Assembly (NCBI GenBank): GCA_016937015.1
Contig: JAFGWT010000062.1
Location: forward strand, 2,609-66,608
Source: Deltaproteobacteria bacterium
Lineage (GTDB): Bacteria > Myxococcota_A > Polyangia > JAAYKL01
DNA length: 64,000 nt
Direction of reading: 5' to 3'
Part shown: one piece after another, positions 1-64,000 of the stretch
How positions within the stretch are numbered: position 1 is the first letter of the stretch
Layout: each line of letters begins with the position of its first letter
The notes under the pieces: model-generated
What the model was told of the DNA's origin: nothing
The model's input: the letters and a program-made list of their open reading frames with translations, nothing else
The model's database searches: none
Position numbers and translations under genes: made by a program

Positions 1-420
1 GTCCTTGGCGCACGGGTCTATGCCAACACCAATCGGGAAATCGGCTGGTTTGAATTAACCCCTGCGGCTGATTTGCCCTACCCCGAACTGGCACGCGTAT
101 TTTTTGAACCGTTCCCGGTATTTAACTGGCACGGAGACACCTTCGATATTCCGGACGGCGCCAACCGACTGGGGGGAACCCCGGCGTGCGTCAACCAGGG
201 TTTCGTTTTTGAAGGCAATGTGGTAGCGCTTCAGTTCCATCTCGAAACCACCCCCCAATCCGCCAAAGCGCTTGTACAAAACTGCGCGGATGAACTGGAT
301 GGTTCCACCTATGTTCAAAGCGCCGACGAAATACTTGCCCCGACAGACCGCTTCGCACAACTCAACAGCAAAGCAGCGGCCCTAATCGACGCAATGGTCA
401 GTATCGAACAGCAACAGTAA
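1..420 (+). CDS. Class I (GATase1) glutamine amidotransferase domain protein, 5'-truncated by the window edge
   Basis: Frame 1 is open from base 1. Translation '...GWFELT...FNWHGDTFDIPDGANRLGGTPACVNQGFVFEGNVVALQFHLE' matches the C-terminal half of GMP-synthase-like type-1 amidotransferases (conserved H..E pair). Confidence 0.6.
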   Translation, partial: VLGARVYANTNREIGWFELTPAADLPYPELARVFFEPFPVFNWHGDTFDIPDGANRLGGTPACVNQGFVFEGNVVALQFHLETTPQSAKALVQNCADELDGSTYVQSADEILAPTDRFAQLNSKAAALIDAMVSIEQQQ

Positions 421-449
421 TGGTTGGGGCCAGGCGCCTGCGACGTGCC

Positions 450-2144
450 CTACTCCAGTTCGTCTTCTCCAAACACAATCGCTCTGAACGCCTCTATGCG
501 GGTGGCGTCATCCTGCCAGCAATCCATAGGCAGACCGGCTTTGCGGCAAGTGTGAGAAAGGAATTCCTCCCTGTCCCAGCGCCATTCAACCGGCACCTGG
601 GGCAGCAGCAACCCGGAGTACGGCCCCCGGGTGATAATCAGACCATCCCGCCCCACCACCACATCCTCTGCCGCAATTGGCTCAGGTCGCGTCAGAATCG
701 AAATCTCATACGACAAAGTATCCAGCTCGGCGGGTGTCACAGGCGCAAATCGCGTATCCCGTATCGCCGCGGCCCGAGCCACCTCTTCAACGCACTGATA
801 CAACGGCACTCGTGCAATCACATGCCCAATACATCCGCGAAGCTGCCCATTTTTTTTCAGCGTGACAAACGCAGCACCGCTCTGACGCAGCACCTCGGAA
901 TCAGGTACAGGCAGACGTCGATTGTCCCCCATGGCAGCCGCCCGCACCGATGTCTTTGCCATGTCCATCAGCGCCCGCCGAAGTTCAGGGGTATACGGGC
1001 CAAAATCCCCGTGTTGCAACCTATCGCTGCGCAGTCCCTTTTTAACGCTGAACGCCAGTGCGCCGTACCCAACCACCTGACTTTTATCCCCGGCTGTATC
1101 GCCACTGTTCATGTATTTTAATTTCGTTACAGACCGCACATCCGCGTCAAACTGTTCAAACATGCTGGCAAAAGCATACACGGGTTTCACCCCGCACATC
1201 CCCTTGCGGGTCTGACTCGCATGGGGCAGCCATTTGTCAATCTCCCATTTTTCAAGCAGGGACAGACTGAGCGTGTCATACTCTCTCGCCACATCGTATG
1301 GAAAAAAATGAGACAAATCCGAAGAAATGACAAACGCCACATCTTTAAACGCGCCAAACATGTCAAACAATACCGCCCCGGCTTCCGCAAGCAACTTTTC
1401 ATCAGGGGTCGCAACGATCATGGGAATTATTTTCACGTCCGGCAGTGCCACCTGAATAAATGGCAACTGCACCTCCAGCGAATGCTCCTGCTCGAACATA
1501 TTTGAGTCAGCGGCAAAGATGCCGGGGTATTCCCGTGCCAGCCGGCGCACCGATGCACCATCTATGGGCAACGCACCAAGCGGGGTCTGATAGGCATCTC
1601 TGTCAAGAAGACTGATGGTGCGGGACATCCGCCGGTGACTCAGCGCCATAACCACCACACTGGTGTACTGCTGCGCATGGGCCGCCAATGCGGCGTACGC
1701 ATATCCGGCAACGGGGCCGGAATACACATAGCCGGCGTGGGGACTCAACACACCAACAACATCCCTGTCCGCCAGTTGCGCAACCACATCGGCGCCATCG
1801 TCCCGCGCATCGTTAATAAACTGGGTTATCTGAATTCCAAGCGCATCCGGGTCACCGGCGTAAAACTGCCCTGCCACCTGTGCGGTAAAGTTATCTTCCA
1901 TATGTTCACTTTCCCTGATTGGCTTTTCAGCCGGTATCGCGCCTTCTGCAGGCGGTCGCGTTACGTCACGCGCATCGGGGTCCTTCCGACTGCCACATGA
2001 CGAGCACCCAGCAAACATTAATCCCCAAACAAGAACAGGCAACAACAAAGAGACTGTTTTTCCAGTGAATGCGTGTTGCGATTCAGATGACTGTTCTTTT
2101 TTTTCGTTGACCATTGTTAATACTATAGTCCCCCCCACATGCAT
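450..2144 (-). CDS. Fusion of AmmeMemoRadiSam system protein B (MEMO1-like) and protein A (AMMECR1 domain), with an N-terminal lipoprotein-type signal
   Basis: N-terminal part carries the Memo-family motif 'LSPHAGYVYSG'; C-terminal part carries the AMMECR1 motif 'LRGCIGHV'. N-terminus 'LLLPVLVWGLMFAGCSS' looks like a lipobox signal peptide. An alternative start is the Met at about 2114. Confidence 0.75.
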   Translation of the reverse strand: MHVGGTIVLTMVNEKKEQSSESQHAFTGKTVSLLLPVLVWGLMFAGCSSCGSRKDPDARDVTRPPAEGAIPAEKPIRESEHMEDNFTAQVAGQFYAGDPDALGIQITQFINDARDDGADVVAQLADRDVVGVLSPHAGYVYSGPVAGYAYAALAAHAQQYTSVVVMALSHRRMSRTISLLDRDAYQTPLGALPIDGASVRRLAREYPGIFAADSNMFEQEHSLEVQLPFIQVALPDVKIIPMIVATPDEKLLAEAGAVLFDMFGAFKDVAFVISSDLSHFFPYDVAREYDTLSLSLLEKWEIDKWLPHASQTRKGMCGVKPVYAFASMFEQFDADVRSVTKLKYMNSGDTAGDKSQVVGYGALAFSVKKGLRSDRLQHGDFGPYTPELRRALMDMAKTSVRAAAMGDNRRLPVPDSEVLRQSGAAFVTLKKNGQLRGCIGHVIARVPLYQCVEEVARAAAIRDTRFAPVTPAELDTLSYEISILTRPEPIAAEDVVVGRDGLIITRGPYSGLLLPQVPVEWRWDREEFLSHTCRKAGLPMDCWQDDATRIEAFRAIVFGEDELE

Positions 2145-2185
2145 ATGCTAAACTGGCATCCCATTTTGGCCAGAAGAAGAGAAGT

Positions 2186-4081
2186 ATGCAACAAAATCCG
2201 AGTATTATCATGAATTTGGACGGAATCGTCAATTCGGCAACTGATGTTGCCTGTGTCATTGCCGGTCTGTCCAGGGAAGCACTGGTGGGCCGTTCATTGC
2301 GGGATCATCTGCTATCGCAGCATCAGGAACGATTCGATGCGGAGATTGAAGCCTTTCGCGCCGGTGAACAGACGCGAAGCATTTTAAAAACAACCCTTCT
2401 TGGAATCGATGACGTCGCCCGTTCCGTAAATCTGGCAATGAGTGCCGAAGACGGCAAACAAATCTCTGTTGAAATATCCTCGGATCTTTCCAGTCCGATG
2501 TCATATACCAACATCGCATCCATCGCAGATGCCGCACGCCTCCTTCCTGTGGCCCGCCGGATTGCCTCTGTCTGCCGCAAAGCGGCCACCAAGCAGGCGC
2601 TCCTGTCAGAAACAATGGTTGTCATGTCCGAAATAACCAACGCGCTGTGTTCCGCCGCCATCGAATGGGGTGGCGCGGTTTCCGACTGGCCGGTTGCGGC
2701 CACCACCGGCGGTTTTGACAAAGAATTTTTAAAAGGCGTATTCCGTTCATCCGTCATCGGAAGACTGGCCCGAGGCGACGTAATTGTTAAAGACGTCTTA
2801 CAGGATGGCACCCAGTCCAATTACTCCCTGATTTTAATCCCCCTCATGGCCTCACACACGCCAGAGGGCATTTTCATACTTTATGTGCAGGGTCACTCTG
2901 TCATGGCGCCGCGCGAACTTCAGAGTCTGGGGCTGCTGGGCGAAATCATCGGGCTTGGGATACGCTCGCTGTCGGTCTCCGATGAAACCATCGAAGACTC
3001 GCAGACACGGGCGGCGGATGCTGAAGCAACCATCGCACTTGGCAGACTCTCCGCCGGTCTGGCCCACGAAATCAACAATGCCGTCACCGTGCTTCGCAAC
3101 AACACCGAACAGATCTCCGCCAACATGGGGCATTTCACCCAGCCTGCGGATAAGGAGCTGATAATCAAAGACTCCATACGTGCGGTTGAAGTGATTCGGG
3201 ATCTCACCGATGCGCTCCGTTCCTTTGCTCCTGAAGAAACACGGGAAACCGAAACGGCAGACCTGCTGCGCATTGTTGAGATGGTGGTTGCATCCGTCCG
3301 ATTCTACGCCAAGCGCGGCATCAATGTAAATGTCAGTACCGTCAACGATGAGCCACTTCAGGTCAAATGTCGCAGTCACTTTCTCATTCGCTCTTTGTTT
3401 CTGATTTTTGTTGAACTGGTGGAGTCTGCACTGGCATCCGGGCGGGTATTAATGGTCAGCATCAATCTGTTGCCCCAGAAGCGAAAAATAGACCTCACCA
3501 TCGCGGTGTCCGCCGGCCCATTCAACGTTCCAACCGTATTACTCAGCCAGCTCGAAAAGGATGGAGCGCTGGCCCGCCTTGTAAGCCGTGCCGGCGCGGG
3601 GCTGGCATACGAAGTGAATGAGGAGAACCTTTCGCTGACCCTCTCATTACCTGTGGCCAAGGCGGTCCCTACCCGCATGCCCGCCGCCCCCGGTGGACCC
3701 AGACCGGATCGACGGGGCACTATCCTGATTGTCGATGATGAACCCGCCATCATTCGTTCGACCCGGCGAATTCTCGAAAAAGAGCACGATATTCTGGCAG
3801 CAGGCACAGCCGAAGAAGCGCTGGATATTATGCGCGCCAATCAGAATATCGATATGTTGCTGCTCGACGTGTTCATGCCTGGCATGTCCGGGCTGGAGCT
3901 GGCCGAAAGCCTGAAGCGAATGTCGTCGCCGCTCGCCCAGCGGATTATCTTTATGACCGGTGGCGCCTCCAATATGGAAATTTCGAGATTTCTCAACGAA
4001 AGCAATGCGCCGGTCCTCGAAAAGCCCCTGGACATTCAATTGTTAAATGCACTGATTTCCGATATGATATCTCTTTATTGA
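2186..4081 (+). CDS. Cytoplasmic hybrid sensor histidine kinase with C-terminal receiver domain
   Basis: HisKA H-box 'LSAGLAHEINNAVTVL', an HATPase region, then a receiver domain ('ILIVDDEPAII...LLLDVFMPGMSGLEL'). No transmembrane segment is evident. Confidence 0.8.
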   Translation: MQQNPSIIMNLDGIVNSATDVACVIAGLSREALVGRSLRDHLLSQHQERFDAEIEAFRAGEQTRSILKTTLLGIDDVARSVNLAMSAEDGKQISVEISSDLSSPMSYTNIASIADAARLLPVARRIASVCRKAATKQALLSETMVVMSEITNALCSAAIEWGGAVSDWPVAATTGGFDKEFLKGVFRSSVIGRLARGDVIVKDVLQDGTQSNYSLILIPLMASHTPEGIFILYVQGHSVMAPRELQSLGLLGEIIGLGIRSLSVSDETIEDSQTRAADAEATIALGRLSAGLAHEINNAVTVLRNNTEQISANMGHFTQPADKELIIKDSIRAVEVIRDLTDALRSFAPEETRETETADLLRIVEMVVASVRFYAKRGINVNVSTVNDEPLQVKCRSHFLIRSLFLIFVELVESALASGRVLMVSINLLPQKRKIDLTIAVSAGPFNVPTVLLSQLEKDGALARLVSRAGAGLAYEVNEENLSLTLSLPVAKAVPTRMPAAPGGPRPDRRGTILIVDDEPAIIRSTRRILEKEHDILAAGTAEEALDIMRANQNIDMLLLDVFMPGMSGLELAESLKRMSSPLAQRIIFMTGGASNMEISRFLNESNAPVLEKPLDIQLLNALISDMISLY

Positions 4082-4112
4082 GCCGACACTTCCAGATGCT
4101 GAATCTGAACTT

Positions 4113-4763
4113 TCAAAACCGTTCCTTTATGACATCAAGTGCCCCTTTGAGGCTGTATACCTGACCATCAATTATGTAGGTAGGCGTCGCCGATACGCCC
4201 GCGGCTTTGGTTTCTTCGTAAATTTTCTGCGCCTTATCGGCCATTGATTCAGAATCGTAGCATTCAGAAAATGCTTTGGATGGAATGCCATTCTGTTTCA
4301 CCATCCGCTGAATGTAGCTGGGCGGGTCCAGTTTAAGCTCATGGATGGGTTCGGCCATAACGCTGTCGTTCCACTTCCAGTAAGGCACATGTTTGGCAGC
4401 GCACCCCGCGGCTCGCACCAGCGGGCACATCATCGTCAGATCATTGCCTGTTCGAATAGCGCACATTGATCTCGCATAGTCATGACGAACCAGTCTGATT
4501 TCATCGAGGTGTCTCGCTATTGCACTGCGAAGCACTTTATGTGCACCAGGGCAATGGGGACAGTAAAAGTCAAGATACTCATGAATGACCATTTTGGGAT
4601 TTTTAGCGCCAATCCAGGGGTACCCATTTTCATCCACTCCCGTTGCAGCCGAATCCGCATTGGCCTGCCAGTCCGGTGCGGACCAGTAAAACAGCCAGGA
4701 ACCGCCGGCAGATACCGCAAACAGCAACAATAGCGCACCACCGTACAGAATTTTATTTTTCAC
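4113..4763 (-). CDS. DsbA-family thiol:disulfide oxidoreductase (thioredoxin fold), exported
   Basis: N-terminal signal/TM segment and CxxC active site 'FYCPHCPGAH'; length typical of DsbA-like proteins. Confidence 0.7.
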   Translation of the reverse strand: MKNKILYGGALLLLFAVSAGGSWLFYWSAPDWQANADSAATGVDENGYPWIGAKNPKMVIHEYLDFYCPHCPGAHKVLRSAIARHLDEIRLVRHDYARSMCAIRTGNDLTMMCPLVRAAGCAAKHVPYWKWNDSVMAEPIHELKLDPPSYIQRMVKQNGIPSKAFSECYDSESMADKAQKIYEETKAAGVSATPTYIIDGQVYSLKGALDVIKERF

Positions 4764-4970
4764 AATTTACCTCCGCTTCACATCACGCCAGCCTCGGTTG
4801 AGCGAGGACTGCAATAAAACTTGTCACATGGGCTACTTATTCCAGAGTTTATATTGTAATCAAGTATTTATGTTTTTCTTTACTTGACGAACACCTCATT
4901 CCCTGCATATGGTTCCGGCGAAAATCGATGTCATCATCCATAGGTCGACTTGACCAAAGTTTGAAAATAC

Positions 4971-6164
4971 ATGAATCAAAATCAAATACTTTCTCTTAAA
5001 GATCTGGAAGTCGAAGCCAGGCGCGTTCTCGTCCGAATTAACATGGACGTCCCCATTGAAGACTCAAAAATCCTTGACGATACACTGCTTAAAGCCGCCA
5101 TGCCCACCGTTAATTATCTCATCGAAAACGGTGCACGGGTGGTTCTGGCCGGGCACTTGGGCCCGCCGGTCGGCAGGGTTGAACCGTCGATGTCACTCGA
5201 ACCCGTTGCAGCGTGGTTTGCGGCACAGCCACATATCGGCGAAGTCTACCTGACCGACTCATGCGTTGGCGACGCCGCCAAAAGCATTATCGCCGGGCTG
5301 CGCGAAAGCCAGGTGTGCATTCTCGAAAATCTCGGATTTCACGCCGGCGAATTCACCAACGACGAAAAGCTCTCCCGCCAACTGGCCTCTTACTGCGATA
5401 TTTATGTTAACGAGGCGTTTTCGCTGAGCGAAAGCGTTCTTTCCTCGACCAACGGCATACTCAAACACGCCAGAATAAAAGTGATGGGGATTCAATACGC
5501 CCGTGAACTGCGTGCGCTGCGCAGGTTTCTGGACAAACCGGAGCGCCCGGTGGTTGCCATTGTGGGAGGGGATCGCATTGCAGATAATCTGGAATTTATC
5601 GAGAGCCTGATTCCCAGAATCGACGCGCTTGTCATTGGCGGTCAAATGGCAAACACATTCACCGCGGCCACAGGCGGCAGTACAGGAAAAGCAGTTGTCG
5701 AGGAAAAACGATTGCCTCTTGCCCGTGACATTATTGATCGGACGGCACGCAAAAACATAAATCTGGTGTTGCCCCATGATGTTCGCGCCGGCGATTCGCC
5801 CTCAGATCTTAAGGAATTCATGTCAGGCCAGGTGCCGGGCAATCTCGAAATATTTGACATTGGCAGCCGCACCATCGATGGCTGGAAACAAATCATCCGC
5901 AAAGCGGGCACTGTCATCTGGAAAGGCCATCTTGGCATGGATGCCTCCTGCGGCGATGGTACCCAGGCCGTCGCGCGTGCCATTTCAGGGGCTTCCGCCT
6001 TTTCGCTCTCAGTTGGCGCTGACAGTGCCAACGTCATCCGTCAGCTTGGTCTCGAAAAAGGATTCGATCATGTATCGGACGGCGGAGACACCACCATTCG
6101 AATGCTCGAGGGAAAAACACTGCCCACGCTCGTGGCAACGGGAAATGCGCAGTCAAAAAAATAA
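4971..6164 (+). CDS. pgk: Phosphoglycerate kinase
   Basis: 397 aa. 'LKDLEVEARRVLVRINMDVP' N-terminus and full-length PGK architecture. Conserved pgk-tpiA-secG gene order. Confidence 0.95.
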   Translation: MNQNQILSLKDLEVEARRVLVRINMDVPIEDSKILDDTLLKAAMPTVNYLIENGARVVLAGHLGPPVGRVEPSMSLEPVAAWFAAQPHIGEVYLTDSCVGDAAKSIIAGLRESQVCILENLGFHAGEFTNDEKLSRQLASYCDIYVNEAFSLSESVLSSTNGILKHARIKVMGIQYARELRALRRFLDKPERPVVAIVGGDRIADNLEFIESLIPRIDALVIGGQMANTFTAATGGSTGKAVVEEKRLPLARDIIDRTARKNINLVLPHDVRAGDSPSDLKEFMSGQVPGNLEIFDIGSRTIDGWKQIIRKAGTVIWKGHLGMDASCGDGTQAVARAISGASAFSLSVGADSANVIRQLGLEKGFDHVSDGGDTTIRMLEGKTLPTLVATGNAQSKK

Positions 6165-6237
6165 GGAAACCAAAAAACTCCAGCTCCCTTTCTGGGAAAC
6201 ACGCCTTTAAGGGACTTTCACAAATGAGGTATGAATT

Positions 6238-6990
6238 ATGCGTAAAGCCTTCGTAGCAGGAAACTGGAAAATGAATTGTACAATCGCAGAAGCAGTGGAA
6301 CTGGCAAAGGCTGTTGTTGCCGGTCTCCCCGCTGATGCCAACGCCGATGTGGCTGTTGTCCCTCAATTCCTCGCCATTGGCGCCGTAAAGGAAGTGGTTG
6401 CAGGAACCCCGGTTCGTCTGGGTGCACAGGATGTGTACTTTGAGAAAAACGGCGCCTTCACCGGCGAAATTTCCACTGCCATGCTCAAAGATGCAGGCGT
6501 TGAATTTGCACTGGTCGGTCACTCCGAGCGTCGACATGTTATCGGCGAAACAGACGAAATTATTCGTAAAAAACTCGATGCACTTCTGGCCGAAGGCCTG
6601 GAGGTGATTCTCTGCGTGGGTGAAAAGCTCGAAGAGCGCGAAGCCAACCAAACCGAAAAAGTGCTCGAAGAACAGACCGTTGCCGGTATCAAGGGCCTGA
6701 CCAAAGAAGAGCTCGCCAAAGTGACCATCGCTTACGAGCCGGTATGGGCTATCGGAACCGGAAAGGTGGCCACCACCGAGCAGGCGCAGTCCGCTCACAA
6801 ATTCATTCGAGAACTGGTTGCCAAACTGTTTGATCAGGAAGCGGCGGACGCGGTCAGAATTCAGTACGGTGGCAGCGTCAAACCCGACAATGCGAAAGAT
6901 CTGCTGGCACAGCCTGACGTGGACGGCGCACTGGTTGGCGGCGCAGCACTGAAAGCCGATTCATTCCTTGGAATTATCGCCGGCGCTTAA
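6238..6990 (+). CDS. tpiA: Triosephosphate isomerase
   Basis: 250 aa. Canonical 'AGNWKMN' N-terminus, 'GHSERR' catalytic His, and 'YEPVWAIGTG' loop. Confidence 0.95.
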   Translation: MRKAFVAGNWKMNCTIAEAVELAKAVVAGLPADANADVAVVPQFLAIGAVKEVVAGTPVRLGAQDVYFEKNGAFTGEISTAMLKDAGVEFALVGHSERRHVIGETDEIIRKKLDALLAEGLEVILCVGEKLEEREANQTEKVLEEQTVAGIKGLTKEELAKVTIAYEPVWAIGTGKVATTEQAQSAHKFIRELVAKLFDQEAADAVRIQYGGSVKPDNAKDLLAQPDVDGALVGGAALKADSFLGIIAGA

Positions 6991-7096
6991 GTAAATTCTT
7001 CCCCGAAATCGCCCTTTATTCATTCCCGAATGGGAGTTGCACATTTATGCAACTACTTCTTGACAATGATATTTATCCAGATGTAGAAGACCCGTC

Positions 7097-7816
7097 ATGA
7101 TTTATTTACTCACAACTTTACATATCATTTTCTGTTTGTTTCTGATTCTGGTCATCCTGCTTCAGACAGGCAAAGGTGGCGGAATGGGAGTTGCATTTGG
7201 CGGTAGTGGCTCAAGTGTTTTTGGTCCCAGAGGCGCTGGTTCATTTATTGGCCGACTCACGGCGGTGGTGGCACTGCTGTTCATGCTTTCGTCCATCGTT
7301 CTGGCCTATAACTCATCGTCCAAATCATCCGGTCTGGAAAAAAAGGCGAGTCTGATGGAATCGGACGCTTCCGGCGAAAAAGTCGACATCGAGAAAGAAT
7401 TCGGTTCGTCCAGGCCCGCCGCCAAAGAATCCGCTCCTGTCGCAGATGTTGAAGAAGCAATAGACACCAGCGCTGATGCGTCCGGCACAGACAGCACAGA
7501 AGCCGATGATGCGTCAGCGGACAGTGCATCCGATGCAGACGACTCTGCGGACGAAGACACAGTGGTAAACGCAGCAACTGAAGAAGGTGCCCCAACCTCG
7601 GCCGCAGACAGTGCGCCCGCAGAGGCGGCGCCTGCAGCAACGAAACCTGTAGCCGTTAAAGTTAAAAGACCGGCCCCCGCAGCGGCGCCGGCACCTGCCG
7701 CAGAAGCAGCTGCTCCCGCTCCCGTTGCTGCGCCAGCCGCGCCCGCGCCCGCATCTCCTGCAGTGGCGCCAGCCGCACCGGCGGCAGCACCGGCCCCCGC
7801 AGCAGACGCTGAATAG
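7097..7816 (+). CDS. secG: Preprotein translocase subunit SecG with an unusually long acidic and Ala/Pro-rich C-terminal extension
   Basis: N-terminal ~75 aa match SecG ('ILVILLQTGKGGGMG..FGGSGSSVFG', second TM). Residues ~90-239 are low complexity (D/S/A-rich, then (PAAA)n). Position after tpiA is conserved. Confidence 0.75.
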   Translation: MIYLLTTLHIIFCLFLILVILLQTGKGGGMGVAFGGSGSSVFGPRGAGSFIGRLTAVVALLFMLSSIVLAYNSSSKSSGLEKKASLMESDASGEKVDIEKEFGSSRPAAKESAPVADVEEAIDTSADASGTDSTEADDASADSASDADDSADEDTVVNAATEEGAPTSAADSAPAEAAPAATKPVAVKVKRPAPAAAPAPAAEAAAPAPVAAPAAPAPASPAVAPAAPAAAPAPAADAE

Positions 7817-7868
7817 TTTTTCTTCCCCAAAACTGACGCCCCGACTTCGTCTCCAAAAACTTTTTAAA

Positions 7869-10800
7869 TCACAGCTCCAGACGCGCCATCATCTTTTGCA
7901 ATCCAAACCGTGAAATGCCAAGCAGTTCAGATGCGCGACTCCGATTGCCACCACTTTTATTCAATGCCGCACGAATGAGCTGAATCTTCAGCCGGTTCAC
8001 ATGCCCTTCAAGGTTTAAATCGGTAGCGTCTTCCATTACCGGAATGGAAAACTCCCGCAGTGCCTCGCTGAAATGGGATACATCCATAATGTCGCCACAC
8101 ATGACCGTGGCACGCACGATTTCATTTTCAAGCTGCCGCACGTTCCCCGGCCATCGATAATGCATCAGATGCGCCATTGCCTCCCTCGAAATCTCTATCT
8201 GCCGACTCGGTGCATGCTTCTTCAGAAACCCACGCACCAGCATTGGAATATCAATGCTGCGCTCCCGCAGTGGCGGCAGTCGCAGTTCCATCACATGCAA
8301 ACGATAATACAGATCCTCCCTGAAAGTCCCCTTTCTCACGCACTCCTTCAGGTCCGCGTTTGATGCCACCAGAATACGAACATCCACTTTAATCGAATTG
8401 TTCTGCCCCACAGGACGGACCTTGCCGTCCTGAAGCACCCGAAGCAATTTGGACTGCATTTCGATGGGCATGTCCGCGATTTCATCCAGAAACAGCGTTC
8501 CGCCGTGTGCTTCAGCAAAAAGGCCACTGCGGTTTCGAACCGCTCCCGTGAACGCCCCCCGCACGTGACCGAACAATACGCTTTCAAGCAGCGGCGCCGG
8601 AATTGCCGCACAGTTTTCAGCAATAAACGGCTTATCTCGACGCCCCCCCGCCTGATGAATCGCCCGGGCTGCCAGCTCTTTTCCGGTACCCGATTCGCCA
8701 CTGATCACCACCGGAATATCGGTGGCGGCGACCCTGTCCAGTAATCGAAAAATTTCCATCATCGGCCTGGATGCACCAATGATACCGTGATAGTCATACT
8801 GCGCCGCGAACTCCCCGTTCACTTCCCTTAAATTCTGTCGCGTCGCCGCCAGCTCCCTTTCGGTAATCTCCAAACGGGATTCCAGTTTACGGTTAAGCGA
8901 TTCTATCTGCACATGGTTCTTCTGCACATGGGCCAGCAGCCTCGCATTTGTAAGCGCGACAGCAGCCTGATGCGCCAGCATTTTCAGCAATGCCACCCGT
9001 TCGCCGTCGAACTGCCCACGGGTGGTGCTATCGAGATAAATCGTTCCCCGGGCTTCGCCTTTCACCAGCAACGGCACCGCAACGATATACATCAGATTGA
9101 GCAGGGCCACGCTGCGATAATCGCGATACTGTTCATCTTCCTGTGCATTGGTTGTTACGATTGGCTCTCCCTGTTCGAAGGCCCGACGGGCGACCGAACC
9201 GGAGTAATTCTGTTCCTTTGCAAGTATGGCCTCACTGTCCAGATTTCTGGCCGAGCGGACTGAAAAGCTGCCATCGTCCTCCCGCAACAGCAGAAACCCA
9301 CGCTCCGCACCTGTCACGTCGATTGCAGTATCCATGATAATGTCCAGCTGCGCATCCACATTCAGCTCAGAATTGAGCCTCGCTGCTATTCTTATCAAGC
9401 GCTCCATCCATATCTGTTTCATGCTGTTTTCCTCTGCTGTTAATTCCGTCCGGGCCAGCCGGGCATCTGTCTGGGTTCGCATATTCAATAACTGAACTTC
9501 GTACGGATAACTGTCTGGCTGATGAACTGCGGGCGTTTGCCTTCGAATTTCATCAAGCAATTCCAGAGCACGCACACTCCAAAAATAGCACCGGTCCACA
9601 TTGCCCAGTCGAAGAGCGCCAATCGCCGCAATGGCCATCGCCTGATAGGATTCAAGACTGAACAGCTGCGTCGCTTCGGACAACGCCCCATCAAGATCCA
9701 TCACACTGGACGACACAGCGCCCCGCCCCCTGAGCGCAAACATCACCCGAAGTGCCAGCCAGGCGTGACTCTCAAACACAATGTCACTCTCAATTTTCGA
9801 AAACTGTGAATAGGCGTCGTCAATTCGCTCCATGTGCATCACGGAATCCGCCAGGTGAAGCAATGCAAAATCGCGCTGCACCAGTTGCTTTCTTCTGTCA
9901 AAAATAGCCACCGCACGAGCAAGCGCTTCCGCTGCATCAGCATACTGCCCTGTTGCCAGCAATGACTCCCCCAACACCGTCAGCGCATGTCCAAATACCA
10001 GGGGATTTTCGTTTTCATTCATATCTCCAACTGCTTTTCGCGCCGCCCAAAGTGCGTCTCGCCCATCTCCCAGTCGCAGCAGCAACTGCGCGTAGTTGGA
10101 TTCCGCCTGCACCAATTCCACTGGACGCCCCACAAGACGCAGTCGATTCATGCCATTGCGGTAGCGTATCAATGCATTTTGCACGTCGCCCAGTTCGGTC
10201 AGCGCCGCAGCCCAGTTGACCACATACGTCGCCGCGCCATGACTGTCGCCGGATTCATCAGCGAACCGAAATGCGGTCTCATAGCGTTGTGCCGCTGCTG
10301 CCCAGTCTTTTTGCACATGAGATACCATCCCCAGATATGCATGGTACCGTCCCGCCTCAATGGGACTGCCGTGACTGACGGTACTTAGACCTTTATTGAA
10401 GATATCCTGCGCCCCTGCAACATCACCGGTGTGCAACATCAGCAACCCTCTGATATTGAACATCCCGCTCTGATGGGCCAGTTGGTCGCTTAACGATTCG
10501 CCCGCAACCAACGCCAGTCCTTTTAAAGGATCTCCTCTGTCCAGATAAATTCGAGCCAGCAACGCTTTGGCCGACGCGCGAACAAGCGGTTCAGGTGAGG
10601 TCTGCAGGCCGGTAAGTATCTCATGCGCCTCGTCCACGCGTCCATCGAGACGCAGCGAGGCCGCCTTTTCAAACAGCGCCTCACCGCTATCGTCGGCGTC
10701 GAGTACTTCGGCCACCAGGTGCAGCGCCTTTTGATACCGTCCGGATCGCCGATAGCACACTGCCAGCTGCAATCGCAGCGCATCCGTCCCAGCCCCATCA

Positions 10801-12896
10801 CACGCCAGCAGTTTTTCCAGACAGGAAATTGAAAGACTCATATCCCCGGCATCAGTCGCCTTGGTTATCGCTGCCTGCAGCAGCGGCACCGCTTCTTTCA
10901 ACTTCGCCCCGGCAAAAGCAAGCTGTCCCCGTTCCGCCGCGGATCGCTGGGGATGCAATCCTTCAAACAGCTGGCCACTCAGTCGGGCCAACTCACCGTT
11001 TTCCAAAGACAGGCGAATACCATTTGAAACGTAGGACACGAGCGATATCCATCCACCATTCAATTGCAGATACCCGGCCCGCCCCAGGCGATTGACTGCA
11101 TTGTCGACAGCGGTAGCCGAAAAAGAGCCAAGAGTCGCGTAAATCTCGCTCTGGTCCAACCCGACCTGGACCAGGGACAGCACAGACAGAATCTCCCGTT
11201 CGACAGTGTCCACATGTGCCAATAACCGACGGGCCACCAGCAATCCCACGTCTTCCGGAAAAGTAATATCCGCCGGCATATCTCCCAGCTGATATCGATT
11301 GTCCACAAAGAAAAACTGTTCCACCAGCGCTTCCACAAAACGCGGATTTCCACCGGCTATCCGGTGAATACGGGATGCCATTGAATCTGAGAGTGCAACG
11401 CCGGTAATATCCGTCACCATCTGTTGTTCCTCGGCACTGGACAGGGGGGCGAGGGAAAGCAGCAGCGCAGTGCCCGCCAGTTCTTTGGAAAAAGTTACGT
11501 CGGAATTTTCGAACAGCAAAACAACGCCGCCGTCCACCGAAAAGGATTCGCGCTGAACCATATGCGCAGCCGCCACAAACTGCTGCGCTGTTGCGTCATG
11601 AAGCAAAATGACCATGGGTCCGAACTGACGACGCATCATATCGAACAACCCGGCCATCGCGGACTCGCTGACGTACCCAACGTCGCTCTCGGGCTGTCTC
11701 ACCATGCCCTCTCCACCTTCATAGCCAGGCAGGTCTGTCAATTTTGCCCTTTCCGATGCCGACAAACGATTTCGCATCTGCGATAAAATCTGCGTAAATG
11801 TGCCGGATAGATATGTAATGGAACGCTTTGCATGCTGAACATGATCAATCTGCTCGGACGCAACCACTTTGCGGACGAGCCGGGTTTTGCCTACGCCAAC
11901 GGCGCCATTTACAATCCCGAGCCCCAGCCTGTCCTGCTCAAAGGTCTCACGAATGAACGTTCTCAGTTGGCGAACCGCCCCTTGCCGCCCCACAAATCGC
12001 GTTGCTTTGGCGGCAGCAAGGCGAGAGACAGCATCTTCCGCTTCGCTGGCATCATCCAGATGTCCGTCTGCAGAAATTTTCGAGCCGGCACCGCTTTTTT
12101 GAAGCGCCAGGATCGTCTCACGGGCTGAAAAACGTTGCTCCAACCGGGGATGGATCATTCGTCTCAGCACTTTTGCCAGTGGCGGGGGGACACTGCCCGG
12201 AATGGGTGTCTGAGCACCAACGCCTTGCGCATCAATATTGAATGCGGGTGAAACACCGCCAATCAACTGAATCAATACCTGTCCAAGGGCGTAAATATCA
12301 CTTCGCTCGTCCGCCAGCCCCTCGAACAGCTCATCGGCCATATACCCCAGAGTGCCCGCCTTGATGCCAATGGCGTTATGCTTGAATCGCGCCAGGCCTA
12401 AGTCTATCAGATGGGGGATGCCATCACGGTCGACAATAATATTCGACGGCTTCACATCAAGATGCAGCAACCCCCTTGAATGCAAAAGCCGCAACGCCCG
12501 AGCAACCCCCACGCCAATGTTTACCGTGGATTCAAGTCGCGCCTCAGGGGCTTGCGCCTCAATATATCTGTCCGCACGAATGCCATCCACAAGCGCTTCT
12601 GTAAAAAAAACATGGCTTTCAGGCAACGCACCGGCAGGAACGACGTGTTGAATCCGCTGAAAATCAAACACACTGGCAAGATTTGGATGCTGAAGATCCA
12701 GCAGATAGGTGTATTCGGTCTCCAATGCACCCGCACCCGCGTCCGGGCTCAGCTTTAGCGCGCGCCGACATGAAGATACAGTATCCATGACTTCGTATAC
12801 CGCCCCCTGAGTGCCCTCCCCCAACGGACGAATCAGCCGGTAGCGTCCATTTAAGGTAATCCCCATATCTCCGTATGCGTCATAATTATCAATCAT
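7869..12896 (-). CDS. Multidomain regulator: Ser/Thr protein kinase + STAND/AAA ATPase + TPR repeats + GAF + sigma-54 activator (AAA+) + Fis-type HTH
   Basis: Kinase motifs '[13 protein letters not shown]' and 'DLGLARF'. P-loop '[10 protein letters not shown]'. Long TPR-like helical repeat region. GAF-like segment ('[20 protein letters not shown]'). Sigma-54 module '[15 protein letters not shown]...GAFTGA...FLDEIADMP...FREDLYYRL'. C-terminal HTH '[19 protein letters not shown]'. Confidence 0.85.
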
Positions 12897-12919
12897 GACA
12901 ACTTAGTTGCTAAAACCTC

Positions 12920-13014
12920 ACTGTGTTACGAACGAAATCGCATTCCCCTAAAATAATTCAACAAAGCAGCCCGCGACAACCTGCAACCCTCTGATTTTGC
13001 TTTGTAACACAGTA
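12920..13014. repeat. Perfect 10-bp inverted repeat pair ACTGTGTTAC ... GTAACACAGT separated by 75 bp, in the divergent kinase-EBP / ablA promoter region
   Basis: Read directly: 12920-12929 and 13005-13014 are exact reverse complements. Confidence 0.7.
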
Positions 13015-13175
13015 ACTCTGTTGACATTATTCCAGTCAGATCAAACAGCATCCCAATAATATGGAAATAAGTCTTTTTAACGGCTGGACAGTCGGAACAA
13101 ATCTGTTATACATGCTTATGTTTTGTGTCCTAAATATATGAATGCAAAAAATAAATATCCTAAACAGGAGACAAT

Positions 13176-14519
13176 ATGATTCCTTCAAAAAACGCCACAC
13201 CACAGCACTGGCTGTCACTGGCCAATGCGGACTGGAAAACGCAAATGAAGCATCTGATTCAAAGCCCAGACCAGCTTCGCGATTTCCTCAACCTTTCTGA
13301 CCGACAAATCAACGAGATAAATCGGGCGTCGCAGCTTTTCCCAATGGCAATTACGCCCTATTATGCATCCCTGATTGATACGAAGGATCCCCAATGTCCA
13401 ATCCGGGCACAGGCTGTCCCGACCATCAGGGAAACTGATTTTGCCAGCGCAGATATTGAAGATCCCCTCGCGGAAGACCACGACAGTCCCGTCCCGGGAA
13501 TAACACACCGATATCCGGACAGGGTATTGCTGGTCGTATCGCAAATGTGTGCCATGTTTTGCCGGCACTGCACCCGGAAGCGCTCAGTCGGTGACGAAAC
13601 CCACACGCCGTCAAAAGACAGCCTTAAAAACGCAATTCAATATATCAGGGACACACCCGGAATAAGAGATGTGCTCATCTCAGGCGGCGATCCGTTTTTG
13701 CTGTCGACCAAACGGCTGGATTGGATTTTAACCGAGCTCAATGGGATTGAGCATGTGGAAATCGTTCGAATTGGGACCCGCACCCCTGTTGTGTTGCCAC
13801 AGCGGATTGATGATGAACTTGTCAATATGCTGAAAAAACATCATCCGGTGTGGGTAAATACCCATTTCAATCATCCCAGGGAAGTGACGGCCGAAAGCAA
13901 AAAAGCGCTGCGCAAACTGGCGGACGCCGGTATTCCCCTGGGCAATCAGAGTGTTTTGCTGCGGGATGTCAATGATTGCCCACTCATCATGCAGAATCTG
14001 GTGCATCGAATGGTTCAAAACCGTGTCCGCCCGTACTACATGTACCAATGCGATCTGTCCCGGGGCATTGAACATTTTCGAACGTCGGTCTCCAAAGGCA
14101 TCGAAATCATGGAGATGCTGATTGGACATACCAGTGGATTCGCGGTGCCAACCTATGTGGTCGATGCCCCGGGGGGGGGTGGGAAAATACCGCTGACGCC
14201 CCAGTATCTCATTTCGATGGGCACAAGAAAGGTGGTATTGCGCAACTACGAAGGTGTTATCTGCCTTTACAGCGAACCGCCCCAAAAGGAGAGCAGCTGC
14301 CCGGCCGACTGCCAGTACTGCGATGACCTGACGCCCAAAAGCAAGCCCACTCCCAAAGGCTCAAAATGGGCCACCAATGTTGGGGTGGGAAAACTGTTTG
14401 ACGATTCAAATAATGTGATAGCCATTGTTCCGGAGAATCTTGAGCGCGTCCAGCGTCGCGAGGAGAATTATCAGGAGAATCATCAGGAGAACATTAATGA
14501 CGGGGAAAAGAATGACTGA
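13176..14519 (+). CDS. ablA: Lysine 2,3-aminomutase (radical SAM), AblA/KamA
   Basis: Diagnostic KamA cluster 'CAMFCRHCTRKR' and full KamA-like length. C-terminal acidic repeat tail 'ENYQENHQENINDGEKND'. Confidence 0.9.
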   Translation: MIPSKNATPQHWLSLANADWKTQMKHLIQSPDQLRDFLNLSDRQINEINRASQLFPMAITPYYASLIDTKDPQCPIRAQAVPTIRETDFASADIEDPLAEDHDSPVPGITHRYPDRVLLVVSQMCAMFCRHCTRKRSVGDETHTPSKDSLKNAIQYIRDTPGIRDVLISGGDPFLLSTKRLDWILTELNGIEHVEIVRIGTRTPVVLPQRIDDELVNMLKKHHPVWVNTHFNHPREVTAESKKALRKLADAGIPLGNQSVLLRDVNDCPLIMQNLVHRMVQNRVRPYYMYQCDLSRGIEHFRTSVSKGIEIMEMLIGHTSGFAVPTYVVDAPGGGGKIPLTPQYLISMGTRKVVLRNYEGVICLYSEPPQKESSCPADCQYCDDLTPKSKPTPKGSKWATNVGVGKLFDDSNNVIAIVPENLERVQRREENYQENHQENINDGEKND

Positions 14520-15438
14520 CGCCGCCTCCATTTCCCATTCCTGCCCCAAAGTGCCTGATTCGGTCGTCGAACTTGACACACTGCCGCAATATGGGGTTAC
14601 CCAACGCATCGATGGCGATGGTTACACCTACACAGCCTTTTTCAGCAATAGAAACGACAGAATAAGGGTAACGGACTACCAGGTTTTTGACCATGAAGGG
14701 ATAATCCAAAGTCTCAAACACCATGCGCGTCAACACCAGCATGGGAAAATATTCCTCAAAGCACATGCCAAAGACGCCGCAGATTTTAAATGTGCCGGGC
14801 TGGATGAGGAAGCGCGCATCGCAGGGTACTTCAATGGCGATGATGCGGTCGTGCTTTCATTGTTTACCGATGACCGTCGGGCTATTCCGCGTCCTCCCGT
14901 CCCGGAGAGAGAGAAAATCGTCGCCTCTGCCCGCCATGGGTTTCAGACACCTGCCCGTCCCCGACCTCTGCCAGGTGATTTCAGATGCCGTCTCGCCACG
15001 CCTGAGGATGCCCCTGCACTGGCGCGCGTTTTCGCAAACAATTTTGAATCATACCCCTTTCCGGTATTTGATGCGACATATGTACAACACACCATGGCCA
15101 ATGATGTGCTGTACATGCTCATCTCCCGCCACAGCGAAATCGCGGCGGTTGCATCGGCGGAAATGGTTCCCGCACTTTCAAATGCAGAGATGACCGACTT
15201 TGCGACCATGCCCAGGTACCGGGGCAATGGATTGGGTGCGTTTCTGCTGCGCGCACTCGAGATTGAAATGAAAAAAAGACGCATTCAATCCCTTTATACG
15301 CTGTCCAGAGCCAGCTCGATATCAATCAACCGAATCTTTGGCAAAGCCGGATATCGGTACACTGGCACCCTGGTGCAGAACTGCCATATCAGCGGCCATT
15401 TTGAAGACATGAATTGCTGGTGCAAATCACTTCAGTAA
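14512..15438 (+). CDS. ablB: Beta-lysine N6-acetyltransferase (GNAT), AblB
   Basis: Start ATG overlaps the kamA stop (ATGA-type coupling). ~308 aa with a GNAT C-terminal half ('RYRGNGLGAFLLRALE'). Size and context match the ablAB operon. The ORF-track start at 14425 would overlap kamA in another frame and is less likely. Confidence 0.75.
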   Translation: MTDAASISHSCPKVPDSVVELDTLPQYGVTQRIDGDGYTYTAFFSNRNDRIRVTDYQVFDHEGIIQSLKHHARQHQHGKIFLKAHAKDAADFKCAGLDEEARIAGYFNGDDAVVLSLFTDDRRAIPRPPVPEREKIVASARHGFQTPARPRPLPGDFRCRLATPEDAPALARVFANNFESYPFPVFDATYVQHTMANDVLYMLISRHSEIAAVASAEMVPALSNAEMTDFATMPRYRGNGLGAFLLRALEIEMKKRRIQSLYTLSRASSISINRIFGKAGYRYTGTLVQNCHISGHFEDMNCWCKSLQ

Positions 15439-15514
15439 CCACATCGCGCCATATCATATAAAGAGATCTCGATTCTGTCCGTTACAGTCGATGACGTTTT
15501 AGCGGAGAAATTTT

Positions 15515-16615
15515 ATGAGTATAGAATCGATTATCCCAACCCAGCCCATCAGACATCAGATCCTTTGCATTGACGATGATCCGATCATCCTGTCGTCATT
15601 CAGCAGGGATTTCAAGGACATTGACGCCGAGGTCACACTGGCGGACACGGCGGAGCTGGGATTGAAACTGGTGGATGAACATCAGTTCACCGTTGTGATT
15701 AGTGATCTCAAGCTGCCTGGCGCGGACGGCATCAAATTTTTGCAGAGTGTTTCAAGGCGGTATCCAGATACGGTGAGAATTCTTATATCGGGACATGCCG
15801 ATTTTGATTCGGCAGTAAAAGCCATTAATCAAACCGGTCTGTTTGGTTTCATATCCAAACCATGGTCATCGGACGCGCTCAAGGACACCGTGCAGCGCGC
15901 CATCGAACACTACGACATGACGCAGGAAAACAAAAAGCTGACCGCTGCGTTAAGTGTGAAATGCACCGAGCTTGGCATAATGACTATCAATCTCGAAAAG
16001 GAAGTCCAGGCGCGCACGACGAGCATGCTATTGGGGATGGTCAATGCGCTGGACCTCCGGGATACGGAAACCCACTGGCATTCTCGACGGGTGGCGCTCT
16101 TTGCCAAACGACTTGCCGAGGAAATGGAACTGGACGAAACGCAGATTCTCGAAATTGAACGGGGATCTCTGTTGCACGACGTGGGAAAAATAGGCGTTTC
16201 CGATACCATTTTGCTCAAACCCGGTAAGCTGACCCCGGAGGAATGGGTCGAGATGAAACGCCACGCTGAATACGGTTATCAGATTTTACAGAATGTCGAG
16301 TTCCTGCATGACGCCCGGGATGTGGTGTGGCAGCATCACGAACGCTGGGACGGGGGGGGATATCCGCGGGGATTGAAAGGTAAAGACATTTATGTGGGGG
16401 CCCGCATTTTTTCAATTATCGATACGTACGATGCGATGACTTCCGACAGACCATACCGAAAAGCGCTCTCTCATGAAATTGCATGCAGGGAAATCAGCGA
16501 CATGAAAGGGACGCAGTTCGATCCGGATATCGTTGATATGTGGGAACGGATTCCTGAGTCCGATTTGATTCGATTAAGGGAACAGACTTTTACCCCAACA
16601 TCGGGACTGCTGTAG
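15515..16615 (+). CDS. Response regulator with HD-GYP c-di-GMP phosphodiesterase domain (RpfG family)
   Basis: Receiver domain ('ILCIDDDPIIL...VVISDLKLPGADG') followed by HD-GYP ('HSRRVA...LLHDVGK...HHERWDGGGYPRGL'). Confidence 0.85.
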   Translation: MSIESIIPTQPIRHQILCIDDDPIILSSFSRDFKDIDAEVTLADTAELGLKLVDEHQFTVVISDLKLPGADGIKFLQSVSRRYPDTVRILISGHADFDSAVKAINQTGLFGFISKPWSSDALKDTVQRAIEHYDMTQENKKLTAALSVKCTELGIMTINLEKEVQARTTSMLLGMVNALDLRDTETHWHSRRVALFAKRLAEEMELDETQILEIERGSLLHDVGKIGVSDTILLKPGKLTPEEWVEMKRHAEYGYQILQNVEFLHDARDVVWQHHERWDGGGYPRGLKGKDIYVGARIFSIIDTYDAMTSDRPYRKALSHEIACREISDMKGTQFDPDIVDMWERIPESDLIRLREQTFTPTSGLL

Positions 16616-16647
16616 CAGCTTCAGAATGGTCGAAACGGAGTGCACCC

Positions 16648-17619
16648 ATGGAACGTTCTGAGCGACTCACATATGAGGAAATCTCTCAAATTGAGCTGAC
16701 GGGGCTTCACATTCTGCGCCGAACATCCATCGAAGCGGTGTTTGGACTTCTGGAGCACTGTACCGTGCAGTTCCTGGCATCGGGCGCCATACTTCTCGAA
16801 CAGGGACAGACCAACAGCACGATGTATCTCGTACTGGCCGGCAAACTCAGCGTGCATCTGGACAAACCCGATGCAGAGCCGGTAGCGTATCTTGAAACAG
16901 GGCAGACGGTGGGGGAAATATCAGTCATCGATGCCAGCCCGGCCACCGCGTATGTCAAGGCATCTGAACTCACGCGCCTGCTGGCCATCGATGAAATGAC
17001 GTTCTGGCGACTGGTGGAAGTGTCTCATGAATTTGCGACCAATATGCTTTTGCTTCTTGCAGGGCGACTGCGGGCCAATAACACGAAAATTATTGAAAAC
17101 ATTAATCTTCGGATGCAAATGGAGCACGAGGCATCAGTGGATGCGCTGACTGCGCTTCGCAACAGACGCTGGTTGGACACCAACCTGCCAAGAATGACCA
17201 GTCGCCACCAGTATTCGAAAAAGCCGTTCTGCGTTCTGATGCTGGATGTGGACCATTTTAAAAATTTCAATGATGAGTATGGTCACGCGGCAGGGGATGT
17301 GGTTCTCGCGGAGGTGGCCAGAGTTATCATGGCCAAATTGCGTCCCACGGATTTGGCTGCCAGATATGGCGGCGAAGAATTCTGTATCATGCTGCCCGAT
17401 ACCAACCTGGAAGGCGGCGTCGTGGCCGCCAACCGAATTCGGGAAGCCGTGTCCGGTACAAAGGTTATTTCTCCCGACGGCCAGCCACTCCCTCAGGTGA
17501 CCATATCGCTGGGGGTGTCGTGCGTGCAAGACAAAGATACCCCCGAATCGCTTATCGGGCGGGCCGATGAGAGGCTGTACCGCGCCAAAAAAAATGGTCG
17601 CAACCGGGTGGAAAGCTAA
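16648..17619 (+). CDS. Cyclic-nucleotide-binding domain / GGDEF diguanylate cyclase
   Basis: cNMP-binding-like N-terminus ('GQTVGEISVIDASPATAYV'), then a GGDEF domain with active-site 'RYGGEEFCIML' and 'RADERLYRAKKNGRNRV'. Confidence 0.85.
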   Translation: MERSERLTYEEISQIELTGLHILRRTSIEAVFGLLEHCTVQFLASGAILLEQGQTNSTMYLVLAGKLSVHLDKPDAEPVAYLETGQTVGEISVIDASPATAYVKASELTRLLAIDEMTFWRLVEVSHEFATNMLLLLAGRLRANNTKIIENINLRMQMEHEASVDALTALRNRRWLDTNLPRMTSRHQYSKKPFCVLMLDVDHFKNFNDEYGHAAGDVVLAEVARVIMAKLRPTDLAARYGGEEFCIMLPDTNLEGGVVAANRIREAVSGTKVISPDGQPLPQVTISLGVSCVQDKDTPESLIGRADERLYRAKKNGRNRVES

Positions 17620-17688
17620 ATTTCTATTTTCTTCCAATCTGCCGCGTCGAATAAAACCTTTTTCAATTCAAGAGCGTCCGGTATATGG

Positions 17689-18354
17689 TTGTCAGCAGGA
17701 GGGAGGATGCGCCTGCAGGTCTCACATCAACGAAAATTCGCGGCCACACGCGAAGACATTCTGGTGGAACAATCGCTCATTGAGAAGGCGCAACAGGGAG
17801 ACCCCCATGCCATTGGCGCGCTCTACGAGTTGCATGCACCGCGAATCAGACGATTGCTGGTGGGAATCATCGGCCCGGGGGACCAGGTCGATGATCTGCT
17901 TCAGGACGTATTCCTTCAGGTTTTTTTGACCATTTCCGCTTTTCGGGGAGACAGCCGGTTTTCCACCTGGCTGCACAGGGTCGCCTCAAACCTGGCCATT
18001 TCATACCTGCGCCGTAAAAAAAGAACGCCACCATTGGTCGATGATACCCAGTTTCCTGCCTCTGCTGCAGTACAGTCGGAGTCCGCGCAGGCACGCGCCG
18101 CTTTAACCGAACTGTACACCATACTGGACAGCTTAAGCCCCAAACGCCGCCTCGCATTTGTACTTTTCGAAATTGAACAGTACACCATTTCTGAGATTGC
18201 TGAAATGACCGGTTCAAACATCGCCACCATCAAATCGAGACTTTTTTTCGGCCGCAGGGAAATTTTAAAAAAATCCAAAGACAGTCCTGTCCTCAGGGAA
18301 CTGATGACGCAATCAGCCGGGAACCGAGGACTCAGTCAGCCTGGCACTGTATGA
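17689..18354 (+). CDS. RNA polymerase sigma-70 factor, ECF subfamily
   Basis: Region 2 'LLQDVFLQVFLTISAFRGDSRFSTWLHRVASNLAISYLRRKK' and region 4 'ISEIAEMTGSNIATIKSRLFFGRREI'. The start may be an internal Met. Confidence 0.8.
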   Translation: MSAGGRMRLQVSHQRKFAATREDILVEQSLIEKAQQGDPHAIGALYELHAPRIRRLLVGIIGPGDQVDDLLQDVFLQVFLTISAFRGDSRFSTWLHRVASNLAISYLRRKKRTPPLVDDTQFPASAAVQSESAQARAALTELYTILDSLSPKRRLAFVLFEIEQYTISEIAEMTGSNIATIKSRLFFGRREILKKSKDSPVLRELMTQSAGNRGLSQPGTV

Positions 18355-18379
18355 CTCGGTCAACGAAAGGAATGGAGAC

Positions 18380-19519
18380 ATGAACCGTCGTCTCTTTCAG
18401 AATCAGGAAAAAGTCGCTGGCGTGCAAAATGCGCTGGAAGAGGCATCAGTGCGACCGGCATCAACGGATGAATCTGCCAAACGAAATCTAATCGCCCAAT
18501 TGCACAACGCCAACGCGCCCGCTTCTCACTCCCAAAACCCGATTTGGATACTGGCATCCATTGCAGCGGTTCTGGTTCTTGGCGCCGGCATTACCATTTA
18601 TTTTAAAGGGCATGCGGTATCTTCCCCCGAACACCAGGAGGCGCGACCGGAAACGGTATCAAATGTTAATCTGAAGTTGAGTGGTCTCGTTAGAACGCTG
18701 CCCATAGACCGGGACATCGTCGTGCCCAGCACAGTTGGTGCGAAATTCGTGATGTCGGACCAGTCCACTATCTGGGCAGACAGCGAAACCCAACTGATGT
18801 TTCTATCCAGGGTAGGCGATTTGAATCTGAAATCGGGACGATTGCTGGCCCGGTTCAACAAGCGCCGCACGCCCGCGCGCATCGTCACGCCCAATGGAAC
18901 AATTCAGATTATCGGCACCGTTTTCTCAGTCACGGTCAAACCGGAGTATACTGAAGTTCGGCTTTTTAAAGGTGAAATCGCCCTTCTGCTGAATGGTAAA
19001 CCGATAACCGTGACTCGCGGCACATACGTTCGGGCTACAAACAAAACGATTGATACCCAACGCCCGCTCGATACCTCGGATGTGATCTCTGCGCTGCTGA
19101 TTCCCGAAAAAACCTTTCGACTCTCAGGCCCACCTGTGCCGGAGCTGCAAATATCTGAACCAGCGCCTGTCAACGCCACCCCAAAAGACAAAGTCAGTCT
19201 AACGCCCAATCGACCTTCACCCAAAAATATTTCCCGATTGCACCCCGCCCCACAACTGCCCTCGCCTGTTGCCCGGGATACTGCAGAATCCTCGTTCCAG
19301 CTGCCACCCGAGGACGACATGCAGATTGAACAGCAGGTAGCCCAAAAACAGCCTGATTCCGATGCGGCAACGTCGCCGCCAGCGGAACAGCTGCTCCAGG
19401 ATGCGTGCGATAGTCTGAAACGCGGCGACCACGAAAAAGGGAAAGCCAAAATCCGCGACTATCTCGAAGCGCATCCCAAAGACCGCTACTGGGAACACGT
19501 GCACACCATTTTTGAATAA
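18380..19519 (+). CDS. Membrane-anchored FecR-domain protein, likely the anti-sigma factor partner of the upstream ECF sigma
   Basis: Single TM segment ('IWILASIAAVLVLGAGITIYF'), FecR-like beta-rich domain ('TIWADSETQLMFLS...GTVFSVTV'), and a Pro-rich C-terminal region. Sits immediately downstream of the ECF sigma gene. Confidence 0.7.
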   Translation: MNRRLFQNQEKVAGVQNALEEASVRPASTDESAKRNLIAQLHNANAPASHSQNPIWILASIAAVLVLGAGITIYFKGHAVSSPEHQEARPETVSNVNLKLSGLVRTLPIDRDIVVPSTVGAKFVMSDQSTIWADSETQLMFLSRVGDLNLKSGRLLARFNKRRTPARIVTPNGTIQIIGTVFSVTVKPEYTEVRLFKGEIALLLNGKPITVTRGTYVRATNKTIDTQRPLDTSDVISALLIPEKTFRLSGPPVPELQISEPAPVNATPKDKVSLTPNRPSPKNISRLHPAPQLPSPVARDTAESSFQLPPEDDMQIEQQVAQKQPDSDAATSPPAEQLLQDACDSLKRGDHEKGKAKIRDYLEAHPKDRYWEHVHTIFE

Positions 19520-19617
19520 CCTCAACTTTTTTTTGAACAATCCATAAAACCTTTTGTGCAGTGCCGGCGACAAAGAGAGCAGAGAGCAAAAAACTGTTTC
19601 GCGAAAGGAAAAAACCA

Positions 19618-19856
19618 TGAAAAAATTTATCTCCGTATCGGTTGCATTCATTTTATTCACTCTGGGCGTTGCTGCTTTGGCACAGGACGCCCCTGACACC
19701 ACCGAGTACAGATTCGACGATGACGTGGTGCAGGGTGATTTGATTTCCCCGGACGGGATTGTACTTGTCGGAAGGAAAAAGGATGCCTCCGGAAGTCTCG
19801 TTAAGGTCCGCAAACATTTTGTGCCTGAGATGCTCAAAAGCGTTGAACGTATCTGA
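19618..19856 (+). CDS. Small exported hypothetical protein (79 aa, signal peptide)
   Basis: 'MKKFISVSVAFILFTLGVAALAQDAP' signal peptide and an RBS-like 'aaaggaaaaaacc' upstream. The ORF-track start at 19554 is less likely. Confidence 0.5.
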
Positions 19857-19980
19857 ATCTGCCTTCCTGTTCCGGTGCCAGTCGCAAATATCTCAAAATA
19901 AATGAAAAATTTGGGTGGAATCCAATGAAAAACCAATTAAAAATGAAACACCTGGAAAACACGAACCATTGGAGAACGCA

Positions 19981-21300
19981 ATGAAAGCAAAACTGTTCTG
20001 GATCCTCCCGGTCCTTCTCCTTGCTGCCTGCGGTGGCAGAAACATGTCTCAAACCGCTTCAGCCGACGCCGCCTACGAGCCGGCGCAGAGTTATCCGGAG
20101 GAAAGCGCGGGTGGGCAGGCTTATCCGCAGGCAGCACCGGCTCCCTGGAATACCGAGTATGAAGAGGGGTATGCCGATGATGCATCGCCGGATATGGCAG
20201 GCATTGAAATGGATGGGGGTGACGTGGTGGAGTCGTCTTTCAGCGGCGTAAAAAAATCCGATTCACAAATGTCCCGGGAATCGGTTAAGCCGCCCGGTTC
20301 CTCCGGAACAAAAATGCAGCAGCAACCAACCAGTGGAGACAGACAGGCCAAAGGACCAGCGCCGGATGGCCCAATGATTGTTTACAACGGTTATCTCCAT
20401 TTACGGGTGCGCCGTCTGATGGATGCACTGGATGACATTTCGAAAATAACAAAGGACCACGGCGGGTATGTGGATTCCATGACTCAGCGGTCCATTGTGG
20501 TGCGTATTCCTGGCAAGGACTTTGACGCACTGCTGACCATATTTGCAAAATTGGGAGACGTGCTGTCACGGGAGATTTCAGCGGTGGAAGTGACTGAGCA
20601 ATACACCGATCTGACATCACGGCTGGCTGTGGCAAAGGAAACCCGTGACCGATTGCTGTCATTGCTCGAAAAAGTGTCCAAAGCTGAAGAGCGATTGCGA
20701 ATACTCGAAGAAATCAAACGGTTGTCCGAAGAGATGGAATCCATAAAATCAACTTTGTCGACGCTCGAAACCCTGCTCAAATATTTCACGGTGACCATTG
20801 ATTTAACACCTATTCTCCAGGACGAGACATCCATTCAGCACCAGTCGCCATTCGCATGGATACAGGAACTGAGCCCCCACCGCACTACCCTGTTTGGCGC
20901 GGTGGACAGTATGCGCATGACATTGCCTCGCGATTTTGTCTTCTTCTCCAAGTCTGATGATTACCGGGCGCAATCGGCAGATACCACTGTTGTCCGTGGT
21001 GGCATCATGGAAAACGATCCCAGGGGCGACAATACCTTCTGGGCTGATGCCATCGCCTACGAAATGACTGGGCGCAGCGAAGCACTGGAAGAAAAAGGCG
21101 TGGCGAAAGGTAAAAACGGCAGTGTCTCGTGGCTTATTTTTAAAAACGATGATCTTCAACCCCGTTGGTATCTGGTTGGCGTACACGTCCATGGCGACAG
21201 CATATATGTAGTGGAGGTATTCTTTCCCAACGAGGAGTCGTACAAATCACACAGGGACGATCTGCTGAAGTCACTGGACACATTTGAGGTGCGCCAATGA
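19981..21300 (+). CDS. DUF4349-domain lipoprotein
   Basis: Lipobox 'LLLAACGG', a low-complexity linker, and a DUF4349-like core ('YLHLRVRRLMDALDDISKITKDHGGYVDS...VRIPGKDFDALL...EQYTDLTSRL...'). Confidence 0.7.
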   Translation: MKAKLFWILPVLLLAACGGRNMSQTASADAAYEPAQSYPEESAGGQAYPQAAPAPWNTEYEEGYADDASPDMAGIEMDGGDVVESSFSGVKKSDSQMSRESVKPPGSSGTKMQQQPTSGDRQAKGPAPDGPMIVYNGYLHLRVRRLMDALDDISKITKDHGGYVDSMTQRSIVVRIPGKDFDALLTIFAKLGDVLSREISAVEVTEQYTDLTSRLAVAKETRDRLLSLLEKVSKAEERLRILEEIKRLSEEMESIKSTLSTLETLLKYFTVTIDLTPILQDETSIQHQSPFAWIQELSPHRTTLFGAVDSMRMTLPRDFVFFSKSDDYRAQSADTTVVRGGIMENDPRGDNTFWADAIAYEMTGRSEALEEKGVAKGKNGSVSWLIFKNDDLQPRWYLVGVHVHGDSIYVVEVFFPNEESYKSHRDDLLKSLDTFEVRQ

Positions 21301-22013
21301 GATATTTACAGATTTTTGCAGTCAATCTCGCTGTTACACTTTTCACCTCGGCCCTTTTGGCGCAATCCAGAGAGCCCCAGCCGACCGGCGACCGCGGCGT
21401 GACGGCCCTCGCTGAGGCTGATGCAACCACGGCGTCCAAAAAAAACAATGACGCCGATGCACAGGAATCCCGAGATGAGATTGATGCCCGACTGGAATCG
21501 ATTAAAACCACGATGGTGTTAAAGGTCATCAACCCGGACGACGCCCGGAACGCCATAAAAAAAATGGCTGCAGAGATGGGCGGATATGCGACGCATTTAA
21601 ACGATTCGTCAATAACACTTAAAATTCCCCCTGCTAAAATGGCTGACGCTTTGGTGGATTTTGCCCGTCAGGGCATCGTTGTGGAGAAAACCATTGTGCG
21701 CCAGGATCTGACTCTCGAAATCGCACAGCTGGAAGGCAAGCTAAGCAGTCAAAAGGAAATTCTCACCAAACTGCGCGAATTTTTCGATGACTCCGATTTT
21801 GCCGCCACCCTCGACATCGAACGCAGCATGAGCGGACTGGTCCGCGAAATTGAAAGCGTGAAGGGAAGACTCAGATTTTTAAAGGAACAATCTCAATGGG
21901 CGGTCGTCCAGATATTTTTCAAGTTCAGGGAGCGGGAAAGGGTACTGTACGTGGCATCACCGTTTGACTGGCTGAACAGCGCCAATCTGAACGCATTCCT
22001 GGAGGAGTTTTAA
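21297..22013 (+). CDS. Secreted DUF4349-like protein (paralogous to the upstream gene)
   Basis: Signal peptide, then the same pattern ('MGGYATHLNDSSITLKIPPAKMADAL...LEGKLSSQKEILTKL'). Start overlaps the upstream stop (ATGA). Confidence 0.6.
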   Translation: MRYLQIFAVNLAVTLFTSALLAQSREPQPTGDRGVTALAEADATTASKKNNDADAQESRDEIDARLESIKTTMVLKVINPDDARNAIKKMAAEMGGYATHLNDSSITLKIPPAKMADALVDFARQGIVVEKTIVRQDLTLEIAQLEGKLSSQKEILTKLREFFDDSDFAATLDIERSMSGLVREIESVKGRLRFLKEQSQWAVVQIFFKFRERERVLYVASPFDWLNSANLNAFLEEF

Positions 22014-22015
22014 GT

Positions 22016-22627
22016 ATGATTATCCGCACCATTAATTGCCAGGGGGCGGACCGCCGTGTCTGCCCTGTCAGACCTCTTCGGACTTCAGTTGTTTCTGTCA
22101 GCACTCATCGTACTGCAGATTCCCTTCATGTCCGGTCTGTAAACACAATCAGGCAGCATCCGAATCGGTCCAGTTGGCATATCGCTGCCCTTGTATTGCT
22201 GGCCTGCATCTTTTCCGCATGTGGCGGGGTCACCTATACCATGGACGCGCCAAAACAGTTTAAACGGTTTGATGACGCCGACACCTACAAATACATCACC
22301 GCGAACGGTGTGATGCTAAAGGCGCGAGAAGTGGACAACTATCCCAAAGCGGCGCTGTCGTTCTGGAAAGACGCCACGCAAAAGCACCTTGAAAAAGTTG
22401 GCTACATCCACAGCGACACCGTCTGTTTTAAGACCAAACATGGTCTGGATGGCTGCACCCTGACCTTCGCGCTCCCCCATGGGGCTGAGGACTGGATTTT
22501 CCAGGAAACCATTTTTGTTGTCAGCGACACACTGGTTTTGGTAGAAGCAGCAGGTGAGTTTAACAAATTCAAAGCCATCGAGCCGGATTTGGCGGCAGCG
22601 TTAAAAACGTTCTCCCCGAATATCTGA
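22016..22627 (+). CDS. Hypothetical membrane-anchored/lipoprotein
   Basis: Hydrophobic segment 'HIAALVLLACIFSACGG' with a lipobox-like Cys. Start is 2 nt after the upstream stop. No recognisable domain. Confidence 0.5.
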   Translation: MIIRTINCQGADRRVCPVRPLRTSVVSVSTHRTADSLHVRSVNTIRQHPNRSSWHIAALVLLACIFSACGGVTYTMDAPKQFKRFDDADTYKYITANGVMLKAREVDNYPKAALSFWKDATQKHLEKVGYIHSDTVCFKTKHGLDGCTLTFALPHGAEDWIFQETIFVVSDTLVLVEAAGEFNKFKAIEPDLAAALKTFSPNI

Positions 22628-22662
22628 ATCAGATTTGACGATGGCAAACAGACAGGTAAACA

Positions 22663-23100
22663 ATGACTGACAACCCATCAGTTTCACAAACCCGTATCCG
22701 AGTCATAAAAGCGATTGTCACTGTTCTGGTCGTCGCTGGCGCCATCACCTGGCTCGTGGTATCGAGCTTTGACGAAAACATGATTTACTACAAAACAGTG
22801 CAGGAGGCATTGAACGAACGGAGTCAATTTGAAAAAACCCCGGTGCGTATCAACGGACTTCTAGTTCCTGACTCGGTGAAACAAAAACCAGGTACCAACC
22901 AGTTCAAATTTCAGCTCGAAAAAAACGACGCCATTTTGGAGATTGAGTATGCGGGCATTTTGCCGGATACCATGCGAGAAGGTAAGGAGCTGGTTGTGGA
23001 AGGTACCCTTGTGCCAGGCAAAAACGTTCTCAGTGCAACCGAAATTCTCACCAAATGCCCCTCCAAATATGAAAAAGAAGCCCAGAGCAGAAACAATTGA
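22663..23100 (+). CDS. ccmE: Cytochrome c-type biogenesis heme chaperone CcmE, Cys (CxxxY) variant
   Basis: N-terminal TM, OB-fold core ('RINGLLVPDSVKQKPGTNQFKFQL...GILPDTMREGKELVVEGTLV'). Heme-binding motif is 'KCPSKY' (Cys in place of the canonical His). Confidence 0.85.
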   Translation: MTDNPSVSQTRIRVIKAIVTVLVVAGAITWLVVSSFDENMIYYKTVQEALNERSQFEKTPVRINGLLVPDSVKQKPGTNQFKFQLEKNDAILEIEYAGILPDTMREGKELVVEGTLVPGKNVLSATEILTKCPSKYEKEAQSRNN

Positions 23101-23933
23101 CTGCGATCAGGCAAATTCTGTTCATCGCCGCATTGCCATTTGAAGCGGCATCGGTTCGGCGACATCTTGATATGGCGCCAAGCAACGGCGTGCTTTCTGC
23201 ATTTACCAATCCGCCTTATCATCTGGTAGTCTCCGGTGTGGGCAAGGCACACGCCGCCGCGGCCACTGGCGCGCTGTGCAGTCAGTTCGACCCCGATGCG
23301 ATTGGCGCGGTGGTCAACATCGGCGTTGCCGGCGCCGTGTCAGATGCAATTCCCATCGGCAGCACCTGGCTCATCAATCAAATACACGACGCGGCGACTG
23401 CCCGATCGTACTACCCGGATATGCTGGCCACCCATCAGTTAAATGAAACCCAGGTGACCACCTTTGACAGGCCTGTTTCCAGTACCGTCAATGCGCCCAA
23501 AGGCGGTCTGGTCGATATGGAAGCCAGCGCTTTTTTTGAAGCGGCATCCATGTTCGTTGGCCCGGAAAAAATCATCTGCGTCAAAGTGGTATCAGATGTT
23601 CTGCAACACCCTCCCCGCATCAGTACAAAACAAATGAGCGCGGCCATTGAATCGGCAATGCCCAACATCCTTACCGTTGTTCACAACAGCTGCGCGTGTA
23701 TCGCTCAAAACCCGGCAATGTCGCTCAATGAATCCCACCACGAGTACATGGCTGGAATATCCAAAGCATTAAGACTGACGCGCACACAGCAGATACAGCT
23801 TCATCAGGCGGTAACGAGATTCATTCACATGCATCCTTCCACTCCGCTGCCGGCGTTTATCCCTCAACAAATAAAATCTTCAAGAGAGAGGAATCACTGT
23901 TTTGCAGAGCTCCAGCAAGAGTTGCTTCGCTAA
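23097..23933 (+). CDS. PNP/MTA-SAH nucleosidase family protein (MTAN, futalosine-hydrolase or HpnG-like)
   Basis: 'LVVSGVGKAHAAAATGAL', 'VNIGVAGA' and 'GGLVDMEASAFF' match the PNP_UDP_1 fold. C-terminal ~70-aa extension. Confidence 0.65.
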   Translation: MTAIRQILFIAALPFEAASVRRHLDMAPSNGVLSAFTNPPYHLVVSGVGKAHAAAATGALCSQFDPDAIGAVVNIGVAGAVSDAIPIGSTWLINQIHDAATARSYYPDMLATHQLNETQVTTFDRPVSSTVNAPKGGLVDMEASAFFEAASMFVGPEKIICVKVVSDVLQHPPRISTKQMSAAIESAMPNILTVVHNSCACIAQNPAMSLNESHHEYMAGISKALRLTRTQQIQLHQAVTRFIHMHPSTPLPAFIPQQIKSSRERNHCFAELQQELLR

Positions 23934-24903
23934 GCCGCTGTCACATATTTACATTGAGCATGCCATCGCCACCCACCCTCGGACGGTTTCCCTGGTGCAT
24001 CGCTTTCCAGATGCACAGAATGTGTATATTGACAGCTACAAACATGTATTCAATCGCAGCCACCAGAATTTTGACCTCCAAAAAAAAACGCCCAAACTGA
24101 TTCTGGCACAAAAACAGGTCCCCCACGTTTATCCATTCTCCGAAAAATGCCAAATGGCGGCATTTGAAAAAGCCGTGTATGTCACACCAGTTCTGGGATG
24201 TCGCTTCGATTGCGACTTTTGCTTTTTGCATGGCATGTACAACAGTGCCAATCCGGTAATTTTTGTAAATATCGAAGAAATGCAGACAGAACTTTCACAG
24301 AAAGCCGCAGAGTCGAACACACCGTTGTTTGTCAGCCTGTCCTACGAAACCGACCTCCTTGCGCTCGAACCCATTTGCGAAATGCTGCCCGACTGGATTG
24401 CGTTTAGCCGCAGATCGCCAAACCTTTTTTTTGAATGTCGCACCCGAAGCGGACTGTTTCAAAAAATCGCAAAGGAGAAACCCCAGCAAAACTTTTTGTT
24501 GTCGTGGTCACTTAATCCGGACGAAATCATCACACAGTTCGAGCACGGCGCACCCAATCTAAATAGCCGCTTGCGTGCCGCACGCCAGGCATTGGCGGCC
24601 GGATGGCCAGTACGACTCTGTTTTGATCCGATAATTCCCATTCCAGACTGGCAATCCAGTTACAGGCGCCTGTTTAAACACGTCTTCGACACATTGCCCG
24701 CCAGGCAGCTGTACGATGTGACAACCGGCCCCTTTAGAATGGGCAGCGACTTTTTCAAACGTATTCGCAAACAACGGCCTTGGTGCGACCTGTACTATAA
24801 AGAGATGATTATTGGCACTGACAGTTTCAATAATGTTATAGTGGAAGGACTGCAACAATATGTTCCCATGGAAAAGGTGGTCATATGGAAGTCGCAATTA
24901 TAA
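23902..24903 (+). CDS. Radical SAM protein of the spore-photoproduct-lyase (SPL/COG1533) family
   Basis: Cluster 'CRFDCDFCFL' (CxxxCxxC) ~90 aa from the N-terminus and SPL-like length. Overlaps the upstream gene, suggesting an operon. An alternative downstream start is possible. Confidence 0.75.
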   Translation: MQSSSKSCFAKPLSHIYIEHAIATHPRTVSLVHRFPDAQNVYIDSYKHVFNRSHQNFDLQKKTPKLILAQKQVPHVYPFSEKCQMAAFEKAVYVTPVLGCRFDCDFCFLHGMYNSANPVIFVNIEEMQTELSQKAAESNTPLFVSLSYETDLLALEPICEMLPDWIAFSRRSPNLFFECRTRSGLFQKIAKEKPQQNFLLSWSLNPDEIITQFEHGAPNLNSRLRAARQALAAGWPVRLCFDPIIPIPDWQSSYRRLFKHVFDTLPARQLYDVTTGPFRMGSDFFKRIRKQRPWCDLYYKEMIIGTDSFNNVIVEGLQQYVPMEKVVIWKSQL

Positions 24904-25595
24904 CCGGAGCATCCAGAGGGATTGGACTGGAAATAGCCAAAAGACTGGTTTCCGCCGGATATGAAACCTTTGGTCTCGCCAGACAGTTTGACACCTGCGA
25001 TCTGACATCTGAGCTGTTTCACCCAATCGTTTGTGACATCACCAATCTGAGTGAACTGACTGTCGCCGCCAGCCAGATTGTACGGGAAAAAAAGCGGGTG
25101 GATGTGCTGGTCAACAATGCAGGCGTTGGGATTTTTGGTCCATTGGACAGTTTAAAAATAAGCGACATTGACATAATGGTTCGCACCAATGTGACCGCCC
25201 CATTTGTGCTGACGTCGGAACTGTTGTTCTGGCTGCGAAAAAGCAGCGGCTACGTCATTAATATCGCATCCACCGCCGCACTGAAAACGCAGGCTCAAGG
25301 CGCAATTTACAGCGCGACCAAATCGGCGCTGTTGCATTTTGGAGACTGCCTGTTTGAAGAGACCCGAAAACAGGGGGTACGCGTGACGACCATCTGTCCG
25401 GACATCACCGGAGAAACAGATTTTTATCAACACAATTACTTCGCGCCGTCCGAAAACGAAGATACATTCATTCTGCCAGGTTGCGTTGCGGATGCAGTAA
25501 TAAATGTCCTCAATCAGCGTCCGGGCACTGTGGTCTCACAGATTGTGGTGCAGGCCCAACGTTTTCAAATTACAAAACGCCCGCCATCTTCCTGA
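24885..25595 (+). CDS. SDR-family short-chain dehydrogenase/reductase
   Basis: 'ITGASRGIGLEIAKRL' Rossmann motif, 'NNAG', and catalytic 'YSATKSAL'. Confidence 0.85.
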   Translation: MEVAIITGASRGIGLEIAKRLVSAGYETFGLARQFDTCDLTSELFHPIVCDITNLSELTVAASQIVREKKRVDVLVNNAGVGIFGPLDSLKISDIDIMVRTNVTAPFVLTSELLFWLRKSSGYVINIASTAALKTQAQGAIYSATKSALLHFGDCLFEETRKQGVRVTTICPDITGETDFYQHNYFAPSENEDTFILPGCVADAVINVLNQRPGTVVSQIVVQAQRFQITKRPPSS

Positions 25596-26865
25596 AATTT
25601 TTAAAGTAGTACTGCAGCGTTGTATCTGACAGCCCGCCCTGATCATATACCAGTGAGGCGGAATAAAAAGTATTTGCATCCAGATGGCGATAAAAGTCCT
25701 TCGCCAGTCTTTGTTCAGCCACCAGTTGGGTATAGAGTCGGGTACCGGGGAACGGAAAAAGAGATGACAGCAGAACCCAATCCGGTGCGATGTCACGGCA
25801 AAAGTCAACGGATTCCCGAAGATGCGCTTCAGTTTCGTCGGGCAATCCAATCATGAACGTTGCCACAATCTTTATGTGCTGCTGTTTTAGCAACCCCACC
25901 TTGTACATAATTTCTTCATTGGAAACAGACTTGCCAAGCGCTTTTTTTCGCATGCGTTCGTTTCCGCACTCAATTCCTGTCAGCACGCGGTAGCACCCTG
26001 CCTGCCGCAGAATTTTCACAATATTTTCATCAATATCCTGAATATGTACATTGCACCAGAATGGCCGGTTGATCTCTCGCCTGAACACATCGGCAAATTC
26101 GGTCAGCCAGTCGACATCCATAGTGAAAATATCATCATGAAATCCAATAACGCCGTTGTACTGATAAAGCGCCGTGGCAGCATTTATTTCCTGAACAACG
26201 GATTGAACCGTTCGTCGCCGAATCATCGCCTTCCCCTGAAGTTTGATGAGTCTCGGATTCAAACAGAAACGGCAGCCGTATCTGCATCCTCTGGTCGCCA
26301 TAAACTCCATGCCCACCAACCTGCCTGCTTTTGTGGCCAGGACATCCTGATACGGAAAAAATACCCGGTCCGGGAAAGGCAGCGAATCGAGATCCGCCAC
26401 CATGCAACCGGTGGCGTTCTGATTCAGTTTGCCATTGGACTGAAAATACAGATTCGGCACATTATCCAGCGTCCCTCCGGTTTCCATCCAGTCTGCTATT
26501 GCGCCTGTGGCGAGTTCACCCTCCCCGGCACACACGCCGGTGACACCTTCTTCCATGGCAAGAACTTCCGGCAAGGCAATGGCATGGGGGCCGCCTACAA
26601 ACACGGGAAGTCTATGCTTCCAGTATTGCTGTAAGACACGACTGAACAATGGATACCCTGTGGTGCACAGATATACAAACACTGCGTCACAGTCCATCAC
26701 CGCCTCAAGTGTTTGAGTATCATCCAAATTATCTATATTGAATAAAACCGTCTGATGGTTTAACTCTTTTAGAATAGCGGAGATGGAACCGAGTCCCTGG
26801 CTATATCCCAGATAATTGGCAACATCACGCGGCGGAACAAAATTAACCAGTGCGAACCGTTTCAT
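25570..26865 (-). CDS. B12-binding-domain radical SAM protein (class B)
   Basis: N-terminal B12-binding-like domain, then 'ATRGCRYGCRFCLNP' (CxxxCxxC). Confidence 0.85.
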   Translation of the reverse strand: MKRFALVNFVPPRDVANYLGYSQGLGSISAILKELNHQTVLFNIDNLDDTQTLEAVMDCDAVFVYLCTTGYPLFSRVLQQYWKHRLPVFVGGPHAIALPEVLAMEEGVTGVCAGEGELATGAIADWMETGGTLDNVPNLYFQSNGKLNQNATGCMVADLDSLPFPDRVFFPYQDVLATKAGRLVGMEFMATRGCRYGCRFCLNPRLIKLQGKAMIRRRTVQSVVQEINAATALYQYNGVIGFHDDIFTMDVDWLTEFADVFRREINRPFWCNVHIQDIDENIVKILRQAGCYRVLTGIECGNERMRKKALGKSVSNEEIMYKVGLLKQQHIKIVATFMIGLPDETEAHLRESVDFCRDIAPDWVLLSSLFPFPGTRLYTQLVAEQRLAKDFYRHLDANTFYSASLVYDQGGLSDTTLQYYFKNFRKMAGVL

Positions 26866-26905
26866 GCGTTCTTCCTATTTGAAACGCCACCAAAAGGAAA
26901 GACTT

Positions 26906-28021
26906 TTGACAGTAAACCAGCTCACATATTTTGGTATCCTTCGCGCTCCCACCAGTTGGGCCAAAGTCTGCCGCGAACTGGTCAACGCTCTGGCTCACAT
27001 GAAGCTGGACCTCAACATTTTTGAGCGAAAAGGATTTCTCTATGATTCAAACTTCGCCATCGCGGATGAGGTGGAATCGCGCATCACCAATCAGTTTCGC
27101 AACGACGTGGTATTCACGTTCGAGCATCCATCCACCTACCACATGCTTGAAGGCCGTTACAAAGTAGGGATTTTGACCTATGAAAGCACCGTTGTCCCCC
27201 CACTCTGGATAGAAGAGGCAAACAAACATCTCGACCTGCTGCTGGTCTCGTCCACATTCTGCCGTGATATTTTCGTGCAGTGCGGCATGGACGACGAAAA
27301 AATCGACATTCTTCACTACGGGTATAACCCCGAAATATACACACCGACAGGGCCGGCGATGGACCTGTCAAGAGAGACCGACAGGAACTTTAAATTTTTG
27401 GCGGTGGCATCACCCCACAAGCGAAAAGGGCTCGAGACCCTTCTGCAGGCATACCGCAATGCCTTTACCGCTGACGATGACGTCGTGCTTATCGTCAAAA
27501 TCAACTACATCCCCAAAAAACGGGGCAAACCGTTTGAGTATCGAGACATTCACGGGATGTTTGATACGTTTAAAAAAGATCGCTCTGCGCCGCAGGTGAT
27601 ACTCATGGATACATTCTTTTCGGAACATGACATTGCCGCATTGTACCGCAGTGCGGATTGTCTGGTCTCAGCGACACGCGGAGAGGGTTTTGGCATGGTT
27701 TATCTCGAGGCGCTGGCATGCGGTTTGCCGGTAATGGTCACAGGCTGGAGCGGCCACATGGACTTTCTCAATCACGAAAACGCAACGCTTATCGACTATC
27801 AATTGCGCACTGCAGGTGAAATCCAATACGATTGCAACTCCCAAAAAGCCAGAATCGCCGAGCCCGACGTGCATGACTTCAGCCGGAAACTGTTTTTGGC
27901 GATGAAAAATCCAAGGACTATCCGCTATGCGCCCGCCGATCGAAAATTCGAATGGCACAATCTGGCAAATCATTTCCTCGATACCATCTCAAAGCGGATT
28001 GCACAGACGCCAGTCAGTTGA
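26906..28021 (+). CDS. Glycosyltransferase family 1 (GT-B)
   Basis: 'EGFGMVYLEALACGLPVMVTGWSGH' is the GT1 EX7E-type signature region. Start is uncertain: the ATG at 26864 overlaps the divergent radical SAM start codon, so an in-frame TTG at 26906 or later is more plausible. Confidence 0.7.
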   Translation: MTVNQLTYFGILRAPTSWAKVCRELVNALAHMKLDLNIFERKGFLYDSNFAIADEVESRITNQFRNDVVFTFEHPSTYHMLEGRYKVGILTYESTVVPPLWIEEANKHLDLLLVSSTFCRDIFVQCGMDDEKIDILHYGYNPEIYTPTGPAMDLSRETDRNFKFLAVASPHKRKGLETLLQAYRNAFTADDDVVLIVKINYIPKKRGKPFEYRDIHGMFDTFKKDRSAPQVILMDTFFSEHDIAALYRSADCLVSATRGEGFGMVYLEALACGLPVMVTGWSGHMDFLNHENATLIDYQLRTAGEIQYDCNSQKARIAEPDVHDFSRKLFLAMKNPRTIRYAPADRKFEWHNLANHFLDTISKRIAQTPVS

Positions 28022-29978
28022 TTGCATTTTCCTTAAGACACGAAAAATATTGTCTATCTTCGGTAAGAATATGCTGCACCACCACCTCAACTGCCAAAAA
28101 GTCGACCAGCGTTTCAAATGGCAATTCTTTTCTGTTCGCGGCATTGCGTAACTGTGACGCCCGAATGAGCAGTCGCTGATGTCTCTCCGCATGCGCATCG
28201 CGCAATGGCCATTTCTGTTGTTCGAGAATCTGCTCTTCATGAGTGAAATGCTCTGAAATATCGTTAATTAATATTTCGAGTGCGCCAAAAAACTGAGCGG
28301 GTTGGTGCTCCTGTGTCATCGCGGCATTGATCACCTGATTGGCCAATTCAAACAGATTCCGATGCTCCGCATCGAGTACAGGGTCTCCACTCTCGAAAAT
28401 ACTGCGCCATGACAGAACAAGTGGTGAATCCTGTTCGGGTGACGCCCAGGAGACAACCCGCGAATCCTTATCGGGAAATGAGAGCATCTCGACCCTGTTG
28501 CGCCCTGCCCGCTTGGCCTGATACATTGTGTCATCACTGAGTCGCATGAGTTCATGCTCACTGTCAGCATGATCCGGAAAGAGCGCTACCCCAATACTGG
28601 CCGAAATCTGCAGGGGCCCGCAATTGGTGAAATGAAAAGGCTTTTGAACAGCGATACGAACCCGTTCGGCTATTACCATCGCATCCGCCGGGTCTGCCAA
28701 ATCCGGCAGCAGGATAACGAACTCGTCCCCCCCCATTCGCGCCGCGGTGTCGTAGGCCCTCAGAGTTTCAAGCAGTCTGTTGGCCACCTCAGACAAGAGT
28801 CTGTCGCCTATGTGATGGCCAAGTTCATCGTTTACCGGCTTGAAATCATCCAAATCAATAAACAGAAGTGCGATTCGTCGATGTCTGCGCCTGGCATGAC
28901 GTATCGCCTGTCGCAAACGGTCATAAAGAAGCCTGCGATTGGGAAGTCTGGTCAATCCATCGTAAAATGCGAGTCTTCTGAGCTCATCCTCCGCACGCTT
29001 TCTTTCCGTTATGTCGTGGGTAACCCCCAGCAACGCTGACGGATTGCCACTGTCGTCGGGATGTATCGATACCACCAACTCAACGTCCACCACGTGCCCA
29101 TCCTTATGCAACTGCTGAGTTTCAATCGACCGATACTCCTCTCTGTTCAGATTTCTATCCCAATTTTTCAGCGCATCTTCCAGCATTCCCTTCACTCGAT
29201 TTTTTTCACCATCTGTAAACGCTGCCCACGGAGACTGCGCCACCGCTTCGTCTGGTGACATCCCCCGCAATTTGGCAACTGCCGGACTCACATAGGTCAA
29301 ACGCTGACTCGGAATATCCATCATCCAAATCACATCATGATTATGCTCTGCAATAAAACGAAAGCGTTCTTCGCTCTCTCTAAGTTCCAACGTACGTTCA
29401 TCTACGATTTTTTCCAGATTCTCACGATACGCAGCCAGCTCTCCAGCTGCCCGTCGCTGTCGCGTCACATCGACCGTTGCGATAACATAGGACTGCGGAT
29501 TAACGCCCCGGCCATTTATCAGTTCCACATATAAATCAACCCAAACCAGCTTTTCATGATTCCCCCGACACGGCTCAATCAGCACATAGCGGTTATCGCG
29601 GCTGCCGGCAAAACAGTCTTCGCCAAAGAGTTTGTTGCGGGCGGTATCTGAAAAAAAAATGTCGCCAAAGTGAAAACCAGGCGCCATTACCGCTTCATGG
29701 GTGTACCCAAGCATCTGACAAAACGCTTCGTTCGCATGAAGCATGCGCCCTTTGCAATCCACATGGACAAGTCCCACCGCTGTGTTCTCAAAAACCGCCC
29801 GAAAGAGCTCCTCGCTGCCAGCGAGTCGCTGAGTGACCTTTCGGATGCTGAACATCAAAATTGTCAGCAGCCCAATAACAGCGATGGAAGCGACCAGCAG
29901 CACCAACTGAATTCGTCCCACAGTGGCAGTCTTCAACTCAAATATCTGATGGATTGCGAGAAGGCTCATGCATGTCAC
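28014..29978 (-). CDS. Membrane-anchored PAS/PAC - GGDEF diguanylate cyclase with C-terminal hemerythrin-like (HHE) domain
   Basis: N-terminal TM, two PAS-like segments, GGDEF ('RMGGDEFVILL'), and a C-terminal hemerythrin metal-binding pattern ('HFTHEEQIL...DAHAERHQRL'). Confidence 0.8.
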   Translation of the reverse strand: MTCMSLLAIHQIFELKTATVGRIQLVLLVASIAVIGLLTILMFSIRKVTQRLAGSEELFRAVFENTAVGLVHVDCKGRMLHANEAFCQMLGYTHEAVMAPGFHFGDIFFSDTARNKLFGEDCFAGSRDNRYVLIEPCRGNHEKLVWVDLYVELINGRGVNPQSYVIATVDVTRQRRAAGELAAYRENLEKIVDERTLELRESEERFRFIAEHNHDVIWMMDIPSQRLTYVSPAVAKLRGMSPDEAVAQSPWAAFTDGEKNRVKGMLEDALKNWDRNLNREEYRSIETQQLHKDGHVVDVELVVSIHPDDSGNPSALLGVTHDITERKRAEDELRRLAFYDGLTRLPNRRLLYDRLRQAIRHARRRHRRIALLFIDLDDFKPVNDELGHHIGDRLLSEVANRLLETLRAYDTAARMGGDEFVILLPDLADPADAMVIAERVRIAVQKPFHFTNCGPLQISASIGVALFPDHADSEHELMRLSDDTMYQAKRAGRNRVEMLSFPDKDSRVVSWASPEQDSPLVLSWRSIFESGDPVLDAEHRNLFELANQVINAAMTQEHQPAQFFGALEILINDISEHFTHEEQILEQQKWPLRDAHAERHQRLLIRASQLRNAANRKELPFETLVDFLAVEVVVQHILTEDRQYFSCLKENAIN

Positions 29979-30258
29979 TAAAAATTCTCATACAAAAGTG
30001 TGTGCCCAAATAACTGTGAGTCAATTAAAGGAAAATGATTTTCGCCGCTCTCGAGGGAATGAAAATCCTTCGGCAGTTCATTTGCAGCGAACTCGAAATG
30101 ATCTACATAAGATTAATCTTAAGCCTCAAAAAATTCAAAAATAGAATAACTTTACGTTGTCATTTTTCTTTCAGGTATCGGCAGATTATTTTCTTACCAA
30201 ATCAGACATTTTCGGATATGTTCCCGGCCAGTAACAACAATCTTTTTGGGAGGAAAGA

Positions 30259-30855
30259 ATGCGTAGTAGAATTACAGCAGCAATAACGATGTTTATCCTG
30301 TTTGCCAGCCATATCGCACTGGCAGAGGACGGCAGTGATAATTCGCAAAGCAATGTTGCCTATCCCCGGGCCGGCAATCTGGCCCTTGGATTTGAAATTA
30401 CTGACTTTCAGAATGATTATGGTCTGGGGCTGAACTTAACCACACCTTATTTTTTCAAAGATACTATGTCTGTTCGATTGCACGGTGGTATTGCGTGGTT
30501 TGAAGGCGTGGCCGCCGATGAGGCGCTCAACGATATGGACTCTCAGTGGATAAAATACTTTCCTGTTCGCCTGGGATGGGTTATCTCCGTGGGCCTTGGC
30601 AGCGGTCTGACCAGGCTGTATGCGGAAGCGGGCGGCCTCATTTATCTTGGGGCCAAAGACATTGCGAAAGACATTGTGGTTGGTGGATATGGACAATTTG
30701 GATTTGAATTTTTCCCGGCAATACTGTCTCCCGTATCATATTTCTTTCAGGCTGGCGGCATGGGTTCAAGCGGAAAAGGTACGGAAATCATGACTGAGCC
30801 AAGTGTTGGAAACGGTTTTATGATGGAAGTTGGTTTCAGATGGTACCCCAGATAA
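30259..30855 (+). CDS. Hypothetical secreted Gly-rich protein, possibly a small outer-membrane beta-barrel
   Basis: Signal peptide 'MFILFASHIALAEDG', alternating hydrophobic/Gly pattern, and aromatic C-terminus 'VGFRWYPR'. Confidence 0.45.
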   Translation: MRSRITAAITMFILFASHIALAEDGSDNSQSNVAYPRAGNLALGFEITDFQNDYGLGLNLTTPYFFKDTMSVRLHGGIAWFEGVAADEALNDMDSQWIKYFPVRLGWVISVGLGSGLTRLYAEAGGLIYLGAKDIAKDIVVGGYGQFGFEFFPAILSPVSYFFQAGGMGSSGKGTEIMTEPSVGNGFMMEVGFRWYPR

Positions 30856-30874
30856 CGAAGAAGGGTTTTTTGGA

Positions 30875-32557
30875 ATGACATCGTCTGCGGTTCTTGCAAT
30901 TGAAACTGCCAACCAAACAACACATATTACCCCACCGGGAAGTGGGCTGGTGATTGGCAGTGCCCATACCAGTGGCCTTCGCATTTCCGATAGCAGCATC
31001 CTGCCGGAGCATGCACGACTCTACAGGGATCCATTTGGCCGGTGGATTATCGAATCGGTACACAAGGAAGTGTTGATCAATGTCAATGGGAGACCCGGTG
31101 TTGCATTTTCAATTCAATCCGGCGACAGAATCCGTCTTGGAAAGAGTACACTTCGCCTGATAGACAACACAGATGCAAGCATTATCCCCAATGCGGTCAT
31201 ATCAACGCCGGTGAAAATAGACGAATCCAGCAGACCACAGAACCTCATGAACGAGGCTGAATGCTTTGTTGAATTTTCAAGAAACCGTCTTGAAGAACTT
31301 GATCGCATTGCGGATTGTCTCGCCAGGCTAACCGAAGCACAGGGACTCTATTCAACTGTTTGCGAACTCCTCAGCGAACCGCTCGACACGGTAACGCTTG
31401 TTGTTAAGGTCCCCAAAGACGAACACGTATCTGTAAAAAAATCAAGAGTACTGTGCCAGCGTGGAAAACTGATACACCCATATCATCACTCGTCTTCTCC
31501 AGCATTGCAAAGTATGCAGAATATCCATTTGTCCCGGACAGTATTGGAATCGGTGCGTAAAATCCGCAAGGCATTTATGGCCACTTCCATACTTGACGCA
31601 AACAGCGACAACGACGCGCGCCTGTCGTTTATTGATGATACCGCACCGCGAATGGTTCTTGCCGCACCGATTGCTGAAACATCCACGGGAATCGATATGC
31701 TATACATTGACCAACCGGCAATGGCCTTCAGAGGGGATGCGCTGGGATTCTTTGCAGTGGTTGCGCGCATGATCAGCTTAAGTCGAAAAAGTCTGATTAT
31801 GGCCGAATACAAAGCGGAGCGCACAGCACTGAACAATCAATTGAATACCGCTCTCGAAATACAATCAAATTTGATGCCGCAGAACCTCAACCTGTTTGAG
31901 GAAGTAGAAGTTGCTCTCTACTATAAACCCGCTGGTTGGGTCGGCGGTGATTATTGCGATTTGTACAAAACATCAGACAACAGACTGATGTTTGCCGTTG
32001 GTGACGTGTCTGGCAAGGGCATGCCAGCTGCAATGGTGATGGCAAACGTGCATTCCATGATTCGCTCCATGCTGCTCTTCAGTAACGAACCGACCACCAT
32101 CGTTGAAAAAATCAACACGATGCTCTGCGACACACTGCTTGATGGCATGTTCGTCACTCTTATACTCGGATTTATTGATCCCCGGACCGGTGATTTTGAA
32201 TACGTCAATGCGGGCCATGAGTTGCCGCTGAAAATAAGTGGCCACAATGATGTCGAAGTACTCGGCTGTCCAGTCAATATGCCCCTTGGTATTTCCCCCA
32301 ATACTTTTACAGCACAAACCGCGAAGCTCAGTGAGGGCGATGGTCTGTTTGTGTTCAGCGATGGCATCACGGACACATTCGCCCCCAATGAACAGCGATA
32401 CGGATACGACCGACTACTGGCCGCCATCAGCGCCGCAGCCCATCAGGATTGTCAGGCCATAATCAATCGCGTGGTCCATTCGATAACTCAATTTCGACAG
32501 AATCACCCGTTGGGAGATGATGCGACGGCGCTGATACTGAAACGACAAAAAAGCTGA
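30875..32557 (+). CDS. FHA-domain-containing PP2C/SpoIIE-family serine/threonine phosphatase
   Basis: FHA N-terminus ('LVIGSAHTSGLRISDSSILPEHARLYRDPFGRWIIES'), a GAF-like middle region, and a PP2C domain ('DLYKTSDNRLMFAVGDVSGKGMPAAMVMA', 'FVFSDGITD'). Confidence 0.8.
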   Translation: MTSSAVLAIETANQTTHITPPGSGLVIGSAHTSGLRISDSSILPEHARLYRDPFGRWIIESVHKEVLINVNGRPGVAFSIQSGDRIRLGKSTLRLIDNTDASIIPNAVISTPVKIDESSRPQNLMNEAECFVEFSRNRLEELDRIADCLARLTEAQGLYSTVCELLSEPLDTVTLVVKVPKDEHVSVKKSRVLCQRGKLIHPYHHSSSPALQSMQNIHLSRTVLESVRKIRKAFMATSILDANSDNDARLSFIDDTAPRMVLAAPIAETSTGIDMLYIDQPAMAFRGDALGFFAVVARMISLSRKSLIMAEYKAERTALNNQLNTALEIQSNLMPQNLNLFEEVEVALYYKPAGWVGGDYCDLYKTSDNRLMFAVGDVSGKGMPAAMVMANVHSMIRSMLLFSNEPTTIVEKINTMLCDTLLDGMFVTLILGFIDPRTGDFEYVNAGHELPLKISGHNDVEVLGCPVNMPLGISPNTFTAQTAKLSEGDGLFVFSDGITDTFAPNEQRYGYDRLLAAISAAAHQDCQAIINRVVHSITQFRQNHPLGDDATALILKRQKS

Positions 32558-32602
32558 GTTGATGGATGTGAGTGGTTGAAAAAGAGTGAGTGGGCAATAG
32601 CC

Positions 32603-33649
32603 TTATGCGCCATCAGACTCACGTTCTTCGAGGATACGAATCACCTTTTTTGTAATTTTATCCAGCGGCAGGACATGATCCACGCCGCCAAAATCGATGG
32701 CCACCTTCGGCATGCCAAAGACCACACAGCTTTCTTCATCCTGTGCAATATTTGTGGCACCCTCGTTTTTCATTTCAAGCATACCTCTGGCGCCATCGCC
32801 GCCCATACCGGTTAAAATGATGCCAATTGCATTTTTGCCAGCCGTTTTGCTGACAGAACGAAACATCACATCCACGGATGGTTTATGCTGATTTACCAAT
32901 GGTCCGTCCTTTACGTCCACATAGTACCTTGCGCCAGAACGTCGGAGGAGCAGATGTTTGCTTCCAGGGGCAATCAATCCAACCCCTGGTACTACGGAAT
33001 CCCCTGTAACTGCCTCCTTTACCTGCATTGCAGAAACGGAATTCAATCTTTCAGCAAAGGACTTTGTAAATCCTGGCGGCATATGCTGCGATACAATGAC
33101 ACCAGGGAAATTGGCGGGAAACGTTCTAAACAGATGATCCAGCGCAACGGTGCCACCGGTTGATGAACCAATCGCCACAACCTGATTGGTTGTGCGCGAC
33201 AACGCTTTTGCACTCAGAACATCTCCCTTGCCAGGATCGGGCAATTTTTTCTGACGAACAGAAACAGTGGCCGCGATTTTAATTTTTTCAATTAATTCAG
33301 TTGCCATATCGCCCACTGTGTATGCGGCGCCAGGTTTGGTCATCACATCAACCGCACCGTACGACAGTGCATCCAGCGCCAACTGCGATCCCTTATTTGT
33401 CAAAGAAGATACGACGATGACGGGCGTAGGCATAAAGCGCATTATTTTTGACAGAAAAGTCACCCCGTCCATACGCGGCATTTCCACGTCAAGGGTAATA
33501 ACATCCGGCTTTTCCCTCACAATAATATCGCGGGCTACATACGGATTCGGGGCCGCACCAATGATCTCAATTTCGGGATCCTTTGATAGCTCCTGAGTGA
33601 AAACACTGCGAACGACCGCAGAATCATCAACTATGAGTACTCGAATCAT
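32603..33649 (-). CDS. cheB: Chemotaxis response regulator protein-glutamate methylesterase
   Basis: Receiver domain ('IRVLIVDDSAVVR...DVEMPRMDG') plus a CheB methylesterase domain ('GSSTGG', 'GMGGDGARG'). Confidence 0.9.
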   Translation of the reverse strand: MIRVLIVDDSAVVRSVFTQELSKDPEIEIIGAAPNPYVARDIIVREKPDVITLDVEMPRMDGVTFLSKIMRFMPTPVIVVSSLTNKGSQLALDALSYGAVDVMTKPGAAYTVGDMATELIEKIKIAATVSVRQKKLPDPGKGDVLSAKALSRTTNQVVAIGSSTGGTVALDHLFRTFPANFPGVIVSQHMPPGFTKSFAERLNSVSAMQVKEAVTGDSVVPGVGLIAPGSKHLLLRRSGARYYVDVKDGPLVNQHKPSVDVMFRSVSKTAGKNAIGIILTGMGGDGARGMLEMKNEGATNIAQDEESCVVFGMPKVAIDFGGVDHVLPLDKITKKVIRILEERESDGA

Positions 33650-33674
33650 TTTTAGCCTGATTCAGTTTTCCATC

Positions 33675-34136
33675 TTAATTTCCGGAAACAAAAATGTCTA
33701 TTCTGTTCCCCTCTTCGTCTTCAAGGATGGCATTGCACCGTGACGAATTCAACGCAGCCATTTCTTCTGCGGCGGTCAGGCTAACAGTGGACGGAATCCC
33801 CAATCGGCAATGATTCTGTCCGCCCAACCAGCGCTCCAGGAACACGCCACATACAATATTAAGGATTTCAGAAACAGCTTCCACCGATTTCTCTTCAGCA
33901 TCCTCGTCGCTCGGTTCAATTCCAAGCAGATTGGCGGCAACGGTTTTGGCAGTAATTTTGTCAACAGCAAGCGAGAGGATGCCATCTTCCTGGCCGTTAT
34001 AGTGAATGGACGATTTGAGAATATCCGAATTGAATTGCAGCGATTCATCGGCTACCTCGGTGAAAATAAAAGCGGCATCCTCCAACACCTCTGACAATGT
34101 TTCAAACAGAAGTTCTGAATTCAAGTTAGATTCCAT
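33675..34136 (-). CDS. CheX/CheC-like chemotaxis phosphatase
   Basis: 153-aa acidic protein in the che operon, with a CheX-like 'ILNIVCGVF' segment. Confidence 0.5.
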   Translation of the reverse strand: MESNLNSELLFETLSEVLEDAAFIFTEVADESLQFNSDILKSSIHYNGQEDGILSLAVDKITAKTVAANLLGIEPSDEDAEEKSVEAVSEILNIVCGVFLERWLGGQNHCRLGIPSTVSLTAAEEMAALNSSRCNAILEDEEGNRIDIFVSGN

Positions 34137-34139
34137 ATT

Positions 34140-34523
34140 CTACTCCTGATTTCCGAGCAGTTTGTCCACTACGCTCTTCATTTTCTCGGGTTTAAACGGC
34201 TTGTTGATAAAACCGGATACACCAACAGAGCTTAACCACTTCAATACATCCTCATTGCGCTCAGATGAAATTACAACCACCGGAATGTTATCGATCATTT
34301 GATTGTCCACCATCTCCTGAATCATCTCGCGACCGTCCATTTCGGGCATATTTAAATCTGCAAACACCATATCCACCCAGTTGTCGTCCAAAACATCCAG
34401 AGCGGCACGTCCGTTCGAAGCTTCGAAAATATCCCCAATTTCAAGTCCGGACATTGTGAGACATTTGGCAACCACCGACCTGATAATCGGAGAATCATCA
34501 ACTACTAAAAAATTGTATGCCAT
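34140..34523 (-). CDS. cheY: Chemotaxis response regulator CheY
   Basis: Single receiver domain ('FLVVDDSPIIR...ADLNMPEMDG...GFINKPF') in the che operon. Confidence 0.85.
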   Translation of the reverse strand: MAYNFLVVDDSPIIRSVVAKCLTMSGLEIGDIFEASNGRAALDVLDDNWVDMVFADLNMPEMDGREMIQEMVDNQMIDNIPVVVISSERNEDVLKWLSSVGVSGFINKPFKPEKMKSVVDKLLGNQE

Positions 34524-34539
34524 TTAAAACTCCCCAGTT

Positions 34540-35385
34540 TTACTTAAACATTTCTCCCATTTCGCGAATCTGTTCTTCTGTATCACTGCCAACAGCTTCA
34601 ATGGAATGAACATTGAATCCCAGTCTGGACGCCACGCGAGGGTCCACTGCGCGCGCCAACTCTCCCACATCAGCCCCATAGCCAAACATATGTGCCATGC
34701 AGTCGGCCAGGTGAACCAAATCCACCAACGCGTTATCTACATTTTTCATTGTTTCTGGATTATGATGCCATCGAGCAGTCCAGATAACAGAGTCAGGCAA
34801 ATCCCACTGTTTCGCGATTTCCTCACCCACTTCACTATGGTCAGTCCCCAGCATCTCTTTTTCCGCTTCAGAAAATGACATTTCCTCTGCAGAAAGCTTA
34901 CTGAGTAATTCGCTTTGTTCATCTTCCAAAAACTGGCCAATCGCAAGCTTTCCCAAATCATGCAGTAACCCGGCTGTGAAAAGCAGTCCAGGTGCCTTGA
35001 TATGCAACTCGACGGCGAGACGTTCAGCCAACACCGCCACCGCGATACTATGCAGCCAAAACTGCGAAGACTCAATACGATAGCCCGGTATGTGTGATGG
35101 AATAACTCTGGAGAAAGCGGCACTGGCAGCAATCTCAAATACGCGCTTATTGCCGAGTAAGGTAATCGCCTGCCTGACAGAAGTCACTTCCCGACGTAAA
35201 CCAAAATACGCGGAATTGGCCAGACGTAACAGATTGGCGGTCAACGACGGATCTGGTTTGATTACCGCTTCGAAATCTCTTGCAGATGCAGATGGATCTG
35301 CAATCAGTTTTGAGAGTTGCGCGACAGCAGTTGGCAACGTTGGAAGACTCTCTATTTTTCTTAATACCTGTTCTTTCGAAATCAT
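34540..35385 (-). CDS. HDOD-domain signalling protein
   Basis: 'LPTLPTAVAQLSKLIADPSASARDFEAVIKPDPSLTANLLRLANSAYFG' plus an HD-like 'HDLGKLA'. Confidence 0.8.
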   Translation of the reverse strand: MISKEQVLRKIESLPTLPTAVAQLSKLIADPSASARDFEAVIKPDPSLTANLLRLANSAYFGLRREVTSVRQAITLLGNKRVFEIAASAAFSRVIPSHIPGYRIESSQFWLHSIAVAVLAERLAVELHIKAPGLLFTAGLLHDLGKLAIGQFLEDEQSELLSKLSAEEMSFSEAEKEMLGTDHSEVGEEIAKQWDLPDSVIWTARWHHNPETMKNVDNALVDLVHLADCMAHMFGYGADVGELARAVDPRVASRLGFNVHSIEAVGSDTEEQIREMGEMFK

Positions 35386-35906
35386 AGCACTTCCTCAACG
35401 CCTTTCACTTTTATCGTCACCCGCCCATCTGCAATACGCAATTTGGCTGTTCTTGATTTGGCGCCCCCGACGTCCTCCGCAGAAACAATAATATTGTTTT
35501 TCCAAAACATTTTACGCATGACTGTATAATTTCGCTTTCCAATATTAAACGTTCCCTTGTCATCGTACAATTGTCCCCCCCCCGCAACCTTCACAATAAT
35601 ATTTTCTTTTCTACAGCCGAGTTCATACATTTTTTCAAACAATTTCGGAATGCCGGTATCTGCGAACATTGCCGGATTGTTAGCCGCTTTCTCGGGAGAC
35701 TTATTCGATAGCGGCAGCATGTAATGAATCATACCCCCACAACGCTGCACTGGGTCGTACAATATCACTGCGATGCAGGATCCCAGAGCGTATGTTACCA
35801 ATGTGCTCCCAATATCATTTGATATCTTCATATCGGCGATATCAACAGTGATCAGTGTTTCCGCTTTGCCTTTTGCCATCATTTCAGGCGCCATTTGCAT
35901 CGTCAA
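35382..35906 (-). CDS. cheD: Chemoreceptor glutamine deamidase CheD
   Basis: 'ALGSCIAVILYDP...GGMIHYMLP' is the CheD signature. Confidence 0.85.
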   Translation of the reverse strand: MTMQMAPEMMAKGKAETLITVDIADMKISNDIGSTLVTYALGSCIAVILYDPVQRCGGMIHYMLPLSNKSPEKAANNPAMFADTGIPKLFEKMYELGCRKENIIVKVAGGGQLYDDKGTFNIGKRNYTVMRKMFWKNNIIVSAEDVGGAKSRTAKLRIADGRVTIKVKGVEEVL

Positions 35907-36793
35907 CTAACCTTTCTATAAACCGATGGTTTGACTGCCTTTAATCCGGTTGTCAGCCCAGCCAAAGTTTCGGAATGCCCGATTATGAGAAGCCCTTCCG
36001 GCTTAATCAGGCGCTCGACTTCACTAATCAATCGCTGCCTCACGACGCGGTCAAAATAAATCATCACATTGCGGCAAAAAACCACATCCAGAGGCCCTTT
36101 CATTGGATATGGCGGCGTAGCGAGATTAAGTCTTTTAAATATAAGCAGGTCTCTGATACCTGGCTTTGCCCGATACCATTTTTCATCGCCTTTATCCGTC
36201 TGCAACTGCTCGAAATAATTCATTCGCTGCTGACGAGAAAGCGCTTCAAGTGCTTTTTCAGGATACTCACCGGCAGAAGCGGTTTTAAGGACGGTAGTGT
36301 TTATATCTGTCGCAAGGATTCTGACGTCGGGCAAAGCAGCGCCGAATGTATCAGCAACTGTAATCGCCAGACTGTAGGGCTCCTCACCACTTGACGAAGC
36401 CGCGCACCAGATGCGAAACTTTTCACATCCATTTTTTTTCCAATGAATCAATTCACTCTCGAGTAATTCGAAATGACTCTTTTCACGCATAAAGTGCGTA
36501 AAATTCGTTGATATGGCATCCAGAAAGTGAATCAGTTCGTCGCCATTGTGTTCAGATTCGAGATACTGCAAATAGTCTCTCACGTTCGGTATGTTCAAGG
36601 CACGCTGCCGTTTTGCAACACGCGCGGAAACGAGTTCTTTTTTTTGCTCTCCCAGACTGATACCGGCTCTCTCGTATGCGATGTCCCGAAATCGATTAAA
36701 AATATTTTGTTGCATTTTCCAAAACCCGTCGTTGTTCAATAACTTTAACGACAGAAAGCCGATTTTGATTAAGAGTGGAAAAGATTCATTCAT
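35903..36793 (-). CDS. cheR: Chemotaxis protein methyltransferase CheR
   Basis: CheR N-terminal helical domain and SAM-dependent methyltransferase fold ('IWCAASSSGEEPYSLA'). Confidence 0.9.
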   Translation of the reverse strand: MNESFPLLIKIGFLSLKLLNNDGFWKMQQNIFNRFRDIAYERAGISLGEQKKELVSARVAKRQRALNIPNVRDYLQYLESEHNGDELIHFLDAISTNFTHFMREKSHFELLESELIHWKKNGCEKFRIWCAASSSGEEPYSLAITVADTFGAALPDVRILATDINTTVLKTASAGEYPEKALEALSRQQRMNYFEQLQTDKGDEKWYRAKPGIRDLLIFKRLNLATPPYPMKGPLDVVFCRNVMIYFDRVVRQRLISEVERLIKPEGLLIIGHSETLAGLTTGLKAVKPSVYRKVS

Positions 36794-36871
36794 GAACTTT
36801 TATTATTTAGTTTTATTATCAGGTGCCGTTTATGTAAAATGCCAGATGTAACATCAAACTGGGGGTATCCA

Positions 36872-37270
36872 ATGTCATTAGTACTGGTTGCAGAAGACGA
36901 TGTTGTATCGAGACTATTGATCTCGGAAACAATTAAAAAGCTTGGACATGTGCCAATAAAAGCCGGCAATGGTAAAACGGCCTTTGAGTTTCTGGAAGAA
37001 AATCCCGATGACATAAAGGTAATTGTGACCGATCTGATGATGCCGGAAATGGATGGGTATCAACTCATACAAAAAATAAACGGGGATTCCCGTTACAAAA
37101 ATATACCGATAATCGTTCAGTCCGCTTATCTTGGCGTGAAAGCAACTGCGCGATTAATGGAGGAAGGCATAGAGTACGTGATGCCCAAACCGATTAACAC
37201 CCAGGACCTTGAGCATTACCTGCGCATCCTCCTAAACGAAGATGGCAATGGCGTAAACAGCTCAAACTGA
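36872..37270 (+). CDS. Single-domain response regulator (CheY-like receiver)
   Basis: 'LVLVAEDDVVSR...VTDLMMPEMDGYQL...MPKPI'. Diverges from cheR and is adjacent to cheA. Confidence 0.8.
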   Translation: MSLVLVAEDDVVSRLLISETIKKLGHVPIKAGNGKTAFEFLEENPDDIKVIVTDLMMPEMDGYQLIQKINGDSRYKNIPIIVQSAYLGVKATARLMEEGIEYVMPKPINTQDLEHYLRILLNEDGNGVNSSN

Positions 37271-37312
37271 AAATCACCACTGCATTTATTTTTGAAATAA
37301 TTGCGAATCGCT

Positions 37313-40081
37313 TCACGCGGGCTGTTCAGACGCTAACTGTTCGTCCTCGGATGCTGCCAACTGGGCCGAAGCGACGGCATCGGCCGCATTTACGCTGCTC
37401 TGTTTAGCGTAGCTGTCATATCGCTCGCCAATCTGATCCACATTGACAATCAGTCCAACACGTCCGTCAGACAAAATGGCAGCCCCAGATACGAATCTGG
37501 TATTCTGCAAATTGTCCCCAAGTGTCTTGATAACAACCTGTTGCTGAGTGACGACCGAATCCACAAAAATGCCTATCCGTTGCCCAACCCCCTCAACCAC
37601 CACCACAATCCCTTCCGTTGGGTCGGTGATCGCCCCCTGAATGCTGAAAAGCTGAGACAACCGCAAGAACGGCATAATTTCACCGCGAACATTGATCAGC
37701 TCGCCGGATTCGGCGAAGGTCACGAACATATCCGGTGTCACCTGAATGGATTCGATAATGGACAGCGTGGGAATAATATACTGCTCCTTCCCGCAGGCAA
37801 CGAGCATTCCGTCAATAATGGCCAAAGTGAGCGGCAGTATCATTTTGAAAGTTGTTCCCTGACCAGGGCGACTTGTAATTGTGACCCTGCCTCGAAGTGC
37901 GTCAATTTTCTTTTTCACCACATCCATTCCAACGCCACGTCCAGAAATATCCGTGACTTTTTTGGCGGTGGAAAATCCCGGCTGAAAAATCAGCCCATAA
38001 ATATCTGATTCACTCAACAGACTTTCGTCCTTTATTAACCCGATATTTTTGGCTTTTGCAACAATCGCCTCCTTATCGAGTCCCTTTCCGTCATCAGACA
38101 GTTCAATAACCAATGCGCCGCCCTCGTGATATGCGGACAATCGAATCGTACCCGTTTCATCCTTTTTCTTTTTCAGCCGAACTTCCGGTTCTTCGACCCC
38201 GTGATCAACTGAATTACGAATCATATGAACAAGGGGATCCGAAATCTGCTCGACCATGCTGCGGTCAATTTCAGTCCCTTCCCCGGTCTGAACAAATCTG
38301 ATTTTTTTTGAACTTTTTCGTGACAGATCTCTAACCATTCTTGCCATTTTCTGAAAGACCCCACGAACTGGCACCATTCGCATTCGCATGCCAACGTCCT
38401 GAAGATCACGAGTGATTTTTGCCAGCTGACCTAGGTAGTTACGTACTCTGGGAGCATTTACGGTTGATATTTCGGGGGCATGCACCAGCATCGATTCAAC
38501 AATGACCAGCTCTCCGATCATCTCCACCAGATTGTCCACCCGTTCCAAATCCACCTTTACCGTTTCTCGTATTTTCTGTGTGCCAGATTGAATGGCGCGC
38601 TGTTGACTGCGCAGTGCCTGACTGACCTGCTTGGGCGTTGCAACCTCTGCTTCAATCAGTTCCTGCCCCAGCGGTTTACCTGTTTTCTTTTGATGTTCCA
38701 GTGCCCTTAGAATCGCATGGGGGGCAATAGACATGGGCGGCCGGGTTAAAATTTCACCCAGCCTGTCATCCATTGTGGCGTCGGGGAGGACTTCCTCCGC
38801 AACCGGCGCGCCCGCGAGGACTTTGTCAATCTTTCGCATTAGAATGCCGTGTTCAATTGGGATAAGCAGCGCGTTGCCGTTTTCGAGGCAGAGGCGAATA
38901 TCCTTGATTAAACCACGCATAATCGCAGTTGAGTCGAACACCAAATCCAGCACTGCGCCTTCCAATGAACGTTCACCTGCGCGTACTTTGTTTAGCAGAT
39001 TTTCTGTGCAATGCGCGAGTCTGGAAATGTCGTCCAGTTCCAGAAAGCCAGCCACACCTTTAATTGTATGAAATATTCGAAACAGGCCATTAACGGATTC
39101 CTCCGGAGCCCCTTCGGATTCAACATTAATCAGAATATCATCGGCCCGGGCGATGCCATCTTCGGTCTCCTGTACAAATTCCATAAGCAGTTCAAGCGTT
39201 TCCGCATCATGTGACAACGCCACATGCCGTACCCCGGAAACGTCAACCGAATCCGCACTGTCTGTGTCTCCGTCGCTCTCGTCCTCGGTAACAGAAGACA
39301 TTGGCTCTGCCCCACCCACTTTAATACTCGCCTGAAGCGCACAATCCAGTCTGAAGAGAATCTCAGCAGCGGCCGGGTCCGGCTTCAGCATCTGAGAGTA
39401 CTGTTCCATTGCACCGGAAATCCAATCCTTTACCAGCAGAAGTTCCTCTGTATGTGCGGTGATTTCCTTTTCCGCATCAAGGTAATCTTCCAGACCATGA
39501 CACATCCGCTCAAGGTCATTCAGTCCAAGGACGCCGGCTTCCCCTTTCATCGTGTGAATGGTGCGTTTCATACTGGCAATCAGGTCCGTCTTGCCATTTT
39601 CAATGCCAAGGATACATCCCTCAATCTCTTCAATCACGTGTTTCTGATTGGCCAGAAATTCACGGAACAAAGACTCGTCCACCCACTCGCTTAGCACCAG
39701 TTGCCCGGCATCATCATCAGAATTGAGCTCTCCGGTATTCGCTGCCGGAGGTGCCGACAACACATTCTGCAGGTGAGTGACGGCGTCAGTCAGCCGGTTC
39801 AATCCCCGCTCCGGATTTTTCAAAGATCCATCCAGCATCTTGTCACATGCGGTCTGACATCTTTTTATCGCCTTGCGCACGTCATCGGGGGTCTCCGAAT
39901 TCAGCAGTGCTTCAATTTCATTTAAAATACGGGCAATGGCATTAATGGAGTCGATGTCGCCCGCGTCTGCCATTAAAACGGTTCCTGCCAGCTGTTCTAC
40001 AGTATTTCGCAACGCTTGTGTGCTCATGGTTGAATCACTTCCCTCGGCATAATTGTGTAATCCTTGTTGTATCAGCGGCAT
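37313..40081 (-). CDS. cheA: Chemotaxis histidine kinase CheA with two Hpt (P1) domains
   Basis: Two Hpt motifs ('IHTMKGEAGVLGL' and 'FHTIKGVAGFLEL'), a dimerisation region, HATPase_c ('GGALVIELSDDGKGLD...GRGVGMDVV'), and a C-terminal CheW-like domain. Confidence 0.9.
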   Translation of the reverse strand: MPLIQQGLHNYAEGSDSTMSTQALRNTVEQLAGTVLMADAGDIDSINAIARILNEIEALLNSETPDDVRKAIKRCQTACDKMLDGSLKNPERGLNRLTDAVTHLQNVLSAPPAANTGELNSDDDAGQLVLSEWVDESLFREFLANQKHVIEEIEGCILGIENGKTDLIASMKRTIHTMKGEAGVLGLNDLERMCHGLEDYLDAEKEITAHTEELLLVKDWISGAMEQYSQMLKPDPAAAEILFRLDCALQASIKVGGAEPMSSVTEDESDGDTDSADSVDVSGVRHVALSHDAETLELLMEFVQETEDGIARADDILINVESEGAPEESVNGLFRIFHTIKGVAGFLELDDISRLAHCTENLLNKVRAGERSLEGAVLDLVFDSTAIMRGLIKDIRLCLENGNALLIPIEHGILMRKIDKVLAGAPVAEEVLPDATMDDRLGEILTRPPMSIAPHAILRALEHQKKTGKPLGQELIEAEVATPKQVSQALRSQQRAIQSGTQKIRETVKVDLERVDNLVEMIGELVIVESMLVHAPEISTVNAPRVRNYLGQLAKITRDLQDVGMRMRMVPVRGVFQKMARMVRDLSRKSSKKIRFVQTGEGTEIDRSMVEQISDPLVHMIRNSVDHGVEEPEVRLKKKKDETGTIRLSAYHEGGALVIELSDDGKGLDKEAIVAKAKNIGLIKDESLLSESDIYGLIFQPGFSTAKKVTDISGRGVGMDVVKKKIDALRGRVTITSRPGQGTTFKMILPLTLAIIDGMLVACGKEQYIIPTLSIIESIQVTPDMFVTFAESGELINVRGEIMPFLRLSQLFSIQGAITDPTEGIVVVVEGVGQRIGIFVDSVVTQQQVVIKTLGDNLQNTRFVSGAAILSDGRVGLIVNVDQIGERYDSYAKQSSVNAADAVASAQLAASEDEQLASEQPA

Positions 40082-40163
40082 TCGTCAGGAAAAGTTAATA
40101 TTGGATTGCTATTTTCTTATTAAATAAAAATGACGTCGGACGTAGTCATCACTGAAAACATCT

Positions 40164-41573
40164 TTGATCCAATATTTTTCGATAGGAGAGCTCAAATTGA
40201 AGGGAACTGTTCTTATTGTTGACGATCAGCAGGAATACGCCAGATTTTTGAACACATTGCTGAAAAAATTCGGATTTCAAACGAGAGTGGAGCACAGTGC
40301 CGCGGATGCCCGGCTGGCAATGAACCAGTTTTGTCCGGATGTGGTACTGATGGACAAAAATCTACCCGACGCGGATGGCATCGAGTTGGTGGCCGAGCTG
40401 AAAAACAGCCATCCCACAACTCAGTTTATTGTCATTACAGGGCACGCGACAATCAAGAGCGCAGTACTCAGCGCCCAACGCGGTGCAATCGATTATCTTT
40501 CCAAACCTTGCGAAATTGAAGAGGTCCTGCTGGCGGTTGATAATGCAATGAACAAGAAGCAGATGAACGAAGAAATTCAATTGCTTCGTTCAGTCGGCAC
40601 ACGGACCAGCATCCCGGCACAGTCGGGAGACACTCAGCCGGCGCGCACTGCAGCGATGAAAAAGGCCATGACCCTTGCGCAGCGGGCAGCGGGCCAAAAA
40701 GGACCAGTATTGCTTGTTGGCGAAAACGGCAGTGGGAAAGAACGGCTGGCGCGATGGATTCATGCCAACTCTGCAAGAACATCCGGCCCATTTTTTTCAA
40801 TCAACCTGGCGGCGTTGAATCAGCAAAAGGCTGAGATTGAACTGTTTGGCCATGAGCCTGGTGCCTATGGAAACGCACAAAGCCGAAAAAAAGGGTTACT
40901 GGAACTGGGAGACACCGGCACCCTGCTTATAAATGAAATTGAAAGCATGGATATGCCGCTTCAGGCGAAGCTGCTCAATTATCTGGAAACAAAATCCATC
41001 ATGAGGCTGGGCGGGGAAAGTCTTGTTCCCATTGACACGCGTATCATTGTTGCCAGTAAAGCACTTCTTGATGAAATGGTGACCACAGGAAATTTTATGG
41101 AGGATTTGTACTACCGCATCAATGTGTTACCTATTCATTTACCCCCATTAAGAACTCGGAAAAGTGAAATAATTTCGCTGGCCAGGGAAATTCTTGAAAA
41201 CCTCTCCACCGATCTTGGACTCGCTTCACGGCCGACATTGACCCGGGAAGCCTCTGAAAAACTCATGCATTATCATTGGCCAGGCAATATTCGAGAGCTC
41301 AGAAACGTACTGGAGCGAACGCTGATGCTGGGCCACGACAAGGTCATTGACGCGTCCGATCTGCCACTCTCATCCGATGCTGAGGGAAGCTGGCACATCA
41401 CTGTCCCATTCCCCCAGAATGAAACCCTGCACGATGTCACACGGGCCGTTACCAGACAACTGATAGAAGAAGCGCTCCATCGCGGAAAAACCAAACAGGA
41501 AGCAGCCCGACTTTTAGGTCTGTCAAGACACGCCCTCGCGCATCAAATGAAGGCGCTTGACATGTTCTCCTGA
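40164..41573 (+). CDS. Sigma-54-dependent two-component response regulator (NtrC family)
   Basis: Receiver domain ('VLIVDDQQEY...VLMDKNLPDADG'), AAA+ sigma-54 domain ('GENGSGKERLARWIH', 'EDLYYRI'), and C-terminal HTH ('AARLLGLSRHAL'). Confidence 0.85.
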   Translation: MIQYFSIGELKLKGTVLIVDDQQEYARFLNTLLKKFGFQTRVEHSAADARLAMNQFCPDVVLMDKNLPDADGIELVAELKNSHPTTQFIVITGHATIKSAVLSAQRGAIDYLSKPCEIEEVLLAVDNAMNKKQMNEEIQLLRSVGTRTSIPAQSGDTQPARTAAMKKAMTLAQRAAGQKGPVLLVGENGSGKERLARWIHANSARTSGPFFSINLAALNQQKAEIELFGHEPGAYGNAQSRKKGLLELGDTGTLLINEIESMDMPLQAKLLNYLETKSIMRLGGESLVPIDTRIIVASKALLDEMVTTGNFMEDLYYRINVLPIHLPPLRTRKSEIISLAREILENLSTDLGLASRPTLTREASEKLMHYHWPGNIRELRNVLERTLMLGHDKVIDASDLPLSSDAEGSWHITVPFPQNETLHDVTRAVTRQLIEEALHRGKTKQEAARLLGLSRHALAHQMKALDMFS

Positions 41574-41663
41574 GTTCAGCATCCACACCTTCAGCGATTT
41601 GGTCAGCATGTGAAGCGATATTCAGGAAATCAAATCAGACAACACGTGGTCAATTTTTACCTA

Positions 41664-41795
41664 AGCGTTAAAATCACGCATATACGGGATACGGCGACCT
41701 GAAGAATTCCGGGTTTGCGCGACTGCCAATTTTTCGCTGCGTGCAAATCACGCACTTTTTTCCACATTTCAACTCACCAGCGTGAAAATCACTCG
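41664..41795 (+). promoter_or_regulatory. Three tandem dyad-symmetric sites (GCGTG-N5-CACGC family), candidate enhancer/UAS for a sigma-54 activator
   Basis: 'aGCGTTaaaatCACGCA' (41664-41680), perfect palindrome 'TGCGTGcaaatCACGCA' (41738-41754), and 'aGCGTGaaaatCACTCG' (41779-41795). All lie 240-370 bp upstream of the -24/-12 element. Confidence 0.45.
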
Positions 41796-42027
41796 TCCAT
41801 GTGCCCTATATGCGCGAGATTCAAACAGGTATTCCTTTACCCGGGTAATGGTCGATTCAAACCTGATTTTTCGATATTGCAACCCGAAATGGGCCGGTAC
41901 TCCTTAGCATCATCCCAGTAATCCAGCGAACTCAACTATCTCAAGAGATTGAAAATATTATACAAATCCAAAAGAAGCGCAATCAGTGGCAAATCCTGGG
42001 AGATAATAAAACGGTTATCGGGCGTGA

Positions 42028-42046
42028 ATAGGCATCAATCCTGCAA
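42028..42046 (+). promoter_or_regulatory. Candidate sigma-54 (-24/-12) promoter for the activator gene at 42100
   Basis: 'aGGCATcaatccTGCAa': GG and GC elements with the canonical 10-nt spacing, ~55 nt upstream of the start codon. Confidence 0.4.
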
Positions 42047-42099
42047 AAGAACCTTGCAGCCTGATTGTTGTAGTCGGGATTATTTTGGAGGAACAACCC

Positions 42100-43092
42100 A
42101 TGACAACCCAGAACGACTTTAGCTCGGAGATAATCGGAAACTCAACTGCACTTCTATCTGTACTAAAAAAAGCCAAACAGGTTGCTCCTACGGACTGCAC
42201 CGTACTGATAACGGGTGAGACCGGCACTGGAAAGGAACTGCTGGCGCGCGGACTTCATATGAGCAGCAACAGGAAGGACAAACCCTTTGTTGCCGTCAAT
42301 TGCGCCGCCCTGTCCAAAGATCTGCTCGAAAGTGAACTATTCGGCCACGTTCAGGGCGCGTTCACCAGCGCCATGCGAAATCGTGAAGGACGCTTTCAAA
42401 TCGCCGATGGCGGGACCATTTTCCTTGATGAAATTGGTGAACTGCCGCTGGATCTTCAGGGAAAACTGCTTAGAGTGCTGCAATTCAAGGAATTTTCGGC
42501 GGTAGGCGAATCAAGAGTCAGACACGTGGACGTTAGAATCATTGCGGCGACAAACGCCAATCTGCTTCACGCTGCAAACGCTGGTCATTTCAGGCAGGAT
42601 CTTTATTATCGTTTAAACGTAATTCAATTGAAACTGCCGTCTCTAAAGGAACGCCCCGGCGACATCAAGGATTTGTGCGACCATTTTATCAACAAAGCGT
42701 CAAGACGATATAACAAACCGCTCGTTGCATTAAGTGATGCCGCTTTAAAGCAAATTACCGCTCACCACTGGCCCGGTAACATTCGGGAGCTCGAAAACGC
42801 AATGGAACATGCTGTTCTAATCGGCATTGAATCAGAGATACAGGTAGAGGATCTGCCCTTCTTCGATGAAACGAATGCAGAGACAATGGTGGATTTCATC
42901 CGGCCGCTTACGGACGAAGGTCTGAACCTTCAAAATACACTGCGAAACATTGAAGCGCATTACATTCAGGCAGCTCTTGATTACACGGACGGAAACAAAA
43001 ACCAGGCCGCGACTCTGTTGGGACTCAATCGCACAACTCTTGTCGAAAAAATCAAACGCGGCTTGCCCGATAATCTGTCAAACGTGGGTTAG
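42100..43092 (+). CDS. Sigma-54-dependent transcriptional activator without receiver domain (AAA+ plus Fis-type HTH)
   Basis: 'GETGTGKELLARGLH', 'GAFTSA', 'RQDLYYRL', and C-terminal 'AATLLGLNRTTL'. GGAGG lies 8 nt upstream of the ATG at 42100; the ORF-track TTG start at 42085 is less likely. Confidence 0.85.
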   Translation: MTTQNDFSSEIIGNSTALLSVLKKAKQVAPTDCTVLITGETGTGKELLARGLHMSSNRKDKPFVAVNCAALSKDLLESELFGHVQGAFTSAMRNREGRFQIADGGTIFLDEIGELPLDLQGKLLRVLQFKEFSAVGESRVRHVDVRIIAATNANLLHAANAGHFRQDLYYRLNVIQLKLPSLKERPGDIKDLCDHFINKASRRYNKPLVALSDAALKQITAHHWPGNIRELENAMEHAVLIGIESEIQVEDLPFFDETNAETMVDFIRPLTDEGLNLQNTLRNIEAHYIQAALDYTDGNKNQAATLLGLNRTTLVEKIKRGLPDNLSNVG

Positions 43093-43388
43093 CCTGGGGA
43101 TTCCTGCAAGACCGCCGCACGGTTCCATCGTCAATATTCACTGCATTTCGCTGTCAACAAACTGACGTTGAGTCTTAATTATGTCATGATGTCGACGGCG
43201 CAGGATGGCAGGTTAGAACTACCCAGGTTACAGTACACCCGTTTTCATACCCAAATTTTTTTGAGACGAAATCTTTGCGCCCGCTCACTGAATAACCGTA
43301 CAAATGATTTAAACGCAACCAAACAAATCGGTTGAGCGCACAGAGATTCTGATGTCTCGTGCGTTCATTGCAACTGAAGGAGGTCTGT

Positions 43389-46055
43389 ATGCGTACGCTG
43401 TGCGTCTTTTTACTGACTGGGACGTTAATTTATGTAACGGCATGCAAGAGCAACAATTCAAACAACGATACCGACATCTCATCGGATTCCACAAGTGGAA
43501 GTGACTCGGATAGTTCGATTTCGATTGATTCAGATTCATATTCAGATTCAGATTCAGATTACGATTCTCAGGATAGCGGCAGTTCGGATTCGGATACGGT
43601 GCAATCCGATACGGAAATACTCACCGCGGGCGTTGTCGAACTGCTGCCAATCGATGATTTCGATGATGGCACCATTACCAACGCGGTAAACGGCACATGG
43701 GTGGCCTACGATGACAGCAATGAAGGTGGGGACTCACATGTTTGGCCCGTATCGATATTCGATGGTGGTGTTTTCGAACTCAGTTCTCCTGGATTTGGCG
43801 GTACAGGTTACGCGGCGCGAATGACAGGAACCACAGGAGATGTATTTGGATGGGACTACGTGGGGATGTTTACCAGTCTTCATCCTGATGCATTATGTCC
43901 ACTGGCTCACCCATCGGAAATTGATTTGGCTCAGTTTGACGGCATTCAGTTCATGGCCAAAGGCAGTGCTTCGCCGGGACAGCTTGTGGTCAAATTGCCC
44001 CACAAGCTTGATGGCGCCGAAAACAACTGTACCGAAAATCCATATGCGGCCAATTCACTGACCCGGTATGGTGACTACGAAACCGATTTTTACACAAAGC
44101 TCACTGACGAATGGACCCTCATCAGATTGCCATTTTCGAAGTTCAATCAACCATCATGGGCGCCTTCGGTATTTCTGTCAGATGTCCTGACGCACCTAAA
44201 GGAGTTGGGTTGGGAATACGAAGTCCCCAACGGGGAAGTGGATTTGTGGATTGACAATCTGTCCTTTTATAAGGCGGCGCCAGATCCCAGTGATGTCTAT
44301 CCACGATCTGTTCTCGATGACACCCAGCAGATTCCTTTGGCAGCGTTCGCGAATCCGGAAGGCTCAGCAACATCAACTGACACAACTGTATCTGAGCAGG
44401 AATTTTCGGTGGCGAGACGGGTGCAAATCATCAGTGAACCACAGATGCTCTGGGATGTAATGTTGTATGGGCAAAACAGTACGCCAATCAGTCGAGAGGA
44501 CTTACTGTATCTTGAATTCAGTGCACGCTGTATTACCCCGCCGGAAGGTAGCGACACCTGCCACACCACCTTCCTGTTTCAGGAGAACAAAAGTCCCTAT
44601 ACCCATTCTGCGGTGGTTCCGGTTTCGATTGGCAGTGAGTGGCAAAAAGTCACCTGGCCATTTCTATCCAAACAATCGTACGACGTGAATGAAACAGATA
44701 TTGGATTCTTTCTCGGATATACGCCTCAAACCGTTGAATTTGGTGGCATAAAACTCACTAACCTTGGGCACACTGCAAAAATTGACGATTTTCCCAAAAC
44801 GGAGATCACATACGATGGGCGTGCACCGGATGCATCATGGCGGACAGAGGCGATGGCCCGGATTGAACAGATTCGAAAAGGCGATATGGTTATTAGCGTT
44901 AAAGACGCCAACGGTGAACCAGTATCCGGCGCAACGATTGACTTGCGGCAAAGCAGACATCAGTTTGGATTTGGCACTGCCATTAATGCATATGATCTGA
45001 AAAATACCCTCACAGGCGAAAATCTGAACCGATATGAATCCAGTATCTCCGAGCTGTTCAACACTGTGGTGTTGGAAAATGCGCTCAAGTGGCCCCAGAT
45101 TGACGGCACCATGGGAGAGCAAATCGGTATCCCGCTGGCACAGTGGGGGATTGACTGGGCAACACAAAGCAGTTTGTCAGTGCGCGGACACGTACTTGTT
45201 TGGCCTGGATGGTCCAATGTACCGTCCCGGCTAAAAAGGGAGTATGAGAGCCAATTGAACGACAACGGTGAGGAAATTGCGCGGGCGTGGCTGCAGACAG
45301 AAATCGAAACACATATTCGTCAAACAGTTGCGCATTTCAAAGGACAGATGGTGCACTGGGATGTGGTAAATGAACCATTCGACAACCATGACCTGACCGA
45401 TATTGTGGGCATGACCGGCATGTCAAAATGGTTTCAGGCCGCAAGGGAAGCAGACCCGGATGCCAAACTGTTTATCAATGAGTACAGCATTCTGGCGCAA
45501 AAAACCACCAACAGTGCCAGTCGGGAAAATCTGTATCGCACGGTCGCCACTCTAATTGACGACGGCGCACCGCTGGACGGCATCGGGTTTCAGGCCCACT
45601 TCGATGAGGACCTTGCTTCACCCGACAGAATTTACGACATTCTGGATCAGTTTGCGGTATTCAATAAGGAGATATGGATTTCCGAGTTTGATTTTCCCAA
45701 AATCGACCCCGCGCTTGCGGCAGATTATACCAGAGATTTTCTAACTGTTATTTTCAGCCATCCTTCGGTTGAAGGCATGATGATGTGGGGGTTCTGGGAT
45801 GGTAATCACTACGGAAATTCCGCGCCAATATACGACGATCAGTGGAATGAAAAGCCGTCTGGGCAGGTTTACAGGGATTTGGTGTTCAATCAATGGCACA
45901 CCTCAGACACCGGATTAACGACAGCAGAGGGCATGTATACCTCCCGTGCGTTTTTTGGTGACTACGAGATTACAGTAACGATTGGGGAAAGCGCAACGTC
46001 TCGCAACATCAGCTTTGCAAAGGAAAGTGCCGGAACAATCGAAATCACGATTTAA
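43389..46055 (+). CDS. Lipoprotein glycoside hydrolase family 10 (endo-1,4-beta-xylanase-like) with N-terminal Ser/Asp linker and CBM-like domains
   Basis: Lipobox 'YVTAC' and GGAGG RBS. Ser/Asp-rich linker, CBM4_9-like middle region, and GH10 catalytic motifs 'HWDVVNEPF' (acid/base) and 'IWISEFDF' (nucleophile). Confidence 0.8.
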   Translation: MRTLCVFLLTGTLIYVTACKSNNSNNDTDISSDSTSGSDSDSSISIDSDSYSDSDSDYDSQDSGSSDSDTVQSDTEILTAGVVELLPIDDFDDGTITNAVNGTWVAYDDSNEGGDSHVWPVSIFDGGVFELSSPGFGGTGYAARMTGTTGDVFGWDYVGMFTSLHPDALCPLAHPSEIDLAQFDGIQFMAKGSASPGQLVVKLPHKLDGAENNCTENPYAANSLTRYGDYETDFYTKLTDEWTLIRLPFSKFNQPSWAPSVFLSDVLTHLKELGWEYEVPNGEVDLWIDNLSFYKAAPDPSDVYPRSVLDDTQQIPLAAFANPEGSATSTDTTVSEQEFSVARRVQIISEPQMLWDVMLYGQNSTPISREDLLYLEFSARCITPPEGSDTCHTTFLFQENKSPYTHSAVVPVSIGSEWQKVTWPFLSKQSYDVNETDIGFFLGYTPQTVEFGGIKLTNLGHTAKIDDFPKTEITYDGRAPDASWRTEAMARIEQIRKGDMVISVKDANGEPVSGATIDLRQSRHQFGFGTAINAYDLKNTLTGENLNRYESSISELFNTVVLENALKWPQIDGTMGEQIGIPLAQWGIDWATQSSLSVRGHVLVWPGWSNVPSRLKREYESQLNDNGEEIARAWLQTEIETHIRQTVAHFKGQMVHWDVVNEPFDNHDLTDIVGMTGMSKWFQAAREADPDAKLFINEYSILAQKTTNSASRENLYRTVATLIDDGAPLDGIGFQAHFDEDLASPDRIYDILDQFAVFNKEIWISEFDFPKIDPALAADYTRDFLTVIFSHPSVEGMMMWGFWDGNHYGNSAPIYDDQWNEKPSGQVYRDLVFNQWHTSDTGLTTAEGMYTSRAFFGDYEITVTIGESATSRNISFAKESAGTIEITI
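43527..43568 (+). repeat. Imperfect (GATTCA)7 hexanucleotide microsatellite inside the GH10 gene, encoding the (DS)n linker
   Basis: 'gattca gattca tattca gattca gattca gattac gattct', read directly from the sequence. Confidence 0.8.
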
Positions 46056-47606
46056 TCACGTGGCACATGAGCCGGTCGTTCGATTCACCAACTCGAGCAA
46101 TAATCGAATATCCACGTTTTCGCCAACAACTCTCGCCAGGTTGTCATACGCAGCGGTGTGGGTAGCAGAGATGCCGAGCGTATCACCGAGCGTATCAAAT
46201 GAAGTCGAAACGGGTTGAGGCAACGAAAACAGATCAGGACGCACCTTGGCGATATAAGTGTCCAAAAAGATCTGACTGTCAAAAATACCGTGGAGATATG
46301 TTCCAAAGATGTGCCCATTCGCCGATATGACGCCATCGGTCTGGCCAGAATCTTCGAACTGAATGGCGTGATTTACCTCACCGGTTGCAGCCGTTTGTCC
46401 ATGGTGAATTTCATACCCCCAAACCGGCGTCCCGTCTGGCAGCCACGTCCCTTTCTGAAGACGAAGCTGCTTTTCTTCAGCCAGCACGGTCACCACATTC
46501 AACAATCCAAGTCCCGCCACCTCTTTTTCGTGCCCTTCCACGCCGTGCGGATCTTCCACACGATCCCCCAGTATCTGATACCCGCCGCATATTCCGACAA
46601 GATGCCCACCATCCTGGGCGTATGTTTTTATTTTGTCTGACAATCCAACCTGTTTAAGCCACTGTAAATCACCACACACATTTTTGGTGCCAGGCAATAT
46701 GACAACGTCATATTTTGAAAGCGTCTGGTTCCGTCTGACATAGGTAACCCGGATGTCCCTGTGCTTTTCGAGAGGCGCAAAATCAGTGAAATTTGAAATA
46801 TGAGGCAAATGGATCACCGCAATTGACACGACACTCGACTTACCACAGTTGTCCGCTTCGAACGAATCAAGCACGACCGCATCCTCGCTATCCACTCCAA
46901 TATCGTGGATATAAGGAATAATACCAAGCACCGGCAATCCCGTTCGCTGTTCTATAAAGTCAACTCCGTCCCTGAAGAGTGAAGCATCACCTCTGAATCG
47001 ATTGATAATCACCCCAACGACATGTTTTCGTTCCTCAACGGACAACAATTCCAGAGTACCAATGATCTGTGCAAATACACCGCCTCTGTCAATATCCGCA
47101 ACAAGAATTACCCGTGCATTTGCTGCGGTAACCATTGCAAAATTAACAAAATCCCTGGGTTTCAGATTCACTTCAGCGCAGGATCCCGCGCCTTCCATCA
47201 CCACCATCTCATACTTATCCCGAAGGCGTTCCAATGCATCAATCGATATCTGCTTCAAATCCCCCGTGCGCTGGCCGTATGCCACAGCGGAACTTTCGCC
47301 TACCGCTTTCCCCAATACCACCACCTGGGCGCCAACATTGCTGACCGGTTTTAGCAATACCGGATTCATATCCACATGTGGCAGCACCCCGGCCGCCTCA
47401 GCCTGCACGACCTGAGCACGTCCGATTTCACCCCACTCGCCATTATGCCCCTTCACAACATATGAATTATTGGACATATTCTGAGCCTTAAACGGAGCGA
47501 CAGATATACCCATATCTCGAAAAATTCGACAAAGCGCTGTGACGACAACACTTTTACCGACGTCAGACGCCGTGCCGAGTACACTGATGCATGTTGCCTT
47601 TTTCAT
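46056..47606 (-). CDS. cobQ: Cobyric acid synthase
   Basis: 'MKKATCISVLGTASDVGKSVVVTALCRIFRDMGISVAPFKAQNMSNNS' and a C-terminal GATase domain. The start ATG overlaps the cobS stop. Confidence 0.9.
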   Translation of the reverse strand: MKKATCISVLGTASDVGKSVVVTALCRIFRDMGISVAPFKAQNMSNNSYVVKGHNGEWGEIGRAQVVQAEAAGVLPHVDMNPVLLKPVSNVGAQVVVLGKAVGESSAVAYGQRTGDLKQISIDALERLRDKYEMVVMEGAGSCAEVNLKPRDFVNFAMVTAANARVILVADIDRGGVFAQIIGTLELLSVEERKHVVGVIINRFRGDASLFRDGVDFIEQRTGLPVLGIIPYIHDIGVDSEDAVVLDSFEADNCGKSSVVSIAVIHLPHISNFTDFAPLEKHRDIRVTYVRRNQTLSKYDVVILPGTKNVCGDLQWLKQVGLSDKIKTYAQDGGHLVGICGGYQILGDRVEDPHGVEGHEKEVAGLGLLNVVTVLAEEKQLRLQKGTWLPDGTPVWGYEIHHGQTAATGEVNHAIQFEDSGQTDGVISANGHIFGTYLHGIFDSQIFLDTYIAKVRPDLFSLPQPVSTSFDTLGDTLGISATHTAAYDNLARVVGENVDIRLLLELVNRTTGSCAT

Positions 47607-48385
47607 ATTGACCTCAGCCACAAAGCCCAAGGCCAGTGCAGCCATCCGAAATGATGCAGCCAGGCACTGAATAAAAACAGCATCGCCATTTCGACAATCT
47701 CACTCGATGCGCCCAGCAAATCTCCGGTAACGCCACCAAGCTGTCTTTTAAACCACAGGCTCAGATACTTCCCAGTAATAAATGCAACAACAATGGCCGC
47801 CGCACACAGGGGACCGAATCCCGCCACGAAAAACAATGCCGCCAGCCAGGCAATAAGGCGGTGTTTTGATGATGCGTCTGTCACAAATCGCTTTGCAGTG
47901 CCTGAGTCGGCGCGGGCATAGGAGAGCGTGGCCGCCAGGTCAACCTGTACAGTCCGCGATAGTATCATCGCAACAATTATCAGTTGCATTTCGCCCGATT
48001 CCATCAATTTACACAGCAACAGCCATTTCAACATCAATGACCCAATCAATGCAAGCACACCAAACGTTCCAAGACGCGAGTCCTTCAATATTTCCAGCTT
48101 GCGCGCTTTGTCCTTCATACTGAACAATGCGTCCGCCGAGTCCGCCAGACCATCCAGATGAATTGCGCCGGTAAATCCTGTCTGCGCCAGCAACACAACC
48201 ATGGCCGTTAAAAATATCCAATCCGGAAAAATAATGCTGAACAAAAGATACACGCCATACAGCATGGATCCCAGAATTGCGCCCACCAAAGGAAACCAGG
48301 GCATTGCCGTCGCGAGCGAGGGCGCATCTTTCCCAGGTATGCGAAAAACGGTCAGGGTGCGAATGGCGCTGACGATTCCAGACAT
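47603..48385 (-). CDS. cobS: Adenosylcobinamide-GDP ribazoletransferase (cobalamin synthase)
   Basis: Polytopic membrane protein; N-terminus 'RTLTVFRIPGKDAPSLATAMPWFPLVGAILG' is typical of CobS. Confidence 0.9.
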   Translation of the reverse strand: MSGIVSAIRTLTVFRIPGKDAPSLATAMPWFPLVGAILGSMLYGVYLLFSIIFPDWIFLTAMVVLLAQTGFTGAIHLDGLADSADALFSMKDKARKLEILKDSRLGTFGVLALIGSLMLKWLLLCKLMESGEMQLIIVAMILSRTVQVDLAATLSYARADSGTAKRFVTDASSKHRLIAWLAALFFVAGFGPLCAAAIVVAFITGKYLSLWFKRQLGGVTGDLLGASSEIVEMAMLFLFSAWLHHFGWLHWPWALWLRSI

Positions 48386-48388
48386 TTG

Positions 48389-49480
48389 TTACGCTGCACC
48401 TTCATCGACACTGTTCACTTCACCGGAAACACCGGCAGAGCTGAAGGTTGCCATTTCGCGCATCATCTTCACTGCCGCATCAATCAGTGACATTGATAAC
48501 GCGGCGCCGGTGCCTTCTCCCAAGCGAAAACCGAGATCCAGCAGCGGCTTAGCCCCCATCTCTTTGAGAAAAGTCCGATGGCCTCTTTCGGCAGAAAGAT
48601 GACTGAAAAATAAATAGTCCGCAATGCTGGGGCATAGTCTGCAGGCGACCAGTGCGGCAGCAGACGAAATGAATCCATCAATCAGTATGGCGATGCGGTG
48701 GGCTGCAGAACCGAGGATTAGCCCGGCAAGGCCGGCAATTTCCAGACCGCCAACTGTCGAAAGGGTTTTGAGCGGGTCTTCGTCGCCTTTATTTGTCGTC
48801 AGACCATGTCGTTTAACAGCTGCAGCGATGGCAGTGCGCTTTCGCTGAAGTCCTGCATCATCAATACCTGTGCCTCGCCCAATGATGCCATCCAACGCAC
48901 ACGGCAATAAAACATGCATGAGCGCAGCTGAAGCTGTAGTATTGCCAATCCCCATTTCGCCCGTGCCCATCAGCGTGACGCCATCCTGAGCGGCCTCGTC
49001 TGCCAGCTCCACACCCACCTGAAGTGCCGCCAGCATTTCATCAGGGTGCATCGCCGGCCCACTTACCATATTGCCTGTGCCATGTCTGATTTTTCTGTGA
49101 ATCAATCCGCCAATCTCCGAAAGATCTCCATTAACCCCAATATCAACAATCCGCACATCACACCCCACATGGCGGCCAAATACATTTATCGCCGCACCGC
49201 CGTTGACCATGTTGGAAACCATCTGTTTTGTCACTTCACCGGGAAAGGCCGATACGCCCTCCTCGACAACACCGTGGTCCGCGGCAAACGTATACAGTCT
49301 TTTAACGGGCATATCCGGAATAACCTGCTGCCTGATTCGGGCATATCGAAATCCTGCCTCTTCCAGCTGGCCCAGAGACCCCACAGGTTTAGTCAAATCA
49401 TTAATGTGCCTTTTTATGGCATCATCCAACGCCAAAGGGATGGGATGGATTCGGCGAATTGTTGTATCAATCAAAGTCAT
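48389..49480 (-). CDS. cobT: Nicotinate-nucleotide--dimethylbenzimidazole phosphoribosyltransferase
   Basis: CobT-family length and motifs ('GEMGIGNTT', 'GHDVGG'-like region). Lies in the cobU-cobT-cobS order. Confidence 0.9.
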   Translation of the reverse strand: MTLIDTTIRRIHPIPLALDDAIKRHINDLTKPVGSLGQLEEAGFRYARIRQQVIPDMPVKRLYTFAADHGVVEEGVSAFPGEVTKQMVSNMVNGGAAINVFGRHVGCDVRIVDIGVNGDLSEIGGLIHRKIRHGTGNMVSGPAMHPDEMLAALQVGVELADEAAQDGVTLMGTGEMGIGNTTASAALMHVLLPCALDGIIGRGTGIDDAGLQRKRTAIAAAVKRHGLTTNKGDEDPLKTLSTVGGLEIAGLAGLILGSAAHRIAILIDGFISSAAALVACRLCPSIADYLFFSHLSAERGHRTFLKEMGAKPLLDLGFRLGEGTGAALSMSLIDAAVKMMREMATFSSAGVSGEVNSVDEGAA

Positions 49481-49483
49481 TTG

Positions 49484-50026
49484 TTAATCCTTCGTCGTTC
49501 TCTCAACAGGCTTCTTTACCCAAACGGGGCAACCACTTACCATAAATACGACCTCTGTGGCACGAATGGCAACGTCCTGATTTAATCTCCCCGCCACATC
49601 ACGAAACCACCTCCCCATCTCATTTTCAGGAACCAGTCCCATTCCAAGCTCGTTTGAAACCAGCGCCACGTCGCAGGGCGGATGTTCGAGAATTTTCAGA
49701 AGCCGTTGCATCTCACGGTATGGCCATGCACCCTGCCCCAGGTGGTGCATCAGATTGCCCAGCCATACCGTAAGGCAATCAATCAGTACAAAATCCACCT
49801 GACTGTCAGACAGCTCAAGTATTCTGGCAGGGTCCAGCGGCTCCTCCACCGTGGTATACAAATCCCCGCGCTCATGCCGGTGCTTATCAATCCGCAATGC
49901 CATCTCCGCATCGGTGACCTCTGCGGTGGCGAGGAATACGGGGCGACTGTATTCCTGACCGAGCGTCAAACCAAACCGACTCTTCCCGCTTCTTGCCCCG
50001 CCCGTAATCAGAGTGACTTTACCCAT
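49484..50026 (-). CDS. cobU: Bifunctional adenosylcobinamide kinase / adenosylcobinamide-phosphate guanylyltransferase
   Basis: P-loop 'LITGGARSGKSRF'; 180 aa. Confidence 0.9.
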   Translation of the reverse strand: MGKVTLITGGARSGKSRFGLTLGQEYSRPVFLATAEVTDAEMALRIDKHRHERGDLYTTVEEPLDPARILELSDSQVDFVLIDCLTVWLGNLMHHLGQGAWPYREMQRLLKILEHPPCDVALVSNELGMGLVPENEMGRWFRDVAGRLNQDVAIRATEVVFMVSGCPVWVKKPVERTTKD

Positions 50027-50892
50027 TTGGTGAATCCTTTCATGAAGTTCATCGAAGACACAAAATGGTCTGTTCCGAAAACCTCCATGGTCAACACGCG
50101 TTCAATTGTTGAAGCGTTTAAACTGCGCATCAATTTTGTCATTAGCGCTTCTGGCAGGTGAGCAAGGGAACAGTGGTCTGTTCCATTTTCAATACCGTGC
50201 AAATGAATCACCCTTGCCCGCTCCAGGTATCGCGTCAAATACTGTTCGAGGGAGTATCGGTTCAGCAATACATGACCAATATCAAGACAGACAGATACAT
50301 CACATGCGGTTACAACGGGATAAATATCCTCGAACGGGTAGGACAGATTTTCAACGCAAATATCCCGTGCCAATATGCCGCTTTCGGTGAGCACGATGTT
50401 GACAGATTCAATGCATCGCCGTTGCCAGTTCCATATTCCATCTGCAGTATTGCTATCAGCCAGGCGGGGTTGAGGCGGTAAATGCAACACATACGCAAAC
50501 GGATGAAGTGGCTGGGTCAGCGCTATAATGCGCAAACACTGAATCACACTGCGATGTCGCTCGTTGACATCATGAGCCCCCAAATCGATGTCAAGGGGGA
50601 AGTGTATGGTGTACGACAGCGAATGCGCGTCACTCACCTGGCGCATCGTCTCAATGACTGATACATCGGGCAGATTGGAATACTGCTCCGACTCAAACAG
50701 CACCACCTCAACATCGTCAACCAATCCTGCCAATGCGCGAATATTGGGTTCCAAATCCGCGGGAATCACATAGGACGTGGCGCCCAGTCTGAACCGAAAC
50801 GCACCGGCAAGACTAACGACAGACTCCGGCAACTCATTTGAATGCAACTCATTCATCATTGATTTCAGCGTTGATTTCAGCGTTCGAAACAC
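50008..50892 (-). CDS. Xylose-isomerase-like TIM-barrel (AP endonuclease 2 superfamily) protein, possibly a CbiR-like cobamide-remodelling enzyme
   Basis: TIM-barrel sugar-phosphate-isomerase-like pattern of conserved His/Asp/Glu ('VIHLHGIENGTDH'). Embedded between the B12 transporter genes and cobU-cobT-cobS. Confidence 0.5.
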   Translation of the reverse strand: MFRTLKSTLKSMMNELHSNELPESVVSLAGAFRFRLGATSYVIPADLEPNIRALAGLVDDVEVVLFESEQYSNLPDVSVIETMRQVSDAHSLSYTIHFPLDIDLGAHDVNERHRSVIQCLRIIALTQPLHPFAYVLHLPPQPRLADSNTADGIWNWQRRCIESVNIVLTESGILARDICVENLSYPFEDIYPVVTACDVSVCLDIGHVLLNRYSLEQYLTRYLERARVIHLHGIENGTDHCSLAHLPEALMTKLMRSLNASTIERVLTMEVFGTDHFVSSMNFMKGFTKWVKSL

Positions 50893-52019
50893 ACCATAAT
50901 GGGCGGAAGACCAACATCAATAGGCGATGCTGTCAATTCCTGTGCAGTATGTGTATCAAAGATACGGATCCCCGGATTAAAAAAGTTGCGATCGGTCACC
51001 CAGATTTCGGACTCGCCATTAAGTGACATATAGGACAAATCGTAACCAGCTGATGAAATAAGAGTTTCGCCTTTGAATCCAGTCATGGGATTAAACGTGA
51101 CAAGCCGTGTTGCAGCACCTGTGGCTGTCGGCTCGCTGATGATTGCGAATCCCATATCAGGTGCAGTAACAATTGCGTCGATAATATCGCCCCCCAGCGT
51201 CGCTTCAGTGATTATCATCCCGCTCAAAGTGCCATCGAGGGTCATCGTTTCGATGCCACCATCCAGCACACCATAAGATCCTGTTTCGGTTAAAATAAAT
51301 GCGGACAGGGGGGTGTTGTAGCGTAAAATCCCCGTTGGATTTTTACCGTTCAAAATCACTTCCCGCTCGATAGCGTATGTGGCGGGATTGATAATCAATA
51401 GCGCGCTGTAATCTGTTGGCGCCCAGTACATATCAAGTCGCTGGAGTGTCACATAAACTTTGCCGTCCCTGAAAATGGCCTGCGACGCCTCAGGATTTCC
51501 ATCCGAATCCGCATATGCCGACAAATCCACGCGCGCAATTTCTGTACCCAACGTGGGATGAACGACAAGGAGTTCAGGGGAACCAATTCTGGGAACCACT
51601 GCTCTGCCTGGTCCAATAACGGCGATATCCTGGGCATTGGTGCCTGCTTCAACGGAATATTGCGCCATCGGTTTATAACCGGCATCTTCATTCAGTACGG
51701 TTATGGCATCTGAACCAAACCTGGAAATCACAAAAATGTGACCGGTTACTTCATCGTATCGGCAAATTGAGTCGGAATGAATAACCTGCGTGTTACGTTG
51801 AACAACGCGGGTCTCGGCAGTGACAACTGACACCGCGCCAGTGCTGTAATCAGTGGTCACAACAATCCCTGTGTCGCCCACGGTATTGACTTCAATGTCA
51901 TCGACATCGCCCGAGTCACATCCAGCCAGAATAAAAACTGACAACAGCAATGACAGCACAGTCACCGAGCAGTTCAATTTCAAATTAGATTTCATTTTCA
52001 TCTCAATACTTCCTTTCAA
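50877..52019 (-). CDS. Surface/periplasmic beta-propeller lipoprotein (YncE-like), candidate cobamide-binding accessory protein of the B12 uptake locus
   Basis: Lipobox 'VFILAGCDSG', repeated beta-rich blades, sited directly downstream of the riboswitch-controlled TonB-dependent receptor. The start may be the Met at ~52001. Confidence 0.6.
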   Translation of the reverse strand: MKGSIEMKMKSNLKLNCSVTVLSLLLSVFILAGCDSGDVDDIEVNTVGDTGIVVTTDYSTGAVSVVTAETRVVQRNTQVIHSDSICRYDEVTGHIFVISRFGSDAITVLNEDAGYKPMAQYSVEAGTNAQDIAVIGPGRAVVPRIGSPELLVVHPTLGTEIARVDLSAYADSDGNPEASQAIFRDGKVYVTLQRLDMYWAPTDYSALLIINPATYAIEREVILNGKNPTGILRYNTPLSAFILTETGSYGVLDGGIETMTLDGTLSGMIITEATLGGDIIDAIVTAPDMGFAIISEPTATGAATRLVTFNPMTGFKGETLISSAGYDLSYMSLNGESEIWVTDRNFFNPGIRIFDTHTAQELTASPIDVGLPPIMVCFER

Positions 52020-52032
52020 ATATAACGAAATT

Positions 52033-54216
52033 TCAAACCTTAAAACGCAGTGTCACAAATACACTTCGGCCAGGCAGCGGAAATGCCAGGTAATCCCGAA
52101 GAGGTCGTTGTCTTCCTGTGCTGTCTTTCAGCAATATGCTATTGAGCAAATTCTTTATTTCCAGCGTTACGGTCAGTTTAGCAGGTATGATTTCCAGCTG
52201 CCAACCTGCGCCGAGCAGTGCACGCCCCAGTACGTCCTGTGTAAAATTGGCCTGGTCCAGAAAATTATTGCCGGCATAATCCACATCGAGCCAAAGCTCG
52301 TTCCTGACTGAACCGATGGTGCCTTTCAATGTAGACTTAAGATATGCTTCGTGGATAGGGCGACCAGGTAGTCTATTCCCCGCGTAGAATCCAATTTCGG
52401 AGCGATTAACCGTTTGCATGTACGTGTAATTTCCCGACAAAGATAAATGGGACCACAACGTGGCCTCCGCCGATATCTCCAGACCAAGTATCCGCGCTGC
52501 ATGCACATTTTCGGCACGAATGGTATTTTGCGAATTCTGAACAAACGCAATCAACTGCTCGCTCCATGTGCCAAATGTCCCTGCATATATCTGGGCGGTA
52601 TTCACTGCTGTATCTGTGTTTGCTTCGAAAGTGTATTTAATGCCCGCATCGGCATTCAGGCCTTCTTCGGCCTTCAGTTCGGGATTGCCCACAACGGTGC
52701 CGCGATCACCAAACAATTCAAACAGGTCCGGAGTTCGAAGATACTTTCCAACATTTGACAAAAAGCGGTGCCGCCTGGTCAGCTGCCAACTGATACCCAA
52801 AGACGGCATAATGTGTTGGTCTGAGAGCTCAATCGTACGAACCTTTTGTTCCCCCATCGCGGGTGGCAGCTCAGCTGTATACCGATCGGCCTGGGATCGC
52901 AGCGACGGCACAATCTTCAAGCCGTTTTGGGGAATCCAGCTAAAATCAATTCCACCTCCCAACCGCTGACGGTATCCCGGTTTCAGAGGCAACAAATCCT
53001 GTGCATCCACGAAATCAAATGTATCAAGGCTGCCTTCCACCCGGGTGGCGAACTGATATTTCCGTGTGCCAAAATGCCAGATGCTGTGGCCTAAAACCGT
53101 ATGCGCAATGGCATGGGAGTGCTGGTGCCCAACGCCAATTTCATCTAAAGGATCTTCGAACCGGTTCTGCTGTTGTATGTAGCCGAGCGACCACATCAAA
53201 GACTGTTGTTTATTCCATTCGCGTTCTCCCTGAACTGCTGCAAGCTCACGCAGACAGAACAAAGATGCTTTTTCGACGGGCACACTGTCAATTCCGGCAA
53301 CACCTTGATTTTTCATGTGCAGGCTGTTTAAAAAGGTTAGCCGCATTTTTCCCACGTATGTTGAAAGTTTCAGCAATGTGGACACAGACTGCTGTTCATT
53401 GTTTTTTCGACGAACGATCTCATCATCCGTCGTGTTCAACTCGGTGCCATTTCGGTTGAGATATTTAAAATCGCCCCTTGATCCCATTACGGAAACCAAC
53501 GCAAAAACGTCCACCCGTCCCGTGGTTGAACGATGAAGTGCGGTTGCCTTGCCCGAATGCCAGGACCCGTACCCTGCACTGTATTCTGTTGTCTCATTAC
53601 TCCCATTCCCTGTATTCAACGAAATCGCCCCACCAATGCTGCCCAGACCAAGTGAGACGGGAGTGGTCCCCCTATACACATCCACTCTGTCAAACATTTC
53701 CAGAGTTAAATCGCTGAGGTTCACAGTGGAAAAACCACCTGAGTTCAGCAAAATGCCGTCAATGAAAATAAGCACCTGCGCAGCGTCTGACCCGCGAATA
53801 TGGGCCGTCGTGTAGGATCCAGGGCCTCCGGCGGATCGAACCTGTATACCAACTCCCGGACCAAGTACTTCACTGACAGTAGTGTTTCGGCTGTTCAGTT
53901 CCGAGACATCAATGGATTCTCCCGCAGCGGTACCGTCATCCACTGGCGACAGGGGCAAGCCGTGAATGTTCGTTTCGTAAGTGTCCAGAGTTGTGTCATC
54001 ATCCAAATCCGGCGACACCATGGACGCATCGGCAAACGCACTCCAGTCGATGTCACTTTGAGCCAGGGAATCATCTGTTATATTATTCGAAGACGAGGCA
54101 ACGACATCAGACGCCGAGGCGCCCGTGCAAAAAAACAGGATGATTGTTAAACGCCCGAAAAACAGGAGGAAACGGGTTCCCCAACTGCGTGACGGTGCGG
54201 GGAAATGACAGATCAT
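52033..54216 (-). CDS. btuB: TonB-dependent outer-membrane receptor, BtuB-like (cobalamin)
   Basis: Signal peptide from the internal Met ('MICHFPAPSRSWGTRFLLFFG...ASA'), plug and 22-strand barrel features, C-terminal 'VTLRFKV'. Preceded by a cobalamin riboswitch; the ORF-track N-terminal extension to 54363 runs into the riboswitch and is rejected. Confidence 0.85.
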   Translation of the reverse strand: MICHFPAPSRSWGTRFLLFFGRLTIILFFCTGASASDVVASSSNNITDDSLAQSDIDWSAFADASMVSPDLDDDTTLDTYETNIHGLPLSPVDDGTAAGESIDVSELNSRNTTVSEVLGPGVGIQVRSAGGPGSYTTAHIRGSDAAQVLIFIDGILLNSGGFSTVNLSDLTLEMFDRVDVYRGTTPVSLGLGSIGGAISLNTGNGSNETTEYSAGYGSWHSGKATALHRSTTGRVDVFALVSVMGSRGDFKYLNRNGTELNTTDDEIVRRKNNEQQSVSTLLKLSTYVGKMRLTFLNSLHMKNQGVAGIDSVPVEKASLFCLRELAAVQGEREWNKQQSLMWSLGYIQQQNRFEDPLDEIGVGHQHSHAIAHTVLGHSIWHFGTRKYQFATRVEGSLDTFDFVDAQDLLPLKPGYRQRLGGGIDFSWIPQNGLKIVPSLRSQADRYTAELPPAMGEQKVRTIELSDQHIMPSLGISWQLTRRHRFLSNVGKYLRTPDLFELFGDRGTVVGNPELKAEEGLNADAGIKYTFEANTDTAVNTAQIYAGTFGTWSEQLIAFVQNSQNTIRAENVHAARILGLEISAEATLWSHLSLSGNYTYMQTVNRSEIGFYAGNRLPGRPIHEAYLKSTLKGTIGSVRNELWLDVDYAGNNFLDQANFTQDVLGRALLGAGWQLEIIPAKLTVTLEIKNLLNSILLKDSTGRQRPLRDYLAFPLPGRSVFVTLRFKV

Positions 54217-54314
54217 TACAACCCAACCCTTGTACGCGAAGAGCAGTGTTATACATTGTTGCCGATAACTTCGATAACAATGCGTTGAAATCCCGTCTGG
54301 ATATCCTGGCTTCC

Positions 54315-54475
54315 GGGTTCGATATTTTATCGTGTCGCATTCCGCCTTCCCAATTGCATGCAATCAGTGGCCTATGGAATGAACCCCGGTTCACAGTGGC
54401 GCGACCGCGCCGGATTCTCACCGGCTTCCCCAACCGAAATTTCATAATTGGATTTTCAATCACAGCAACCAGCTG
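54315..54475 (-). promoter_or_regulatory. Cobalamin (AdoCbl) riboswitch in the 5' leader of btuB
   Basis: Minus-strand sequence 'GGGGAAGCCGGTGAGAATCCGGCGCGGTCGCGCCACTGTGAACCGGGG ... GCCACTGATTGCATGCAATTGGGAAGGCGG' matches the conserved cobalamin-riboswitch core, including the B12 box GCCACTG. Confidence 0.85.
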
Positions 54476-54518
54476 CGAGGCATCATGTCGCGCATCCTGA
54501 ATGCAAAGTCAAGCGTAT

Positions 54519-56288
54519 TCAACCGTTCTGGTTTTGCAATCGGGTTTGGGCAGGCAGTTCGATAGTAAAAGTAACCCCTTCCCCAGGCCGTGATTGCACA
54601 TCCAGAGTGCCTTTGTGAGAGTCAGTGATGATAAAATACGATACCGACAATCCCAGACCAGTCCCTATTCCTGGCGCCTTGGTCGTGAAAAAAGGTTCAA
54701 AAATTCTGTTCTGAACCACCATGTCCATTTCGGGACCGTTATTGGCAATGGATATTATCGCTGTTCCAATGGATGAAGAAATCGAAATCTCAAAACGCGG
54801 GTCATCAATTGCGGCGTCGTTCATTGCTTCTGCGCCGTTTCGCAAAATATTCAGCAGAACCTGCTGAATCATACTGACATGACAGCGTATCTCCACATCC
54901 GTGCCGTCGGAATGCATCAGAATCTGAATTTTGCGAAAATCGTATTTTTTCTTTAAGTCATACTCATTGCGAGCCAGTTCAAGTGCTTCGTTAATCAAAT
55001 TTTCAACCCGAACCACTTGCATTTCACCACTTTCTTTTCGGGCGAACGACAACATGTTGTCAACGATGCGCGCCGCGCGCTTGCCACTTTTCGAAATGGC
55101 GTCCAGCAGTTGAAAAATGCTTTTTTTCTCCATATATCGATAAAGCGCGTTCAAATCCAGACCACACGCTTTCGCATCGTTTCTGTTTTTGTCCGTCTGA
55201 TGAACCAGTCGGCTTTCAAGCACCTGTGAACTCTGGAGAATCCCCGCCAAAGGATTGTTTATCTCGTGGGCCATTCCAGCAGCCAGTCCACCCACTGATA
55301 TCATCTTCTCGGTATGCACCATCAACGCTTCAAACCGTGCCTGTTCAGTCACATCGTCCATTCGAATAACAGCCCCAACGGCCTGCCCAGGAATCAGTGG
55401 GTACACCACCAGATTATACTGTCGTTCCGGCCTGTCATTTAGCAGGGTAATCTTCTTTTGAATGACGGCATCGCCGCCGGATGCGACCTGCGCCAGGGTG
55501 GTATACAGGGATGGAAGCAGTGTGAAAACCTTTCGAAAAGGGCAATTCATCGCATCTGCTGACGCCACGCCCGTAAGCGCTTCCGCTTCAAGATTCCATC
55601 CGGTGACTCGCATTGCCTCATCCACACTCATGAGCACCGATGGCATACTGTTAACTGTTCGGTTCAACAGCAGCCGGGTCGCGTTGACTTCCTTCATATC
55701 TGCCTTGATTCTTTCAAGCGCCCGTTGATTGGCAGTGTAAATGGCATTGCTTATCACAGCCAGAAAAAGCAGCGCGACGCCTGTATCGGTGGCATAGTCA
55801 CGCAAGCCCAGCGCTGTCATCGTTCCCTGACGATACTCGTTGTAGCAAAATGCGACAAAGAAAATAAAGTTGACAGCGTGAAACAGCCACAGCTGAAGGC
55901 GATGAGAAAGAGTGAGAAGCGGAATGGTGGAGAGAATTGCAAATCCAATCGCAATTGTGTCCACCCGCGCAACAGGATCTTCGGATTGGTCAATAAACAT
56001 CACCGCCCACATGCCGGCAAGAAATGCCCAAATCATCAATTGACCGGCGGCGGCAAGGCGCTTTTTCCAAAGCAGCCACAAATCAAACACACTGATCCCC
56101 CAAAGAGCAACGATAATGAATCGAATGGAATCAAATGGACTTTGCAGCAAAAAGATATTGAACGCGAGCAACACGGGCAATGCAATGAGCAACAGAATAT
56201 TGACAATCTGCAGATATTTTGCCTGCAACTGCATCGCATAATCGTCATTGCTGTATCGCGTCAGTATACTCGGAAATCCCATAAACAT
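54519..56288 (-). CDS. Sensor histidine kinase with multi-pass membrane N-terminal domain and PAS domain
   Basis: ~6 hydrophobic segments, a PAS-like region, HisKA 'LAAGMAHEINNPLAGIL', and an HATPase_c with 'GTGLGLSVSYFI'. Confidence 0.85.
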   Translation of the reverse strand: MFMGFPSILTRYSNDDYAMQLQAKYLQIVNILLLIALPVLLAFNIFLLQSPFDSIRFIIVALWGISVFDLWLLWKKRLAAAGQLMIWAFLAGMWAVMFIDQSEDPVARVDTIAIGFAILSTIPLLTLSHRLQLWLFHAVNFIFFVAFCYNEYRQGTMTALGLRDYATDTGVALLFLAVISNAIYTANQRALERIKADMKEVNATRLLLNRTVNSMPSVLMSVDEAMRVTGWNLEAEALTGVASADAMNCPFRKVFTLLPSLYTTLAQVASGGDAVIQKKITLLNDRPERQYNLVVYPLIPGQAVGAVIRMDDVTEQARFEALMVHTEKMISVGGLAAGMAHEINNPLAGILQSSQVLESRLVHQTDKNRNDAKACGLDLNALYRYMEKKSIFQLLDAISKSGKRAARIVDNMLSFARKESGEMQVVRVENLINEALELARNEYDLKKKYDFRKIQILMHSDGTDVEIRCHVSMIQQVLLNILRNGAEAMNDAAIDDPRFEISISSSIGTAIISIANNGPEMDMVVQNRIFEPFFTTKAPGIGTGLGLSVSYFIITDSHKGTLDVQSRPGEGVTFTIELPAQTRLQNQNG

Positions 56289-56366
56289 GAGTGTAATTTA
56301 ACGTGTCCATGGGCGTGCAGCAAGTTGCAGCGACGTTACGTTGTCAGAAGGCAGACTGAAACACAT

Positions 56367-56840
56367 CTATTTTGTTGCTGTTTCAGAAGCGGGTGTTTCC
56401 GCCTTGTCGCTGCTGTCATCTTCCTGGACGATAATATGACGAGTCGTGTAATCCGTGCCGTTAAGAATAATCTGCTGGCCAGTACGCAATTCCGGGTCAA
56501 GGGCCAGCGGTGCAAGCAGATTTACAGTAATGGGGTGTGGCGCCGGTGGAACAACAGCAATTACCGCCGCTCCGATGTCCTTTGGCGTTCGCTTATTTGT
56601 GGATAACGCCTCCCGCAGCTTATCCATTGGGTAGTCCGGATCCAGTAACAGCGGATCCACCACCACAAACGCCATTTCGGGTTCAATCGTGGACTGAATC
56701 CACTTGAATGGGGAGCCGGGATTGTGTTCCAGCACCACAAAATGAGTAAAATCCGGAAAGCCGATGATCCCATCAGAAAAGTGAAATACATCCGCTTCAT
56801 TCAACTCTAATTCACCAAATCGGGTCGTTGAAACTTTCAC
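56367..56840 (-). CDS. fliW: Flagellar assembly factor FliW
   Basis: 'FGELELNEADVFHFSDGIIGFPDFTHFVVLEH' is typical of FliW. Adjacent to csrA. Confidence 0.85.
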   Translation of the reverse strand: MKVSTTRFGELELNEADVFHFSDGIIGFPDFTHFVVLEHNPGSPFKWIQSTIEPEMAFVVVDPLLLDPDYPMDKLREALSTNKRTPKDIGAAVIAVVPPAPHPITVNLLAPLALDPELRTGQQIILNGTDYTTRHIIVQEDDSSDKAETPASETATK

Positions 56841-57103
56841 TTTTTCTCTCCATCAGATGCGGGATTCTTCTGAATCGACAATTTACCAATCGACAGTCTG
56901 CCGTCAAGTTGCTCCATGGCGGCTGCCGCAGCGCGTTTATTTTCTTCCATAATCTCCATGTGTATTTCCATCCGGTTCACCGGAATATTTCGCGGTGTAT
57001 CGATGGCCAGTCTTACGTTTCTCCCTCGAATTTCCTTCACTGTCACAACAATGTCATTACCAATAACGATACTTTCGCCCTTTTTTCTGCTTAAAACTAA
57101 CAT
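56837..57103 (-). CDS. csrA: Carbon storage regulator CsrA
   Basis: 'MLVLSRKKGESIVIGNDIVVTVKEIRGRNVRLAIDTPRNIPVNR' is the near-canonical CsrA fold sequence. Confidence 0.9.
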   Translation of the reverse strand: MLVLSRKKGESIVIGNDIVVTVKEIRGRNVRLAIDTPRNIPVNRMEIHMEIMEENKRAAAAAMEQLDGRLSIGKLSIQKNPASDGEKK

Positions 57104-57135
57104 ACGCCTTATGCCTTCCTGGCTTTGCGCAGCGG

Positions 57136-58014
57136 CTACAGGTGGGTAAGCAATGTGTTGTCCGTCACCTTTCTGGCAACACTCATTGCTTCCTGCAACG
57201 CGCTGGCGGTTTCGTTCAATCTCATGAATGTATCTACCGGGTCAATATCGATCACAGAAGATTCCTCTTTCGTCAAGCTATCTTCCAAAGTCTGACGCAC
57301 ATTTTCCGAAACGTCCAGGCGATTTAATTTCAATCCCACATCAGTTCGCACATTGGTGACCTGAGCAATGCAGGTATCCAGCGTTCCGATGGCCGTTTGG
57401 ATGCCCACATCGTCATCAGCCAGAAGCGCTGTCCGAAGCGCCTCCAGTTCCGCAAAAACGTCGATGCCGCCAACCAAAGTGAATGCGTTTTCTCCTGAAA
57501 CACCCACCTCCGCGCGGCTGGATGGCCCTACATCGACTTCCTTTATATTGCTGTCACCAACATAGGTGCCATCGGGCAAAAACGGCCGGGTATCGGTCAT
57601 AAAACCGGCAAAAATAAATTCCCCTGCGGCCTCAGTGTTCGCCACGGTCAGCATCGATTCATACAGACTCTCCACTTCCTGCGCACTGATTGTCCGCTCC
57701 GGCGGCGCTGTCAGTTCATTTCCCATGGCCAATGCGATTTCCTTGGCGCGTATCAGCAGATTGGTGGCTTCTTCCAGCGCGGTATCCGCTGTATCAAGCT
57801 GTGTTTTTGAACGGGTGATATTTGTCTCATAATGAAGCGTCGCCTGTTTGGCCTCTCTAAGCATTCGCACTCGCTCTGCGCTGACCGGGTCTGTATCAAT
57901 GCCCTGAAATTTCTTTCCGGTCGCTGACTGCTCCTGAAGTTCAAACAGATTGCTGCGCTGCCCCGCCACGTCCCGTGTTCCCCGTCTGTAAATCATCTGG
58001 TCAGTGATTCTCAT
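57136..58014 (-). CDS. flgL: Flagellar hook-associated protein 3 FlgL
   Basis: 'MRITDQMIYRRGTRDVAGQRSNLFELQEQSATGKKF' N-terminus and flagellin-like N/C helices. The ORF-track start at 58035 would overlap flgK. Confidence 0.85.
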   Translation of the reverse strand: MRITDQMIYRRGTRDVAGQRSNLFELQEQSATGKKFQGIDTDPVSAERVRMLREAKQATLHYETNITRSKTQLDTADTALEEATNLLIRAKEIALAMGNELTAPPERTISAQEVESLYESMLTVANTEAAGEFIFAGFMTDTRPFLPDGTYVGDSNIKEVDVGPSSRAEVGVSGENAFTLVGGIDVFAELEALRTALLADDDVGIQTAIGTLDTCIAQVTNVRTDVGLKLNRLDVSENVRQTLEDSLTKEESSVIDIDPVDTFMRLNETASALQEAMSVARKVTDNTLLTHL

Positions 58015-58027
58015 CGCACATCTCCCG

Positions 58028-59428
58028 TTACGCACCCATACTCAAAATGGTCTGGATCATCTGATCCGTGGTGGTGATGATTCTGGCTGACGCCTGGTAT
58101 GCCCGCTGGTATGCGAGCATGAAAGTCAACTCCTCATCCATTGCAACGCCGGACGCCGAATCGCGAATCGTTTCCACATTCGCAATGGTGTTCTGGGTCA
58201 CTTTGGTGGAATCGTTCGCTCGTCTGGCATCCACCCCCACCTGTCCCACAATATTGGCATATGCTTCATTGAAGGTAAGGGTGCCACCGGACGCAAGTAA
58301 CAGCTCCGGAATATTGGCCATGGCAATGGCGTTCACGTTATCGCCCGAAGCGCCGGTCGCTGCGCCCGCCGCCGCGAGGTTCTCCGGAATGCCATCCACG
58401 TCTGCTGAAAGTGCCATATTCTGTGCGGCGTTGGCAACCACACCACCCAGATCCGCGAAGAAGTTGCGTCCGCCAACCGCGTCAAGACCGAACCCCGCTG
58501 CGTGCTGTGCATTGAAAGCCACTGTAATATCGTACGCCAACTGATCGAATTCCGTCTGATATACAGGAATAATATTATCACGCAGGTCGATGGTTCCGCC
58601 CATGCGGGAGCCGACGAGTCGATTGGTAATATTTGTTGTGGCGCCATTGGATGAGACATACTCCACCTGCGCGGTGCCCGGAGCGGCCGTCGGACTGACG
58701 TACAGGGTTGAAAAGCCGTTGTCTTCAACCAGCGGCATTCCGCCTTCGAGAAAAACAGTGTATTGCCCATCATTATTCTCGATATAATTTACATGCACGT
58801 GTTCAGACAGTTCCAGCACGAGTCGGTCTCTGGTATCCTGATTATCCGACGCATCGTGCCCCAGCGCCAGTTGCATTGAAATCTGTTTATTCAGCTCAGC
58901 GATCTCCTCCACACGTGAATTCACCTCCGAAGCGCTGGTCCGCAATAAATCGTCAAGGCCACGCCGCACCCCTTCCATTTCGGTGGATACCCGATCAAAG
59001 GTTTCGGTCAGTTCCTCGCCACGAACCAGCACCTCCATGCGCGATGTTAAATCCGACGGATTTGATTCCAGAGTGCGAAGTGCTCCAAAGAAATTGTCCA
59101 GCGCCGCCCCCAACCCGGTATCCTGAAGGTCGTTGAAGAGATCACTCACATGCTCAAGGATTTCTGACTGCTGTTTGAAAAAGCCAAGACTGCTCTCTTC
59201 CTCGATTAGACGAGCCGAAGCAAATTCATCAACGTATCGAACAATACCCTGTACGTCCACCCCGCCCCAGTCGCCCTGCGCCTCCAGCATCAGCTGCTTG
59301 CGGCTATACCCTTCGGTATTTACATTGGCGACGTTCTGCCCGACCACATTAATCCCCACCTGCTGACTCATGAGCGATTGTCGCGCGATGTGGAGATTAC
59401 CGATAATATTGCTCGTTAACACTGTCAT
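58028..59428 (-). CDS. flgK: Flagellar hook-associated protein 1 FlgK
   Basis: 'LHIARQSLMSQQVGINVVGQNVANVNTEGYSRKQLML' N-terminus and FlgK-like C-terminal helix. Confidence 0.9.
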   Translation of the reverse strand: MTVLTSNIIGNLHIARQSLMSQQVGINVVGQNVANVNTEGYSRKQLMLEAQGDWGGVDVQGIVRYVDEFASARLIEEESSLGFFKQQSEILEHVSDLFNDLQDTGLGAALDNFFGALRTLESNPSDLTSRMEVLVRGEELTETFDRVSTEMEGVRRGLDDLLRTSASEVNSRVEEIAELNKQISMQLALGHDASDNQDTRDRLVLELSEHVHVNYIENNDGQYTVFLEGGMPLVEDNGFSTLYVSPTAAPGTAQVEYVSSNGATTNITNRLVGSRMGGTIDLRDNIIPVYQTEFDQLAYDITVAFNAQHAAGFGLDAVGGRNFFADLGGVVANAAQNMALSADVDGIPENLAAAGAATGASGDNVNAIAMANIPELLLASGGTLTFNEAYANIVGQVGVDARRANDSTKVTQNTIANVETIRDSASGVAMDEELTFMLAYQRAYQASARIITTTDQMIQTILSMGA

Positions 59429-59437
59429 TGCAGCCTC

Positions 59438-59857
59438 TTACGCTATAATCTCCCGACGGGTAACAGGAGAGCGCATTTTTGCCGGTCGGTTCATGTATCC
59501 ATGCTGACCGTATGTTTGCGTTTGCCCGTTCATTTTAATCATCAGTGATAAAATGCCGGTGTAATACTGATGCATATGTTCAATCAGCAGATGATTTGAA
59601 TTTGCCAGGTCACGTACCTGCCGGCCAAGCCTGCGAATTTCCATCGCCAGATCGGTTTTTGGCGTTTTCAAACCCTCAAGCATGGTTGAAATTCGAAGTT
59701 TTTCCTCGGCCAGTTCTCCAACCAGTCTGGCGTCCCCTTTAAGAAGTGCGGTATTTTCCTTTTCCAGCACTGCCCGCATCTCCTGCAGCACCTGAATCAT
59801 AAGGCGCTCCTCAGTTTCAGCGCCGACGTTATTGGTGGTCGAAATACTTTCCATCAT
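59438..59857 (-). CDS. flgN: FlgN-like flagellar export chaperone
   Basis: 139-aa helical protein between flgM and flgK, the usual FlgN position. Weak sequence signature only. Confidence 0.5.
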   Translation of the reverse strand: MMESISTTNNVGAETEERLMIQVLQEMRAVLEKENTALLKGDARLVGELAEEKLRISTMLEGLKTPKTDLAMEIRRLGRQVRDLANSNHLLIEHMHQYYTGILSLMIKMNGQTQTYGQHGYMNRPAKMRSPVTRREIIA

Positions 59858-60155
59858 TTGCTCCGTCTGTCAGATAGGTGGCTTTAAATACGCGCTTCAA
59901 TTCCTTTTCGAGCATCTTTTTACTCGTTTCATACGGATCGGGCATGGGGCCATCGGCAGTTGTCTGAACCTGTTCCACAGCTTCAACCTGTTCCGTATGG
60001 GCTGCTGCCTGCGCGGCATCACTGAGTTCGACGGAATCAACATAGTCCACACTCTCCACTTTCCGTGTATTGGAAGACTGTGTCGAACCGTATTTTTTTT
60101 GGGCGCCACCGGTCTTGGATACTGATGAGCCACTTCCTGTTTTTGATACCTTCAC
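59829..60155 (-). CDS. flgM: Anti-sigma-28 factor FlgM
   Basis: ~100-aa disordered Ser/Thr/Gln-rich protein with a C-terminal 'VDSVELSDAAQAA' helix typical of FlgM. GGAGG RBS before a GTG start. Confidence 0.65.
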   Translation of the reverse strand: MKVSKTGSGSSVSKTGGAQKKYGSTQSSNTRKVESVDYVDSVELSDAAQAAAHTEQVEAVEQVQTTADGPMPDPYETSKKMLEKELKRVFKATYLTDGANDGKYFDHQ

Positions 60156-60193
60156 CTTGCACCTCCAGAGGTCTGCAAAAGGGTCTATCGTCT

Positions 60194-61300
60194 CTATTGA
60201 TTAATGTCGGTACTTACATTAAATCCTTGAGAAAATCCGCGAGACGAATCAGGTTTATCTGTAATACTCGCGCCCGGCCGATGACTGCCAACCGTCACGT
60301 AGCCCTGTTCCGCCGCACTGGCCTTTTTGGGTTCCAGAACTTCAATTCGCGCAAGCCCTCCCCGTCCGTTGCCCGCAACACCTTCCACACGCCACATTCG
60401 CCTGCCGTACGACGCGCCGTTACCAGTCGCTTCCCACCCCGAATACTCAAGCGCAACAATATCACCGTCGCCATTTCGCTGAACGCGATGAATCCGATCC
60501 GCCACAGCCATGTGGCCCACTTTGTCACCGGCGCCACTGCCGGCCAAAAGCAATGGGACGCCGGCGTATGCCTTGCCATCCATTTGGTCCTTAGACATAT
60601 CTGTAATCACGCTGGCCCAGCTGCCGACCTTGCCCTTTTCGGCCATTTGGGTAGTCGTATCCGCCCCCATAAATCCCCAACCGTGACTTCTGGCGGTGAT
60701 CGGCACGGTGTATCCCCCTCGTCGCAACATTTCGAACGCAAAAAGATTACATTTGGGAAAGCCTTCGTATCCGTTGGCATCATTCACATTGAATGCTGCA
60801 ATACCATCCGCTTCCCTTGTTGCGATGTCCGCGCCCAAATCCATGGGCGTAAGGGCGCCATCTTTGGACCATCGGGATGCGGAGACATCATCAACAAATG
60901 ACATGGCCGTCTGATACAGCGCCGCGTTTGAGGGTGGTGCACCGGTTTTCTGCGCAACGGCGCGATACGTTTCCATGGCGCCGGCTGCGCCAATCCCTCG
61001 CAATCCAGGTGATGCGACATCGCCGGCATTGTTACTTCCCGAAACCCCACCCAGCGCCTGTTGCAGCATGTCTGCGATTCCAAGATGCCCGCCCGCCTGT
61101 TCCGCCAACACGGACGCATACATGTCCTGATACATTTCGGACTGAAAACTGCTGCCAAACAATTCCGATTTGCCCACCGACTCCGTCATGCTTTTCATCA
61201 ACTCTTTGAAAAGCATCGACTCCATGGCGCCGGCAGCCTCTTTAATGTTTGTTATCTGCGGGGTATTGTTAAACCCTGCACCTATGGCGCCAACTGGCAT
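60194..61300 (-). CDS. flgJ: FlgJ-like rod-binding protein fused to a C-terminal CHAP/NlpC-P60-like cysteine peptidase domain
   Basis: N-terminal Rod_binding motif ('AMESMLFKELMKSMTES...'). C-terminal domain carries a candidate Cys/His pair ('FPKCNLFAFEMLRRGGY' ... 'VGHMAVADRI') instead of a GH73 glucosaminidase. Confidence 0.65.
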   Translation of the reverse strand: MPVGAIGAGFNNTPQITNIKEAAGAMESMLFKELMKSMTESVGKSELFGSSFQSEMYQDMYASVLAEQAGGHLGIADMLQQALGGVSGSNNAGDVASPGLRGIGAAGAMETYRAVAQKTGAPPSNAALYQTAMSFVDDVSASRWSKDGALTPMDLGADIATREADGIAAFNVNDANGYEGFPKCNLFAFEMLRRGGYTVPITARSHGWGFMGADTTTQMAEKGKVGSWASVITDMSKDQMDGKAYAGVPLLLAGSGAGDKVGHMAVADRIHRVQRNGDGDIVALEYSGWEATGNGASYGRRMWRVEGVAGNGRGGLARIEVLEPKKASAAEQGYVTVGSHRPGASITDKPDSSRGFSQGFNVSTDINQ

Positions 61301-62421
61301 TACTGCACCTCAATTTCGGCATTTATTGCGCCAGCCGATTTCAAAGACTGAAAAATAATGATCATATCCGCCGGCTTTACACCAAGCGTATTTAGGGCAT
61401 TGACCAAATCACCAACAGATGTGGTCTCGGGAACATAGTGCAAATCACCAGGGGCGAATGTAACATTCACATCCGTGTTTTCAACTTCAACTGTCTGACC
61501 GCCCGCCAACGGCGCGTTTGGCTGGACCACTTCCTTTTCGTCCGTTATTTCCACTGTCAGACCGCCGTGGGCAATCGCAGCTGGACGCAATCGGACTTCG
61601 GAACCCGCCACAACGGTTCCCGTTCGCTCGTTAATAACGATTTTGGCGAGCCCTTCCACCCGAACATCCACATTGCCAATCGCCGCAATCAATCCGACGG
61701 TGTTGCGATGGTATTCCGAAGGCACCTTCACTGTTATATTTCCGGCATCATGCGCCGTGGCATACTGTCCCTTAAGCACTTCATTAATTTTTACCACCGC
61801 ATCAGCAGCCACGAGAAAACTGGGCGATTTCAATGCAAAGCGGATAACATCCTCTCTGGCAAACGAGCTGCGAATCTCACGTTCAATCAGGGCCCCACCG
61901 GGCACACGGCCGGCAGTGGGATGATTCGCTGTGGTACTGCTGCCGCCACTGGAAGCGGATACGCCCCCTACGCTAATCGGTCCCTGCGCCACCGCGTAAA
62001 TCTGACGATCCGCGCCTCTAAGCGGCGTTTGAATCAGAGTGCCACCTCGCAGACTTTTGGAATCCCCAAGGGAGGACACCGTGACATCGAGTTTCTGCCC
62101 CATTGCGGCAAACGCTGGAATTTCCGCTGTGACAATTACTGCCGCCACATTCTTTATCTTCATCGTATCAGGGTTCACACGAACTCCCAGGCGGCGAAGC
62201 ATCGCTGCAACCGATTGCAGGGTAAATTCCGCTTTGGCGCCGTCGCCAGTGCCGTTCAATCCAACAACAATTCCATATCCCACTAACTGATTGGGTCTTG
62301 CGCCAACGAGGTCAGTCATATGCTTAAAGGAATCCGCATGAGCAGCGCCTGCTGAACACATGGCAGCTGCGACAATTATAGCCATTAATAATCCCTTTAA
62401 CCGTTGCATCTGTGCTGCCAT
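61300..62421 (-). CDS. flgI: Flagellar P-ring protein FlgI
   Basis: Signal peptide and 'GYGIVVGLNGTGD' motif. Confidence 0.9.
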   Translation of the reverse strand: MAAQMQRLKGLLMAIIVAAAMCSAGAAHADSFKHMTDLVGARPNQLVGYGIVVGLNGTGDGAKAEFTLQSVAAMLRRLGVRVNPDTMKIKNVAAVIVTAEIPAFAAMGQKLDVTVSSLGDSKSLRGGTLIQTPLRGADRQIYAVAQGPISVGGVSASSGGSSTTANHPTAGRVPGGALIEREIRSSFAREDVIRFALKSPSFLVAADAVVKINEVLKGQYATAHDAGNITVKVPSEYHRNTVGLIAAIGNVDVRVEGLAKIVINERTGTVVAGSEVRLRPAAIAHGGLTVEITDEKEVVQPNAPLAGGQTVEVENTDVNVTFAPGDLHYVPETTSVGDLVNALNTLGVKPADMIIIFQSLKSAGAINAEIEVQ

Positions 62422-62427
62422 TCCTTT

Positions 62428-63267
62428 CTAAATCGGGCTGTACTTGTCGGCCAGTTGCTGAAGCCATCCAGGTGATTGCTTGTCGGAAATAACGCCTCGC
62501 CCGGAGAATTCAACCTGTGCGTCTGCGATTAACGATGACAACACGGAGTTGTCCGGACGCACGTCACTCTGTCGAATTGCGCCACTCACGTAAAAATGCA
62601 GTTCTTCAGCATTTATTAATATGACCTTGTGTCCTTCGACAAACAGATCGCCATTGGGCAATACTTTCTTCACTCGAACGGCTATTCGGCCTTCCAACTG
62701 GCTCGCACGGGAGGTGCTTCCATCCCCAGAGAAATCGCTGCTGCTCATCAATCCGATCAGTTTTTCAGATTCAATGTCCGGATACGCTTCGACGAGCGCA
62801 GTCATCAGTCCAAAGAATTTACTCATTCCCGCATCCATCGATGACTGGTCATTCAGCGTTGTACTGGCATCTCCGGACCCTTTTTGCTTTTCGTCTATCA
62901 CCACCGTCAGAATGTCCCCAATCCGTGATGCGCGAAGATCTTCAAAAAGACTGGGGCTGGAATCAGACCAGATGGATCCGGTCTGATCGGGCCGGGCAAC
63001 CTGCACTTCTTCGTATTCCTTAGGGTCGTACATTCTCTCTCTCGGCGTATAGGCACGGATATGACGAGGCTCGCATCCGGCAAGCAGGAGCGCCATTACG
63101 CCAGTAATTGTAAAAACAAATCGTGCATTTCTGCCGCACCGAAATAGCACTCCCCCCGTTAAAAAGAGGTAATTCTGAGAAACCTCCCCCTTTTCCAAAG
63201 GGGGCAAGGGGGATTTTCGTCTGGGAAATCGTGCCGTCAAATCCATTTTTCGGTAACAACCTTTCAT
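62428..63267 (-). CDS. flgH: Flagellar L-ring lipoprotein FlgH
   Basis: Lipobox 'LLLAGC' and FlgH-like core ('IGDILTVVIDEK', 'GNGDLFVEGHKVI'). Confidence 0.9.
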   Translation of the reverse strand: MKGCYRKMDLTARFPRRKSPLPPLEKGEVSQNYLFLTGGVLFRCGRNARFVFTITGVMALLLAGCEPRHIRAYTPRERMYDPKEYEEVQVARPDQTGSIWSDSSPSLFEDLRASRIGDILTVVIDEKQKGSGDASTTLNDQSSMDAGMSKFFGLMTALVEAYPDIESEKLIGLMSSSDFSGDGSTSRASQLEGRIAVRVKKVLPNGDLFVEGHKVILINAEELHFYVSGAIRQSDVRPDNSVLSSLIADAQVEFSGRGVISDKQSPGWLQQLADKYSPI

Positions 63268-63974
63268 CTTGTAACCACACCCAGTCCAGCGGCTATCACC
63301 TCTGCAAAAAGAACTTTTCCCACTGAAGGAATTTCAACAGCAATGCGTTTACCGCGCACGGCGTCCTGACGCGCAATACCCCGTGCTGAAATTCGAATTC
63401 CATTTATTTTGGAAACAACCGTAATGGCATCCCCCCGAAACACAACGGGGACTTCCGTCATATGACGGTTTTCAAAGAAATTTCCCTGGTTAATGGTCCC
63501 GAGACTCCGCTTTCCGATAATGTCCTCAGCGCTCAGTATTGCGTTACGGTGGGAAGTATCCATTTTTACCCGTTTCATCTCAATCGCGTCTGGCAGTATT
63601 ATCTCGTTGCGCTGAATGTCTCGGGACGCCACTGGTACATCCACCATGTATGACATGCGGCATAGTATAAAAGCCTTTCGAAAAGGCACCCCTTCTTCCA
63701 AAAAAACAACGGTTACGTTTCGCGTGCGGGCGGCGCCAATACTCTCATCGTACAAAGCCCTTGCTTCCCACGGTCCGGTTGGCGTTTGCCCTGCTGTGAC
63801 TTTACCCATTTCGTCCAGTACGACGCCATCGGGCAACACATCAATTATTGCTTTTCTGGCCGCATCGGTCATCTGTTCTGCGCTGACACTGCGTGATGTA
63901 CGCAATACACGGAAGGACCGGGGCAATCGCTTTTTGCCAACTGAAAATCCTGCGGCGTCCAGTGAACGAATCAC
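63264..63974 (-). CDS. flgA: Flagellar basal-body P-ring formation chaperone FlgA
   Basis: SAF/FlgA-like C-terminal domain and position immediately upstream of flgH-flgI. GTG start overlaps the stop of an upstream minus-strand ORF (GTGA). Confidence 0.75.
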   Translation of the reverse strand: MIRSLDAAGFSVGKKRLPRSFRVLRTSRSVSAEQMTDAARKAIIDVLPDGVVLDEMGKVTAGQTPTGPWEARALYDESIGAARTRNVTVVFLEEGVPFRKAFILCRMSYMVDVPVASRDIQRNEIILPDAIEMKRVKMDTSHRNAILSAEDIIGKRSLGTINQGNFFENRHMTEVPVVFRGDAITVVSKINGIRISARGIARQDAVRGKRIAVEIPSVGKVLFAEVIAAGLGVVTR

Positions 63975-64000
63975 ATCATTGGCGTAGATGGTTGAGCGTT

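Follow-up and report, generated by a model that had tools for sequence, protein, structure and literature searches.

A predicted Hanks-type kinase, STAND core and NifA-like sigma-54 activator module in a single bacterial regulator

The gene and its domains

The window, that is, the whole 64-kb stretch of deltaproteobacterial DNA that was analysed, carries on its minus strand an ORF whose coordinates are exact from the ATG start to the stop codon, which is counted in. It codes for a protein of 1675 residues, referred to here as the regulator, and the features of the locus are as follows.

7869..12896, minus strand: whole ORF, kinase-STAND-TPR-GAF-sigma54 AAA+-HTH regulator, 1675 aa plus stop codon
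12896..12912, no strand: 17-bp palindrome TGACAACTTAGTTGCTA, consensus TGnCAAC-N3-GTTGnCA, candidate operator of the regulator itself
12114..12842, minus strand: Hanks-type Ser/Thr kinase domain, residues 19-261 (Pfam Pkinase, 2.6e-25)
11007..11984, minus strand: STAND nucleotide-binding oligomerisation domain (NBD-HD-WHD), residues ~305-630 (Pfam AAA_16, AF2 model, Foldseek)
9432..11000, minus strand: TPR sensor super-helix, residues ~633-1155
8946..9365, minus strand: GAF domain, residues 1178-1317 (Pfam GAF_2, 4e-18, 66.3 bits, residues 1178-1315)
8799..8945, minus strand: long helical linker from GAF to AAA+, residues ~1318-1366 (AF2 model of residues 1150-1675)
8052..8783, minus strand: sigma-54 interaction AAA+ domain and lid, residues 1372-1615 (Pfam Sigma54_activat, 5e-69; AAA_lid_14)
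7887..7982, minus strand: Fis-type HTH_8 DNA-binding domain, residues 1639-1670 (Pfam HTH_8, 1.3e-7, 31.6 bits)

A preliminary description of this DNA had proposed that one polypeptide links a complete sigma-54 activator to a Hanks kinase, with an NTP switch and a GAF sensor between them, in the order Pkinase, AAA_16, TPR, GAF, Sigma54_activat and HTH_8. Pfam returned the same order, with every domain above its own gathering score, and the architecture bears out the proposed link. The N-terminal region is a kinase by its Pkinase match (PF00069, 89.7 bits against a cut-off of 31.7, residues 19-261) and not some other fold. The reading frame is likewise a single gene and not two or more, since collinear homologues of 1600-1720 aa, whose alignment spans 99% of the regulator, come from dozens of independent assemblies; on these comparative grounds the regulator is one intact gene, with no frameshift or assembly artefact. 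Judged by sequence, all of its domains are intact. Translation may in fact begin at Met11 (ATG at 12866) and not at Met1, which leaves the architecture unaffected. NCBI already holds an identical protein from a MAG under the generic name 'sigma 54-interacting transcriptional regulator'.

The AAA_16 match covered residues 300-385 (44.8 bits), and the STAND motifs comprise a canonical Walker A (GAVGVGKT, 331-338), a Walker B (MVILLHD, 428-434) and a GxP motif (GGNP, 515-518). Walker A and GxP are conserved among 46 homologues; the first acid of Walker B is His433 in the regulator and Glu or Asp in 42 of the 46, and D434 is retained. The AF2 model of residues 285-1160 (pLDDT 81.6) placed an NBD-HD-WHD core, made up of a P-loop beta-alpha-beta core, a helical domain and a winged helix, before a TPR repeat sensor. 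The best PDB match of this model in Foldseek was the STAND protein PH0952 (6mfv_A, 3e-11), followed by Avs3, and MalT domain III (1hz4) was also among the best structural matches. A profile search of the same region against PDB sequences returned almost only TPR/PPR repeat proteins, whereas the fold search recovered PH0952 and MalT. In the sensor, TPR_12 scored 35 bits and other TPR models matched over roughly residues 690-1000; within the close subfamily, conservation of the repeats peaks in the block 856-944.

The C-terminal third aligned end to end with Azotobacter vinelandii NifA over residues 1161-1662 (9qq6_C, 1e-73). Sigma54_activat (PF00158) matched residues 1372-1538 with 231.7 bits and AAA_lid_14 residues 1544-1615, and the AAA+ domain matched ZraR, FleQ, NtrC and PspF in the PDB (1e-72 to 1e-54). 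Its GAFTGA loop is intact (residues 1447-1452, window 8541-8558), and the Walker A, Walker B (LFLDE), GAFTGA, R-fingers and sensor motifs vary little or not at all among 46 homologues, with R1526/R1532 and R1587 present and conserved. Within the HTH segment, 13 positions do not vary among 8 loci whose identity ranges down to 54%; those of the C-terminal helix G-L-Q-K-M..R are among them. The linker extends the last GAF helix into a single ~69-residue helix, heptad-like in its pattern (H149-217 by the numbering of the model, pLDDT ~75-80 mostly), in a C-terminal model (residues 1150-1675) of only moderate confidence (pLDDT 70.5). Assignment of the regulator as NifA itself was rejected, as its TIGR01817 score (NifA equivalog) was 360.2 bits against a cut-off of 528.85, and no curated model in the NCBIfam scan reached its own cut-off.

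Comparison with known systems and a proposed mechanism

The N-terminal two thirds of the regulator resemble in domain architecture the kinase plus MalT-like arrangement of the STAND kinase PknK from Mycobacterium tuberculosis, in which an N-terminal Hanks kinase is also followed by a MalT-like STAND region. PknK is not known to have a GAF, sigma-54 AAA+ or HTH domain, and its effect on transcription comes in trans, through phosphorylation of regulators, whereas the regulator carries its transcription module on the same chain as the kinase. MalT, PH0952 and AfsR share with the regulator a NOD, a helical-repeat sensor (TPR or SUPR) and a DNA-binding effector. However, what they use as effector is a simple DNA-binding domain of LuxR, ArsR or SARP type working on sigma-70 RNA polymerase, and the regulator has two effectors, the kinase and a mechanically active second AAA+ ATPase that needs its own ring. 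NifA, NorR and PexR are alike in their GAF domain, sigma-54 AAA+ domain with GAFTGA and HTH_8; the regulator differs from them by ~1150 extra N-terminal residues and by the ~69-residue helix that joins GAF to AAA+. The same modular logic is found in the dual Ser/Thr-His kinases and kinase-TPR-GGDEF proteins of cyanobacteria and Clostridium, where an N-terminal Hanks kinase is followed by repeats and/or GAF and then by a second output domain (Krupa & Srinivasan 2005), but in the regulator that output is a sigma-54 activator.

The best explanation for the regulator, to which we assign a probability of about 0.55, is a PknK-like kinase-STAND-TPR part joined to a complete NifA-like enhancer-binding module, working by a STAND-gated mechanism and binding the upstream palindrome. 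The bacterial STAND subfamily of MalT also counts Ser/Thr kinases such as PknK, and STAND logic consists of an inducer-driven switch from ADP to ATP, multimerisation and effector domains at either end (PMC6468293, PMC4381067). We infer that the activator ring assembles under control of the STAND core, and that GAF forms a second gate. At rest, the core would be closed and ADP-bound, held shut by the TPR sensor; a ligand or partner protein on the TPR would open it, so that ADP is swapped for ATP and the protein multimerises. Multimerisation would bring the kinase domains together, and it would also raise the local concentration of sigma-54 AAA+ modules to give an active ring on DNA. The non-RD kinase is probably controlled by proximity or docking and not by loop phosphorylation, because its activation loop has no Ser, Thr or Tyr before the GT motif. 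By analogy with GAF in NorR, NifA and PexR, the GAF domain and long helix could act as a second, intramolecular brake, released by a small ligand or a phosphorylation event; GAF has been described as such a brake on bEBPs in NorR (PMC2941729) and PexR (PMC12754779).

It is also conceivable, though we consider it somewhat unlikely, that phosphorylation and not STAND oligomerisation frees the EBP module, in a serial relay in cis where the kinase only phosphorylates the regulator's own GAF, linker or AAA+ domain and the STAND-TPR part merely controls the kinase. The family offers some grounds for this. Sister proteins (P0093-P0118, among the matches listed) retain the kinase-AAA_16-TPR-GAF order with the output swapped for HisKA/HATPase, GGDEF, SpoIIE or GerE, so that the kinase is always kept beside varied outputs. 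The linker LDDxSEAED of the close subfamily (residues ~279-287), moreover, is acidic, Ser-containing and conserved, with S284 nearly invariant, and M. tuberculosis PknK autophosphorylates. However, no phospho-acceptor site was identified, and Pfam found no FHA or other phospho-reader in the regulator. STAND proteins, furthermore, generally act by induced proximity of effector domains (PMC6468293), from which a hexamer-forming bEBP would benefit directly.

The upstream palindrome

The palindrome lies directly against the annotated ATG, and a promoter scan found a weak sigma-70-like promoter that overlaps it. Of 14 non-redundant homologous loci, 12 carry the exact palindrome core just upstream of the gene, against 0.084 expected from shuffled sequence (none of 2000 shuffles reached 12 loci), and 23 of the 28 exact cores in about 410 kb fall in the upstream regions of homologues. 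The core also precedes homologues of 37-43% identity that have unrelated neighbours. In the 64-kb window, counts of further copies were at chance level. Gene order alone was rejected as functional evidence: relatives of 52-61% identity share the flanking pgk-tpiA-secG and, at the opposite flank, ablA-ablB, and these neighbours are mostly 70-96% identical between genomes. The genomes are simply close relatives.

We regard the palindrome as a new candidate recognition sequence, found by comparative genomics, and the regulator most likely binds TGnCAAC-N3-GTTGnCA through its invariant HTH. As one copy sits over the regulator's own promoter, autoregulation, probably negative, is implied. An RNA or DNA hairpin was rejected, given that the flanking n positions do not covary, and so was a sigma-54 promoter, the GG and GC being unconserved except in lineage L017/L022.

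That the element serves some other role, as a promoter element or as the site of another conserved transcription factor, seems unlikely. The right half-site, GTTGnCA, does contain a -35-like TTGnCA, and the L017/L022 version of the element, TGGCAA-N5-TTGCT, would pass for a good sigma-54 promoter. However, a -35 box does not explain why the left half-site is equally invariant and the 3-bp spacing fixed, and most loci lack the GG and GC that a -24/-12 promoter would have. The regulator gene is also the only thing that the loci have in common, and in three lineages second copies lie 97-113 bp upstream, which is usual for EBP site arrays.

Kinase activity, sigma-54 targets and the wider family

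The motifs that the preliminary description had quoted for the kinase are where it placed them, HLDVKPSN at residues 145-152 (window 12441-12464) and DLG at 165-167 (12396-12404), together with a G-loop (GEGTQG), K48, E61 and GT..ADE (181-189). From these non-RD and DLG motifs it had been suggested that the domain may be a pseudokinase scaffold, a non-catalytic domain that docks partners or stabilises the oligomer while the signal passes only through the STAND, GAF and EBP modules. Our results do not favour this suggestion, which we consider improbable. The catalytic set (G-loop, K48, E61, H145, D147, K149, N152, D165, G167 and E189) is complete, with each element kept in 64-75 of 76 homologues (K48 70/76, E61 69/76, D147 70/76, N152 67/76, D165 72/76); pseudokinases typically lose the K, the D or the DFG Asp, and the regulator keeps all three. 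Across the same homologues the middle residue of HxD is G in 25, L in 19 and R in 17, and DLG and DFG occur in 36 and 34. Since HGD, HLD and HRD alternate and DLG and DFG split nearly evenly, the two variants are, by alignment, the norm of this kinase family and no sign of decay. The point that does speak for relaxed constraint in the subclade, at the P+1/APE segment, is the APE motif, which reads ADE in the regulator while Pro is found there in 68 of 76 homologues, and the residues before the invariant Glu vary in the six closest relatives (APE, GPE, PPE, AAE, GKE, AQE). Among PDB sequences the domain matched PknE, PknA, StkP and PknB (4e-18 to 1e-13), and the Ser/Thr kinase is probably active. 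Conservation across homologues indicates that the catalytic motifs of the kinase and sigma-54 AAA+ domains and the STAND Walker A are present and under purifying selection. Given His433 and the ADE motif, STAND hydrolysis or kinase substrate docking may be altered in the regulator.

No -24/-12 promoter was found in the ablA-regulator intergenic region, including by a stricter GG-N10-GC scan. Across the 64-kb window, 36 sites matched TGGCAC-N5-TTGCW when as many as 2 mismatches were allowed, with 45 expected, and the GG-N10-GC scan gave only two intergenic candidates, at 30071 and 42030; neither scan yielded an assignable target, and rpoN is absent from the window. We propose that the sigma-54-dependent targets of the regulator lie outside the window. 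That the regulator is mainly a sigma-54-independent repressor or autoregulator at the palindrome, with its AAA+ domain only oligomerising as in TyrR-like or GAFTGA-less EBP relatives, is very unlikely: the only binding-site candidate found does sit over its own promoter and not upstream of a -24/-12 promoter, and a distant subclade (P0044-P0050, P0053-P0055) has replaced GAFTGA with EKTATGV or EKAATGV, but in the regulator, as in every close relative, GAFTGA is perfect and Walker A, Walker B and the arginine fingers are retained, the genome probably uses sigma-54, as the two further EBPs in the window indicate, and self-repression is also seen in classical EBPs such as NtrC, which activate sigma-54 promoters elsewhere. 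The phosphatase previously proposed as a partner is an FHA-SpoIIE-type PPM phosphatase, 18 kb from the regulator gene and beside a chemotaxis cluster; beyond its FHA domain, no link to the regulator was found within the window.

Returning to the STAND-gated reading, the usual bEBP switches are a receiver, GAF, PAS or V4R domain or a partner protein, and STAND proteins usually present simple effectors. We tentatively suggest that STAND-driven oligomerisation could be a previously undescribed switch for sigma-54 EBPs, in which a MalT-type ATP switch is coupled to AAA+ ring assembly and to a Hanks kinase output, forming a coincidence detector for a TPR ligand, a GAF ligand and phosphorylation, with TGnCAAC-N3-GTTGnCA as a family-wide recognition sequence. 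With a Ser/Thr kinase at one end of its STAND switch and a sigma-54 AAA+ motor at the other, the family would illustrate the coupling of two ATP-driven oligomerisation machines. It would also show how, in Myxococcota and further bacteria rich in signalling, eukaryote-like phospho-signalling feeds straight into transcription by sigma-54. The palindrome offers an experimental handle, as a predicted recognition site for a regulon search in any complete genome of the family.

A full-text literature search found no paper describing a kinase-STAND-sigma-54 activator fusion. The work of Perez et al. 2008 on the myxobacterial kinome and that of Schneiker et al. 2007 on the Sorangium genome may reportedly mention kinase-sigma54 fusions. 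The regulator is a member of a widespread, experimentally uncharacterised family, of which it is one of many database members, with no feature that distinguishes it from them, and is a variant of known signalling parts. The rarity of the architecture implied by the preliminary description did not hold up, as the exact protein is already deposited and at least 74 of the 120 database clusters listed contain both Pkinase and Sigma54_activat. These clusters come from Myxococcota/Polyangia, Planctomycetota, Zixibacteria and others, and JGI pipelines label some relatives of the regulator 'PknK'.

Domain architecture and relatives of the regulator

The open reading frame at 7869..12896 (-) is uninterrupted and codes for 1675 aa from an ATG start. 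The preliminary description had read it as one polypeptide running from a Ser/Thr kinase to an HTH, and Pfam gave the same order, with all domains above their respective gathering scores.

Domains of the regulator (Pfam; residues, strand)
19-261 (-), Pkinase
300-385 (-), AAA_16
about 690-1000 (-), TPR, several models
1178-1315 (-), GAF
1372-1538 (-), Sigma54_activat
1544-1615 (-), AAA_lid_14
1639-1670 (-), HTH_8

The kinase motifs quoted earlier were also found as claimed, with HLDVKPSN at residues 145-152 and DLG at 165-167. A search of 5.8 billion proteins returned many collinear homologues of 1600-1720 aa, with 36-63% identity and 99% query coverage, which rules out a frameshift or misassembly. 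It also returned an identical sequence, deposited from a 73.6-kb contig as 'MAG: sigma 54-interacting transcriptional regulator [Deltaproteobacteria bacterium]'. The identity of the protein as a kinase-STAND-TPR-GAF-sigma-54 activator is a near certainty.

The same architecture, which it had been proposed to seek in other genomes, is present there, with PF00069 and PF00158 occurring together in at least 74 of the 120 clusters listed. The matches come from sources named Polyangiaceae, Myxococcota, Minicystis rosea (cultured, and with its genome complete), Planctomycetota, Zixibacteria and Eisenbacteria. In a scan of GTDB representative genomes, members of the close subfamily came solely from MAGs that bear the label Polyangia, Myxococcota, Myxococcales or Deltaproteobacteria. 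The parts and logic of the regulator are already known from PknK/MalT-type STAND proteins and NifA/NorR-type enhancer-binding proteins (EBPs), and databases already contain the fusion itself, with generic names; among the papers covered by full-text search, none described or tested it. Clusters P0093-P0118 keep the kinase-AAA_16-TPR-GAF part but end in HisKA/HATPase, GGDEF, SpoIIE or GerE, and therefore this part behaves as a sensor chassis to which different outputs can be attached. In a distant subclade (P0044-P0050 and P0053-P0055), the architecture and the length of roughly 1675 aa are the same, but the subclade has EKTATGV or EKAATGV instead of GAFTGA and has probably lost the sigma-54 contact.

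The regulator gene is just 53-61% identical to its counterparts in four homologous loci (L001, L003, L004 and L006), whereas the flanking genes are mostly far more alike (TIM 89-96%, AblA 77-85%, HK-RR 84-86%, PGK 71-83%). The regulator evolves much faster than its neighbours, above all in the STAND-TPR part, which is 28-50% identical among homologues, against 54-80% for the C-terminal module.

Conservation of the modules and a proposed STAND-gated mechanism

As judged from residue conservation, all enzymatic modules are intact and under selection, with the exception of one histidine (His433) in the STAND Walker B motif. The HLD and DLG motifs had raised the idea of a pseudokinase, which an alignment of 76 homologues does not support. 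The G-loop glycines are conserved, and so are all catalytic positions (K48 70/76, E61 69/76, H145 75/76, D147 70/76, K149 64/76, N152 67/76, D165 72/76, G167 73/76, E189 72/76). Because the middle residue of HxD alternates across the family (G in 25, L in 19, R in 17), as does DLG (36) with DFG (34), while these catalytic positions are conserved, the non-RD and DLG motifs are family traits under selection and not signs of decay. In the activation segment, [18 protein letters not shown], Ser, Thr and Tyr are all absent ahead of the conserved GT, which fits a non-RD kinase that would not require activation-loop phosphorylation. The one oddity is that APE reads ADE; the residues ahead of the invariant Glu vary in the six closest relatives too.

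The segment 1161-1662 aligns over its whole length with A. vinelandii NifA (9qq6_C, 1e-73), and matches to its AAA+ core include ZraR, FleQ, NtrC and PspF. Both [19 protein letters not shown] and the arginine fingers are complete and hardly vary among homologues. The C-terminal module is NifA-like. Identity as NifA itself was rejected, since the nifA equivalog scored 360 against a cut-off of 528.85 bits, and none of the NCBIfam equivalogs exceeded its cut-off for the regulator. A model of residues 1150-1675 (pLDDT 70.5) places a single helix of ~69 residues from the GAF into the AAA+ domain, and this would be a signalling helix of the kind that usually forms a parallel dimer.

The regulator has a STAND core, the NBD-HD-WHD ATP switch, whose Walker A (GAVGVGKT) and GxP motif (GGNP) are conserved in homologues. 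Its Walker B, MVILLHD (residues 428-434, window 11595-11615), retains D434 but carries His433 in place of the Glu or Asp seen in 42 of 46 relatives, so that the ATPase may bind nucleotide yet hydrolyse it poorly. Ser/Thr kinases including M. tuberculosis PknK have been grouped with MalT in one bacterial STAND subfamily, and STAND proteins are described as held in a closed ADP form by sensor-NBD contacts until an inducer allows ATP exchange and multimerisation, which unites the effector domains (PMC6468293, PMC4381067). In the mechanism that we propose, to which as a whole we give roughly even odds, a signal at the TPR sensor would open the STAND core, and ATP-dependent multimerisation would unite the kinase domains and concentrate the sigma-54 AAA+ modules so that rings could assemble on palindromic sites. 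A second brake would be the GAF domain with its helix, a role that GAF has in the EBPs NorR (PMC2941729) and PexR (PMC12754779), and the kinase might target the regulator itself or other substrates.

A family-specific palindrome marks the regulator promoter

The most useful new result is a palindrome beside the start codon, which first emerged when the DNA upstream of the gene was aligned for four close relatives. Its exact core, CAAC-N3-GTTG, is present in 12 of 14 non-redundant loci, with 18 copies in all. It is missing from L004 and L014; a one-mismatch version was seen in L004 and in L023, which is assumed to be the L014 locus again. Shuffled controls (n=2000) had a mean of 0.084 regions with the core, a maximum of 2 and none at 12. 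Across about 410 kb of loci and window, 23 of 28 exact cores fall in these regions upstream of the regulator genes. The consensus, TGnCAAC-N3-GTTGnCA, has a 7-N3-7 layout resembling NtrC-type sites, and in three lineages a further copy sits 97-113 bp upstream.

Palindrome sites (L, homologous locus from another genome, with positions within it)
Window: 12896-12912
L001: 7969
L003: 7961
L005: 7884, 7984
L006: 487, 600
L010: 8023, 8120
L013: 7822, 7841, 8108
L016: 8016
L017: 7177
L018: 8115
L020: 6043

The DNA around the palindrome is just 50-57% identical between most loci compared, and the motif is kept in homologues of 37-43% identity with unrelated neighbour genes; in the HTH segment, thirteen positions are invariant across the family. 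A sigma-54 promoter was rejected as an explanation, since by sequence the GG/GC of -24/-12 is unconserved, with L017/L022 as the exception, and a hairpin was rejected because the n positions do not covary. These two results, together with the retention of both motif and HTH across the family, argue for a protein-binding site of the regulator's own. The simplest reading is that the palindrome is a candidate recognition site of its HTH_8 and that the gene would be autoregulated.

The window copy overlaps a weak sigma-70-like promoter, TTAGCA-17-GATAAT, which is at chance level taken alone. The annotated ATG at 12896 adjoins the palindrome and lacks a Shine-Dalgarno sequence; the ATG of Met11 (12866-12864) has GGAG in front and gives an N-terminus of homologue length. 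Translation may thus start at Met11, 30 nt further in, a position that the promoter overlapping the palindrome would favour and that agrees with the short N-termini of homologues.

Targets, partners and genomic neighbourhood

The regulon probably lies outside the window: a sequence scan found no -24/-12 match between the regulator gene and the divergent ablA-ablB, and further palindromes within the 64-kb window did not exceed chance. The FHA-PP2C protein earlier put forward as a plausible partner is an FHA and SpoIIE-type PPM phosphatase at 30830-32557, 18 kb off and beside a chemotaxis cluster, and no tie to the regulator was found. Synteny with pgk-tpiA-secG and ablA-ablB says nothing about function, because it is confined to genomes whose neighbour genes are mostly 70-96% identical. 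The divergent operon has no sigma-54 promoter ahead and codes for the pathway to the osmolyte N-epsilon-acetyl-beta-lysine.

Divergent operon
within 13176-15438 (+), ablA, lysine 2,3-aminomutase (TIGR03820, 654 bits against a cut-off of 525)
within 13176-15438 (+), ablB, beta-lysine N-acetyltransferase (TIGR03827, 271 against a cut-off of 205)

Only two intergenic -24/-12 candidates were found in the window, including the sigma-54-like CGGCAG-N5-TTGCA at 30071-30086 (+). Downstream of this element, at a distance of 173 nt, begins an unknown 198-aa ORF (30259-30855), after which comes the FHA-SpoIIE phosphatase. Two more sigma-54 activators are neighbours of each other, a receiver-domain EBP at 40164-41573 (+) and a PspF-like EBP at 42085-43092 (+); the latter has no regulatory domain, and AGGCAT-N5-CTGCA lies 40 nt upstream of it (42030-42045).

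The chemotaxis cluster (cheB, cheX, HDOD, cheR, cheA-cheW) spans 32603-40081, and flagellar genes (flgK, flgI and others) lie at 57136-63974. The closest relatives of this genome are labelled Polyangia or Myxococcota, a group that to our knowledge is not usually flagellated. Cyclic-nucleotide signalling genes are dense at 15515-17619 and 28014-29978 (receiver-HD-GYP, cNMP-binding GGDEF, PAS-GGDEF-hemerythrin), and the first two of these remain beside the regulator locus in L004/L008. Ahead of a distant homologue, L023 carries a partner-switching cluster at 2063-5937 (XylR_N/V4R, GAF-STAS, STAS, two HATPase_c_2, SpoIIE), which may be a coincidence or a hint of a PPM-phosphatase link.

Follow-up and report, generated by a model that had tools for sequence, protein, structure and literature searches.

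Two linked enzyme modules, one of them a widespread nucleosidase/SPL-fold radical SAM/SDR unit, in a Deltaproteobacteria bacterium contig

The five genes at positions 23097 to 28021 of the 64,000-nucleotide stretch of DNA analyzed here (the window) form two linked enzyme modules: an adenine nucleosidase-like protein, a radical SAM enzyme with the SPL fold and an SDR (module 1) and a GT4-type glycosyltransferase with a radical SAM enzyme carrying a B12-binding domain (module 2). In the reading that we tentatively favor, these modules serve a small-molecule pathway that has not been described previously. The Pfam domain matches of all five proteins exceeded the gathering scores, bearing out the open reading frames and domain types listed in an earlier note on this DNA. 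When the curated NCBIfam cutoffs were used as the criterion for membership in named families, none of the five proteins reached those for MtnN, MqnB, HpnG, SplB, HpnJ or AprD4. A literature search retrieved no paper describing the nucleosidase/SPL-like/SDR module, and we agree with the earlier note that the pathway is uncharacterized.

Module 1 is encoded on the plus strand by three overlapping genes. The nucleosidase gene (positions 23097 to 23933; 278 aa) shares 32 nt with the gene for the SPL-like protein (23902 to 24903; 333 aa), which shares 19 nt with the SDR gene (24885 to 25595; 236 aa). On the minus strand, the gene for the B12-radical SAM enzyme (25570 to 26865; 431 aa) converges on the SDR gene, with a 26-nt overlap, and diverges from the plus-strand glycosyltransferase gene, an operon-like arrangement with flanking genes that is just as the earlier note had described it. 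The glycosyltransferase start needs correction: while the longest open reading frame runs from 26816 to 28021 (401 aa), translation probably starts at the TTG at 26906 (26906 to 28021; ~371 aa), because the alignment with four orthologues begins at NQLTYFG. This leaves about 40 nt between this start and that of the B12-radical SAM enzyme at 26865. Transcription of the plus-strand genes may start ahead of the nucleosidase gene, since the TTG start of this gene overlaps the stop codon of a ccmE-like gene (22663 to 23100, plus strand; Pfam CcmE, E = 3e-25) within the sequence TTGA (23097 to 23100). The two genes are probably cotranscribed; ccmE was absent upstream of the module in three related loci (L001, L003 and L009), and the ccmE-like gene is a lineage-specific upstream neighbor outside the conserved module.

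The nucleosidase (Pfam PNP_UDP_1, E = 1.5e-11) consists of a core (approximately residues 5 to 170) and a family-specific C-terminal four-helix domain (approximately residues 177 to 277), and the top PDB matches of its AF2 model (pLDDT 89.5) are MTANs. In an alignment with S. pneumoniae MTAN, Glu12 corresponds to E16, Met173/Glu174 to M141/E142 and Ser196/Asp197 to S166/D167, each of which is 90 to 100% conserved among 79 family members; Arg193 is replaced by a lysine (K163). The retained residues are predicted to cover water activation, binding of the ribose 2'- and 3'-hydroxyl groups and protonation of adenine N7. At the site of the 5' substituent in MTAN, the family, which comprises ~2,500 clusters at 50% identity, has its own conserved segment, YPD...E...T, which, together with the extra helical domain, points to a dedicated substrate in the form of a 5'-substituted adenosine. 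The best NCBIfam match, to fut_nucase (TIGR03664; 44.2 bits), covered the N-terminal 93 residues only, and an assignment as MqnB was rejected on the basis of the cutoff of that family (124.7 bits) and the missing mqn gene context. HpnG was likewise dismissed (TIGR03468; 23.1 bits versus a cutoff of 187.1; no linkage to shc or hpnH). Finally, the protein is not the housekeeping MtnN/Pfs (TIGR01704, MTA_SAH-Nsdase; 17.1 bits versus 73.8), a single-domain protein of ~230 aa that lacks the added C-terminal domain.

The SPL-like protein (Pfam SPL, E = 1.1e-15), the TTG start of which is preceded by a Shine-Dalgarno-like sequence (GAGAGG), contains the radical SAM motif Cx3Cx2C as C100/C104/C107. 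Its AF2 model (pLDDT 86.8) superposes over the full length on SPL (4fhc; TM 0.80, 351 columns, 16% identity), and both AprD4 and MqnE are found among its fold matches. We ruled out spore photoproduct lyase SplB itself (TIGR04070; 72.2 bits versus a cutoff of 400), also because the H-atom donor Cys140 (G. thermodenitrificans) aligns with Tyr148, a residue near-invariant in the family, and no conserved cysteine was found in the SPL-like family outside the cluster motif. The equivalents of Tyr96 and Tyr98 are tyrosines in most of the family and phenylalanines in the Polyangia-like clade, and the details could therefore vary among family members. The third protein of the module (Pfam adh_short, E = 3.5e-42, 144.6 bits), for which all NCBIfam and PDB matches were generic SDRs, carries the TGASRGIG, NNAG, Ser and YSATK motifs of a classical SDR. 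An arginine follows strand beta-2 (GLARQ), and, by precedent from other SDRs, the enzyme is probably NADP(H) dependent.

Module 1 extends far beyond the present genome. In a set of 80 genomes, taken at species level from many phyla, 71 of the 76 loci evaluable for the nucleosidase gene have it directly upstream of that for the SPL-like protein, with the two overlapping or abutting, and one locus (L084) carries an in-frame fusion of 642 aa in which the two parts have the same order as the separate genes. An SDR gene directly followed in 38 of 77 evaluable genomes. The pair has representatives in Polyangia, Neomarinimicrobiota, Opitutales, Lachnospiraceae/Clostridia, Leptospira, Bdellovibrionales and Balneolales. 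Whether or not the SDR accompanies them, the nucleosidase and SPL-like genes make up a module that stands by itself and is very widely distributed, occurring in hundreds of bacterial species. Across the 80 loci, no conserved neighbors were observed beyond the SPL-like gene and the SDR, and no acceptor-producing gene (cyclase, mqn gene or lipid gene) was conserved near the module. In two unrelated lineages, a paralogous SPL subfamily shares an operon with a GT2 and with a PNP_UDP_1 protein, the best match of which was HpnG (67 bits), indicating that the combination of a nucleosidase, an SPL-like radical SAM enzyme and a glycosyltransferase recurs independently.

In module 2, the B12-radical SAM enzyme combines an N-terminal B12-binding domain (PF02310) with a radical SAM core (PF04055), as HpnJ does, and its Cx3Cx2C motif sits in GCRYGCRFC. 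HpnJ (TIGR03471) was also the best NCBIfam match (130.6 bits), followed by PhpK (89.1 bits) and AprD4 (82.1 bits), and the closest solved structure is that of AprD4 (6fd2; E = 1.4e-20). Neither name could be assigned, given cutoffs of 577.6 bits for HpnJ, for which linkage to hpnI, hpnK or shc is missing as well, with a GT4 gene and module 1 as the sole neighbors, and 500 bits for the AprD4 diol dehydratase (NF033070), so that, in the profile searches that the earlier note had suggested, neither radical SAM enzyme of the cluster reached the cutoff of a family of known function. Both of these nearest relatives, HpnJ and AprD4, act on sugar moieties. The glycosyltransferase matched Pfam Glycos_transf_1 (50 bits versus a gathering score of 26.4), Glyco_trans_1_4 and GT4-conflict. 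Since we take Glycos_transf_1 to correspond to CAZy GT4 and not to CAZy GT1, its previous label, GT1, should be dropped. No NCBIfam equivalog was reached (best match, MSMEG_0565 family; 45.8 bits versus a cutoff of 259.85), and the E-x7-E motif, EGFGMVYLEA, was invariant in five orthologues.

All five genes are kept together in L001, L003/L010 and L009, with 54 to 62% identity for the SPL-like protein. The findings that the earlier note named as refuting it, homologues scattered in related genomes or a housekeeping MtnN with radical SAM enzymes of known unrelated function, did not emerge. Module 2 is a clade-specific neighbor of module 1: the two occurred together solely within a small Polyangia-like clade, where four genomes have the complete block and a fifth has it rearranged, and just 2 of the 80 species-level genomes carry the B12-radical SAM and GT4 genes alongside module 1. 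The compact cluster pictured in the earlier note is therefore real in these relatives but is not a single unit, and in the other 78 genomes the product of module 1 must serve some separate purpose.

On the basis of analogy to MqnE/MqnB and HpnH/HpnG, the reading that we favor, tentatively and at less than even confidence, is one of radical adenosylation, adenine removal and reduction, followed in this clade by glycosylation and radical sugar remodeling. The SPL-fold enzyme would cleave SAM, and the 5'-deoxyadenosyl radical would join an sp2 carbon of the acceptor to form an intermediate adenosylated through C5'; the MTAN-like hydrolase, translationally coupled to this enzyme, would then take off adenine, leaving a 5-substituted ribose, and the NADPH-type SDR would reduce the carbonyl of the open-chain ribose, or else a keto group, yielding a polyol. 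In the Polyangia-like clade, this product would probably be handed to module 2, where the GT4 enzyme would attach a sugar, to be remodeled by the HpnJ/AprD4-like enzyme through contraction of its ring or through deoxygenation. We infer the order of the steps, what the SDR does and that adenosyl is transferred rather than a hydrogen atom abstracted; SPL itself abstracts a hydrogen atom and does not transfer adenosyl, and no feature distinguishing between the two was found in the SPL-like sequence. To our knowledge, MqnB and HpnG are the known cases in which an MTAN/PNP-family enzyme is genetically tied to a radical SAM enzyme, and both act on C5'-adenosylated products; it is this precedent, together with the extremely conserved adjacency of the nucleosidase and SPL-like genes, the intact MTAN residues and the recurring SDR, that makes us favor adenosylation. 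The proposal is weakened by the absence of an adjacent SDR from half of the genomes, of a conserved acceptor-producing gene near module 1 and of module 2 from 78 of the 80 genomes, and the gene order would suit a route that starts with the nucleosidase just as well. The sugar-directed steps are favored by the retention of the five-gene block, the recurring combination with a GT2 and the sugar substrates of HpnJ and AprD4.

Nearly as likely as adenosylation, and equally to be taken as a possibility, is a salvage or degradation route in which the nucleosidase acts first, removing adenine from a 5'-substituted adenosine (MTA, SAH, 5'-deoxyadenosine or another SAM-derived or modified nucleoside). 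The SPL-like enzyme would then act on the ribosyl product as a radical lyase or dehydratase, for example, by C5-S beta-scission or diol dehydration, and the SDR would reduce the resulting carbonyl. Such a route would follow the order of the genes, and of the L084 fusion, and would agree with the structural match to SPL, the family chemistry of which is a radical lyase reaction. Its models are MqnB followed by MqnC, QueK followed by QueL, and AprD4 with AprD3, a deoxygenation pair made up of a radical SAM diol dehydratase and an NADPH reductase; the latter pattern resembles that of the SPL-like enzyme, with AprD4 among its fold matches, and the SDR. QueK/QueL offer a precedent for a nucleoside hydrolase working with a radical SAM lyase (PMC12632869). 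The lack of conserved biosynthetic neighbors would suit salvage or detoxification, but neither a transporter nor methionine-, purine- or queuosine-salvage genes are conserved nearby, and no SAM, SAH, preQ1 or purine riboswitch or T-box was present upstream in eight Firmicutes loci. The conserved charged or polar residues R103, D108 and E117, in the loop that holds the 5' group in MTAN, might suit a substituent bearing an amino acid, as in SAH. What this route would leave unexplained is the repeated association with glycosyltransferases. We consider it improbable that the nucleosidase only clears inhibitory 5'-deoxyadenosine for an SPL-like enzyme with a substrate unrelated to adenosine, which could be a nucleic-acid lesion. 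Many radical SAM enzymes are inhibited by 5'-deoxyadenosine, an effect that MTAN lifts in vitro, and the tight coupling and fusion of the two genes would suit local clearance, just as the complete SPL architecture would suit an SPL-like reaction. However, a hydrolase dedicated to one of many radical SAM enzymes would, as far as we know, be unusual, and the conserved segment at the 5'-substituent site and the extra domain of 100 aa would be needless for a methyl-group substrate. A role of this kind is further countered by the tyrosine in place of Cys140, by pI values that span 5.5 to 9.0 across the SPL-like family and are not uniformly basic, as would be expected of DNA binders, and by the SDR partner and glycosyltransferase neighbors, which are ill suited to DNA repair; DNA-repair genes are not conserved near module 1.

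The link between the modules has to be weighed separately, since, with some five related genomes as its basis, it could reflect inherited synteny. It is possible, if on the doubtful side, that the five genes do not form one pathway and that the GT4/B12-radical SAM genes are an independent glycoconjugate-modifying pair that lies beside module 1 in one clade. Besides their rarity among module 1 genomes and their separate transcription, their degree of conservation in L001, L003 and L009 (76 to 77% identity for the B12-radical SAM enzyme and 78 to 82% for the glycosyltransferase, versus 45 to 62% for the nucleosidase and SPL-like protein) suggests different constraints. Moreover, a distant homologue of the B12-radical SAM enzyme pairs with GT4-type genes without module 1 nearby (L091), another (50% identity; L089) has neither GT4 nor module 1 as a neighbor, and in L001 and L009 synteny extends to the GGDEF-hemerythrin gene downstream, pointing to a conservation of gene order in general. 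Against this, the five genes recur in related genomes with other flanks, wholly different ones in L003, and we therefore regard the block as more than chance. Likewise, in the rearranged L090, the orthologous GT4/B12-radical SAM pair (52% and 50% identity, respectively) still lies 2.3 kb from a nucleosidase/SPL-like pair, although one of a different subfamily, and the independent SPL subfamily shares its operon with a GT2.

In its boldest form, which we think unlikely, the adenosylation proposal would make module 1 a further, so far unrecognized 5'-deoxyadenosyl-radical addition after MqnE and HpnH, installing a ribose-derived C5 polyol that, in the Polyangia-like clade, is glycosylated and remodeled to a cyclitol-type head group. 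If true, this chemistry would span hundreds of species of bacteria, with gut Lachnospiraceae, Leptospira and marine Marinimicrobia among them. The route in that clade would parallel the biosynthesis of bacteriohopanetetrol cyclitol ether without depending on hopanoids, and the SDR would supply the explicit ribosyl-to-polyol reductase missing from the hopanoid pathway.

Hopanoid side-chain elaboration, in which HpnH and HpnG lead to the tetrol and HpnI, HpnK and HpnJ follow (PMC13459092), was offered as a loose analogue in the earlier note. The logic does agree: both systems contain a radical SAM enzyme, an adenine-removing PNP/MTAN-family enzyme, a ribosyl-to-polyol reduction (by an explicit SDR here, with no assigned enzyme there), a glycosyltransferase and a B12-domain radical SAM enzyme that, in our case, matches HpnJ best. 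The parts differ, however, with HpnJ and HpnG scores below the cutoffs, a first radical SAM enzyme of the SPL fold rather than the HpnH type, a Glycos_transf_1-type glycosyltransferase without a match to HpnI, no deacetylase in the cluster and neither shc nor any hpn gene among the annotated parts of the window and of related loci. Module 1 also occurs in Lachnospiraceae, Thermoanaerobacter and Leptospira, lineages that are not known to make hopanoids. The futalosine pathway (MqnE/MqnA, MqnB and MqnC) shares with module 1 an MTAN-family hydrolase dedicated to a radical SAM step, and H. pylori futalosine hydrolase/MTAN and MqnE are among the structural matches of the nucleosidase and SPL-like protein, respectively; unlike in that pathway, the radical SAM enzyme here has the SPL fold, the nucleosidase has a C-terminal domain absent from MqnB, and no mqn genes lie near the cluster. 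SplB has the full-length fold, Cx3Cx2C position and Pfam SPL membership in common with the SPL-like protein but, besides the low sequence identity, stands alone, whereas the SPL-like gene is accompanied by those for a nucleosidase and an SDR and is present in nonsporulating phyla. Finally, although QueK belongs to the IunH rather than the MTAN family (PMC12632869) and no aminoglycoside or queuosine genes lie near the cluster, the radical SAM-plus-reductase logic of AprD4/AprD3 and the nucleosidase-plus-radical SAM lyase logic of QueK/QueL each match a part of it.

Translation of the window bore out the five open reading frames (ORFs) that the earlier note had placed at 23097-28021, and each product matched its Pfam family above the gathering score. 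On the plus strand, a nucleosidase gene (23097-23933, 278 aa; PNP_UDP_1) is followed, with a 32-nt overlap, by the gene for a radical SAM enzyme resembling spore photoproduct lyase (SPL-like; 23902-24903, 333 aa; SPL) and, with a 19-nt overlap, by an SDR gene (24885-25595, 236 aa; adh_short). The SDR gene is convergent with, and overlaps by 26 nt, a minus-strand gene encoding a radical SAM enzyme with a B12-binding domain (B12 radical SAM enzyme; 25570-26865, 431 aa; B12-binding and Radical_SAM), from which a plus-strand glycosyltransferase gene (Glycos_transf_1) diverges. The latter spans 26816-28021 as the longest ORF; since conservation in an alignment with four orthologues begins at NQLTYFG, its true start is probably TTG 26906, approximately 40 nt from the start of the divergent B12 radical SAM gene.

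Immediately upstream, the stop codon of a ccmE-like gene (22663-23100, plus strand) overlaps the TTG start of the nucleosidase gene (TTGA); no other ccm genes adjoin it, and it is not kept as a neighbor in the related loci L001, L003, and L009. A scan for promoters and terminators gave counts no higher than those of shuffled sequence. Directly downstream of the glycosyltransferase gene lies a PAS-PAS-GGDEF-hemerythrin gene (28014-29978, minus strand), which is likewise found there in L001 and L009 and is missing from this place in L003. The sigma-70, FecR, and DUF4349 genes, upstream of the cluster in the window, are found on its downstream side in L001, a local rearrangement. Elsewhere in the window, a lysine 2,3-aminomutase gene (LAM_C and Radical_SAM) followed by a GNAT acetyltransferase gene (13176-15438, plus strand) forms the gene pair expected for synthesis of the compatible solute N-epsilon-acetyl-beta-lysine, and 7869-12896 (minus strand) encodes a single 1675-aa protein that combines Ser/Thr kinase, AAA_16, TPR, GAF, sigma-54 activator, and Fis-type HTH domains.

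Scanning one genome per species yielded at least 577 stretches encoding relatives, the best 80 of which were analyzed. Among the matches listed, the nearest species-level relative was found in a Polyangia metagenome-assembled genome (MAG), and the best 80 include members from Polyangia, Neomarinimicrobiota, Opitutales/Verrucomicrobiota, Lentisphaerales, Lachnospiraceae and other Clostridia, Tepidibacillus, Leptospira, Brevinematales, Bdellovibrionales, and Balneolales. In these 80 loci, the nucleosidase gene directly precedes the SPL-like gene in 71 of 76 cases that could be evaluated, mostly with an overlap, and an SDR gene follows directly in 38 of 77; in one MAG (L084:7071-8999), nucleosidase and SPL-like enzyme are fused in frame into a single 642-aa ORF. 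Orthologues of the B12 radical SAM enzyme and the glycosyltransferase, on the other hand, were present in only 2 of the 80 loci, and all-against-all clustering of the ORFs of 84 loci revealed no conserved neighbor except the nucleosidase and the SDR. It is thus this module of two to three genes, rather than the compact five-gene cluster of the earlier note, that forms the functional unit.

The genes following the module have, by Pfam, unrelated functions, the exception being six Opitutales loci with a gene for a MiaB-like methylthiotransferase. This gene, of the MiaB/RimO type (UPF0004, Radical_SAM, and TRAM; L035:7370-8806 and L027, L046, L047, L048, and L059), lies downstream of the module, either next to it or after the SDR gene, and its adjacency is probably a matter of local synteny. 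No riboswitch or T-box preceded the module in eight Firmicutes loci (Rfam, gathering threshold). The SDR ORF of several Opitutales/Verrucomicrobiota loci reaches a length of approximately 400 to 525 aa, the C-terminal part having no assigned family. In some Leptospiraceae, a PGAP1/LCAT-like alpha/beta hydrolase takes the nucleosidase's place upstream of the SPL-like gene (L006:6925-7986 and the equivalent place in L028, L040, and L079), followed in L006, L028, and L040 by a protein of 215 to 222 aa (matching the Pfam record DUF8198 in L006); other Leptospira retain the nucleosidase.

The five-gene block itself is intact in L001, L003/L010, and L009, with identities to the window proteins of 54 to 62% (SPL-like enzyme), 45 to 58% (nucleosidase), 72 to 78% (SDR), 76 to 77% (B12 radical SAM enzyme), and 78 to 82% (glycosyltransferase), and in L003 its flanks are wholly unlike those of the window. 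In a more distant MAG (L090), a divergent glycosyltransferase/B12 radical SAM pair (52% and 50% identity) is located 2.3 kb from a nucleosidase/SPL-like pair of another SPL subfamily (25% identity), with a Fic gene in between and without an SDR. That distant subfamily also occurs in two unrelated lineages, one of them Marinimicrobia (L092:3165-7140 and L093:3165-7140; L094:3252-7164 and L095:3252-7164), in an operon encoding a zinc-ribbon protein, a PNP_UDP_1 protein whose best NCBIfam match is HpnG (67 bits), a GT2, a 315-aa protein matching no family, and an SPL-like protein 25 to 29% identical to that of the window. Nucleosidase, SPL-fold radical SAM enzyme, and glycosyltransferase have thus come together as a triad on more than one occasion, an argument for a functional link. 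Other loci speak against such a link: a 50% identical homologue of the B12 radical SAM enzyme (L089) has neither a glycosyltransferase gene nor the module nearby, and a 35% identical one (L091) pairs with GT4-type genes in a locus lacking the module. A metagenome scan with the B12 radical SAM profile retrieved almost only paralogues at approximately 30% identity, which say nothing about the context of the true orthologue; these often form tandem arrays, such as those of four to six genes on L128:4730-14210, L158:636-10727, and L145:106-10625, each gene product being approximately 30% identical to the window enzyme.

None of the five proteins could be assigned to a named family, since all score far below the curated NCBIfam equivalog cutoffs (bits/cutoff). 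The nucleosidase is not futalosine hydrolase (MqnB; 44.2/124.7), HpnG (23.1/187.1), or MtnN (17.1/73.8); the SPL-like enzyme is not SplB (72.2/400); and the B12 radical SAM enzyme is not HpnJ (130.6/577.6), PhpK (89.1/600), or AprD4 (82.1/500). The glycosyltransferase reached no cutoff (top match, 45.8/259.85), and the SDR had generic matches only. A role in antiphage defence (PNP effector, "GT4-conflict") was likewise rejected, since, of the five proteins, PADLOC matched just the B12 radical SAM enzyme, at no more than 26 bits.

In established MTAN enzymology, a small set of residues activates water, holds the ribose 2'- and 3'-hydroxyls, and protonates adenine N7. Alignment to Streptococcus pneumoniae MTAN showed that Glu12, Met173/Glu174, and Ser196/Asp197 correspond to E16, M141/E142, and S166/D167 of the nucleosidase, 90 to 100% conserved in a 79-member family alignment, with Arg193 replaced by an invariant Lys (K163). 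Since these key residues are kept, the protein is most likely catalytically active, hydrolyzing a free adenine ribonucleoside. The segment lining the 5'-substituent pocket of MTAN carries a family-specific pattern (tgR..YPD ... E117 ... T122), and a C-terminal extension of approximately 100 residues is modeled by AF2 (pLDDT, 89.5) as four helices on the MTAN core, the top PDB matches all being MTANs or futalosine hydrolase. When 1.84 billion representatives were searched with a profile, approximately 2,500 clusters (50% identity; E ≤ 1e-30) fell into the family, and nearly all of the 150 best matches listed are approximately 275 aa long and match end to end; one 563-aa protein (P0365) matches with its first 247 residues and extends beyond the matched part.

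The SPL-like enzyme contains the Cx3Cx2C motif (C100/C104/C107), and its AF2 model (pLDDT, 86.8) superposes over its full length on spore photoproduct lyase, its only close solved relative (TM, 0.80; only 16% identity). The H-donor Cys140 of the lyase aligns with a near-invariant tyrosine (Tyr148), the family alignment contains no conserved cysteine outside the cluster motif, and the equivalents of Tyr96/Tyr98 are tyrosine in most members and phenylalanine in the window's clade. Family pI values, ranging from 5.5 to 9.0, do not suggest a general DNA binder.

To our knowledge, MTAN/PNP-family enzymes genetically dedicated to a radical SAM enzyme have two precedents, MqnB (with aminofutalosine synthase) and HpnG (with HpnH); such coupling is so far known only in menaquinone (futalosine) and hopanoid biosynthesis. 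In both systems, the radical SAM enzyme first attaches the 5'-deoxyadenosyl radical at a C=C bond, and adenine is then cleaved off by the hydrolase; hpnG mutants accumulate adenosylhopane. From the observed coupling of the two enzymes and the intact nucleosidase site onward, we infer each step: the SPL-like enzyme would adenosylate an acceptor, the nucleosidase would remove adenine, and the SDR would perform a reduction, followed in the window's clade by glycosylation and by radical sugar remodeling by the B12 enzyme. The hopanoid route, which the earlier note had offered as a loose analogue, next involves a reduction that gives the tetrol, after which come glycosylation by HpnI, deacetylation by HpnK, and, as proposed, a radical ring contraction by HpnJ (PMC13459092). 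In comparison, the window cluster has one enzyme type per step except deacetylation, with an SDR explicitly on hand to carry out the reduction. The nearest relatives of its B12 radical SAM enzyme are HpnJ (NCBIfam) and AprD4 (solved structures), both of which remodel sugars. On the basis of the precedents, the match of enzyme types to steps, and these sugar-remodeling relatives, we tentatively favor adenosylation followed by deadenination and reduction, with glycosylation and radical sugar remodeling as further steps in the window's clade.

Nearly as likely, if itself doubtful, is the opposite order, in which the nucleosidase would hydrolyze a 5'-substituted adenosine (such as MTA, SAH, or 5'-deoxyadenosine) and the product would be cleaved or dehydrated by the radical SAM enzyme and then reduced; this would share the logic of MqnB-MqnC, of QueK-QueL, and of AprD4 with AprD3. 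It is rather improbable that the nucleosidase merely clears 5'-deoxyadenosine for an SPL-like enzyme whose own substrate is unrelated and might be a nucleic acid, because the nucleosidase's 5' pocket is specialized, it carries an extra domain, the lyase's cysteine is lost from its partner, and SDR and glycosyltransferase partners accompany it.

A full-text literature search found no paper describing the nucleosidase/SPL-like module, a large, unstudied, and phylogenetically broad group whose hundreds of host species include Leptospira as well as bacteria abundant in the gut and the sea. Assigning its substrate would give a function to thousands of proteins misannotated as "spore photoproduct lyase" or "DNA photolyase" in nonsporulating bacteria and could bring to light a new class of metabolites or a new salvage route for SAM by-products. 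The futalosine and hopanoid couplings each led to the discovery of new radical chemistry, and the former pathway has also been pursued as a drug target. Here, too, a radical SAM enzyme is coupled to a dedicated adenine nucleosidase, unusually tightly and in one case by fusion, and the module, built from known superfamilies, resembles those radical SAM/nucleosidase pathways in its logic.

Follow-up and report, generated by a model that had tools for sequence, protein, structure and literature searches.

Competition for B12-type cofactors shapes microbial communities, and BtuG acting on BtuB is the best-understood device for their high-affinity capture. BtuG caps the receptor BtuB and passes on B12 (PMC10404256); it has been reported as exclusive to Bacteroidetes (PMC6143338; bioRxiv 10.1101/2024.02.16.580637), and the export signal of BtuG2 is of the MKWD type (PMC6143338). 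Remodelling of cobamides has been described in Akkermansia muciniphila, in which CbiR converts AdoCbl to AdoCbi-P and alpha-ribazole, an activity assayed under anoxic conditions, and CobU, CobT, and CobS then complete the route (PMC7733943). Of the cbiR homologues, 80% adjoin cobamide synthesis genes and 25% adjoin transporter genes; genes for CbiZ also often adjoin transporters, and Mok et al. 2020 suggest that remodelling is coupled to uptake (PMC7733943).

Here we describe a string of seven genes behind a cobalamin riboswitch, found in a 64-kb window (the whole stretch of DNA that was analysed). The type of operon is already known; what is new is the BtuG-like partner of its receptor.

Riboswitch and gene order

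The cobalamin riboswitch aptamer (RF00174) lies on the minus strand at 54278..54453. It is a single cmscan match of 73.4 bits (E 3.3e-16; gathering score 31.5) that spans the model from end to end, positions 1–189 of 189. A preliminary description of this DNA had placed a riboswitch upstream of the receptor at 54315–54475; the site was correct, while the exact coordinates were offset by approximately 20–40 nt. The 3' end of the aptamer is 61 nt before the receptor ATG at 54216, on the same strand, and the 61-nt leader between them (54217..54277, minus strand) is the putative expression platform. This leader contains a hairpin immediately past the aptamer closing helix P1, without a U-tract, as well as an SD-like AAGGG at 54231–54227, 10 nt upstream of the ATG, which is paired with CUCUU in the minimum-energy fold. 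The fold does not differ significantly from that of shuffled sequences (z = -0.86), and no clear terminator is seen in the expression platform.

The seven minus-strand genes downstream of the riboswitch are tightly spaced, with overlaps or gaps of at most 31 nt. The receptor and lipoprotein genes are separated by 31 nt, and the next junction, between lipoprotein and CbiR, is a 16-nt overlap if CbiR begins at a GTG or a 17-nt gap if it begins at ATG 50859. CbiR and CobU, encoded on the same strand, share 19 nt, gaps of 3 nt separate CobU from CobT and CobT from CobS, and the CobS–CobQ junction is an ATGA overlap if Met14 of CobQ is its start; with the first ATG, the overlap grows to 43 nt. These distances agree with the five overlapping or near-overlapping junctions counted in the preliminary description. 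The propeller/cbiR junction carries a 12-nt tandem duplication. In a scan of the operon, both promoter-like sites (11 versus 10.4) and terminator-like sites (11 versus 9.5) occur at chance level. Based on the gene spacing and on these scans, the seven genes probably form one transcript.

The closest related locus (L001) has the identical seven-gene order behind a riboswitch, and its string runs on into cobD, cbiB, two btuF genes, btuD, and btuC. This order is kept in both L001 and a further locus, L008, with protein identities of 42–67%.

The receptor

The first gene (52033..54216, minus strand) encodes a TonB-dependent outer-membrane receptor of the plug plus 22-strand barrel type, with Pfam matches to Plug (PF07715, 51.7 bits) and TonB_dep_Rec_b-barrel (PF00593, 95.2 bits). 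Its mechanically called ORF (52033–54363) extends into the aptamer, and ATG 54216 is the more realistic start. The gene had been labelled btuB. A TonB-dependent receptor directly after the riboswitch is indeed present, but the BtuB equivalog cut-offs are not reached (TIGR01779, 85.9 versus 599.7 bits; NF007926, 67.6 versus 836), and the specific label derives from context. Among solved sequences, the nearest are 9gbc_A and the plug domain of E. coli BtuB (E 1e-13). The receptor is likely a corrinoid transporter that is BtuB-like by context.

A BtuG-like propeller lipoprotein

The second gene (50877..52001, minus strand) encodes a lipoprotein with the lipobox LAGC (Cys28) and has the ribosome-binding site AAAGGAAG; the lipobox Cys is kept in its close relatives. 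The protein has no Pfam or NCBIfam matches, and a single-sequence phmmer search of PDB sequences also returned none, so that BtuG was reached solely through a profile of its homologues. An AlphaFold2 model (pLDDT 91.9) predicts 27 strands arranged in seven blades, in keeping with the earlier designation as a beta-propeller lipoprotein. The best 12 Foldseek matches of this model in the PDB are all BtuG2 or BtuG3 (target-normalised TM 0.70–0.77), and XusB is among the fold matches. With the family profile, hmmsearch against the PDB recovers BtuG chains with E values between 8e-11 and 6.5e-8, and the next family, YncE, at 1.6e-3. Moreover, hhalign aligns the family with BtuG over 308 columns (97.1% probability; E 6.9e-11), spanning the lipobox Cys to a C-terminal Cys common to both. 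Judged from these profiles, the lipoprotein is a remote homologue of BtuG, and we refer to it as a BtuG-like member of an unnamed family.

BtuG corresponds to Pfam DUF5074 and is represented by PDB entries 3DSM, 8BMX, 8OKV, and 8P97. To obtain a full-length BtuG3-like sequence, the stop at codon 151 of the gene in a gut-metagenome locus (L031) was read as Gln, following the PDB chain. The BtuG profile is shallow, because the matches listed in a search with full-length BtuG3 are all at least 76% identical. The DUF5074 model (PF16819) does not match the lipoprotein even at E ≤ 10, compared to 72.5 bits for the BtuG3-like control, and matches only 3 of 54 family members, weakly; the identity of the lipoprotein to BtuG is approximately 12–16%.

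We compared the B12-contact residues of BtuG2 (E55, G56, F58, Q93, N107, S131, R133/135, W149, W194, S195, Q219, W272, Y316, and Y335). By the hhalign mapping, which is uncertain at such distance, none of the 14 is identical in the lipoprotein; five are conservatively replaced (F by Y52, S by N122, R by Q124, Q by N221, and Y by F340), and three pocket-lining tryptophans are lost. Because the contact residues are unconserved, we infer corrinoid binding by the lipoprotein rather than report it as shown. Approximately 22 of the 30 near-invariant residues of the family fall, according to the predicted strand order, in loops of one propeller face, and the near-invariant N122, R188, N221/P222, D51, D77, and R94 are at or beside positions aligned with BtuG contacts.

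Relatives of the lipoprotein are annotated as YncE, streptogramin lyase, or BamB, which we take as generic propeller labels. The name "LIC_13355 lipoprotein" was rejected as the identity of the family; on the relative that bears it (P0017), it stems from an extra C-terminal domain.

Distribution and probable cell-surface routes of the propeller family

A large protein search places 1,492 clusters in the family at E ≤ 1e-30; the family alignment contains 54 sequences, and genomes were scanned for family loci with a profile of 14 closer sequences. In each of the 28 loci open to this check, the gene immediately upstream of the propeller encodes a receptor homologue. Of 29 loci, 23 carry RF00174 upstream in the same orientation; the proportion is 23 of 25 when only loci with sufficient upstream DNA are counted. 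The source organisms, represented by metagenome-assembled genomes, are Myxococcota-type, Eisenbacteria, and Latescibacterota. In one locus (L006), which has a riboswitch upstream, CobN and Mg-chelatase-like genes come after the propeller gene.

The lipobox is missing from the Eisenbacteria and Latescibacterota members of the family. Four of five lipobox-less members (L004, L026, L027, L029, and L030) contain an NPFNP motif in their C-terminal stretch, which is divergent in L026. The type IX secretion sorting domain TIGR04183 is present in all four sequences scanned (P0069, which is L004; P0075; L027; and L030), with scores of 35.7–43.2 bits compared to a cut-off of 23. The genes of L004, L026, L027, and L030 still lie behind a receptor and a riboswitch, and L029 has a receptor upstream, with upstream DNA too short for a riboswitch search. 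On sequence grounds, a sorting domain in place of the lipid anchor points to a cell-surface location. In the lipoprotein studied here, the Cys is followed by the acidic sequence DSGDVDD, which differs from the MKWD-type signal of BtuG2. An Asp thus follows the lipid-modified Cys; in E. coli, Asp at this position is an inner-membrane retention signal, which would count against surface exposure if the same rule applied here. By analogy with the sorting-domain members from other phyla, the lipoprotein may nevertheless be exposed on the cell surface.

Predicted enzymes for remodelling and assembly

The third gene encodes CbiR, the cobamide-remodelling phosphodiesterase (50008..50859, or from GTG 50892; minus strand). 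The NCBIfam equivalog NF041277 scores 265.8 bits, 2.5 times its cut-off of 105, and 248 of 249 model positions are covered, so that what had been called a CbiR-like TIM barrel can be named CbiR. It also matches AP_endonuc_2 (PF01261, 40.8 versus 31.1 bits), consistent with the AP endonuclease 2/xylose isomerase-like TIM-barrel superfamily.

The four remaining genes, all on the minus strand, were previously listed as cobU, cobT, cobS, and cobQ, and each exceeds its NCBIfam cut-off. CobU (49484..50026), the adenosylcobinamide kinase/AdoCbi-P guanylyltransferase, scores 170.3 bits with NF004469 (cut-off 161) and 176.7 bits with Pfam CobU. CobT (48389..49480), a nicotinate-nucleotide:base phosphoribosyltransferase for lower-ligand activation, scores 429.3 bits with TIGR03160 (cut-off 319.3) and 440.2 bits with Pfam DBI_PRT. 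CobS (47603..48385), the adenosylcobinamide-GDP ribazoletransferase or cobamide synthase, scores 152.6 bits with TIGR00317 (cut-off 110) and 171.5 bits with Pfam CobS. CobQ, cobyric acid synthase, scores 598.5 bits with NF001989 (cut-off 273); it occupies 46056..47606 within an ORF extending to 47645. The model match begins at residue 19, and the likely start is Met14, with an ATGA overlap with the cobS stop.

A Pfam scan of 40 additional ORFs (150 aa or longer) from outside the operon found no other cobamide synthesis or transport genes in the 64-kb window. Genes for btuFCD, cbiB, cobD, cobC, and an adenosyltransferase were not found in the window, and neither was CbiZ; the pathway proposed below therefore needs genes located elsewhere in the genome. 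The earlier statement that the early corrin ring genes are absent holds for the 64-kb window. As CbiR–CobU–CobT–CobS is the route shown for A. muciniphila, salvage and lower-ligand remodelling, the function originally suggested for this module, appears by analogy to be the natural reading of the locus, and the four assignments support it.

Proposed function and alternatives

We propose, with a probability of roughly 0.7, that the locus is a single transcription unit that is switched off through its 5' cobalamin riboswitch at B12 sufficiency and that couples corrinoid capture to rebuilding. According to this model, enough coenzyme B12 would shut the unit off via the riboswitch. When the genes are expressed, the receptor and the lipid-anchored BtuG-like propeller, located on the outer face of the outer membrane, would capture environmental cobamides or cobinamide. 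TonB would power import through the receptor, and an ABC transporter encoded outside the window would move the corrinoid over the inner membrane. CbiR would then cut the phosphoribosyl bond of a cobamide with an unwanted lower ligand, forming AdoCbi-P, which CobU would convert to AdoCbi-GDP; CobU could also phosphorylate free cobinamide. CobT would activate the preferred base, CobS would join it to AdoCbi-GDP, and CobQ may finish the amidation of incompletely amidated corrinoids. For these rebuilding steps, the family assignments are computed, while the activities are those expected from work on Akkermansia and Salmonella.

The role of the propeller could differ from the one proposed. It may be an obligate partner of the receptor that does not itself bind corrinoids, serving as a passive lid or as an assembly or stability factor, or binding some other ligand, for instance a different metallated tetrapyrrole. 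Such a role would account for the lack of identity at all 14 BtuG contact positions and the loss of the tryptophan cage. It would also fit L006, since CobN together with Mg-chelatase-like genes is an arrangement seen in haem and metalloporphyrin uptake loci, and it has precedent in other seven- or eight-bladed receptor partners that bind other ligands, such as XusB with ferrichrome. We nevertheless consider it unlikely, given that a cobalamin riboswitch is upstream in 23 of the 25 loci in which it could be sought, L006 included, that near-invariant polar residues cluster on one face, several of them at or beside BtuG contact positions, and that BtuG chains are the best matches in both sequence and fold. 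It is very improbable that the propeller is instead a corrinoid-processing hydrolase or lyase acting before or after import. A few family members do show weak Pfam likeness to glutamine cyclotransferase and NHL-type propellers, some relatives carry the streptogramin lyase annotation, and the conserved acidic motif YADxDGxPE (163–171) could conceivably bind a metal. However, the Pfam matches (found in 4 of 54 members, with a best E of 2.3e-4) are typical of generic propeller likeness, the nearest solved relatives are non-enzymatic binders, and the invariable pairing with a receptor suits a role in transport.

The remaining alternatives concern the extent of the operon and of the pathway. The riboswitch might govern the receptor alone, or the receptor and propeller, with the enzyme genes under their own promoter. 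In most loci the receptor–propeller pair occurs without cob genes, and just 5 of 29 loci have a linked CbiR, which shows that the receptor–propeller and enzyme modules are evolutionarily separable; the 12-nt tandem duplication also falls at the junction where they meet. Here, however, the junctions overlap or span 3–31 nt, predicted promoters and terminators are no more numerous than expected by chance, and L001 and L008 share the seven-gene order at 42–67% protein identity, so we regard separate transcription as rather improbable. A somewhat stronger case, although still a doubtful one, can be made that the cluster supplies the final steps of a full de novo cobamide pathway, the genes for ring synthesis being at another site in the genome, in which event "salvage only" would be an artefact of the 64-kb view. 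The substrate of CobQ, cobyrinic acid a,c-diamide, is a de novo intermediate, the window is only part of a metagenome-assembled genome, and L001 adds cobD and cbiB. On the other hand, neither CbiR nor an outer-membrane importer has a role in de novo synthesis. This alternative concerns the capability of the genome and is compatible with the locus itself working as a salvage and remodelling unit.

There is also a broader reading, one that we find about equally easy to defend and to doubt. BtuG-type capture lids for B12 receptors would not be restricted to Bacteroidota; a separate, unnamed propeller family of at least 1,500 clusters would fill this role among Myxococcota-type bacteria, Eisenbacteria, and Latescibacterota, with a rebuilt pocket and two interchangeable surface routes (a lipid anchor or a type IX sorting domain), and in the present locus it would be co-transcribed with CbiR, so that capture and remodelling form one regulated unit. 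If this is correct, corrinoid capture assisted by lipoprotein or secreted propellers would extend widely across lineages of sediment and soil, the family would merit its own model and name, and its differing pocket would constitute a natural experiment in corrinoid recognition by propellers. The presence of receptor, propeller, and CbiR behind one riboswitch supports the coupling of uptake and remodelling suggested by Mok et al. The other parts of the locus follow the textbook and are of use mainly for annotation.

Comparison with known systems

The locus resembles the Bacteroides BtuB–BtuG system in that a riboswitch-led gene for a TonB-dependent receptor adjoins a gene for a seven-bladed propeller lipoprotein. 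Each propeller carries a lipobox at its N terminus as well as a conserved C-terminal Cys, and BtuG is the best fold and profile match of the lipoprotein. The two differ in sequence, with low identity, no DUF5074 match, and B12-contact residues that are not kept. They also differ in host, as the family described here occurs in Myxococcota-type bacteria, Eisenbacteria, and Latescibacterota rather than Bacteroidota, and in export, as the lipoprotein lacks the Bacteroidota-type signal and some members of its family have a type IX sorting domain instead of a lipid anchor. In gene order, the receptor precedes the propeller here, whereas the propeller comes first in the gut-metagenome locus with the BtuG3-like gene.

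As in E. coli and Salmonella, a cobalamin riboswitch precedes a putative outer-membrane B12 receptor, and CobU, CobT, and CobS are expected to build the nucleotide loop from salvaged cobinamide. In E. coli, btuB is monocistronic and is not known to have a surface partner, while an operon of their own houses the cob genes. E. coli also lacks CbiR, and its BtuB is similar to the receptor in the window only in the plug domain (E 1e-13).

The closest counterpart of the enzyme genes is the cbiR locus of A. muciniphila (PMC7733943), which likewise combines CbiR with cobU, cobT, cobS, and cobQ in one orientation and has the same predicted route, from cobamide through AdoCbi-P and AdoCbi-GDP to a new cobamide. 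In contrast to that locus, cbiR here shares a riboswitch-led string with a receptor and its BtuG-like partner, and the locus lacks cobD and cbiB; it also comes from a different organism and habitat, and the present system is known from its sequence. Remodelling by CbiZ in Rhodobacter and Dehalococcoides serves the same purpose, as an unsuitable lower ligand is removed and the cofactor is rebuilt. However, CbiZ, as an amidohydrolase, produces cobyric acid and hence needs CbiB and CobD, whereas the phosphodiesterase CbiR avoids both by producing AdoCbi-P.

Riboswitch and Operon Organization

A cobalamin riboswitch (RF00174) at 54278-54453 (-) is the sole above-threshold Rfam match in the whole window, and the entire model aligned there with 73.4 bits (E 3.3e-16; gathering score 31.5). 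This bears out the riboswitch that the preliminary description had proposed 5' of the receptor gene; the element is the same, with its position shifted by 20-40 nt from the proposed 54315-54475. The leader downstream of the aptamer has one hairpin that lacks a U-tract and may form another that masks the ribosome-binding site; its fold was no better than that of shuffled sequences. Control could be transcriptional or translational.

Seven minus-strand ORFs lie downstream of the riboswitch, encoding a receptor, a propeller lipoprotein (50877-52001), CbiR, CobU, CobT, CobS, and CobQ. The mechanically called receptor ORF (52033-54363) extends at its 5' end into the aptamer; a realistic start is ATG 54216, which is 61 nt past the aptamer with AAGGG upstream at 10-nt spacing, and the N-terminus is a signal peptide ending in GASA. 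A 31-nt gap containing a AAAGGAAG ribosome-binding site before ATG 52001 separates the receptor from the lipoprotein gene, which is followed by cbiR with either a 16-nt overlap (GTG start) or a 17-nt gap (ATG 50859). The cbiR and cobU genes overlap by 19 nt, the cobU-cobT and cobT-cobS junctions are 3-nt gaps, and, with a CobQ start at Met14, where the family model match begins, cobS and cobQ overlap in ATGA. Promoter-like and terminator-like sites each number 11 in 45800-54700, compared to 10.4 and 9.5, respectively, in shuffled sequence; at the level of sequence, nothing speaks against a single transcript for the seven genes and nothing proves one. A 12-nt perfect tandem duplication (CGCTGAAATCAA twice; 50859-50882 (-)) covers the stop codon of the lipoprotein gene (TGA 50879-50877) and ends at the probable start of cbiR (ATG 50859); translated from the GTG further upstream, cbiR would contain the resulting repeat TLKS TLKS.

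The riboswitch is preceded by a PAS histidine kinase gene (54519-56288 (-)) and then by flagellar genes (FliW, flagellin-like, FlgK, FlgI, FlgH, and FlgA; 56367-63974 (-)). A chemotaxis cluster (CheA, CheR, CheD, CheB, and CheX) is located at 32603-40081 (-); both gene sets occur in a genome whose closest relatives at this locus carry Myxococcota or Polyangia labels. On the 3' side, cobQ meets a convergent GH10 glycoside hydrolase gene (43359-46055 (+)) end to end: the stop codon of the GH10 gene (TAA 46053-46055 (+)) abuts that of cobQ (46056-46058 (-)) with zero intergenic bases, which leaves no room for terminators. In the 898-aa GH10 protein, a candidate lipobox (VTAC) precedes a long Ser/Asp-rich low-complexity stretch and approximately 450 residues without a Pfam match; the GH10 (xylanase-type) domain is C-terminal. 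At the position after cobQ in L001, the locus of the closest relative, the operon continues with cobD, cbiB, two copies of btuF, btuD, and btuC.

Salvage and Remodeling Genes

CobU, CobT, CobS, and CobQ, as named in the preliminary description, all score above the NCBI curated equivalog cut-offs and match the corresponding Pfam families. The gene that had been called TIM-barrel and CbiR-like is cbiR, as its product matches the CbiR equivalog NF041277 with 265.8 bits (cut-off 105 bits) over 248 of 249 model positions, as well as the AP_endonuc_2 TIM-barrel family. CbiR from Akkermansia muciniphila hydrolyzes AdoCbl and other cobamides to AdoCbi-P and alpha-ribazole and is oxygen-sensitive in vitro; CbiR homologs occur in 22 phyla, with 80% adjoining cobamide genes and 25% adjoining transporter genes (PMC7733943). 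The receptor, previously labeled btuB, does have the plug and barrel domains (Pfam) of a TonB-dependent receptor, but its 85.9 bits to the BtuB equivalog fall well short of the 599.7-bit cut-off. Its best matches among solved sequences are 9gbc_A, the E. coli BtuB plug domain (E ~1e-13), and, weakly, Bacteroides BtuB3, and we assign it as a putative corrinoid transporter because of the riboswitch and its genomic context.

Outside the operon, Pfam scans of 40 further ORFs, each at least 150 aa long, detected no additional genes for cobamide synthesis or transport. The reported lack of ring-synthesis genes is therefore valid for the window only. Also missing from the window are btuFCD, cobC, and an adenosyltransferase, which would complete the route, as well as cbiB and cobD, which salvage of cobyric acid would require. 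The window contains just one further B12-related gene, for a B12-binding radical SAM protein (25570-26865 (-)) that is likely a cobamide-dependent enzyme. The operon is ordinary, and its initial reading as a riboswitch-controlled module for salvage and lower-ligand remodeling is correct.

The Propeller Lipoprotein Is a Remote Relative of BtuG

The lipoprotein (374 aa; lipobox LAGC, Cys28) has no match in Pfam, NCBIfam, or a direct PDB sequence search. A word-index search found 170 homologs, including an identical protein (locus tag JXX14_02960) from a metagenome-assembled genome labeled "Deltaproteobacteria bacterium", which identifies the window's source. A family profile built from 54 homologs matched 4,254 of 1.84 billion cluster representatives at E<=1e-3, 2,939 at 1e-10, and 1,492 at 1e-30. 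The family is large, and it is unnamed.

An AlphaFold2 model based on the 54-homolog alignment (pLDDT 91.9, pTM 0.86) contains 27 strands forming seven blades, with closure by the C-terminal strand. Cys80 and Cys371, which are invariant among close relatives, probably form a disulfide, fitting a location outside the cytoplasm. In a Foldseek search of the PDB with this model, places 1-12 were taken by Bacteroides BtuG2 and BtuG3 (together with the 3DSM entry) with target-normalized TM scores of 0.70-0.77 and 11-13% identity, followed by an archaeal S-layer YVTN domain, cd1 nitrite reductase, BtuK1, XusB, and YncE. BtuG is the surface propeller lipoprotein that captures B12 in Bacteroides as the partner of BtuB. 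The family profile likewise ranks BtuG chains first in the PDB (E 8e-11 to 6.5e-8), with YncE as the next family (1.6e-3). An hhalign comparison to a BtuG3-type alignment, whose query was a full-length BtuG3-like sequence rebuilt from a gut-metagenome locus, gave a probability of 97.1% (E 6.9e-11) over 308 columns, spanning from the lipobox Cys to a C-terminal Cys common to both families.

DUF5074, the Pfam model for BtuG, matches BtuG3 with 72.5 bits, does not match the window protein, and gives weak matches in only 3 of 54 family members. By these sequence comparisons, the relationship to BtuG is real but remote, that of a sister family and not of a DUF5074 member. The gut-metagenome BtuG3-like gene itself (L031, 4001-5068 (+)) is interrupted in frame by a stop at codon 151, where the PDB chain has Gln, and its annotation is split into two genes (150 and 195 aa); the 150-aa product is recorded on 18 contigs.

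Genomic Linkage of the Family

We compared 29 independent loci, comprising the window, five found via homologs, and 23 recovered by a scan that covered one genome per species. By record title, the hosts are metagenome-assembled genomes of Myxococcota, Polyangia, "Myxococcales", and "Deltaproteobacteria", as well as Candidatus Eisenbacteria and Latescibacterota. In each of the 28 loci with upstream DNA, the gene immediately before the propeller gene encodes a homolog of the window receptor, and 23 of the 29 loci have an upstream RF00174 match on the same strand. Four of the six loci without it (L023, L025, L028, and L029) are truncated by contig ends, so among the 25 loci whose upstream DNA is long enough, it is present in 23.

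The remaining gene content varies. L001 contains the same seven genes in addition to cobD, cbiB, two btuF, btuD, and btuC; L005 encodes btuF, btuC, btuD, the receptor, the propeller, and tonB; many loci contain the receptor-propeller pair alone; and only 5 of 29 have a linked cbiR. The receptor-propeller pair is the conserved core, while the remodeling genes are an add-on in the lineage of the window. In L006 (9297-15943 (+)), genes for a CobN-like chelatase and two Mg-chelatase/AAA subunits come after the riboswitch, receptor, and propeller, a layout that resembles metalloporphyrin uptake loci.

Two other loci contain additional elements. L003 encodes a 355-aa protein without a Pfam match (6739-7806 (+)) between the cobalamin riboswitch and the receptor, a candidate for a further corrinoid-handling protein. 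In L022, four copies of the Acido-Lenti-1 RNA (RF01687, 43-51 bits; 1207-1361, 3676-3720, and 8814-8858 (-)) flank a receptor-propeller pair without a detectable riboswitch.

Probable Location at the Cell Surface

In Eisenbacteria and Latescibacterota, proteins of the family begin with an ordinary signal peptide that lacks the lipobox Cys. The propellers of L004, L026, L027, L029, and L030 are without a lipobox, and those of L004, L027, L029, and L030 end in a stretch of approximately 80 residues with an NPFNP motif; the C-terminus of L026 is more divergent. The type A sorting domain of type IX secretion (TIGR04183, cut-off 23 bits) was found with 35.7-43.2 bits in the four proteins scanned (P0069, which is the L004 propeller; P0075; and those of L027 and L030). 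Type IX secretion exports its substrates to the cell surface or into the surroundings, so the Eisenbacteria and Latescibacterota propellers, with this domain instead of a lipobox, would reach the surface by a different route. L004, L026, L027, and L030 retain the receptor and cobalamin riboswitch in front of the propeller gene.

Two anchoring solutions for the same propeller beside the same receptor suggest that the family acts at the outer surface of the outer membrane, like BtuG, and the window protein may act there as well. It has an Asp directly after the lipid-modified Cys, which in E. coli specifies inner-membrane retention, a rule that may not be that of this lineage.

A Candidate Corrinoid-Binding Site

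BtuG2 contacts B12 through E55, G56, F58, Q93, N107, S131, R135, W149, W194, S195, Q219, W272, Y316, and Y335 (bioRxiv 10.1101/2024.02.16.580637; PMC10404256). Thirteen of these map to the rebuilt BtuG3 sequence at an offset of -11, while R135 fits only as R133. The hhalign mapping shows no identical residue in the window protein at any of these 14 positions; five replacements are conservative (F58 to Y52, S131 to N122, R133 to Q124, Q219 to N221, and Y335 to F340), and the three pocket-lining tryptophans of BtuG2 are all replaced.

Several of the aligned positions coincide with or adjoin residues that are among the most conserved of the family (D51, D77, R94, N122, R188, and P222). Approximately 22 of 30 near-invariant residues are in loops of one propeller face and only two are on the opposite face, with faces assigned from predicted strand order and canonical propeller topology, not coordinates. 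This pattern suggests a conserved functional site on the same face as the BtuG pocket, built from different residues. Because of the riboswitch linkage, a corrinoid is the most likely ligand.

The strongest signature of the family, YADxDGxPE (residues 163-171 of the window lipoprotein), is in the loop entering blade 4 and aligns with DMTMETGSTE of BtuG3; this loop could bind metal or contact the receptor.

Proposed Mechanism and Comparison with Known Systems

In the proposed model, low AdoCbl would leave the aptamer empty and the operon expressed. The receptor and surface propeller would take up cobamides or cobinamide, with import driven by TonB, and an ABC system encoded elsewhere would move the corrinoid into the cytoplasm. 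CbiR would remove an unsuitable nucleotide loop to yield AdoCbi-P, from which CobU would make AdoCbi-GDP; CobT would activate the preferred base, CobS would combine it with AdoCbi-GDP, and the cofactor would be finished by a phosphatase whose gene lies elsewhere. CobQ could complete the amidation of incomplete corrinoids. High AdoCbl would shut the switch.

Much of this is already described, namely B12 receptor genes preceded by a riboswitch, salvage through cobUTS, and remodeling by CbiR; linkage of CbiR to transporter genes was noted in 2020 (PMC7733943). BtuG has been stated to be exclusive to Bacteroidetes (Wexler et al. 2018, PMC6143338; bioRxiv 10.1101/2024.02.16.580637, a 2024 preprint), and a September 2026 review lists homologs of BtuH and BtuJ, but not BtuG, beyond Bacteroidota. 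We found no description of a BtuG-like partner outside Bacteroidota in open-access papers and bioRxiv, where the matching literature is on Bacteroides only. One component of an otherwise ordinary operon, the propeller, would bring a mechanism that is already known to further phyla, using a rebuilt pocket and an alternative means of anchoring.
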